NCBI GenBank assembly: GCA_023246535.1
Contig: JAHFIF010000001.1
Span: forward strand, 14,688-27,696
Direction of reading: 5' to 3'
Origin: a bacterium
GTDB lineage: Bacteria > Patescibacteriota > Patescibacteriia > CAIQCM01
DNA length: 13,009 nt
Translations under genes and position numbers: made by a program
Notes under the pieces: generated by a model
Told to the model about the DNA's origin: nothing
The model's database searches: none
Seen by the model: the letters and a program-made list of their open reading frames with translations, nothing else
Shown here: positions 1 through 13,009 of the stretch, in pieces
Numbering within the stretch: position 1 is the stretch's first letter
How the letters are laid out: each line of letters begins with the position of its first letter

Positions 1-174
1 TACGTTTATTACGGCGGCGGCGACAAGGTGGTGGGGATCGCGACCATTAAAACGGAACAGTTGCTCAAGCACCTCAGGGGCAAAGGTAAAAAAGCCGCTT
101 CGCCCAAAAAACCGCGTGCAGCAACGGCCAAGAAATCATCCGCTGTTCCGAAAACGAAGAAAGCGAAAAAATAA
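1..174 (+). CDS. 3' end of an upstream gene continuing beyond the window; product unknown. Ends in a Lys/Ala/Pro-rich basic tail (…KGKKAASPKKPRAATAKKSSAVPKTKKAKK*).
   Basis: Open frame from base 1 to a TAA at 172-174, followed immediately by a strong terminator. The histone-H1/HU-tail-like low-complexity basic C-terminus is coherent protein sequence. Confidence 0.5.
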   Translation, partial: YVYYGGGDKVVGIATIKTEQLLKHLRGKGKKAASPKKPRAATAKKSSAVPKTKKAKK

Positions 175-181
175 TTTTGAC

Positions 182-212
182 AAAACCCCGCCCGCCCGGC
201 GGGGTTTTGTGT
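182..212. terminator. Rho-independent terminator, probably bidirectional: aaaa-CCCCGCC-cgccc-GGCGGGG-ttttgtgttt.
   Basis: 7-bp all-GC stem and 5-nt loop, with a T-run on the + strand and a T-rich run on the - strand. It sits right after the stop of the 1-174 CDS. Confidence 0.65.
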
Positions 213-214
213 TT

Positions 215-242
215 ACTTAAAAGTCCGATCGGACCTTTAAGT
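215..242. repeat. 28-bp near-perfect palindrome ACTTAAAAGTCCGATCGGACCTTTAAGT (one mismatched pair). Candidate protein-binding site, or a second hairpin.
   Basis: The sequence matches its reverse complement except at 2 symmetric positions. AT-rich arms flank a GTCCGATCGGAC core. It lies between two terminators in a 3' intergenic region. Confidence 0.4.
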
Positions 243-268
243 AAAACGGATGATCATTATCGCCGCGG

Positions 269-300
269 AAAAAAAGAAAAACGCCGAGCTGGGCTCGGCG
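269..300 (-). terminator. Rho-independent terminator for the - strand gene 324-1133.
   Basis: Perfect 8-bp stem cgccgagc/gctcggcg with loop tgg (282-300). On the - strand it is followed by TTTTTCTTTTTTT (+ strand A-run 269-281). It lies about 25 nt past the stop at 324-326. Confidence 0.65.
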
Positions 301-323
301 TCGGTCGGTTCGGTTGCGGTCGG
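301..323. repeat. Short (T/G)CGGT tandem tract (tcggtcggttcggttgcggtcggt) in the 3' UTR of the - strand gene.
   Basis: About 5 tandem CGGT(T) units are visible by eye, between the stop codon (324-326) and the terminator hairpin. Confidence 0.3.
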
Positions 324-1133
324 TTAGATCTTGATGATGCGGGAAACGCGGCCGTCGCGCAGTTCGACGATGCCGGCGGTGACCCGGGCGCCCCAGCGCG
401 CTTTGGCGATCGCGCGTTCCACGTTGGCATGCGATGCGCGCAAGTCGGCAGTCAGTCGGTCGAGCTGCTCGTCGAAAGAGCGGAAGGCTTCGTCGCCGCC
501 GTAGCCGCCGCAATCCATGTGGATCGTGAGGTGGACTTGGGTGAGCGGCGTCGAGTCGTGGACGGCTCGCGCGAGATAGTCGATGAGATACGCGCCGCGT
601 GGGCTGCTCGGATCGGCGGCCCATTTGGCGCCGCCGGCCATGGTGAGGAGCGAATAGGCGCCCGGGCCGTACGCGCGTTCGAGCGCCGCAAGCAGGCCGC
701 CGTCGGCGCCATGCATGCGCCAGTCCATGCAGGCGACGGTCAGGTGCTCGGGAAGCGGCAGGTTGTAGCAGCCGAAGCGTCCCAGATCGACGGCCAGAAA
801 GACCGTGTCCGGAATGTCGACTAACTTTGCTAGTTCGTCGGCCAGATGCTGCGCTGATTTGGCGAGTGCGACGATCACGCGCCTGATGCCGTGGCGCTTG
901 GCGGCGGAGATAATGTGTTCCGCCAACATCTTGGCTTGCGTCGGATCGTTGCCGGCGGCGTCGTCGGGCACGGTGAGCAGGTCGTAGCGTCCGGGTCGTT
1001 CGCGTTTCAGCGTTTCCATGATCGCGCGAGCGACCGGCGGATCGTCCTGTTTGCCGAAATGGTGGGCGCCGGCGGCGGCGAGCGTGACAATGAGCGTCGT
1101 GCGTCCGCCGGCATGTTGGCCGCATGTGTCCAT
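324..1133 (-). CDS. Hypothetical protein (269 aa) with beta-carbonic-anhydrase-like zinc-ligand motifs (ACMDWR … IHMDCGGYGG) but a non-canonical, longer N-terminal region.
   Basis: Strong SD AAGGAGAA 4-5 nt upstream of the ATG at 1133, and a canonical promoter upstream. The CxDxR and HxxCGG motifs occur in the order seen in beta-CAs. The overlapping + strand ORFs (177-824 and others) start inside a terminator and read as Arg/Ala-rich GC-noise. Confidence 0.6.
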   Translation of the reverse strand: MDTCGQHAGGRTTLIVTLAAAGAHHFGKQDDPPVARAIMETLKRERPGRYDLLTVPDDAAGNDPTQAKMLAEHIISAAKRHGIRRVIVALAKSAQHLADELAKLVDIPDTVFLAVDLGRFGCYNLPLPEHLTVACMDWRMHGADGGLLAALERAYGPGAYSLLTMAGGAKWAADPSSPRGAYLIDYLARAVHDSTPLTQVHLTIHMDCGGYGGDEAFRSFDEQLDRLTADLRASHANVERAIAKARWGARVTAGIVELRDGRVSRIIKI

Positions 1134-1175
1134 GTGGTTCTCCTTGCGAGTTGTAAAGAAGGTTTTGCTGCCGCA

Positions 1176-1204
1176 AACTTAGCCGAAATTCAACGTTTTG
1201 TCAA
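1176..1204 (-). promoter_or_regulatory. Sigma70-type promoter for the gene 324-1133: -35 TTGACA (1199-1204), 17-bp spacer, -10 TAAGTT (1176-1181).
   Basis: On the - strand: TTGACAaaacgttgaatttcggcTAAGTT, about 35 nt upstream of the SD/ATG. Confidence 0.5.
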
Positions 1205-1218
1205 GGCTATCCGGCAAT

Positions 1219-1250
1219 AAAAAAGCCCCGCACCAAGTGTGGTGTGGGGC
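1219..1250 (-). terminator. Rho-independent terminator of the NfeD-flotillin operon.
   Basis: 11-bp stem gccccgcacca/tggtgtggggc (one G·U pair) with loop agtg at 1225-1250. On the - strand it is followed by TTTTTTATT (+ strand A6 at 1219-1224). It lies about 25 nt past the flotillin stop (1275-1277). Confidence 0.65.
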
Positions 1251-1274
1251 TGTTGAAAGCGATCGTTCCGTCGG

Positions 1275-3074
1275 TTAGCCGACAGGCTTGTCGCTGGCGG
1301 GCGGAACCGCGGTTCCCCCGAGGCGCTGCGACAGGCCTTGGACCAGACCGGTGAGCGTGCTGAGAGCAGTCATGGCCGCAGCCTGTGTCTGCGGGCCGGC
1401 CGCGTCGAGGAAACCCTCGGCGTTGTTGGCAATGCCCATGCCGTTCTTGAGTGCGCCGAGCAAGTTGGCGACGTCTTCGTGCGTGCCGACGACCGTGCCG
1501 GTGATCTTGCTGACCAGCGTCGCGGTGGCTCTGGCCGACTCGATCCGGACCTCAGCTTCCTTGCTGACACGCAGCTTGGCAAGCTCGAATTCCTGTGCCG
1601 CGGAGCCGTGTTTTTCGCGGGCCTCGAGCTCGTTCTGGAGCACTTCGACCCGGCGTTGTTCGACGTCGACCTCGGCCTTCTTGACCGTGATCGGCACCAT
1701 CTGCTCGGCCTGGAGACCTTCGGCGCGTTTTTTCGCGGCGGAGGAATCGGCGTCGGCTTTGGTCGTGATGGCCAAGGCATCGGCTTCGGATGCGGCTTTG
1801 CGACCCTCGGCGTTGGCCTTGAGGGTGTAGGCTTCGGCATCGGCAGCGCGCTGCTTGGTGACGTACTGGGAATCAGCCGCGCCTTTGGCGGCGATGACCT
1901 GTTTTTGCTGTTCACGATCGGCCTCGGCCACGACCGTCACGGTCGTAACGTCTTGGCGGGCTTTCTCGGCCTTGGCCTCGGCCTCGGCTTGCGTCTGAAC
2001 CGACCTGGCCTTCTTGGCCTCGGCCTCGGCAATGGCGGACAGCTTTTCACGAGTCGCGACTTCGATCGCTTCCAGCTTCTGCTGTTCCGCGACCTGCGTC
2101 GCCTTGTCTTTCTCGACGCCCTTGATCGCGATTGCTTGTTCGGTCTCGAGCCTCTTCTGTTCGGCCTCTTGGCGTTTCTGGGCGGTGATGATGGCGATTT
2201 GCGCCGCTTGCCCTTGTTCCGCCGTGGCCCTCTCTTGATCGAGCAAGAGGATGGCTTTGCGCGTTGCGACATCTTGGGAAGCACGGGCCTGATCGCCTTC
2301 CTTTTCCAGCGTGTTGACCTCGGTCTTCTTCTTCTGGACGATGGCGGCGATCGTCGCCAATCCCTGCGCGTCGAAGATGTTGTCGGCGCGCAGCTGCGAT
2401 TTTTCGGTCTGGTCGAGCTTGGAGATGGTCGCCACTTCGAGCGTGAGCCCGTTGTGCTTCAGGTCCGGGGAAACGATGCCGGTGACTTCTTTGACAAAGG
2501 CATCGCGTTCGGAGTTGAGCTCCTCGAGCGTCTTGGTCGCGGCCACCGTCCGCAAAGCGGAGATGAGCTTGTCCTCGACCAGCGTCTCCACCGGCGATTT
2601 TCCCAATCCGTTGCGGCCGTTGTCGCGGGCGTATTCCATCACGCCGCCGAACGAACGAGCCGCTGCCTGAATGCTGTCGCTGTCGGGCATGACGCGGACG
2701 AAGAATTCGGCCTGGACGTCGGCACGCAGCTTGTCTTTGGTGATGAGAGCGTCCTTACCCTCGCGTCCGACCGGCAAGCGCAGGGTCTTGAGCGAGATGG
2801 ACACGACCTGATGGATGACCGGCACGACTAGGCATCCGCCATCCATGATGACCTTGATGCCGCCCATGCCGGTGCGGACGAATGCCTCGGAGGCCGTCGT
2901 TTTCTTGTACAGCTTGGTGATCGTGAGGATGATGCTGGCGACGACGGTGACGGCGATGCCGCACACCATGAGGATGGTTGTCGGCAAAGCGCCGAGCGAG
3001 TGGTTGGCGGCGTTGGCCGCGACTGGCCCGATCAGCATCACGAGCCCGAAGATGATCAATATGACAGCGCCCAT
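1275..3074 (-). CDS. Flotillin-family SPFH/Band-7 protein (FloT/YqiK-like), 599 aa. It has N-terminal hydrophobic segment(s), an SPFH domain, and a long Ala/Glu/Lys/Gln-rich coiled-coil with EA repeats.
   Basis: The residues …ILTITKLYKKTTASEAFVRTGMGG… align with the FloT N-terminus and SPFH core. There is an extended AEAEAKAEKA-type repeat region. SD AAGGAGAA precedes the ATG at 3074. It is paired with an NfeD gene immediately upstream, as in yqiJK/yuaF-floT. Confidence 0.9.
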   Translation of the reverse strand: MGAVILIIFGLVMLIGPVAANAANHSLGALPTTILMVCGIAVTVVASIILTITKLYKKTTASEAFVRTGMGGIKVIMDGGCLVVPVIHQVVSISLKTLRLPVGREGKDALITKDKLRADVQAEFFVRVMPDSDSIQAAARSFGGVMEYARDNGRNGLGKSPVETLVEDKLISALRTVAATKTLEELNSERDAFVKEVTGIVSPDLKHNGLTLEVATISKLDQTEKSQLRADNIFDAQGLATIAAIVQKKKTEVNTLEKEGDQARASQDVATRKAILLLDQERATAEQGQAAQIAIITAQKRQEAEQKRLETEQAIAIKGVEKDKATQVAEQQKLEAIEVATREKLSAIAEAEAKKARSVQTQAEAEAKAEKARQDVTTVTVVAEADREQQKQVIAAKGAADSQYVTKQRAADAEAYTLKANAEGRKAASEADALAITTKADADSSAAKKRAEGLQAEQMVPITVKKAEVDVEQRRVEVLQNELEAREKHGSAAQEFELAKLRVSKEAEVRIESARATATLVSKITGTVVGTHEDVANLLGALKNGMGIANNAEGFLDAAGPQTQAAAMTALSTLTGLVQGLSQRLGGTAVPPASDKPVG

Positions 3075-3111
3075 TGGTTCTCCTTTTCTTTCCGTAACGT
3101 TGTTGGTATCT

Positions 3112-3753
3112 CTACTGGTTGTGATTGTAAGCTTCGATCAGGTACGTGTCGTCTCCTTCCCTGTAGTCGATGATGATGGCTTCGCTGCCGCGCGGCAGCT
3201 CCTCTCCGTCGGTCCGGCAATCGACCTGCTTCAGGTCGCGTTGCTTGTCGTAGACTTGGATCACGCCGGATGTGGCGCTGGCCGCGACGACCAGGGTTCC
3301 GGTGCAGCCGATGATCGCTCTCTTGGAGAGAGCGCTCGTTTCAAGCGTCGGAACGACGCGATGGAACAGCTTGGCGATCTTCCCGGTGAGGAAGGTCATC
3401 GCGACGAAGGAGGCGATCAGCGAGATCCATCCGTAGGCGGCCGGAAAGCGGAGAATTGGCGCGAGCAGCCGGTTAGCGACCGTGCCGGTCACGCCGAAAA
3501 TGAGGGCCGCGATCATAAGGAGGACGGTGATCGGGATTTTACCAACCCCGAAGAGCATGAAGGCGCGATTGAGCGCGCCCTGTTCATGTTCGTGGTTTCC
3601 GTCGGTATCATGGTGCACGTCGTGCTGAATGTCATGGCTCAGGTCATGTTCGGCCTCATGGCCGAACCCTAGGGCCAGCCCGAGCGCGAGCAGAATGCCG
3701 ATCATGAGCGGGATGTTGAAAATCAAATTCTGCCATGCAAATAGCGTCTCCAT
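3112..3753 (-). CDS. NfeD-like (YqiJ/YuaF family) membrane protein with a C-terminal OB-fold domain, 213 aa. Carries a His/Asp-rich loop.
   Basis: TM helices followed by a C-terminal beta-rich domain (…GCTGTLVVAASATSGVIQVYDKQRDLKQVDC…) typical of short NfeD. It sits immediately upstream of the flotillin gene on the same strand with a 37-bp gap. SD-like AAAGGACAGG precedes the ATG. Confidence 0.85.
   Translation of the reverse strand: METLFAWQNLIFNIPLMIGILLALGLALGFGHEAEHDLSHDIQHDVHHDTDGNHEHEQGALNRAFMLFGVGKIPITVLLMIAALIFGVTGTVANRLLAPILRFPAAYGWISLIASFVAMTFLTGKIAKLFHRVVPTLETSALSKRAIIGCTGTLVVAASATSGVIQVYDKQRDLKQVDCRTDGEELPRGSEAIIIDYREGDDTYLIEAYNHNQ
3583..3660 (-). repeat. In-frame 12-nt periodic tract encoding (H-D/E-x-x)n, HEAEHDLSHDIQHDVHHDTDGNHEHE, with 8 His in 26 residues.
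   Basis: Recurrent ..catg.. units are visible on the + strand at about 12-nt spacing. The translation shows His every 4th residue. Confidence 0.6.
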
Positions 3754-3840
3754 TTCCTGTCCTTTCGTTCGTTGTTGCGGATTTTCAAGGGCCGATTATC
3801 GGTCCGCTTTGGAATTTTTCCCAAAACTGGCGGATTTCGT

Positions 3841-3869
3841 TTTTTACCTCATGGATCGTTTTATGTCAA
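3841..3869 (-). promoter_or_regulatory. Candidate promoter of the NfeD-flotillin operon: -35 TTGACA (3864-3869), 17-bp spacer, weak -10 TAAAAA (3841-3846).
   Basis: On the - strand: TTGACAtaaaacgatccatgaggTAAAAA. The leader to the ATG at 3753 would be about 85 nt. Confidence 0.3.
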
Positions 3870-3896
3870 TAGAGAGAATAAACGCCTTTAAGGATT

Positions 3897-3929
3897 AAAA
3901 AACGCCCGTTCACAAAGCGTGAACGGGCG
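3897..3929 (-). terminator. Rho-independent terminator of the gene 3940-4995.
   Basis: 11-bp stem cgcccgttcac/gtgaacgggcg with loop aaagc at 3903-3929. On the - strand it is followed by TTTTTTAATCC (+ strand A6 at 3897-3902). It lies 10 nt past the stop (3940-3942). Confidence 0.7.
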
Positions 3930-3939
3930 AAACGAGGCG

Positions 3940-4995
3940 TTATTTTGTTGGGAAGAGCGGCAGATTGCCGAGAGCGATGACGTCGGGGCGCGTCCCGCCT
4001 TCGGTGTAGGCGGCCATGACGGCGCCTTCTTCGGCGTGCGCTAGCGCGAGAAGCTGGCGCACCGCGATCAGCGTGCCGCCGGTCGAGACGACATCGTCGA
4101 CGATCGCGACTTTGAGACCGCTGATGCGGTCGGCGTCATCGCGGCCGAGGAACAGGTGTTGGATCTTGTCGGTCGTGATGCTTCGGAAGCGGACCTTCAA
4201 AGCCGGCGCCGCCATGTAGGGCTTGAGCTCCTTTCTGGCGACGAAGGTCGGCAGGTTGGCGATCCGTCCCATCACGTGGAGGAGCGCAAGCGCCTTGCCG
4301 TCGGGCATGAGCAAGGCCTGCGTTCCTTTGGGAATCAACTTGACCAGCTCGGCGCCGATCGCTTCGGTCAATTCCCAGTCGCCCAGCAAGTTGAAGAGCG
4401 CGACGCGAACGCCGGGCGCCACTTCACGGATCGGCAGGTCGCGAAAGACGTTGCCAATCACAATGCGGTAGGTCTCGGTTTGGCCTGTAGGTTTTTCCGC
4501 CCACTTGGCCAAGGCCTTGATTACCGCCTCGGTGATGAAGACCGAACGCGATTTCCTTCCGCCGGTCAGATAGAGATGCGGGTCGTCATGGCGCGAACCG
4601 ACGTTCTCGGCGAGAACTTGTCCAGCCGTGACCTTGTCAAAACCGCGGCGGCGCGCTTCGTCGACGATGTGGGCCGGAAAGACCACGGCCTCGGACTCGG
4701 CGACCGATTCGCTGCCATCCGGGGCGATCACGACGACCACGGCCACGTCGACGGTATTGAACGGCGTGCGGCGCAGGCCGTTCTCGATCCCGATGGCAAA
4801 GGCGTTGGGAAACTTTCGATGCGCGGCCAGGGCGCGATTTCGTGCGCCGGTTTCGATCTCGTCTTCTTTGGGCTGCGGTGGCACGCCCGAATCGGATTCG
4901 GTCGTGTGATCGAGCGGTCCGTAGTGAAGAATGTCCAAGGCGGCCTGAACGCCGTTGGCCTTTAGAATGCTGGTCGACGAAAGTGCGAATTCCAT
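3940..4995 (-). CDS. Two-domain fusion protein (351 aa): an N-terminal YjjX-family (NTPase_I-T / DUF84) inosine/xanthosine triphosphatase domain, and a C-terminal type-I phosphoribosyltransferase domain (APRT-like).
   Basis: The N-terminal half carries …SGVPPQPKEDEIETGARNRALAA…FAIGIENGL…HLYLTGGRKSRSVFITEAVIKAL, matching the YjjX signature SGVPEQP…GARNR…AIEAGI…GKLTRASVYHQAVILAL. The C-terminal half carries the PRPP-binding motif KVAIVDDVVSTGGTL. Strong SD AAAAAGGAGAAcc precedes the ATG at 4995, with a textbook promoter upstream. Confidence 0.75.
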   Translation of the reverse strand: MEFALSSTSILKANGVQAALDILHYGPLDHTTESDSGVPPQPKEDEIETGARNRALAAHRKFPNAFAIGIENGLRRTPFNTVDVAVVVVIAPDGSESVAESEAVVFPAHIVDEARRRGFDKVTAGQVLAENVGSRHDDPHLYLTGGRKSRSVFITEAVIKALAKWAEKPTGQTETYRIVIGNVFRDLPIREVAPGVRVALFNLLGDWELTEAIGAELVKLIPKGTQALLMPDGKALALLHVMGRIANLPTFVARKELKPYMAAPALKVRFRSITTDKIQHLFLGRDDADRISGLKVAIVDDVVSTGGTLIAVRQLLALAHAEEGAVMAAYTEGGTRPDVIALGNLPLFPTK

Positions 4996-5044
4996 GGTTC
5001 TCCTTTTTCAAAGTTCGATGCCGATTTAAAGACAGGAACCGCTT

Positions 5045-5073
5045 ACCATACTTGTTTTATTGCCATTTGTCAA
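5045..5073 (-). promoter_or_regulatory. Sigma70 promoter for 3940-4995: -35 TTGACA (5068-5073), 17-bp spacer, -10 TATGGT (5045-5050).
   Basis: On the - strand: TTGACAaatggcaataaaacaagTATGGT, about 50 nt upstream of the ATG. Confidence 0.55.
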
Positions 5074-5112
5074 TGGTCGGGGTGCTCCGTCGCGCGAATA
5101 TGCTCAGGGAAT

Positions 5113-5138
5113 AAAAAAGGCCCGACTTTGGTCGGACC
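5113..5138 (-). terminator. Rho-independent terminator of the gene 5149-5625.
   Basis: Stem ggcccgac/gtcggacc (one mismatch) with loop tttg at 5119-5138, followed on the - strand by TTTTTT (+ strand A6 at 5113-5118). It lies 10 nt past the stop (5149-5151). Confidence 0.6.
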
Positions 5139-5148
5139 GAAGGCGACG

Positions 5149-5625
5149 CTATTGCATCGCATGTTGCGGAATGAGTTGTCTCACTTTCCAGGTCCAGGCG
5201 CGGGCCTTGCGCTTGCGTCCGCCGCGGCTGGCGCGCCGGAATTCGCGTTCGCCATACCCGCCGCGCCGGGCCAGGCGCTCGGCATCAATGATCCGGTCGC
5301 GGCTTTCGGCAAAGCGCTCTCTTTCCAGCGTGTCGAGATGCAGCCTGATGAAATTGGTGAGCGGCAACTTTTCGGGCTTGCCCGACTCACGCTTGATCTC
5401 AACTTCTATCTCTTGCGCCGTTTTCCAAACGGTCAGCGACAGCGCGTCATAGACGTCGTCCTCGGTAACGGGCGACGGAATGACGATGCCGAGCGCGATG
5501 AAGATAACCACGATCACGATGAACGTCCAAGCGGCGTAGTAGAGCACGGCGCCGAGCAGTCCGAGGCCGGCCAGCGCGATCACGGCCAGCAGCAGGAGCA
5601 GTGTTGCCAAGGTCTTTTTGTTCAT
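5149..5625 (-). CDS. Small membrane protein (158 aa): two N-terminal TM helices followed by a cytoplasmic, highly basic C-terminal region. Function unknown.
   Basis: Good SD GGAGGTG 6 nt upstream of the ATG at 5625. It has hydrophobic helices (LATLLLLLAVIALAGLGLLGAVLYYAAWTFIVIVVIFIALGIVI), its own promoter and its own terminator. Confidence 0.65.
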   Translation of the reverse strand: MNKKTLATLLLLLAVIALAGLGLLGAVLYYAAWTFIVIVVIFIALGIVIPSPVTEDDVYDALSLTVWKTAQEIEVEIKRESGKPEKLPLTNFIRLHLDTLERERFAESRDRIIDAERLARRGGYGEREFRRASRGGRKRKARAWTWKVRQLIPQHAMQ

Positions 5626-5645
5626 TAAGGCACCTCCGAAAAATG

Positions 5646-5674
5646 AATTTACAACAGTTCATGCGCCATGTCCA
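5646..5674 (-). promoter_or_regulatory. Candidate promoter for 5149-5625: -35 TGGACA (5669-5674), 17-bp spacer, -10 TAAATT (5646-5651).
   Basis: On the - strand: TGGACAtggcgcatgaactgttgTAAATT, about 20 nt before the SD. Confidence 0.4.
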
Positions 5675-5708
5675 CCGGATAATGCCGCGCCCCGCAATCA
5701 AAGCAATT

Positions 5709-5738
5709 AAAAAGAGCGATCATTTGATCGCTCTTTTC
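5709..5738 (-). terminator. Rho-independent terminator of the nitroreductase gene.
   Basis: Perfect inverted repeat agagcgatca-tt-tgatcgctct (5713-5734), flanked by A5 (5709-5712/13) and T-runs, so U-tracts are available on either strand. It lies 12 nt past the stop at 5747-5749. Confidence 0.65.
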
Positions 5739-5746
5739 GTTTCCTG

Positions 5747-6382
5747 TTATTTCATTTCGATAAAGAATTTTTCTTTCGGGAAGCGCACTTTTTTCAATTT
5801 GGCGTATTCGTCGTCGGCGGCGCGGAAGCCGACGGCGACGGCGACGGCGGTGGTCAGATTAAGTTTTTCTAAGCCCAAGACATCATCGAATCCTTTGCGA
5901 TCAAAGCCTTCCATCGGCGTGGCGTCGATCTCATTCATCGCGGCCGCGGTCAAAAGCGTGCCCAACGCGATGTAGGCCTGGCGCGCCGCCCAAGCGGTAT
6001 TTTGCTCCGGTGAATTGTTGGCGATCGACCCCAGGATCATTTTGTGATATTCGTTGAAAGTATCGTTGGGCTGGTTGCGAACGGCCGCCGTGAGACCGAT
6101 GAATTCGTCGACCGTCTTGATGCCCAGATCGGTTTTGGCGGCGAAGACCAAAAAGTGCGAAGCGTCGGTGATCGGCGATTGGCCGTAGCCCGCCGCGCGC
6201 AGCTTGGTGCGAAGGTCGGGCGCGTCAACGATGATGACGCGAAACGGCTGGAGGCCGAAGGAGGTGGGCGCCAAGCGCACCGCTTCCAACAGCGTCGCCA
6301 GTTGTTCACCGGTCAATTTTTTCGCCGGGTCGTATTTTTTCGTGGCATAGCGCCAATTAAGCGATTCAATCAGATTTTTCAT
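5747..6382 (-). CDS. Oxygen-insensitive NAD(P)H nitroreductase (NfsB/NfnB family), about 212 aa.
   Basis: MKNLIESLNWRYATKKYDPAKKLTGEQL… aligns with the NfsB N-terminus ([26 protein letters not shown]…). Family motifs are present throughout. The ORF is open up to 6463, but the extension (MARLTDFVYSINRAMMIYRFCEFNAKP) has no homology-like character. The SD is weak at every candidate start. Confidence 0.8.
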   Translation of the reverse strand: MKNLIESLNWRYATKKYDPAKKLTGEQLATLLEAVRLAPTSFGLQPFRVIIVDAPDLRTKLRAAGYGQSPITDASHFLVFAAKTDLGIKTVDEFIGLTAAVRNQPNDTFNEYHKMILGSIANNSPEQNTAWAARQAYIALGTLLTAAAMNEIDATPMEGFDRKGFDDVLGLEKLNLTTAVAVAVGFRAADDEYAKLKKVRFPKEKFFIEMK

Positions 6383-6472
6383 AGGTTTGGCATTAAATTC
6401 GCAAAAGCGATATATCATCATAGCCCTGTTTATCGAATATACAAAGTCCGTCAATCGCGCCAAAAGCCGTTT

Positions 6473-6500
6473 TTGATTTTATCGGCCGGCCGTGTAAGAT
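6473..6500 (+). promoter_or_regulatory. Candidate promoter for 6546-7034: -35 TTGATT (6473-6478), 16-bp spacer, -10 TAAGAT (6495-6500).
   Basis: TTGATTttatcggccggccgtgTAAGAT, followed by an approximately 45-nt leader with strong SD AAAAAGGAGAT 6 nt before the ATG. Confidence 0.4.
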
Positions 6501-6545
6501 ACCGCCGAAAGCAGCAAGCGCTTTCATGAGAAAAAGGAGATAGCC

Positions 6546-7034
6546 ATGAAGCCACGGATTTATATCGCCAGTCCGCTGGGTTTTTCCGAAGCCGGGCAGT
6601 ATTGGTACTACAACGTTCTGGTTCCATTGGTCGAACGGTGCGGGTTCGAAGTCGTTGATCCATGGAAACTGACCGCGCCGGCCATCATCAAGACGGCGAT
6701 GTTTTCGCCGGAAGGGCCGGAACAGCGGCGCGCTTGGGAGGCAGCCAACAAGATCATCGGCGAGAATAACGAACGCGGCATCCAGACCAGCCATCTGGTG
6801 CTCGGTCTGCTGGACGGCCCCGATGTCGACAGCGGCACGGCCAGCGAAATCGGGTTCGCCGCCGGCATCAACAAGCCGATCGAAGGATACCGCAACGATT
6901 TCCGTTTGGCCGGCGACAATATCGGCTCGCGGATCAATCTGCAGGTCGAACACTGGATCAGGCGGATGGGCGGGGTAATTTCGCCCGACCTCAAAGCGCT
7001 CGAAACGGTTCTGCAGGAACGAAAGTTCATCTAG
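6546..7034 (+). CDS. Nucleoside 2-deoxyribosyltransferase-family protein (NDT / DNPH1(Rcl)-like N-glycosidase fold), 162 aa.
   Basis: The N-terminal PRIYIASPLGFSE aligns with the NDT KTIYFGAGWF. …LLDGPDVDSGTASEIGFAAGINKPIEGYRNDFR matches the NDT catalytic-Glu region (…DVGLGMELGYA…). A strong SD is present. Confidence 0.7.
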   Translation: MKPRIYIASPLGFSEAGQYWYYNVLVPLVERCGFEVVDPWKLTAPAIIKTAMFSPEGPEQRRAWEAANKIIGENNERGIQTSHLVLGLLDGPDVDSGTASEIGFAAGINKPIEGYRNDFRLAGDNIGSRINLQVEHWIRRMGGVISPDLKALETVLQERKFI

Positions 7035-7059
7035 TCAGCGGTCGCTCCGTCCGATCGTT

Positions 7060-7094
7060 CCGTCCAGCCTTTCGGGCCAGGGCGGAATTTTTTT
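7060..7094 (+). terminator. Rho-independent terminator after 6546-7034.
   Basis: Imperfect GC-rich stem ccgtccagcc…ggccagggcgg (7060-7085), then aa, then T7 (7088-7094). It lies 25 nt past the TAG at 7032-7034. Confidence 0.5.
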
Positions 7095-7124
7095 AACAAG
7101 GATAATATGCTAAGCTGATTGAAT

Positions 7125-8033
7125 ATGTGGCTGTTTTACGCGTTCTCCGGACCGTTGGCCTGGGCGGCGTCGATGCATATCGACAAGTTTTTGCTGGAAA
7201 AATATTTTAAGCATGGCAGCCTCGCCGTCTCCATGGTCTTTACGGCGATCATCGGTTTGCTGCTCCTGCCGTTCATTGTCATCTTTGTTCCCGGCGTGTT
7301 CAATTTTGCGCCGTTCGCCATCGGCGTGATGATCGCTTCCGGGCTGCTCTTCATGGGCGGCATGACTTTTTATCTTTACGCCCTGCAGACGGAAGAGGCA
7401 TCGATCGTCGGCTTGCTGTCGCCGGCCGGTCCGATTCTTGCTTTTGTTCTGGCTTTCTTCGTTCTGGGCGAGCGCCTGGCGATCGGCCAGCTGTTGGGCG
7501 GCGCGATGGTCGTCGCCGGCGTTTTCATCGCTTCGTTCCGTTTTGGCGGCGGAAAAATAAAATTCAGGAAACGCGCCACCATGATGATGACGGCGGCGAT
7601 CGTTTGTTTTGCCGCCAGCTCGCTCATTTTCAAATATTTCGCCGTTCCCGAGCTCTTCTGGCCCGCGACCTTTTGGACCTATGTCGGCGAGGCGCTGTTC
7701 GGGGCGGGGATCCTGTCTTTTTCTTCCGAGCGGCGGATCTTCATGAAGTTGATCAAGACCAACCCCAAGGTCATGCTGACGATGAACGCCGTTAACGAAT
7801 TGGTGAACCTCGGCGGCAGCCTGGCCGCCCGTTATGCGCTCGTTCTGGCGCCGCTCGCGCTGGTGCAAGCCGTGACTTCGACGACGCCGCTCATGGTGTT
7901 TATTTTCGGGATCGCGATCACCATATTCTTTCCCAGGTTCGGCCGCGAGAATATTTCAAAAACGATCCTGCTCCAAAAATCGCTCGCCGCCGCCCTGGTC
8001 GTGGTCGGCGCCATCCTGGCCGGCGGATCATAA
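7125..8033 (+). CDS. EamA/DMT-superfamily transporter (10-TM, duplicated EamA domains), about 302 aa.
   Basis: Uniformly hydrophobic two-repeat architecture with motifs such as …LAIGQLLGGAMVVAGVFI… and …ALVVVGAILAGGS. The ATG at 7125 is taken as the start. The ORF track opens at a TTG at 7119. There is no clear SD. Confidence 0.75.
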   Translation: MWLFYAFSGPLAWAASMHIDKFLLEKYFKHGSLAVSMVFTAIIGLLLLPFIVIFVPGVFNFAPFAIGVMIASGLLFMGGMTFYLYALQTEEASIVGLLSPAGPILAFVLAFFVLGERLAIGQLLGGAMVVAGVFIASFRFGGGKIKFRKRATMMMTAAIVCFAASSLIFKYFAVPELFWPATFWTYVGEALFGAGILSFSSERRIFMKLIKTNPKVMLTMNAVNELVNLGGSLAARYALVLAPLALVQAVTSTTPLMVFIFGIAITIFFPRFGRENISKTILLQKSLAAALVVVGAILAGGS

Positions 8034-8039
8034 AACCCC

Positions 8040-8083
8040 GCTTTTCACGAGGTGCCACCTCGTGAAAAGCGCTTCATTTATTT
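8040..8083 (+). terminator. Rho-independent terminator after the EamA gene.
   Basis: Perfect 15-nt inverted repeat gcttttcacgaggtg-c-cacctcgtgaaaagc (8040-8070), followed by T-rich cttcatttatttat. It lies 7 nt past the TAA at 8031-8033. Confidence 0.65.
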
Positions 8084-8113
8084 ATCCTTACCTGATAAAG
8101 TGCTTCAAACCTT

Positions 8114-9205
8114 ATGCGCATTCTCATCATCCACGATCGTTTCCAATTCCGCGGCGGGGCCGAACGGATGGTTTTGGACATGTGCAAAATGCTCGGCGCC
8201 GACTTGGTGACGGAATTTTGGACGGATGAGACGTTCTCGCAAAGCGATGTGCCGCACAAACTGACGGTTCTTGATAAGGGCGAACCCAAGGCGATGGTTT
8301 TTCGGTATTTCCGCTCGCAATGGAATTTTTGGTGGAAGACGCGGAAACTGATCCGCGAATACGACACGCTGATCTTCTCCGGCAATAATTGCTTGGCCGC
8401 CGCTTTGCGCCCGTTGCATGGAAAAAAGACGATCCTTTATTGCCACAGCCCGGTGCGCTATGTTTACGACCTGCTGTCGTTCCGGCGCGGCATGGAGCCG
8501 TCGTTCTTAAAAAGATTTTTTTATTACGATATCGGCAAATACCTCATCCGCGGCCTCTATCGGCTGGGGCTTGGCCGCATGAAGGTCGTCATCGCCAATT
8601 CCGAAAACGTCCGCGGGCGGCTGCAGTATTATTGCCACACCGAATCGCAAGTAATTTATCCGCCCATTCAAACGGACAAATACCGCTTCATCGAACAAGG
8701 AGATTACTACCTGTCGTGGGCGCGCCTCGACGAACTTAAGCGCGTCGAGCGCATTGTTTGGGCTTTCCGGGAAATGCCGGACAAGAAATTGATCGTCGCC
8801 TCGGGCGGCGAGCGCGAGGCCGCCATCCGCAAGCTGGCCGAAGGCGCGCCGAACATCTCCGTGCTCGGCTGGGTCGATAATGAAAAGCTTTACGATTTGG
8901 TCGGCCGTTGCATCGCCGGCATCTATCTTCCGATGAACGAGGACTTGGGCATGACGCCGCTCGAAGGCATGGCCGCCGGCAAGCCGTGCATCGGGGTTGA
9001 TGAAGGCGGCCTTAAAGAAACGATCATCCCCGGGGAGACGGGGACGCTCATCAGCGCGGCCGCGCCGATCAATGAACTGGTTAACGCCGTGCGCGTGCTC
9101 ACCCCGGCGCGGGCCGCCGCCATGCGCGCCGCCTGCGAGGCGCAAGCCAAGAATTTTTCCCTCGAAGTTTTTGAAAAGAAGATCCGCGCGGCGATCGGTC
9201 AATAA
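8114..9205 (+). CDS. GT4-family (GT-B fold) retaining glycosyltransferase, 363 aa.
   Basis: The N-terminal MRILIIHDRFQFRGGAER matches the GT4 MKIL…GG.E signature. The C-terminal E-x7-E motif is present (EDLGMTPLEGMAAGKPCIGVDEGGLKETI). There is no SD. The gene may be leaderless or weakly initiated. Confidence 0.85.
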   Translation: MRILIIHDRFQFRGGAERMVLDMCKMLGADLVTEFWTDETFSQSDVPHKLTVLDKGEPKAMVFRYFRSQWNFWWKTRKLIREYDTLIFSGNNCLAAALRPLHGKKTILYCHSPVRYVYDLLSFRRGMEPSFLKRFFYYDIGKYLIRGLYRLGLGRMKVVIANSENVRGRLQYYCHTESQVIYPPIQTDKYRFIEQGDYYLSWARLDELKRVERIVWAFREMPDKKLIVASGGEREAAIRKLAEGAPNISVLGWVDNEKLYDLVGRCIAGIYLPMNEDLGMTPLEGMAAGKPCIGVDEGGLKETIIPGETGTLISAAAPINELVNAVRVLTPARAAAMRAACEAQAKNFSLEVFEKKIRAAIGQ

Positions 9206-10473
9206 TTGAATTGCTCGAAAATGATATTTTCGGGCCGAACGTGTTTTGCCAGCAATTGTTTTTTCAAAGCGTTCATCATGCCTTCGGGGCCGCAGATGAA
9301 TATCTTCTTGTTCTTGAGGCCGCCGGCGCGTTTTTCCACGATGTCGGCGGTCAAATGCCCGCGCCGGTCGCTTTCGTGCAAATGCAGTTTGAAGGCGTTG
9401 GGCACGGCGGCGAGCATCGTCAATTCATTGCTGTAAACGCAGTCATCGGTGCTGTGCGTTGAGCAGAAAAAATCGTTTTTGCCGTTCACGGCTCGGCCGC
9501 GAAAGGCGGACATGAAAGGGGTGACGCCGATCCCGCCGGCGATGAAAATGCTTTCCATATTGGGATCAAGTTCCGAAAAGAATTTTCCGTACGGACCGAA
9601 GACGGTGACCTCGTCGCCGACCGCAAGTTTGGCAAGGTCCTTGGTGAAATCGCCGACGTTTTTTGCCGCAAAACGCAGTTCACTGTCGTTGGGCGCCGAG
9701 CTGAAGGAGAAAGGGTGCGCTTCGGCGGAAACGCTCTTTGAATGAAACGAGAAATAGGCGAATTGTCCCGGCTGGAAAGCAAGGCGCGCCTTTTTGGGCG
9801 ACAAAGTTATTTCGACGATGCCCGCGCCTTTGTCGTTGACCGCTTTGACCGCGTACGCGGCTTGCGGCGCCATGAAGCGGTAGAACAATTCGCGATAGAT
9901 CCACGCGATCGCGCCTAGCGCGACCGTGACGATGATGAAGATGCGCAGCGGCTGGTAGCGGGAAATGTCGCTCGTGATAAAAAGCAAATGATAGATGCCA
10001 AAGGCGAAGGGGATGGCGAAGAATTTTTGGATCAGCGTGAAATACTTGTAGGGGATCTTAAAATAGATGATCGTGACGACGATCCCGGCCATCGTTAGCA
10101 AACCGATCTCGCCGGCGATGAAAATGACATTGCCGGTCAGGAGCGAATAGATCGGGGCGCCGCCGAGGCCGTAGCCGATCGCGACCGCCAGGCCGTGGAT
10201 CGCCAGCAGGCCACCCGACCACGAGCCGGTCTGGTGATGGAGGCGGTAAGCGCGATCCAATCCGCCGCAGGCTTCTTCGATCAAATACGTTCGCGATGCC
10301 AGGATGAAGGAGACGGCGAAAAGGAGCGTCCCGAGGAGCGCGGCCAGCTGGCCGAGCGAGATGAAGGGCGAGGCCAAGACCGCGGCCAGCGTCGGTTTGG
10401 ATAAAAGCCAAAGCAGGATGGTCAGCGTCGCGGACAAGAAAATAATGTAGATCGCCGGTCGCTTGGGTGACAT
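9199..10473 (-). CDS. NOX/FRE-family flavocytochrome (424 aa). It has an N-terminal 6-TM ferric-reductase-like heme domain and a C-terminal FNR-type FAD-binding (HPFSFSS) and NAD(P)H-binding (GGIGVTPF … CGPEGMM) dehydrogenase domain. Bacterial NADPH-oxidase-like, SpNOX-like architecture.
   Basis: Motifs: HPF[ST] FAD motif, GGxGxTP and CGP NAD(P)H motifs. TM-helix His residues H79/H80 and H93 are 13-14 apart, as on NOX TM3, and H162 lies on a later helix. The ATG at 10473 lies 1 nt after the stop of the upstream b5-like ORF (TAA-t-ATG), implying translational coupling. The 3' end overlaps the GT4 stop by 7 nt. Confidence 0.8.
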   Translation of the reverse strand: MSPKRPAIYIIFLSATLTILLWLLSKPTLAAVLASPFISLGQLAALLGTLLFAVSFILASRTYLIEEACGGLDRAYRLHHQTGSWSGGLLAIHGLAVAIGYGLGGAPIYSLLTGNVIFIAGEIGLLTMAGIVVTIIYFKIPYKYFTLIQKFFAIPFAFGIYHLLFITSDISRYQPLRIFIIVTVALGAIAWIYRELFYRFMAPQAAYAVKAVNDKGAGIVEITLSPKKARLAFQPGQFAYFSFHSKSVSAEAHPFSFSSAPNDSELRFAAKNVGDFTKDLAKLAVGDEVTVFGPYGKFFSELDPNMESIFIAGGIGVTPFMSAFRGRAVNGKNDFFCSTHSTDDCVYSNELTMLAAVPNAFKLHLHESDRRGHLTADIVEKRAGGLKNKKIFICGPEGMMNALKKQLLAKHVRPENIIFEQFNY

Positions 10474-10474
10474 A

Positions 10475-10768
10475 TTATTTAACGAGGTAGCGTTGGATCA
10501 TCTGCAAGTTGTCGCCATGCTGTCCGTGGAAGGTCGCGCTCATATCCGTGCCGCATTGAAAGATGTCGCCGCCGGTGTGGGTGTTGCGCAGCGATTCAAC
10601 GTCGTATTTTTGTCCGTCGATCGTGATGATGCAAGTTGACGCCGCCGGAGACGGGCTCATATTTGGCGCCGTTGGTGGCGGCTGGGTTTTTATATAGAGC
10701 AGCGTGCCGGCGATCGCGACGCCGACGATGAGGGCGTAAAAAATAATTTTGGGGAGCAGTTTATTCAT
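10475..10768 (-). CDS. Small N-terminally membrane-anchored protein (97 aa) with a Pro-rich linker and a short cytochrome-b5-like heme-binding domain (HTGG … GQHGD).
   Basis: STCIITIDGQKYDVESLRNTHTGGDIFQCGTDMSATFHGQHGDN aligns with the b5 core [47 protein letters not shown]. Both axial-His positions are conserved. It is in an operon with, and coupled to, the NOX-like gene. There is no SD. The domain is shorter than canonical b5. Confidence 0.5.
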   Translation of the reverse strand: MNKLLPKIIFYALIVGVAIAGTLLYIKTQPPPTAPNMSPSPAASTCIITIDGQKYDVESLRNTHTGGDIFQCGTDMSATFHGQHGDNLQMIQRYLVK

Positions 10769-10791
10769 ATATATATGAGGGTTTTGCCACC

Positions 10792-10820
10792 TTGATGATA
10801 CCAGATATTAATGATAATGT
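10792..10820 (+). promoter_or_regulatory. Candidate promoter for the nifS/iscS operon in the AT-rich divergent region: -35 TTGATG (10792-10797), 17-bp spacer, -10 TAATGT (10815-10820). The leader would be short (about 17 nt) with no SD. A leaderless start from AATTAT/TATTAT (10833-10841) is an alternative.
   Basis: TTGATGataccagatattaatgaTAATGT. No GGAGG-like element precedes the ATG at 10845. Confidence 0.3.
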
Positions 10821-10844
10821 GATAGGCTCTTCAATTATTATAGT

Positions 10845-12059
10845 ATGCCCGAGTCTCCGGAAATATATCTCGACCACGCCGCCACCGCGCCGCTCGACCC
10901 CAGGGTCAAGGCGGCAATGTTGCCGTACTTGGAAGGGGATTTCGGCAATCCGTCCTCGCTGCACATTACCGGTCGCCGCGCCAAGCAGGCGCTCGACGAT
11001 GCGCGCGACGACATCGCCAAAATCCTGCATTGCCGCGCCAGCGAACTCATCTTTACTTCCGGCGGAACAGAGGCCGACAATTTGGCAATCCTTGGCATCT
11101 ACCGGGCATACAAAGAAAAAGGCAACCGAATTGTTACAACGACCATCGAGCATCACGCGGTTCTCAACCCCGTCGAACATTTGGTTAAAAAAGAAGGCGC
11201 CGAGGCGCTCTTCGTCAAAGTCGACCGCGACGGTTTGGTTGATCCGGCGAATATCATTGCCGCGCTTACTGACAAGACGCTCTTGGTTTCGGTCATGTAC
11301 GCGAATAACGAGATCGGCACGATTGAACCGATCGCCGCCATCGGCCAAGCGATCGCCGCTTGGAAAAAAGCCAACAATCGCAAGCCGTCCGAGGCTCCGT
11401 ACTTCCATACCGACGCCTGCCAGGCGGCCGGCGCGCTGTCGCTCGACGTGAACGAGCTGGGGTGCGACCTGCTGACCCTGAACGGCTCGAAGATCTACGG
11501 TCCGAAAGGCGTCGGCGTGCTGTACGTTCGCACCGGCCTGCGCCCCGAACCGCTCATCTACGGCGGCGGTCAGGAGTGGGGGCTGCGTTCCGGCACGGAA
11601 AACATCGCCGCGATCGTCGGTTTGGCCAAAGCCCTGGCATTGAGCCAAGCGGAACGGGAAACGGAAAACGCGCGACTCGTCGCCTTGCGCGACAAGCTCA
11701 TCGCCGGCTTGCTACAGATCCCAAAAACGCGCCTGAACGGCCATCCGACCAAACGCTTGCCCAATAACGCCAACGTTTCCATCATGGACATTGAAGGCGA
11801 GGCCATGCTGCTTTATCTTGATGAGGCCGGCTTCCGCGCCTCCACCGGTTCGGCTTGCACTTCGGCTTCGCTCGACCCGTCGCACGTCATCGCCGCCATC
11901 GGTTTGCCGTACGAAGCGGCGCACGGTTCGATGCGCTTCACGCTCGGCCACGCGACGACCGAAGCCGACGTGGAAAAACTTTTGAAAACCCTGCCGCCGA
12001 TCGTGGAAAAGCTGCGTCAGCTTTCCCCGGTGCGCCTGAACATGAAACATTACGCCTAA
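10845..12059 (+). CDS. iscS: Cysteine desulfurase, class-V aminotransferase group I (IscS/NifS type), 404 aa.
   Basis: Near-full-length similarity to IscS. PEIYLDHAATAPLDPRV matches the N-terminus. The PLP-Lys region reads LNGSKIYGPKGVGVLYVR. The active-site Cys loop reads STGSACTSASLDPSHV. The C-terminus reads …LSP. It is followed by NifU-like and ferredoxin genes. Confidence 0.9.
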   Translation: MPESPEIYLDHAATAPLDPRVKAAMLPYLEGDFGNPSSLHITGRRAKQALDDARDDIAKILHCRASELIFTSGGTEADNLAILGIYRAYKEKGNRIVTTTIEHHAVLNPVEHLVKKEGAEALFVKVDRDGLVDPANIIAALTDKTLLVSVMYANNEIGTIEPIAAIGQAIAAWKKANNRKPSEAPYFHTDACQAAGALSLDVNELGCDLLTLNGSKIYGPKGVGVLYVRTGLRPEPLIYGGGQEWGLRSGTENIAAIVGLAKALALSQAERETENARLVALRDKLIAGLLQIPKTRLNGHPTKRLPNNANVSIMDIEGEAMLLYLDEAGFRASTGSACTSASLDPSHVIAAIGLPYEAAHGSMRFTLGHATTEADVEKLLKTLPPIVEKLRQLSPVRLNMKHYA

Positions 12060-12064
12060 ACCCT

Positions 12065-12706
12065 ATGTCCACGCCCGACGTTGTTTCGCACGATAAAAAA
12101 GACAAATGGCTCTATTCCGACATTGTTAAGGATCATTTTTTCAATCCCCGCAATTTCATGGTCGATGACGACGGCTACAAGGCCGACGGCATGGGCATGG
12201 TCGGCTCGCCGGCCTGCGGCGACATGATGACCGTTTGGATCAAGGTCGATCCGGCCACGGAACGGGTCGTCGACATGCGGTGGCGCACCTTCGGCTGCGG
12301 TTCGGCGATCGCCTCGACCTCGATGCACTCGGTCATGGTCGTGGAGGACGGCGGCCGGACCATCGACGAAGCGTTGGCCATTCGTCCGCAACACATCATG
12401 GAGCGCCTGGGCGGACTGCCGAACCGGAAGATCCACTGCTCGGTCCTTTCCGACAAAGCCCTGCGTTCCGCCGTCAATGATTATTTCCGGAAGACCGAAC
12501 AGATCAGCCGGATTACGACCGAAGGCGTGCGCGTGATCGACAAAGTCTTGAAGATAACCGATCATGACATTGAAGAAGCGGTCTTGGAAGGCGCCGATTC
12601 GCTCGAGAAAGTGCAGGCGCGCACCAAGGTCGGCACCGGCGACCCGTCCTGTTTGCCGGAAGTCGAACAACTGATAAGATTTTATAAAGAGAAATATTTT
12701 GGCTAA
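12065..12706 (+). CDS. nifU: NifU-type Fe-S cluster scaffold. It has an N-terminal IscU/NifU domain (three conserved Cys) and a C-terminal degenerate BFD-like domain, 213 aa.
   Basis: The scaffold motifs SPACGD, FGCGSAIAS and HCS are present. LPNRK replaces the IscU LPPVK. The ATG at 12065 lies 5 nt after the iscS stop. The ORF track's upstream extension to 11855 overlaps iscS and is rejected. The C-terminal …VGTGDPSC… resembles BFD GTGCGSC with Cys residues lost. Confidence 0.85.
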   Translation: MSTPDVVSHDKKDKWLYSDIVKDHFFNPRNFMVDDDGYKADGMGMVGSPACGDMMTVWIKVDPATERVVDMRWRTFGCGSAIASTSMHSVMVVEDGGRTIDEALAIRPQHIMERLGGLPNRKIHCSVLSDKALRSAVNDYFRKTEQISRITTEGVRVIDKVLKITDHDIEEAVLEGADSLEKVQARTKVGTGDPSCLPEVEQLIRFYKEKYFG

Positions 12707-12709
12707 CCT

Positions 12710-12985
12710 ATGAAATTAAAAATCTCCGTCGATCCCGATCTTTGCTTCGGCGCCGCCTCCTGCGTCACTGTTTCGCCGTCGCATTTTCGCCTGAATGACA
12801 AGAATAAAGCCGAGGTGCTGGAGGAGGGGGGAGACATCATGCCGGGAAATCCGATTTACGAGCGCATTATTGAAGCCGACGAAGCCAAGCGCGACGAATT
12901 GATCCTCTCCGCCCAATCCTGCCCCGTCTCCGCCATCTCCATTTGGGACATGGAAACCGGCGAACGCCTTTACCCGAAAGATTAA
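12710..12985 (+). CDS. Small single-cluster ferredoxin of the Pyrococcus/Thermotoga type (CxxAxxC … CP; 3 Cys ligands), 91 aa.
   Basis: KLKISVDPDLCFGAASCVTV…SAQSCPVSAISI parallels P. furiosus Fd [20 protein letters not shown]…CPVSAITI. The ATG lies 3 nt after the nifU stop, in the same operon. Confidence 0.65.
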   Translation: MKLKISVDPDLCFGAASCVTVSPSHFRLNDKNKAEVLEEGGDIMPGNPIYERIIEADEAKRDELILSAQSCPVSAISIWDMETGERLYPKD

Positions 12986-13009
12986 TCGTTTTTCTGCGTA
13001 GTCGAGTTC

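What the first reader, a model, noticed from the sequence alone, without database searches (positions are those of the whole stretch)
3583..3660. Periodic (H-D/E-x-x)n histidine tract in the first loop of the NfeD-like protein
The translation HEAEHDLSHDIQHDVHHDTDGNHEHE has 8 His and 9 Asp/Glu in 26 residues, with His recurring every 4th residue. The underlying DNA has a visible ~12-nt period. An i,i+4 His/Asp register puts all ligands on one face of a helix. That is a classic design for cooperative Zn/Ni/Cu binding. Such a tract is not part of the canonical NfeD/YqiJ architecture, so the NfeD-flotillin pair here may be metal-responsive or may bind metal. A repetitive tract like this is also a candidate for length variation by slippage.
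Basis: seen in the sequence. Interest (0 to 1): 0.5.

Follow-up and report, generated by a model that had tools for sequence, protein, structure and literature searches.

The report
Conserved His/Asp loop of YqiJ-type NfeD
The histidine/aspartate-rich stretch is real, but it is the normal, flexible, probably cytoplasmic first loop of this branch of the YqiJ (flotillin-partner) membrane protein family; it may bind metal ions or protons, but nobody has tested that.

Summary
Window 3583-3660 (minus strand) encodes HEAEHDLSHDIQHDVHHDTDGNHEHE. These are residues 32-57 of a 213-aa YqiJ-type NfeD protein (3112-3753, minus strand), and a 599-aa flotillin gene lies 37 bp downstream.

The claim that the tract is foreign to the family is not. 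Among 153 relatives, 119 carry at least 4 His in the same loop. Loop His content is 13.5%, against 1.3% elsewhere in the proteins. The His and acidic columns align in register with this gene.

The family motif is a strict every-second-residue acid repeat. The other positions alternate between His and a hydrophobic residue (H-D-φ-D/G). That is a period of 2 and 4, not the 3.6 of an α-helix. AlphaFold2 leaves the tract as low-confidence coil, while the three membrane helices and the OB barrel reach pLDDT above 90.

Conserved Lys/Arg positions and the known orientation of NfeD and flotillin place the loop in the cytoplasm.

The DNA carries no tandem repeat, and an 89%-identical relative keeps the same length and all 8 His. 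Slippage here is therefore unsupported. One homologue cluster does differ by exactly one HHDV unit.

Best reading: a disordered cytoplasmic loop that binds cations or protons. This is inferred and untested.

The parts
3112..3753 (-). CDS of a 213-aa YqiJ-type (NfeD2-like) inner-membrane protein
   Evidence: ORF and translation. Pfam PF21001 YqiJ_N: 4e-12, 46.8 bits against a cut-off of 23. hhalign to E. coli YqiJ: 96.9% probability, E=1.7e-10, over aa 61-210. 1100 relatives at E<=1e-3.
3583..3660 (-). His/acid tract, aa 32-57: five H-[D/E]-φ-x units followed by GNHEHE. This is the finding.
   Evidence: Family columns are in register: D/E at aa 33, 35, 37...49 in 52-86% of relatives; His at aa 36, 40, 44, 48, 54, 56 in 46-75%. 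AlphaFold2 gives coil with pLDDT about 40-60.
3673..3735 (-). Membrane helix 1 (aa 7-27)
   Evidence: AlphaFold2 helix 7-27 with pLDDT above 90 in the 56-sequence model. Hydropathy peak of 2.47.
3553..3579 (-). Short helix aa 59-67 at the end of loop 1, before the conserved GVGK(72)IP motif
   Evidence: AlphaFold2. K/R at aa 72 in 91% of relatives; G71 and P74 invariant.
3463..3531 (-). Membrane helix 2 (aa 75-97)
3355..3444 (-). Membrane helix 3 and its cytoplasmic extension (aa 104-133), carrying the conserved K128 and R132
   Evidence: K/R at aa 128 in 74% and at aa 132 in 91% of relatives.
3130..3324 (-). C-terminal five-stranded OB-like β-barrel (aa 144-208), the NfeD soluble domain
   Evidence: AlphaFold2 strands with pLDDT 93-98. 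Foldseek top hits are all NfeD domains: 8z5g YbbJ, 3cp0, 2k5h, 3wwv (TM 0.84, rmsd 1.8) and 2k14 YuaF.
1275..3074 (-). 599-aa flotillin-like SPFH/Band_7 protein, 37 bp downstream on the same strand (operon partner)
   Evidence: Pfam Band_7 7.9e-17. The same YqiJ_N then Band_7 gene order occurs in E. coli yqiJ-yqiK and in L004, L005, L006, L008 and L009.
3903..3929 (-). Terminator-like hairpin of the upstream gene. It separates the yqiJ-flotillin pair as its own transcription unit.
   Evidence: 12-bp stem with 8 GC pairs, followed by TTTTTT.
3795..3824 (-). Promoter-like site upstream of the yqiJ-like gene (consensus match only)
   Evidence: TTGGGA-18-GATAAT, 9 of 12 matches.

Best explanation
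The tract is this gene's copy of a loop that typifies its branch of the YqiJ family. YqiJ proteins are the three-helix, OB-domain NfeD partners of YqiK-type flotillins.

Shown here: the loop between membrane helices 1 and 2 is a low-complexity segment of variable length. An acidic residue occupies every second position. The positions in between alternate between His and a small or hydrophobic residue, giving the unit H-D-φ-D/G. The loop is nearly free of Lys and Arg and is predicted to have no fixed structure.

Inferred: the loop lies on the cytoplasmic face, on the same side as the OB domain and the flotillin SPFH assembly. There it acts as a flexible, strongly negative ligand array of imidazoles and carboxylates. 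It reversibly binds divalent cations (borderline metals such as Zn, Fe(II), Ni or Co where His is abundant; harder cations in the Asp-only variants) and/or protons. Binding would condense the loop and could change how helices 1 and 2, and so the NfeD-flotillin assembly, behave at the membrane. This resembles the cytosolic His-loops of ZnT/CDF transporters.

The identity part is near certain (about 0.95). The cation-binding function is an inference, and the confidence figure below refers to it.
For: Identity:
- Pfam YqiJ_N, hhalign to E. coli YqiJ, NfeD OB fold and flotillin synteny.

Family-wide loop:
- Across 153 relatives the loop median is 49 aa (range 8-101).
- His is 13.5% in the loop against 1.3% elsewhere. 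D+E is 26% against 7.9%. K+R is 2.1% against 7.3%.
- 119 of 153 relatives have at least 4 His.
- The probability that an acid follows an acid is 0.43-0.58 at even lags and 0.02-0.10 at odd lags. His recurs at lag 4.
- The conserved columns are in register with this gene.

Selection on His:
- The 89% relative has 13 of 26 tract codons changed (79.5% nt identity against 90-97% elsewhere).
- It still keeps 8 of 8 His, and 3 of those use a different His codon.

Flexibility:
- pLDDT is about 40-60 with no helix or strand in two AlphaFold2 runs, while the rest of the protein is above 90.

Cytoplasmic side:
- K/R is conserved at aa 72 (91%), 128 (74%) and 132 (91%). This gives 1.35 + 2.16 K/R per protein on the loop-1/C-terminal side, against 0.30 + 0.54 on the N-tail/loop-2 side.
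- The NfeD OB domain is cytoplasmic and binds flotillin (PMC11222466). YqiK is predicted to face the cytoplasm (PMC10434171).

Analogy:
- ZnT/CDF His-loops are cytosolic and sit between membrane helices. Their length and His number vary, and they recruit Zn (PMC10932157).
- Disordered His-rich loops bind Zn in PA4063 (PMC8561739).

Possible link to metals:
- Deleting the YqiK-type flotillin SO1377 in S. oneidensis lowered EPR-detectable free iron threefold.
- The authors of that study speculated that the DUF1449 partner SO1376 is a metallochaperone (PMC1468410).
Against: - No metal-binding data exist for any YqiJ protein in the literature searched.
- 12 of 153 relatives have no His in the loop, and 19 have at most one. 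Their loops read DADADA or DVDVDV. His is therefore dispensable for whatever the loop's common function is.
- The Pfam model barely rewards the His. Changing His to Gln costs 1.2 bits and acid to amide costs 3.4 bits, while a neutral linker costs 9.9 bits.
- No metal-transport or metal-regulator gene is consistently adjacent.
- The membrane helices carry no charged residues that could form a transport site.
- Free cytoplasmic Zn and Ni are very low (general knowledge), so a low-affinity loop may normally be empty.
- The S. oneidensis partner is reported to have only two His, at positions 151 and 155, so it has no His tract (PMC1468410).
- Loop His count does not track the conserved Cys179/His175 of the OB domain.
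Confidence: 0.4

Rival explanations
1. The loop is a non-specific polyanionic spacer. It is a disordered, strongly negative tether that keeps helices 1 and 2 or neighbouring protomers apart, repels anionic lipids, or contacts a basic surface of the flotillin. His is just one tolerated filler residue, and there is no specific ligand.
For: - The universal feature is the acid at every second position and the near absence of K/R. Median net charge is -11, ranging down to -35.
- His-free variants exist in 12 of 153 relatives.
- Length ranges from 8 to 101 aa.
- The tract is the fastest-evolving part of the gene.
- It is predicted to be disordered.
- The Pfam model rewards acids more than His.
Against: - His is enriched tenfold over the rest of the protein.
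- His sits in fixed columns (46-75%) with a regular period of 4.
- All 8 His survive in the 89% relative although half the tract codons changed.
- A pure charge spacer would not need a strict alternation with hydrophobic residues.
Confidence: 0.3
2. The loop is a pH sensor or proton antenna. Clustered His-Asp pairs at the cytoplasmic membrane surface titrate near neutral pH. Protonation would neutralise and collapse the loop onto the anionic membrane, coupling the flotillin microdomain to cytoplasmic or surface pH.
For: H-D dipeptides dominate: 464 HD in the family loops, and 7 of 8 His in this gene are followed by D/E. The position is membrane-proximal and the loop is tethered at both ends. 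That His imidazole titrates near pH 6-7 is general chemistry.
Against: No experimental or contextual link to pH was found. His-free variants exist. This reading cannot be separated from metal binding by sequence alone.
Confidence: 0.12
3. The tract forms an α-helix that lines up the His and Asp residues (i,i+4) on one face for cooperative Zn/Ni/Cu binding.
For: Five His lie at exact i,i+4 spacing. i,i+4 His pairs can chelate metals on helices (general knowledge). Metal binding could induce a helix that AlphaFold2 would not show.
Against: - The periodicity is exactly 2 and 4, not 3.6.
- Family acid power is 2.45 at 180 degrees against 0.14 at 100 degrees.
- The tract's hydrophobic moment is 0.47 at 180 degrees against 0.25 at 100 degrees.
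- With an acid at every second residue, a helix would carry carboxylates all the way round.
- AlphaFold2 predicts no helix in aa 31-58. The only exceptions are a 3-4 residue turn at aa 39-42 in the first run and aa 32-34 in the second.
- Gly is 13% of family loops.
Confidence: 0.08
4. The tract is a slippage-prone contingency repeat, and its length varies within populations to switch or tune the protein.
For: Loop length varies from 8 to 101 aa across the family. In one cluster at 96-97% identity, P0163 lacks exactly one HHDV unit relative to P0009 and P0162.
Against: - This gene has no tandem DNA repeat.
- Its longest repeated word is 9 nt, with copies 60 nt apart.
- His and Asp codons are mixed (CAT/CAC, GAC/GAT).
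- The 89% relative has the same length.
- Any unit indel would stay in frame, so it could not act as an on/off switch.
Confidence: 0.03

Closest known systems
E. coli YqiJ (b3050; Pfam YqiJ_N PF21001 + YqiJ_OB PF07290, formerly DUF1449), encoded upstream of the flotillin gene yqiK
   Same: Both have three N-terminal membrane helices and a C-terminal OB-like domain. Both genes sit directly upstream of a flotillin gene. Homology by hhalign is 96.9% probability. Loop 1 has a similar length, and the E. coli loop also contains His and Asp ([22 protein letters not shown]).
   Different: The E. coli loop is degenerate, with 5 His, 3 Asp and no regular repeat. The window protein has five regular H-D/E-φ-x units. 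The window protein misses the PF07290 sequence model, although its fold matches. It also has the Cys179 motif that E. coli lacks.
Canonical NfeD proteins: E. coli YbbJ (PDB 8z5g with QmcA), B. subtilis YuaF (2k14), P. horikoshii 1510-C (3wwv)
   Same: Three membrane helices plus an OB-like barrel, partnered with an SPFH protein. These are the top Foldseek hits. In this family the OB domain is cytoplasmic and binds the flotillin (PMC11222466).
   Different: YbbJ is 152 aa and has no long loop between helices 1 and 2 and no His/Asp tract. Sequence similarity is marginal (hhalign probability 11%). Pfam NfeD PF01957 is not matched.
Cytosolic His-loop of ZnT/CDF zinc transporters (between TM4 and TM5); His-rich loops of ZIP transporters
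   Same: A cytosolic loop between two membrane helices, rich in His. Its length and His number vary widely among family members, and it is flexible. In ZnT7 it recruits Zn to the transport site (PMC10932157).
   Different: Those loops belong to transporters with an intramembrane HxxxD metal site. The YqiJ helices have no charged residues. The strict acid-at-every-second-residue pattern is a feature of the YqiJ loops found here, and I have not compared it with ZnT loops. No metal binding has been shown for YqiJ.
Disordered His-rich loops of periplasmic zinc-trafficking proteins (ZnuA, P. aeruginosa PA4063)
   Same: His- and acid-rich loops that are disordered in the apo-protein and contribute to micromolar Zn binding (PMC8561739).
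   Different: Those loops are periplasmic and sit in soluble proteins. The YqiJ loop is tethered to the membrane at both ends and is probably cytoplasmic.
S. oneidensis SO1376 (DUF1449) / SO1377 (YqiK-type flotillin)
   Same: The same two-gene unit. The SO1377 knockout changes free iron, siderophore output and H2O2 sensitivity. The authors speculated that SO1376 is a metallochaperone (PMC1468410).
   Different: SO1376 is reported to have His only at positions 151 and 155, so it has no His tract. The phenotype was for the flotillin gene, not the YqiJ homologue.

Membership tests
YqiJ family (Pfam PF21001 YqiJ_N / former DUF1449) | Match to the YqiJ_N profile above its gathering score | tested here: met
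   46.8 bits against a cut-off of 23; aa 14-120 match profile positions 6-113 of 116.
YqiJ family (Pfam PF21001 YqiJ_N / former DUF1449) | Three N-terminal membrane helices with a long loop between helices 1 and 2 | tested here: met
   AlphaFold2 helices at 7-27, 75-97 and 104-133/139, plus hydropathy. Deleting the tract drops the profile score to 22.4 bits, and TM1 is no longer aligned.
YqiJ family (Pfam PF21001 YqiJ_N / former DUF1449) | C-terminal YqiJ_OB domain (PF07290) by sequence profile | tested here: not met
   No PF07290 hit at E<=0.01. E. coli YqiJ and some relatives do hit. However, hhalign aligns the domain to E. coli YqiJ and the predicted fold is an NfeD OB barrel. The domain is therefore present but divergent.
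YqiJ family (Pfam PF21001 YqiJ_N / former DUF1449) | Gene directly upstream of a flotillin (SPFH2/YqiK-type) gene on the same strand | tested here: met
   The Band_7 gene starts 37 bp downstream. The same order is seen in E. coli and in five other loci.
NfeD (SPFH-partner) superfamily | C-terminal five-stranded OB-like β-barrel resembling solved NfeD domains | tested here: met
   The top five Foldseek hits are all NfeD domains (8z5g_AA, 3cp0, 2k5h, 3wwv, 2k14). TM-score by target reaches 0.84 at rmsd 1.8-2.2.
NfeD (SPFH-partner) superfamily | Match to the Pfam NfeD profile (PF01957) | tested here: not met
   No hit at E<=0.01. hhalign to YbbJ gives only 11% probability. Membership rests on fold and gene context.
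Metal-binding His-rich loops of membrane proteins (ZnT/CDF His-loop type) | Cytosolic, flexible, His-rich loop between two membrane helices, variable in length across the family | tested here: inconclusive
   Composition, variability and predicted disorder are met. The cytosolic side is inferred from conserved K/R positions and from the orientation of NfeD and flotillin (PMC11222466; PMC10434171). It has not been measured.
Metal-binding His-rich loops of membrane proteins (ZnT/CDF His-loop type) | Host protein is a metal transporter with an intramembrane metal site | tested here: not met
   The three helices contain no Asp, Glu or His. Family helices average at most 0.15 D+E and at most 0.13 His per helix.
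Metal-binding His-rich loops of membrane proteins (ZnT/CDF His-loop type) | Demonstrated metal binding | not testable with these tools
   This needs ITC, ICP-MS or IMAC on the peptide or the protein.
Slippage-prone simple-sequence contingency tract | Tandem array of (near-)identical DNA units | tested here: not met
   Tandem Repeats Finder returns no array at score 30 or above. The longest repeated word is 9 nt, with copies 60 nt apart. The codon-shuffle p for the lag-12 signal is 0.08.

The most novel reading that the evidence does not exclude
The (H-D-φ-D)n loop is a genuine metal- or proton-sensing module, which makes YqiJ-YqiK flotillin assemblies responsive to cytoplasmic transition-metal or pH status. 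Loading of the loop would gate the assembly or the client capture of the flotillin cage, or the loop would buffer metal at the membrane. This would give bacterial flotillin microdomains a previously unrecognised input signal. It would also explain the iron and oxidative-stress phenotypes of the S. oneidensis flotillin mutant.
Probability: 0.2. Interest if true: 0.65.

Novelty: new member of a known kind. Interest (0 to 1): 0.33.

Why it matters
For this window the result is mostly deflationary. The tract is a typical feature of the gene's family branch, not a special acquisition, and it does not mark this locus as metal-related.

At family level it raises a small, concrete and testable question. 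Bacterial flotillin-NfeD pairs still lack a defined input or ligand. A large branch of YqiJ-type partners carries a conserved, regularly patterned His/Asp loop on what is probably the flotillin-facing side of the membrane. None of the papers I could search mention this loop.

If the loop binds metal or protons, it would supply a regulatory handle for these microdomains. If it does not, it is a well-defined example of a conserved acidic disordered linker.

Tried and rejected
1. DNA tandem repeat or slippage. Tandem Repeats Finder found nothing and the word analysis found only a 9-nt repeat. A repeat finder failed on the strand argument and was replaced by a script.
2. Other strand and other frames. 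The plus-strand ORFs 2815-3672 and 3629-3898 overlap the tract but have no Pfam match. The minus-strand frame is fixed by homology and synteny.
3. A promoter-like hit inside the tract (3635-3607, minus strand). It is made of the CATGAC/CATGAT His-Asp codons, and I treat it as chance.
4. Solved structures by sequence: no PDB hit even at E<=10.
5. Wider locus collection.
   - The 56- and 8-sequence alignments were too divergent for the search for related loci.
   - The genome scan gave one locus.
   - Both metagenome scans gave none.
   - The plasmid tblastn gave none.
   - Population-level length variation of this exact gene therefore could not be checked beyond the one 89% relative.
6. The profile search of the word-indexed database returned only 13 proteins, probably because the low-complexity loop swamped the candidate list.
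7. Taxonomy of His-rich versus His-free variants. The cluster look-ups carried almost no names.
8. The idea that the loop feeds a Cys/His site in the OB domain. Loop His count is not higher in proteins with Cys179 or His175. It is slightly lower with Cys179 (p=0.04). His-poor proteins keep Cys179 in 17 of 19 cases. Rejected.
9. Iron-sulfur genes in the window (NifU, cysteine desulfurase, ferredoxin, ferric-reductase-like). They lie more than 5 kb away, beyond unrelated genes and a terminator, and are not conserved next to yqiJ in other loci. They are not evidence for a metal role.
10. Weak Pfam hits of homologue loops to Gp5_trimer_C and TrAA12. These are below cut-off and reflect low complexity.
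11. One literature search was badly framed and returned nothing useful.
Full report
**1. What is there**

On the minus strand, 3583-3660 translates to HEAEHDLSHDIQHDVHHDTDGNHEHE. These are residues 32-57 of a 213-aa ORF at 3112-3753.
- The tract holds 8 His, 5 Asp and 4 Glu. The other 187 residues hold only 2 His.
- The chance of such a window is about 5e-6 at a 2% His background.
- The first twenty residues are five units of H-[D/E]-φ-x: HEAE, HDLS, HDIQ, HDVH, HDTD.
- Seven of the 8 His are followed by an acid (shuffle p=0.00025).

- Lag-12 identity is 0.47, but a codon shuffle gives p=0.08.
- Tandem Repeats Finder finds nothing.
- His and Asp codons are mixed, and the longest repeated word is 9 nt.

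**2. The gene and its neighbours**

The protein matches Pfam YqiJ_N (46.8 bits against a cut-off of 23). A profile of its relatives aligns to E. coli YqiJ over TM2, TM3 and the C-terminal domain (hhalign 96.9%, E=1.7e-10).

AlphaFold2 with 56 relatives gives mean pLDDT 86. It predicts helices at 7-27, 75-97 and 104-139 and a five-stranded barrel at 151-208. The five best PDB matches are all NfeD soluble domains or the whole NfeD protein YbbJ (8z5g, 3cp0, 2k5h, 3wwv, 2k14).

A 599-aa SPFH/Band_7 flotillin-like gene starts 37 bp downstream. The same gene order is found in E. coli yqiJ-yqiK and in five other loci. A strong terminator hairpin at 3903-3929 separates the pair from the upstream NTPase/APRT fusion gene. 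'NfeD-like protein paired with a flotillin' is therefore correct.

The window comes from a metagenome contig (ENA ERZ27279563).

**3. The tract is a family feature, not an oddity**

An exhaustive HMMER search found 1100 relatives at E<=1e-3. I aligned the best 150, together with the three distinct homologues from the first word-index search (153 relatives in all), and extracted the loop between TM1 and the conserved GVGK/R-xP motif.
- Loop length has a median of 49 aa and ranges from 8 to 101.
- His is 13.5% in the loop against 1.3% in the rest of the proteins.
- Asp+Glu is 26% against 7.9%. Lys+Arg is 2.1% against 7.3%.
- 119 of 153 relatives have at least 4 His, and 56 have at least 8.
- Typical loops read HDVDHDVDHDVEHEH, HDIDHDIDHDVHHDFDHDHDLHHDLHHDV or HDLGHDLGHDVEHDVGHDTEHD.

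Column by column, relatives carry Asp/Glu at the query's positions 33, 35, 37...49 (52-86%). They carry His at 36, 40, 44, 48, 54 and 56 (46-75%). The window's tract is therefore in register with the family consensus.

The Pfam profile has match states for the loop.

| Variant of the window protein | YqiJ_N score (bits) |
|---|---|
| Native | 46.8 |
| aa 32-57 deleted | 22.4 (below the cut-off of 23; TM1 no longer aligned) |
| Tract replaced by a neutral Gly/Ser/Thr/Asn linker | 36.9 |
| Asp/Glu changed to Asn/Gln | 43.4 |
| His changed to Gln | 45.6 |

The broad Pfam family therefore expects an acidic loop of this length. The strong His enrichment belongs to the branch this gene sits in.

E. 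coli YqiJ has a degenerate version ([22 protein letters not shown]). The generic NfeD protein YbbJ has no such loop.

I found no mention of this loop in the searchable literature on YqiJ, DUF1449 or NfeD.

**4. Anatomy of the repeat**

The dominant rule in the family is an acid at every second residue.
- The probability that an acid is followed by another acid is 0.43-0.58 at even lags and 0.02-0.10 at odd lags.
- The positions in between alternate between His and a small or hydrophobic residue. After H-[D/E], position 3 is V, A, H, L, I... and position 4 is D, G, E, H.
- Twelve relatives have no His at all and read DADADA or DVDVDV.

The spectral power of the acid pattern is 2.45 at 180 degrees and 0.14 at 100 degrees. 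In the window's tract the hydrophobic moment is 0.47 at 180 degrees and 0.25 at 100 degrees. These are integer periods of 2 and 4, not the 3.6 of an α-helix.

Both AlphaFold2 runs leave aa 31-58 as coil at pLDDT of roughly 40-60, apart from a 3-4 residue turn that differs between the runs. The 'one face of a helix' picture is not supported. A flexible or extended segment is the better description.

**5. Selection and length change**

An 89%-identical relative (P0002, contig L003) has the same tract length.
- The tract is the most diverged part of the gene, at 79.5% nt identity against 90-97% elsewhere.
- Thirteen of its 26 codons changed, 6 of them non-synonymously.
- All 8 His and all acidic positions are kept, and 3 His use the other codon.
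- On its own this is weak (the chance that 6 replacements miss 8 of 26 sites is about 0.08, my calculation), but it agrees with the family-wide column conservation.

Length does change over evolutionary time. In a cluster at 96-97% identity, one member lacks exactly one HHDV unit in a more perfectly repeated tract. Relatives P0003, P0004 and L004 differ by small indels.

For this gene there is no repetitive DNA substrate, so active slippage is unlikely.

**6. Which side of the membrane**

There are three membrane helices.
- Lys/Arg is conserved at the end of loop 1 (aa 72, 91%) and after TM3 (aa 128, 74%; aa 132, 91%).
- That side averages 1.35 + 2.16 K/R per protein, against 0.30 + 0.54 for the N-tail plus loop 2.
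- By the positive-inside rule (established knowledge), loop 1 and the C-terminal domain are cytoplasmic.

This agrees with published work. The NfeD OB domain faces the cytoplasm and binds flotillin (PMC11222466), and YqiK is predicted to face the cytoplasm (PMC10434171).

The tract is strongly hydrophilic and is not buried in the membrane. The cytoplasmic placement is inferred, not measured.

**7. How it most likely works**

Shown: a conserved, flexible loop that is tethered to the membrane at both ends. It is strongly negative, with a net charge of -8 here and a family median of -11. It carries regularly spaced imidazoles and carboxylates.

Inferred (about 0.4): it reversibly binds divalent cations and/or protons on the flotillin-facing side, and loading condenses the loop.
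- The nearest functional analogues are the cytosolic His-loops of ZnT/CDF transporters. These also vary in length and His number, and in ZnT7 they recruit Zn (PMC10932157).
- A second analogue is the disordered His-rich loops that bind Zn in PA4063 (PMC8561739).
- A hint of a metal link comes from S. oneidensis. Deleting the YqiK-type flotillin SO1377 altered free iron and H2O2 sensitivity (PMC1468410). However, its YqiJ partner has no His tract.

Against a specific metal role:
- His-free variants exist.
- The Pfam profile gives His little weight.
- No metal genes are consistently adjacent.
- The helices carry no charged residues.
- Loop His count does not correlate with the conserved Cys179/His175 of the OB domain.

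The main rival (0.3) is a non-specific polyanionic spacer. A pH-sensor reading (0.12) cannot be separated from metal binding by sequence alone.

**8. Verdict**

The window's tract is an ordinary member of a family-typical loop, so it is a new member of a known kind.

The family-level pattern is regular and conserved, and as far as I could find it is undescribed. That makes it a modest but testable lead for how flotillin-NfeD assemblies might sense their environment.

Noticed in passing
Homologue cluster P0009 / P0162 / P0163 (not in the window): Three 96-97% identical YqiJ homologues differ internally by exactly one tetrapeptide unit (HHDV) inside the His/Asp tract. This is a unit-sized indel among near-identical relatives.
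   Followed up: partly
window 3217-3219 (Cys179), 3247-3249 (Asp169), 3340-3342 (Glu138); minus strand: The OB domain and its linker carry highly conserved polar residues in this branch. Cys179 is present in 117 of 153 relatives, Asp169 in 136 and Glu138 in 138. His occupies the query's position 175 in 80 of 153, giving the motif GNxHQVxCRT. E. coli YqiJ lacks the Cys. Loop His count does not correlate with it.
   Followed up: partly
L004 3236-3919(-); L005 4178-4867; L008 1622-2254; L009 1546-2178: A DedA/VTT-domain membrane protein gene sits immediately next to the yqiJ-like gene in four related loci (three distinct contexts). It is not next to it in the window, in L006 or in E. coli.
   Followed up: partly
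window 3940-4995 (-): This is a single 351-aa ORF. It fuses a DUF84 NTPase domain (ITPase/XTPase type, Pfam NTPase_I-T) to an adenine-phosphoribosyltransferase-like domain (NCBIfam PRK07322, 3.6e-50). It is followed by a strong terminator hairpin at 3903-3929.
   Followed up: no
window 324-1133 (-): A 269-aa ORF lies 141 bp downstream of the flotillin gene on the same strand and has no Pfam or NCBIfam match. The genes that follow the flotillin in related loci are also unannotated but differ in size (107-121 aa).
   Followed up: no
window 9199-12985: This region holds a cluster of iron- and redox-related genes: a ferric-reductase-like FAD/NAD membrane protein with a small cytochrome-b5-like ORF, a cysteine desulfurase (Aminotran_5), a NifU_N+BFD protein and a ferredoxin. 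It lies more than 5 kb from the yqiJ gene and is not conserved next to yqiJ elsewhere, so I did not count it as evidence for a metal role.
   Followed up: partly
E. coli K-12 locus L010 (NC_000913.3 511000-517000): The other E. coli NfeD-SPFH pair, ybbJ-qmcA, lies between cueR (copper regulator) with copA on one side and the iron exporter genes fetAB on the other. This may be coincidence.
   Followed up: no

What the first reader, a model, noticed from the sequence alone, without database searches (positions are those of the whole stretch)
3940..4995. Fusion of a YjjX-type ITPase/XTPase to a phosphoribosyltransferase in one polypeptide
The N-terminal ~175 residues carry the YjjX/DUF84 signature blocks (SGVP.QP … GARNR … AIE.G … TxGxxxRSxxxxxAxIxAL). 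The C-terminal ~165 residues are a type-I PRTase with an intact PRPP loop (VAIVDDVVSTGGT) and APRT-like upstream blocks. YjjX proteins are normally stand-alone ~170-aa house-cleaning enzymes for ITP/XTP. Fusing one to a PRTase, which makes NMPs from bases plus PRPP, implies a coupled purine salvage and sanitation activity. The NTPase domain could alternatively act as a nucleotide-sensing regulatory domain. The gene has its own strong promoter, SD and terminator.
Basis: partly seen in the sequence, partly recalled or inferred. Interest (0 to 1): 0.6.

Follow-up and report, generated by a model that had tools for sequence, protein, structure and literature searches.

The report
NTPase fused to adenine phosphoribosyltransferase
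One real gene encodes a DUF84/YjjX-type nucleotide triphosphatase joined to a Thermus-type adenine salvage enzyme, a rare, recurrent and unstudied fusion that elsewhere usually sits in an operon with a PRPP synthase, which ties the poorly understood DUF84 family to purine salvage.

Summary
Window 3940..4995 (-) is one 351-aa ORF. Residues 10-165 match Pfam NTPase_I-T/DUF84. Residues 174-350 match NCBIfam NF005592 and are about 50% identical to Thermus APRT2 (5zgo). An AlphaFold model (pLDDT 94) matches both folds.

It is not an artefact. The identical protein occurs in three independent assemblies, and 60 distinct fusion sequences were retrieved (24 clusters at 50% identity).

- Two MAGs carry the same two domains as separate, translationally coupled genes.
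- Two proteins have the reverse order, PRT then DUF84.
- In six verified loci a class II-type PRPP synthase lies immediately upstream. These include the closest relative, at 79% identity.
- In the window that TrmB-orf94-prs block has been replaced by a small membrane-protein gene. The fusion is left monocistronic, with its own promoter-like site, SD and terminator.

Best reading: a bifunctional adenine salvage enzyme plus purine-NTP phosphatase from a PRPP synthase-DUF84-APRT module, probably in a Patescibacteria-like organism. Both activities, and how they are coupled, are inferred rather than shown. The N domain does not reach the YjjX equivalog cut-offs.

It is a new variant of known kinds and of moderate interest.

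The parts
3940..4995 (-). Complete fusion gene, 351 aa, ATG at 4995 and TAA at 3940-3942
   Evidence: ORF list and sequence. The identical protein is found in NCBI, ENA and Logan assemblies.
4501..4968 (-). N-terminal DUF84 / NTPase_I-T domain (residues 10-165; the domain as a whole is about residues 1-168)
   Evidence: Pfam PF01931 E 2.2e-20. Foldseek to YjjX 1u5w at TM 0.80-0.83. K12, S36, Q41, P42, G50, A51, R54, E71, G73, T123, G125 and R150 are invariant in 36 fusions.
4474..4500 (-). Inter-domain linker (about residues 166-174, AKWAEKPTGQTE)
   Evidence: pLDDT falls to about 78 here, and pTM is only 0.58 despite pLDDT 94. The linker corresponds to the stop/start overlap in the split genes of L002 and L004.
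3946..4476 (-). C-terminal type I phosphoribosyltransferase domain of the PRK07322 / Thermus APRT2 kind (residues 174-350)
   Evidence: NF005592 169.8 bits, above the 143 cut-off. 5zgo E 1.4e-43 by sequence and TM 0.95 at 50% identity by structure.
4072..4110 (-). PRPP-binding loop VAIVDDVVSTGGT (residues 296-308)
   Evidence: Read directly from the sequence. D300, D301, V302 and S304 are invariant in 36 fusions.
5000..5005 (-). Shine-Dalgarno-like AAGGAG, four bases upstream of the ATG
   Evidence: Read from the sequence.
5045..5073 (-). Sigma-70-like promoter match TTGACA-17-TATGGT
   Evidence: Consensus scan, 10 of 12 matches. This is a consensus match only.
3893..3929 (-). Intrinsic-terminator-like hairpin (12-bp stem, 8 GC pairs) plus T run, directly after the stop codon
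   Evidence: Consensus scan.
4996..5745 (-). Replacement segment: a 158-aa predicted membrane-protein ORF (5149..5625), its terminator (5138..5119) and the fusion gene's promoter. It occupies the place where the closest relative has TrmB-orf94-PRPP synthase.
   Evidence: blastn of window against L176. Collinear blocks of 79-84% identity lie on both sides. L176 4235-6635 has no counterpart in the window, and homology resumes exactly at the ATG.

Best explanation
The gene encodes a two-domain enzyme that arose by fusing two neighbouring, translationally coupled genes of a purine salvage module.

The C-terminal domain is an adenine phosphoribosyltransferase of the Thermus APRT2 / PRK07322 kind (adenine + PRPP gives AMP + PPi). 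The N-terminal domain is a DUF84 (YjjX-superfamily) nucleoside triphosphate phosphatase. It most likely removes non-canonical or unwanted purine NTPs that arise when bases taken from outside are salvaged.

The two domains are joined by a flexible linker. They probably act independently, so the fusion would enforce equal co-expression rather than substrate channelling.

In most relatives with enough flanking DNA the module is TrmB-type regulator | class II-type PRPP synthase, then DUF84-APRT. In this window the regulator and synthase have been replaced, and the fusion gene is transcribed alone.

What is shown:
- the architecture and the intact motifs
- recurrence of the fusion
- the split and reverse-order forms
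- adjacency to prs
- loss of prs from this locus

What is inferred: both enzyme activities, the substrates of the N domain, and the logic of the coupling.
For: Domains:
- The Thermus enzyme TthAPRT (gene TT_RS06315) is experimentally an APRT that prefers 6-aminopurines and shows some promiscuity: allopurinol 57%, guanine 26%, hypoxanthine 6% conversion (PMC6317416). That TthAPRT is the protein of 6fsp is my inference.

The fusion is real and under selection:
- The identical protein occurs on three independent assemblies.
- 41 full-length homologues appear, 24 N-to-C fusion clusters at 50% identity, and 60 fusion sequences in all.
- The signature residues of both domains are invariant.

Functional linkage:
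- Split duf84 then prt genes occur in L002 (4-bp ATGA overlap) and L004.
- Reverse-order PRT-DUF84 proteins P0194 and P0227 carry the same PRT subfamily.
- Stand-alone and fused N domains are interleaved in a neighbour-joining tree. A stand-alone protein, P0191, is the nearest N-domain relative outside the window's own 77% group.

PRPP synthase:
- It lies immediately upstream in L083 (4-bp overlap), L086, L176, L177, L002 and L004.
- It is about 50% identical to plant class II PRS4.

Organism and locus:
- The neighbouring IscS has its best named matches in Patescibacteria/Uhrbacteria.
- That such organisms mostly lack de novo purine synthesis is background knowledge.
- The local loss of prs is shown.
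- About 160 loci with stand-alone PRK07322-type PRTs (Deinococcota, Clostridia, Chloroflexota) have no DUF84 gene nearby, so the link is specific to this clade.
Against: - No enzymology exists for any member of the fusion family, and no paper was found on it.
- The N domain is far below the curated cut-offs of the YjjX equivalogs (TIGR00258 51.6 vs 117.1; NF003459 35 vs 175).
- It differs from YjjX at two motif positions. Its N-terminal motif reads GSxSxxK, and from my recollection of the E. coli sequence the YjjX equivalent is TTNPAK. The residue before SGV is Glu in YjjX (VESGVP) but variable here. Its substrate may therefore not be ITP/XTP.
- The N domain evolves faster than the C domain: 40-48% versus 55-73% identity among fusions.
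- A close PRT relative, 7f06 / AgmE, uses a non-ribose sugar diphosphate.
- Five contexts lack prs nearby (L001, L085, L088, L096, L178).
- The window's own source of PRPP is unseen.
- The salvage-plus-sanitation logic is an argument from analogy: from my own knowledge, APRT activates base analogues such as 6-hydroxylaminopurine and ITPase-type enzymes remove the products. It was not tested here.
Confidence: 0.5

Rival explanations
1. The N-terminal DUF84 domain is a nucleotide-sensing regulatory domain. It binds a purine NTP and adjusts APRT activity allosterically, with little or no turnover.
For: - The N domain diverges faster than the C domain.
- It differs from YjjX at two motif positions and scores below the equivalog cut-offs.
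- PRT domains are known partners in sensor architectures such as B. subtilis PurR, which appears among the fold matches.
Against: - The same motif set is invariant in fused and in stand-alone members of the subfamily.
- The domains also exist as separate genes and in the reverse order. That is hard to reconcile with a specific allosteric interface.
- pTM of 0.58 with pLDDT of 94 and a low-confidence linker suggests no fixed interface.
Confidence: 0.15
2. All three proteins form one pathway in which DUF84 acts on an intermediate or by-product of the PRPP synthase / PRT reactions. One form would be a self-contained cassette that rebuilds adenine nucleotides from adenine and ribose phosphate. Another would make a non-standard nucleotide, by analogy with the AgmC/AgmE pair of angustmycin synthesis.
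For: - The prs-duf84-prt order is conserved with overlapping stop and start codons.
- There is a precedent for a Prs homologue working with a PRK07322-type PRT on allulose 6-phosphate (PMC8599513; 7f06).
- One fusion sits on a phage-like 104-kb contig beside thymidine kinase, a DNA polymerase and an NDT-like gene.
- Giant-virus proteins align over both domains, and 727-743-aa 'ribose-phosphate diphosphokinases' are among the fold matches.
Against: - The adjacent synthase is about 50% identical to genuine plant class II PRPP synthases.
- No epimerase, dehydratase or other tailoring gene accompanies the module.
- The window's gene works without an adjacent prs.
- The PRT is closer to Thermus APRT2 (50% identity) than to 7f06 (about 41%).
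Confidence: 0.2
3. The fusion is an assembly or frameshift artefact that joins two separate genes.
For: Split versions of the same two genes exist in L002 and L004, with only a 4-bp overlap between them. A single-base error could therefore fuse them.
Against: - The identical 351-aa protein occurs in three independent assemblies.
- 60 distinct fused sequences exist, with a conserved linker length.
- The closest relative, at 79% identity, is also fused.
Confidence: 0.02
4. It is a component of an anti-phage defence system, since PRTase-type effectors occur in some such systems.
For: A weak PADLOC match to ShosT (E 0.0027), confined to the PRPP loop.
Against: - There is no significant PADLOC family match.
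- The neighbours are housekeeping genes: flotillin/YqiJ, nitroreductase, EamA, a glycosyltransferase and IscS/NifU.
- The conserved partner is a PRPP synthase.
Confidence: 0.02

Closest known systems
E. coli / Salmonella YjjX (inosine/xanthosine triphosphatase; PDB 1u5w, 1u14) and V. cholerae VC0702 (1zwy)
   Same: Same fold (TM 0.80-0.83), same Pfam family PF01931 and the same signature blocks: SGVPxQP, GAxNR, IExG and the C-terminal T.G...R helix.
   Different: - About 25-27% identity.
- Far below the equivalog cut-offs.
- Ser where (from my recollection of the E. coli sequence) YjjX has the motif Asn, and the YjjX Glu before SGV is not conserved here.
- It belongs to a distinct subfamily with a DPH...LT.G motif.
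- It is fused to a PRTase, whereas YjjX is a stand-alone protein of about 170 aa.
Thermus thermophilus APRT2 / TthAPRT (PDB 5zgo, 6fsp; NCBIfam NF005592, PRK07322)
   Same: - 50% identity and TM 0.95 over the whole C domain.
- Passes the NF005592 cut-off.
- Same PRPP loop and the ARKxxKPYM block.
- The Thermus enzyme is a biochemically shown 6-aminopurine PRTase.
   Different: The Thermus and Deinococcus genes are stand-alone. They sit in tandem with a second PRT paralogue (1vch type) and have no DUF84 gene nearby.
AgmC / AgmE of angustmycin biosynthesis (Prs homologue plus APRT-like adenine phosphoallulosyltransferase; 7f06 'adenine phosphopsicosyltransferase')
   Same: A Prs-family diphosphokinase paired with a PRK07322-type PRT. 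7f06 matches the C domain at E 6.5e-33 and TM 0.94.
   Different: - There is no DUF84 partner in that pathway.
- That pathway needs an epimerase, a LOG-type hydrolase, a phosphatase and a dehydratase, none of which is seen here.
- The synthase found with the fusion resembles true class II PRPP synthases.
Archaeal bifunctional pantetheine-phosphate adenylyltransferase / NTP phosphatase (NCBIfam NF002250)
   Same: Another catalogued fusion of a DUF84 domain to a nucleotide-handling enzyme. It shows the family is not always stand-alone (weak match).
   Different: The partner domain and pathway differ (coenzyme A), and the DUF84 domain is C-terminal there.
B. subtilis PurR (PRT domain used as a PRPP / ppGpp sensor; 1o57, 1p4a, 7rmw)
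   Same: A PRT fold joined to a second domain. It appears among the fold and sequence matches.
   Different: PurR's partner is a DNA-binding domain and its PRT domain is not catalytic. Here the closest PRT relatives are active enzymes.

Membership tests
Pfam PF01931 NTPase_I-T (DUF84) | Score above the Pfam gathering threshold over most of the model | tested here: met
   73.6 bits against a cut-off of 25; model positions 5-161 of 162.
Pfam PF01931 NTPase_I-T (DUF84) | YjjX-like fold | tested here: met
   Foldseek to 1u5w, 1u14 and 1zwy at TM 0.72-0.83, E 1e-9 to 1e-12, using a model of pLDDT 94.
YjjX-type inosine/xanthosine triphosphatase (equivalogs TIGR00258, NF003459) | Score above the curated equivalog cut-off | tested here: not met
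   TIGR00258 51.6 against 117.1; NF003459 35 against 175; NF003039 42.9 against 199. It is a family member but not an orthologue of YjjX.
YjjX-type inosine/xanthosine triphosphatase | Hydrolysis of ITP/XTP to the diphosphates | not testable with these tools
   Needs enzymology. Only motif conservation could be checked.
NCBIfam NF005592 (PRK07322) adenine phosphoribosyltransferase subfamily | Score above the curated cut-off, full-length match | tested here: met
   169.8 bits against 143; model positions 2-179 of 180.
Type I phosphoribosyltransferases | PRPP-binding loop: a hydrophobic run, two acidic residues, then S/T-G-x-T | tested here: met
   VAIVDDVVSTGGT at residues 296-308. D300, D301 and S304 are invariant in 36 fusions. 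The Pfam PF00156 score itself is marginal, 25.3 against 26.3.
Adenine phosphoribosyltransferase (activity) | AMP formation from adenine and PRPP | not testable with these tools
   Inferred from 50% identity to Thermus APRT2 and from published assays of TthAPRT.
prs-duf84-aprt module | A class II-type PRPP synthase gene immediately upstream | tested here: not met
   No prs homologue is found in the window or in 14.7 kb of its contig. It is present in L083, L086, L176, L177, L002 and L004.
Known anti-phage defence proteins (PADLOC-DB) | A significant match to a defence-system model | tested here: not met
   Only ShosT at E 0.0027, confined to the PRPP loop.

The most novel reading that the evidence does not exclude
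DUF84 is not a general ITP/XTP house-cleaner here. It is the third catalytic step of a portable three-enzyme cassette: class II PRPP synthase, DUF84 and an APRT2-type PRT. The cassette rebuilds or controls adenine nucleotide pools from free adenine and ribose phosphate.

The cassette has been fused in different orders in ultra-small bacteria. It also seems to have been picked up by a phage and, on fold evidence alone, by giant viruses. There it could serve to restore nucleotide pools during infection.
Probability: 0.12. Interest if true: 0.7.

Novelty: new variant of a known kind. Interest (0 to 1): 0.42.

Why it matters
The DUF84/YjjX family has solved structures and an in vitro ITPase/XTPase activity. 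To my knowledge its physiological role has stayed vague.

Three kinds of evidence link it specifically to PRPP-dependent adenine salvage: repeated fusion in both orders, a split form with overlapping genes, and a conserved PRPP synthase neighbour. This gives a concrete, cheap set of experiments on one soluble 351-aa protein.

It also bears on how organisms that live by salvage, probably Patescibacteria here, keep their purine pools clean. It shows too that class II-type PRPP synthases, described in the literature as plant-specific (PMC5412264), have relatives of about 50% identity in these bacteria.

If both activities prove ordinary and independent, the finding is a tidy example of gene fusion within an operon and nothing more.

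Tried and rejected
- **Assembly or frameshift artefact:** rejected.
- **Defence-system component:** rejected. PADLOC gives only a weak match on the PRPP loop.
- **DUF84 next to the Thermus/Deinococcus APRT2 genes:** the long tblastn matches there turned out to be a second, tandem PRT paralogue of the 1vch type, not DUF84. A scan of all 176 fetched loci found DUF84 only in the fusion clade.
- **Upstream genes of stand-alone PRTs P0052 and P0057:** neither is DUF84.
- **Phage collections:** IMG/VR scans with the fusion alignment, with P0046 and with P0194 found nothing. An alignment of the divergent fusion clade was too variable to scan with. PHROGs has no family for the window protein. INPHARED holds only stand-alone PRT homologues of 35-40% identity on unannotated gut contigs.
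- **Literature:** searches for YjjX/DUF84/PF01931, for phage ATP nucleosidase plus APRT, for Patescibacteria purine salvage and for giant virus APRT returned nothing on this fusion.
- **AlphaFold database library:** not available, so I could not list UniProt entries with this architecture.
- **Taxonomy from cluster names:** uninformative. It was inferred instead from the homologues of the neighbouring IscS.
Full report
**1. The observation**

Window 3940..4995 on the minus strand is one uninterrupted ORF of 351 codons.

- Pfam places residues 10-165 in NTPase_I-T / DUF84 (PF01931, E 2.2e-20, 73.6 bits against a cut-off of 25).
- Pfam sees the PRPP loop region as Pribosyltran at 25.3 bits, just under the cut-off of 26.3.
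- NCBIfam gives a full-length match of residues 174-350 to NF005592 (PRK07322, 'adenine phosphoribosyltransferase', a subfamily model) at 169.8 bits, above its cut-off of 143.
- Against solved structures, the C half matches Thermus thermophilus APRT entries 5zgo and 6fsp at E about 1e-43, the angustmycin-type 'adenine phosphopsicosyltransferase' 7f06 at 6.5e-33, and 1vch at 2e-21. The N half matches YjjX (1u14, 1u5w) at about 1e-4.
- An AlphaFold2 model built on 36 homologues has mean pLDDT 94.4.
- Foldseek aligns its C domain to 5zgo ('APRT2 from T. thermophilus HB8') at TM 0.95 and 50% identity. It aligns the N domain to YjjX at TM 0.80-0.83 and 25-26% identity.

**2. The gene's signals**

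A consensus scan finds TTGACA-17-TATGGT at 5073..5045. It finds a 12-bp stem terminator at 3929..3903 followed by a T run, directly after the stop codon. It also finds a separate terminator at 5138..5119 that closes the upstream gene. AAGGAG lies four bases before the ATG. The gene therefore looks monocistronic. These are consensus matches, not proof of function.

**3. Not an artefact, and how common**

The identical 351-aa protein is recorded from an NCBI contig of 45,867 bp. It is also on an ENA contig of 27,834 bp and a Logan contig of 3,021 bp from a different run.

- A word-indexed search of 5.8 billion proteins returned 41 full-length homologues with the same architecture, at 36-79% identity.
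- An exhaustive profile search of 1.84 billion cluster representatives found 24 N-to-C fusion clusters at 50% identity among the top 150 hits.
- Classifying all retrieved proteins with domain HMMs gave 60 N-to-C fusions, 2 C-to-N fusions, 52 DUF84-only proteins and 132 PRT-only proteins.
- Sources name the fusion 'DUF84 family protein' or 'adenine phosphoribosyltransferase', in Patescibacteria, Candidatus Binatia and unnamed MAGs.

The fusion is rare but real, diverse and already sitting in databases. I found no paper about it.

**4. Are both domains intact?**

Across 36 fusions the invariant residues of the N domain are K12, S36, Q41, P42, G50, A51, R54, E71, G73, T123, G125 and R150. Most fall within the blocks shared with YjjX. 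The PRT domain keeps G233, K234, H240, R254, K255, K258, Y260, M261, D300, D301 and S304.

The closest stand-alone DUF84 proteins carry the same motif set: GSxSxxK, SGVxxQP, GAxNR, GIExG and DPH..LT.G..R. The fused domain has therefore not degenerated relative to its free relatives.

There are differences from YjjX. The N-terminal motif has Ser where, from my recollection of the E. coli sequence, YjjX has Asn. The Glu of YjjX 'VESGVP' is variable in this subfamily. The domain is also far below the curated cut-offs of the YjjX equivalog models. It belongs to the family but is not an orthologue of YjjX, so ITP/XTP specificity is a hypothesis.

The N domain also evolves faster than the C domain, at 40-48% against 55-73% identity among fusions.

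**5. Evidence that the two domains belong together**

- Two MAGs (L002 and L004) carry the same two domains as separate adjacent genes. In L002 the DUF84 stop and the PRT start overlap by four bases, the ATGA arrangement. The junction of the fused proteins corresponds to that overlap.
- Two proteins, P0194 and P0227, have the opposite order, PRT then DUF84. Their PRT domain again matches PRK07322 best.
- In a neighbour-joining tree of N domains, fused and free forms are interleaved. Outside its own 77% group, the nearest N-domain relative of the window protein is a free 167-aa protein, P0191, at 53%. The tree is poorly resolved, so this only suggests repeated fusion or fission.
- The link is specific. 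About 160 loci with stand-alone PRK07322-type PRTs from Deinococcota, Clostridia and Chloroflexota have no DUF84 gene within 5-8 kb. In Thermus and Deinococcus the neighbour is a second PRT paralogue of the 1vch type.

**6. The conserved partner, and what happened in this window**

A PRPP synthase gene lies immediately upstream of the fusion, or of the split pair, in these loci:

| Locus | Arrangement |
|---|---|
| L083 | 4-bp overlap with the fusion |
| L086 | Patescibacteria contig of 897 kb, 9-base gap |
| L176 | upstream of the fusion |
| L177 | upstream of the fusion |
| L002, L004 | upstream of the split pair |

- A TrmB-family regulator is divergently transcribed in L086, L176 and L177 by Pfam annotation. 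A similar helix-turn-helix ORF sits in the same position in L004, by my reading of its sequence.
- These synthases pass only the broad TIGR01251 model (118-134 bits, cut-off 113) and have YFPTGTMER in the position where E. coli Prs has YFGYARQDR.
- They are about 50% identical to plant 'ribose-phosphate pyrophosphokinase 4'. Plant PRS3/4 are the class II enzymes: phosphate-independent, not allosterically inhibited by ADP, and broad in diphosphoryl donor. A paper describes them as plant-specific (PMC5412264).

L176 carries the closest relative of the window protein, at 79% identity. It is collinear with the window at 79-84% nucleotide identity through the glycosyltransferase, EamA, nitroreductase and fusion genes. 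Its 2.4-kb TrmB-orf94-prs block (L176 4235-6635) has no counterpart in the window. The window has 750 bp in that place (4996-5745), holding a 158-aa predicted membrane-protein ORF and the promoter-like site. Homology resumes exactly at the fusion's ATG.

Because prs adjacency is shared by distant members, the window most likely shows a derived state in which the gene was cut loose from its operon. No prs is found in the window or in 14.7 kb of its contig.

**7. Organism**

The neighbouring cysteine desulfurase has its best named matches, at 61-63%, in Candidatus Uhrbacteria and 'Patescibacteria group' bacteria. Several fusion contigs are Patescibacteria. The window (58% G+C) probably comes from a member of that radiation. 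This is an inference.

From general knowledge, such organisms mostly lack de novo purine synthesis and depend on salvage.

**8. Most likely mechanism**

- The C domain makes AMP from adenine and PRPP. This is supported by 50% identity to Thermus APRT2. Published assays of TthAPRT show preference for 6-aminopurines with some acceptance of allopurinol, guanine and hypoxanthine (PMC6317416). That TthAPRT is the protein of 6fsp is my inference.
- The N domain hydrolyses purine NTPs, by family analogy the non-canonical ones.
- The flexible linker (pLDDT about 78, pTM 0.58), the split form and the reverse-order form all argue for two independent active sites whose co-expression is what matters.
- The biological logic is an analogy from my own knowledge. 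Salvage enzymes such as APRT activate foreign or damaged bases, and ITPase-type enzymes remove the resulting triphosphates.

I put 0.5 on this overall. The components carry different weights:

| Claim | Confidence |
|---|---|
| The fusion is real | about 0.95 |
| The C domain has APRT activity | about 0.75 |
| The N domain is an active NTPase | about 0.55 |

**9. Rivals**

- *A sensor role for the N domain (0.15).* Its faster divergence fits this. The split and reverse-order forms and the conserved motifs argue against it.
- *A true three-step pathway, or a non-standard sugar as in angustmycin synthesis with AgmC and AgmE (0.2).* PMC8599513 gives the precedent, and the tight operon fits. The synthase's similarity to real class II PRPP synthases, the absence of tailoring genes and the window gene's independence from prs argue against it.
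- *Artefact, and defence-system component.* Both are effectively excluded.

**10. Wider leads**

- The most divergent fusion in the alignment, P0046, lies on a 104-kb contig. Its genes match phage families for thymidine kinase, a DNA polymerase and an NDT-like protein, and it also has a Hen1/Pnkp-ligase-like gene.
- In the viral structure library, the best matches are giant-virus 'adenine phosphoribosyltransferases' of 366-394 aa that align over more than 370 columns, that is, across both domains.
- 'Ribose-phosphate diphosphokinases' of 727-743 aa from Bodo saltans virus and Catovirus also match. These may be two- and three-domain fusions of the same module, but I could not obtain their sequences to check.

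**11. Verdict**

It is a new variant of known kinds: an uncharacterised but recurrent fusion of two known enzyme families. The added finding is that it belongs to a PRPP synthase-DUF84-APRT module, from which this copy has been detached.

Interest is moderate. It gives a direct experimental handle on the role of DUF84 proteins, but both parts are familiar enzymes and no unusual chemistry is indicated.

Noticed in passing
window 4996-5745 (ORF 5149..5625, minus strand): A 158-aa predicted membrane protein with no Pfam match, with its own terminator, occupies the exact place where the closest relative (L176) has a 2.4-kb TrmB-orf94-PRPP synthase block. The flanks are collinear at 79-84% nucleotide identity.
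   Followed up: yes
L083 5051-6004; L086 5056-5991; L176 5671-6624; L177 4054-4986; L002 7057-7989; L004 6975-7967: The PRPP synthases next to the fusion are about 50% identical to plant class II PRS4. They carry YFPTGTMER where E. coli Prs has YFGYARQDR. A paper describes class II PRPP synthases as plant-specific (PMC5412264), so these bacterial relatives deserve a look of their own.
   Followed up: partly
window 6546-7034 (+); L176 3014-3502; L089 11365-11748: A nucleoside 2-deoxyribosyltransferase-family gene lies 1.5 kb from the fusion. In L176 the gene at the same position is on the other strand relative to the fusion and shows no DNA similarity to the window's copy. The phage-like contig L089 also has an NDT-like gene about 4 kb from its fusion gene. 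This may be a source of free bases for salvage.
   Followed up: partly
L089 (104-kb contig), fusion gene at 6001-7038: A divergent fusion (P0046, 36% identity) sits among small same-strand ORFs. Some match phage families for thymidine kinase, a DNA polymerase and an NDT-like protein. An 864-aa methyltransferase/PNKP_ligase (Hen1/Pnkp-like) gene lies just downstream. This is probably a phage genome.
   Followed up: partly
BFVD entries A0A481Z5R8, A0A1V0SKE5, A0A2H4UV84, A0A1V0SA75, A0A3G4ZX02: Giant-virus 'adenine phosphoribosyltransferases' of 366-394 aa align with the model over both domains. 'Ribose-phosphate diphosphokinases' of 727-743 aa also match, possibly as Prs-DUF84-PRT triple fusions. 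Edafosvirus has a stand-alone 171-aa DUF84 protein. The sequences could not be fetched.
   Followed up: no
proteins P0194, P0227, P0196, P0176: P0194 and P0227 are reverse-order PRT-DUF84 fusions with a lysine/asparagine-rich composition and an altered PRPP loop (ILDSVCTSGGT, IIDSILSSSAT). P0196 and P0176 appear to hold two DUF84 domains in tandem.
   Followed up: partly
L040 8010-9083; L006 7965-9138: Thermus and Deinococcus carry two PRK07322-type PRT paralogues in tandem, one of the 5zgo/6fsp type followed by one of the 1vch type. The role of the second is unknown.
   Followed up: partly
L002, L004 (record titles): These MAGs are titled 'uncultured Gammaproteobacteria'. Yet they share the prs-duf84-prt gene order seen on the Patescibacteria contig L086 (a TrmB-like ORF also precedes it in L004), so the taxonomic label may be wrong.
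   Followed up: no
window 1275-3753 (minus strand): A 599-aa SPFH/Band 7 (flotillin-like) gene with a long coiled-coil tail lies directly downstream of a YqiJ-type (NfeD-like) membrane protein gene. This is the usual pairing of these two families.
   Followed up: no

What the first reader, a model, noticed from the sequence alone, without database searches (positions are those of the whole stretch)
9199..12985. NOX-like/b5-like reductase operon is divergently paired with nifS-nifU-ferredoxin across a 76-bp AT-rich control region
The only strongly AT-rich stretch in the window (10769-10844) separates the start of the b5/NOX operon from the start of the Fe-S assembly operon (iscS/nifS, nifU-type scaffold, ferredoxin). 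Neither first gene has an SD, which suggests leaderless or atypical initiation from back-to-back promoters. A ferric-reductase-type enzyme set head-to-head with Fe-S cluster biogenesis genes suggests co-regulation. One possibility is that the reductase supplies Fe(II) for cluster assembly. Another is iron- or oxidative-stress-responsive control of both operons from a shared operator.
Basis: inference. Interest (0 to 1): 0.5.

Follow-up and report, generated by a model that had tools for sequence, protein, structure and literature searches.

The report
Fe-S genes facing a haem reductase operon
In an uncultured ultra-small (CPR/Patescibacteria) bacterium, a minimal iron-sulfur assembly operon and a membrane NAD(P)H-to-haem electron-export operon start 76 bp apart and appear to share overlapping promoters. 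This layout is inherited within one lineage only and shows no recognisable iron or stress operator.

Summary
All five genes are real. On the minus strand lie a b5-like haem protein (10475-10768) and a NOX/ferric-reductase-like flavocytochrome (9199-10473). On the plus strand lie nifS (10845-12059), a nifU-like scaffold (12065-12706) and a 3-Cys ferredoxin (12710-12985). The 76-bp spacer has 30% GC against 58% for the window, but three other stretches are equally AT-rich.

The head-to-head block is conserved in every relative with a NOX-like protein of 50-84% identity (nine sequence-distinct loci plus one seen as gene calls only), while the outer flanks differ. It is absent from 162 more distant NOX-like loci, where NifS lies nearby once and NifU and ferredoxin never. 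There the recurrent neighbour is a membrane-anchored b5-like gene.

The spacer positions invariant across orthologs spell a sigma-70 promoter for nifS, TTGA-N16-TGnTAnnnT. It overlaps a b5-strand promoter, ATCACA-17-TGgTATCAT. No Fur, IscR, PerR, NsrR or similar consensus scores above shuffled sequence.

Lack of a Shine-Dalgarno site is uninformative, since 11 of 16 contig genes lack one, including internal operon genes. The conserved promoter predicts short leaders, not leaderless mRNAs.

Also noticed: the NOX-like protein has Gln in place of one of the four canonical haem-ligand histidines.

A functional iron link remains inference.

The parts
9199..10473 (-). NOX/ferric-reductase-like flavocytochrome (424 aa): a 6-TM haem domain fused to an FAD/NAD(P)H dehydrogenase domain. 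Gln149 (codon 10027-10029) sits where SpNOX has the inner-haem ligand H129. H79, H93 and H162 are retained.
   Evidence: Pfam hits PF01794, PF08022 and PF00175. Best solved relative is SpNOX 8qq7/8qt6, E=5e-30. Ligand mapping; codons checked.
10475..10768 (-). Membrane-anchored b5-like haem protein (97 aa): a short basic N-terminus, one TM helix, a Pro/Ser/Thr linker and a roughly 50-aa b5-fold domain. Putative axial ligands are H64 and H84. It lies 1 nt upstream of the NOX-like start codon.
   Evidence: Pfam Cyt-b5 20.5 bits, below the cutoff. Ortholog profile against PDB: flavocytochrome b2 haem domain at E=3.2e-6 with both His aligned. Conservation. Charge-based topology.
10769..10844 (.). 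76-bp divergent intergenic region, GC 0.30.
10792..10820 (+). Predicted nifS promoter: -35 TTGATG (10792-10797), 17-bp spacer, extended -10 TG (10812-10813) and -10 TAATGT (10815-10820). Predicted TSS is near 10827, giving a leader of about 17-18 nt without SD.
   Evidence: The ten columns invariant in nine orthologs are TTGA, ATG, TA and T at these positions. The pattern occurs once in the window against 0.02 expected. It sits in the nifS-b5 spacer on the nifS-sense strand in all 13 ortholog loci. TSS is inferred.
10795..10823 (-). Predicted b5/NOX-like promoter: -35 ATCACA (10823-10818), 17-bp spacer, TG (10803-10802) and -10 TATCAT (10800-10795). Predicted TSS is near 10788. Each of its hexamers overlaps the opposite hexamer of the nifS promoter.
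   Evidence: Found by the consensus scan at 9/12 plus TG. The identical ATCACA-17 promoter is present in L083, L174 and L173, and weaker variants occur in the deeper orthologs.
10845..12059 (+). NifS-like (MisS-type) class-V PLP cysteine desulfurase, 404 aa.
   Evidence: PF00266 at 5.5e-77. TIGR03402 NifS scores 486 bits, below its 530.75 cutoff.
12065..12706 (+). NifU-like scaffold, 213 aa. The IscU-type domain has Cys51, Cys78 and Cys125. The BFD-like domain keeps only one Cys (C196). There is no C-terminal Nfu domain.
   Evidence: PF01592 and PF04324. TIGR02000 matched over positions 2-187 of 290. Cys inventory.
12710..12985 (+). Single-cluster ferredoxin, 91 aa, with three conserved Cys (C12, C18, C71-Pro).
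   Evidence: PF13459 and PF13370. Cys positions conserved in seven orthologs.

Best explanation
Two operons of an uncultured Patescibacteria (CPR) bacterium start 76 bp apart. They are most likely transcribed from two overlapping, oppositely oriented sigma-70-type extended -10 promoters within 10792-10823. The -35 of each promoter lies on the -10 of the other, and the predicted start sites are about 39 bp apart. RNA polymerase bound for one direction should therefore occlude the other, and anything binding this core would affect both operons.

The minus-strand operon is a transmembrane electron-export module. Electrons are inferred to pass from cytoplasmic NAD(P)H to FAD, then to membrane haem(s) of the NOX-like protein, then to an extracytoplasmic membrane-anchored b5-type haem protein, and finally to an unknown outside acceptor. 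Fe(III) is the most attractive candidate given the neighbours.

The plus-strand operon is a minimal NifS/NifU-like (MIS-type) Fe-S assembly system with its own ferredoxin.

The head-to-head arrangement arose once and is inherited within one clade. It is not an intrinsic property of either module.

Shown here: gene identities, conservation of the block, and the constrained promoter-like core. Inferred: start sites, promoter interference, b5 topology, direction of electron flow, and any iron link.
For: -
- The five-gene block is intact in nine sequence-distinct ortholog loci plus one locus without DNA, while the outer flanks differ. The ferredoxin side carries PGI/SIS or an ABC transporter. The NOX side carries GT4 or a small hypothetical gene.
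- The invariant spacer columns are TTGA, then 15 nt, then ATGnTAnnnT, which are the key sigma-70 positions.
- The core is 84-93% identical where four-fold sites of nifS and the NOX-like gene are 53-62% identical.
- The consensus scan independently finds the opposite-strand promoter ATCACA-17-TGgTATCAT.
- Spacer bases outside the promoter positions are not conserved in the deeper orthologs. That is the pattern expected of a promoter and not of an operator.
- A b5-like ORF is the commonest neighbour of NOX-like genes. It appears in 33 of 162 loci by HMM and 41 by clustering, on the same strand in 32 of 33.
- All 49 b5-like proteins examined have a short K/R-rich N-terminus and one TM helix. Acidic residues occur almost only after the helix, which indicates N-in, C-out topology.
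- The SpNOX electron path NADPH -> FAD -> inner haem -> outer haem is taken from PMC11564096.
Against: - The promoters are consensus-level predictions with no transcript data. The nifS promoter scores only 7/12 on the hexamers and relies on the TG extension.
- The pattern counted was derived from the same alignment, so those counts are partly circular.
- In the four closest relatives the whole 43-bp core is conserved, including spacer bases, so an operator specific to that sub-clade cannot be excluded.
- The b5-strand promoter is weak or different in L087, L089 and L170.
- The NOX-like protein lacks one canonical inner-haem ligand (Q149), so the assumed two-haem relay may not hold.
- General synteny around the block is also fairly conserved. 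Conservation of the junction is therefore only modest evidence for selection on the pairing.
Confidence: 0.55

Rival explanations
1. First reader's model. A shared operator in the spacer, bound by an iron- or oxidative-stress-responsive repressor (Fur, PerR, IscR/Rrf2), co-regulates both operons. The reductase supplies Fe(II) for cluster assembly.
For: - The spacer has three direct TGATA copies, and one half-site (TGATAAT) resembles a Fur half-box (sequence).
- The whole core, spacer included, is 84-93% identical in close relatives.
- The pairing is conserved within the clade.
- From my own knowledge, Helicobacter pylori nifS-nifU is Fur-regulated, so there is a precedent.
Against: - No dyad symmetry is present apart from trivial AT palindromes.
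- The best matches to Fur, PerR, Zur, IscR type 1 and 2, NsrR, RirA, DtxR, SufR, Rex, OxyR and CymR consensus sequences are no better than shuffles, p 0.13-1.0. Those consensus sequences were recalled from memory.
- The deep orthologs conserve only the promoter positions.
- No second copy of the core exists in the window.
- No iron-uptake or regulator gene recurs next to NOX-like genes in 162 loci.
Confidence: 0.15
2. Both first genes are translated from leaderless mRNAs made by back-to-back promoters placed immediately upstream of each ATG.
For: - In the window an AATTAT hexamer (10833-10838) ends 6 nt before the nifS ATG, with ATGATA 16 bp upstream (8/12).
- In L087 a b5-strand promoter ends 5 nt before the ATG.
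- Neither gene has an SD.
Against: - The AATTAT element is not conserved. L083, L085, L173 and L174 carry extra sequence between the conserved core and the nifS ATG, leaving the conserved -10 about 47-107 nt upstream of it.
- The hexamers next to the b5 ATG in the window sit at -1 to -8, too close for a start at the ATG.
- Lack of SD is common (11 of 16 genes) and also applies to the internal genes of both operons.
Confidence: 0.12
3. The adjacency is only inherited synteny in one family-level lineage. The two operons are expressed and regulated independently and have no metabolic connection.
For: - The pairing is absent from 162 distant NOX-like loci.
- Neighbouring genes (PGI/SIS, GT4, EamA, nitroreductase) are also syntenic in many of the same loci.
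- Each module occurs on its own elsewhere.
Against: - All four junctions inside the block are intact in every locus in which both flanking genes were called, while both outer junctions were broken in 3-4 of about 10 loci.
- With start codons only 50-152 bp apart and overlapping promoter elements, fully independent transcription is physically unlikely.
Confidence: 0.3
4. The NOX-like/b5 module reduces O2, either for superoxide or H2O2 production or for O2 scavenging and NAD(P)+ regeneration in a fermentative cell. Its link to nifS-nifU is protection of an oxygen-sensitive Fe-S assembly system, not iron supply.
For: - The closest solved relative is the O2-reducing SpNOX.
- SpNOX ferric reduction is indirect, via superoxide (PMC5676040).
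Against: - The dedicated extracytoplasmic b5-type partner suggests protein-mediated transfer to another acceptor.
- One canonical haem ligand is missing.
- No oxygen-defence genes are found in the block.
Confidence: 0.2

Closest known systems
Streptococcus pneumoniae NOX (SpNOX; PDB 8qq7, 8qt6) and the prokaryotic NOX/FRD-FNR fusion family (Hajjar et al. 2017, PMC5676040)
   Same: Same single-chain architecture: a 6-TM ferric-reductase haem domain fused to an FAD + NAD(P)H dehydrogenase domain. The alignment runs end to end (residues 50-423, E=5e-30). H79, H93 and H162 align with SpNOX H69, H83 and H142. The NADPH motif GIGVTP is present.
   Different: - The inner-haem ligand H129 is Gln149 here.
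- The FAD motif is HPFSF, not H[PSA]F[TS][LIMV].
- The gene is translationally coupled to a separate membrane-anchored b5-like gene. No b5 partner gene came up in the two SpNOX papers consulted (no mention of 'operon', and all 'cytochrome b5' word matches shown were 'cytochrome b558').
- Sequence identity is low.
MsrQ (YedZ)-MsrP and eukaryotic FRE/Dcytb-type transmembrane reductases
   Same: The working principle is the same. A di-haem membrane protein carries cytoplasmic reducing power to an extracytoplasmic redox partner or metal.
   Different: Here the flavin dehydrogenase is fused to the haem domain. The outside partner is a small b5-fold haem protein, not a molybdoenzyme or free Fe(III). 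There is no sequence-level membership.
Cytochrome b5 / flavocytochrome b2 haem domain (PF00173)
   Same: The b5 fold is detected by the ortholog profile (E=3e-6). The HxGG and second His ligands align.
   Different: The domain is shorter (about 50 aa). It is anchored by an N-terminal signal-anchor helix, not a C-terminal tail, and is probably extracytoplasmic. The single sequence scores below the Pfam gathering cutoff.
NIF / MIS minimal Fe-S assembly (NifS-NifU of non-diazotrophs; MisS-MisU in the classification of Garcia et al. as summarised in PMC13066941)
   Same: A cysteine desulfurase and a scaffold sit in one operon, with no chaperones, no carrier protein and no nitrogenase context.
   Different: The scaffold has only two domains. 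Its BFD-like domain keeps 1 of 4 cluster cysteines, and the C-terminal Nfu domain is absent. A 3-Cys ferredoxin gene follows in the operon.
Overlapping divergent (bidirectional) bacterial promoters
   Same: Two sigma-70-type promoters lie on opposite strands and share the same DNA, so the two directions should interfere with each other.
   Different: Here the -35 of each promoter overlaps the -10 of the other, with start sites about 39 bp apart. This differs from the shared symmetric -10 described for bidirectional promoters (that description is from my own knowledge). It is unverified by transcript mapping.

Membership tests
NOX family (criteria of Hajjar et al. 2017, PMC5676040) | Ferric-reductase transmembrane domain with about 6 TM helices | tested here: met
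   PF01794 scores 31.1 bits against a cutoff of 28. The TM region aligns to SpNOX.
NOX family (criteria of Hajjar et al. 2017, PMC5676040) | Four haem-ligand histidines: His-X12/14-His in TM3 and again in TM5 | tested here: not met
   TM3 has H79-X13-H93. TM5 reads Q149-X12-H162. Gln is found in all 24 clade proteins and all 13 clade loci; 23 of 23 more distant proteins and 138 of 159 aligned distant loci have His.
NOX family (criteria of Hajjar et al. 2017, PMC5676040) | FAD motif H[PSA]F[TS][LIMV] | tested here: not met
   The sequence is H253-P-F-S-F. The fifth residue, Phe, is outside the allowed set. PF08022 is still matched at 9e-11.
NOX family (criteria of Hajjar et al. 2017, PMC5676040) | [quoted passage not shown] | tested here: met
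   G314-I-G-V-T-P.
NOX family (criteria of Hajjar et al. 2017, PMC5676040) | NAD(P)H-dependent superoxide production | not testable with these tools
   Needs biochemistry.
Cytochrome b5 (PF00173) | Score at or above the Pfam gathering cutoff | tested here: not met
   20.5 bits against 23.7 for the window protein. The ortholog profile reaches E=3e-6 against b2 and b5 chains in the PDB.
Cytochrome b5 (PF00173) | Two axial His ligands (HPGG-type and a second His) | tested here: met
   H64 (THTGG) aligns with b2 HPGG, and H84 aligns with b2 PLH. Both are present in at least 9 of 10 orthologs.
NifS (TIGR03402) / IscS (TIGR02006) equivalogs | Score above the curated equivalog cutoff | tested here: not met
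   NifS model 486 against 530.75; IscS model 381 against 643. The protein is a NifS/IscS-like group I desulfurase and not an equivalog of either.
NifU proper (TIGR02000) | Three domains: IscU-like domain, central 4-Cys [2Fe-2S] domain, and C-terminal Nfu domain | tested here: not met
   The IscU-like domain has 3 Cys. The central domain has 1 Cys (C196). The model is matched only over positions 2-187 of 290, at 149 bits against a cutoff of 273.
Fur / PerR / Zur / IscR / NsrR / RirA / DtxR / SufR / Rex / OxyR / CymR operators | A site in the spacer matching the consensus better than chance | tested here: not met
   In 1000 shuffles each, the fraction reaching the observed score was 0.13-1.0. 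The consensus strings were taken from my own knowledge.
Leaderless mRNA | Transcription start at the A of the start codon | tested here: inconclusive
   The conserved promoter predicts a leader of about 17-18 nt. A non-conserved AATTAT hexamer 6 nt upstream of the nifS ATG would give a leaderless start. No transcript data are available.
Conserved divergent gene pair (functionally coupled divergon) | Pairing retained across related genomes beyond background synteny | tested here: inconclusive
   Retained in all ten clade loci examined (b5 not called in the one locus without DNA), with both outer flanks rearranged in some. Absent from 162 distant loci.

The most novel reading that the evidence does not exclude
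The membrane-anchored b5-like protein together with the NOX-like flavocytochrome may be a previously undescribed, widespread transmembrane electron-export system of ultra-small CPR bacteria and DPANN archaea, which largely lack respiratory chains. It would let them dump NAD(P)H electrons on extracellular acceptors such as Fe(III). In the window's lineage it would be wired through a shared promoter core to the only Fe-S assembly operon, so that iron reduction for uptake and cluster synthesis are expressed in a coordinated or mutually exclusive way. The HHQH variant (Gln in place of an inner-haem His) would mark a mechanistically distinct sub-family.
Probability: 0.2. Interest if true: 0.65.

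Novelty: new variant of a known kind. Interest (0 to 1): 0.38.

Why it matters
CPR bacteria are abundant, uncultured and metabolically minimal. How they obtain iron, build Fe-S clusters and re-oxidise NAD(P)H is poorly understood.

A conserved two-gene module would be a concrete, testable candidate for extracellular electron transfer or iron reduction in these organisms. It combines a NOX-like flavocytochrome with an outward-facing b5-type haem protein and recurs in many CPR and DPANN lineages.

The window's lineage adds a compact promoter architecture that physically couples this module to Fe-S biogenesis. The Gln-for-His haem-ligand variant is a natural experiment for the NOX field.

As a regulatory finding, however, this is an ordinary divergent operon pair whose conserved sequence is explained by promoters.

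Tried and rejected
- GTDB genome scan with a NOX-like alignment. It returned only relatives of 40% identity or less, so it gave no orthologs. I used it as the distant control set.
- Metagenome scan.
- Known operator consensus scans: nothing scored above shuffles.
- Inverted and direct repeat search of the spacer: only AT palindromes, plus a 14-bp palindrome over the b5 start codon that is not conserved in orthologs.
- Rfam on the window and four ortholog loci and a tRNA scan of the window: nothing found.
- Second copies of the core in the window as a regulon test: none.
- The idea that Q149 co-occurs specifically with nifS adjacency, implying a repurposed reductase feeding the Fe-S ferredoxin. 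Rejected, because 18 distant loci in Falkowbacteria, Saccharibacteria, Actinomycetota and Thermoleophilia also have Gln without nifS nearby.
- The idea that the b5-like domain is cytoplasmic, as a b5 / b5-reductase pair. Disfavoured by the signal-anchor charge pattern in 49 proteins.
- Cluster naming look-up for taxonomy: no names. The nearest named NifS homologs are Uhrbacteria or 'Patescibacteria group' at 61-63%.
- Literature searches. No paper holds both 'Patescibacteria' and 'ferric reductase'. The other searches surfaced nothing relevant: the twelve top-ranked CPR/DPANN papers never mention 'ferric reductase'.

Full report
OBSERVATION

The ORF map and profile searches confirm five genes.

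On the minus strand:
- A 97-aa protein at 10475-10768.
- One nucleotide downstream, a 424-aa protein at 9199-10473 with Ferric_reduct, FAD_binding_8 and NAD_binding_1 domains.

On the plus strand:
- A class-V aminotransferase closest to the NifS model, at 10845-12059. It scores 486 bits, below the 530.75 equivalog cutoff.
- A 213-aa NifU_N + BFD-like protein at 12065-12706.
- A 91-aa single-cluster ferredoxin at 12710-12985.

The spacer is 10769-10844 (76 bp), with GC 0.303 against 0.579 for the window. It is not the only AT-rich stretch. Equally low are 5696-5771, 12650-12725 and 6364-6439. Neither first gene has a Shine-Dalgarno sequence. However, only 5 of 16 genes on the source contig have one, and the internal genes of both operons (nifU, ferredoxin, NOX-like) lack it too. 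Absence of SD therefore says nothing about leaderless initiation.

SOURCE

The exact proteins occur on metagenomic contigs (ENA ERZ27279563, Logan SRR14366760). Named homologs of the NOX-like protein are from Dojkabacteria, WWE3, Kuenenbacteria, Roizmanbacteria, Paceibacterota and Saccharimonadia. The nearest named NifS homologs are Uhrbacteria or 'Patescibacteria group' at 61-63% identity. The window therefore comes from an unnamed CPR/Patescibacteria lineage.

IS THE PAIRING CONSERVED?

Yes within a clade, and no beyond it.

I fetched loci for relatives with NOX-like identities of 81, 80, 77, 64, 59, 58, 54, 53 and 50%. All carry ferredoxin<-nifU<-nifS facing the b5-like and NOX-like genes head to head. 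The b5 gene was not called on the one contig for which no DNA could be retrieved.

The outer flanks differ between loci. On the ferredoxin side there is PGI/SIS, or extra small ORFs, or an ABC transporter. On the NOX side there is a convergent GT4 glycosyltransferase or a 130-150-aa hypothetical gene. The five-gene block is thus the most stable unit. General synteny in this lineage is also fairly high, so this is only modest evidence for selection on the junction.

I then examined 162 more distant NOX-like loci (41% identity or less), drawn from GTDB genomes, JGI metagenomes and two look-ups. NifS lies within the fetched flank once, 4 kb away, and NifU and the ferredoxin never do. Unsupervised clustering of all neighbours shows that the recurrent partner of NOX-like genes is a membrane-anchored b5-like protein, found in 41 loci by clustering and 33 by HMM. 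Next come MacB-type ABC transporters and two-component systems. No iron-uptake, Fur or Fe-S genes recur.

THE SPACER

Orthologous spacers range from 50 to 152 bp. Aligning the shared core gives ten invariant columns: TTGA (10792-10795), ATG (10811-10813), TA (10815-10816) and T (10820).

On the nifS strand this reads TTGAnn, a 17-bp spacer, then TGnTAnnnT. These are the most informative positions of a sigma-70 -35 element and an extended -10 element. The pattern occurs once in the 13-kb window against 0.02 expected. It sits in the nifS-b5 spacer on the nifS-sense strand in all 13 clade loci. Because the pattern was derived from these same sequences, the counts are partly circular. The independent point is that the invariant positions coincide with the promoter consensus.

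The consensus scanner separately reports a promoter on the opposite strand: ATCACA-17-TATCAT, preceded by TG, at 10823-10795. The same promoter is present in L083, L174 and L173. The two predicted promoters use the same 32 bp, with each -35 lying on the other's -10. Inferred start sites are about 10827 (+) and 10788 (-).

Between the window and its three closest relatives the core is 84-93% identical. Four-fold synonymous sites of nifS and the NOX-like gene in the same comparisons are 53-62% identical, so the core is under constraint. In the deeper orthologs only the promoter positions persist, which is the signature of a promoter and not of an operator.

Further checks found no operator. Thirteen regulator consensus sequences, recalled from my own knowledge, scored no better than shuffled spacers. 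There is no meaningful dyad, no second copy of the core in the window and no Rfam family.

LEADERS

The conserved nifS promoter predicts a leader of about 17-18 nt in the window and about 7-11 nt in L087, L089 and L170. The leader is longer in L083, L085, L173 and L174, which carry unrelated inserts between the core and the ATG; the conserved -10 there lies about 47-107 nt upstream of the ATG. Two of the inserts form long hairpins.

A window-specific AATTAT hexamer 6 nt upstream of the nifS ATG could give a leaderless start. It is not conserved.

WHAT THE REDUCTASE OPERON IS

The best solved relative of the 424-aa protein is Streptococcus pneumoniae NOX, at E=5e-30 and aligned over residues 50-423. 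In SpNOX, H69 and H129 bind the inner haem, and H83 and H142 bind the outer haem (PMC11564096).

Here H79, H93 and H162 align with H69, H83 and H142. The H129 position, however, is Gln149. This holds in all 24 clade proteins and all 13 clade loci. The same Gln occurs in 18 of about 159 distant loci from Falkowbacteria, Saccharibacteria, Actinomycetota and Thermoleophilia. It is therefore a recurrent sub-family trait that is unrelated to nifS adjacency.

The protein consequently fails the four-histidine criterion used to define bacterial NOX (PMC5676040). It also deviates in the FAD motif (HPFSF).

The 97-aa partner scores below the Pfam cutoff when searched alone. A profile of ten orthologs, however, hits the flavocytochrome b2 and cytochrome b5 haem domains (E=3e-6), with H64 and H84 on the two axial ligands.

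All 49 b5-like proteins found next to NOX-like genes share the same N-terminal pattern. They begin with a short Lys/Arg-rich segment and a single hydrophobic helix, and acidic residues occur almost only after the helix. By the positive-inside rule the haem domain faces outward.

The simplest reading, which is inference, is a relay: NAD(P)H, then FAD, then membrane haem(s), then the external b5-type protein, then an unknown acceptor.

THE Fe-S OPERON

This is a minimal NifS/NifU-like system with no nitrogenase context, the kind classified as MIS by Garcia et al. (as summarised in PMC13066941).

The scaffold keeps the three IscU cysteines. Its BFD-like domain has only one of the four cluster cysteines, and the Nfu domain is absent. 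Both features are conserved in seven orthologs. The ferredoxin has three conserved cysteines (C-x5-C ... CP).

VERDICT

The pairing is a stable feature of one CPR lineage, and the spacer contains a constrained core. That core is best explained as two overlapping divergent promoters. No iron or stress operator is detectable, and strict leaderless initiation is not favoured.

The pairing is not general to either module, so a metabolic link between the reductase and Fe-S assembly, such as Fe(II) supply, remains a hypothesis. [quoted passage not shown]

The more interesting by-products are three:
- the widespread module of a NOX-like flavocytochrome and an outward-facing b5-like protein in CPR and DPANN;
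- the HHQH haem-ligand variant;
- the cysteine-depleted NifU-like scaffold.

I found no description of the module in CPR in the searchable library.

Noticed in passing
window 10027-10029 (codon 149 of the NOX-like gene); also L003, L014, L023, L038, L039, L043, L049, L062, L063 and others: The TM5 histidine that ligates the inner haem in SpNOX (H129) is Gln in all 24 clade proteins and all 13 clade loci, and in 18 of about 159 distant loci (CPR and Actinomycetota/Thermoleophilia). This gives an 'HHQH' sub-family, typically with F..xxQ[RK] in place of W..xxH[KQ]. The inner haem may be five-coordinate or absent.
   Followed up: partly
L004, L007, L010-L014, L020, L021, L047, L060, L171, L172 and others (33-41 of 162 loci): A membrane-anchored b5-like ORF is by far the commonest neighbour of NOX-like genes. 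It lies on the same strand, immediately upstream or downstream, and is sometimes present in two copies. The pattern includes DPANN archaea (Pacearchaeota, Woesearchaeota). I found no paper describing this module.
   Followed up: partly
window 12065-12706 (NifU-like); orthologs in L083, L085, L087, L089, L170, L174, L175: The BFD-like 'central' domain keeps only one Cys (C196) of the four that bind the permanent [2Fe-2S] cluster in NifU, yet its sequence is almost invariant (ITDHDIEEAVLEGAD.LEKVQAR.K.G.GD.SC.PEVEQL.RFYKEKYF). The C-terminal Nfu domain is absent.
   Followed up: partly
window 12710-12985: The ferredoxin has exactly three conserved cysteines (C12-x5-C18 ... C71-Pro). This suggests a [3Fe-4S] cluster, or a [4Fe-4S] cluster with a non-Cys fourth ligand.
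   Followed up: no
L083:6554-6650, L085:6510-6598, L173:733-800, L174:4531-4574: Unrelated inserts lie between the conserved promoter core and the nifS start codon. In L083 and L085 they fold into long hairpins (-28 and -24 kcal/mol, z about -2). In L173 the insert is a tandem array of GTTATC(A/G)G-like units. They may be small mobile palindromic elements or leader structures.
   Followed up: partly
window 1275-7034 versus 7119-12985 (L001 gene list): Clear AGGAG/GGAGG Shine-Dalgarno sites occur at only 5 of 16 genes, and all five lie in the left part of the window. None of the nine genes from EamA to the ferredoxin has one, nor do the nitroreductase gene at 5747-6382 and the two called genes beyond the window's right end.
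   Followed up: no
window 10765-10778: A perfect 14-bp palindrome, TCATATATATATGA, is centred just upstream of the b5-like start codon. It is not conserved in orthologs.
   Followed up: yes
window 9199-9205: The NOX-like gene and the convergent GT4 glycosyltransferase gene (8114-9205) overlap by 7 nt at their 3' ends. No terminator-like site lies between them.
   Followed up: no
window 6383-6545: A second divergent, AT-rich spacer (GC about 0.32) lies between the nitroreductase and nucleoside deoxyribosyltransferase genes. AT-rich divergent spacers are therefore typical of this genome.
   Followed up: no
L012, L040, L154, L172 and others: MacB-type ABC transporters (21 loci) and OmpR-type response regulator / histidine kinase pairs (10-12 loci) recur within 3 kb of distant NOX-like genes.
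   Followed up: no
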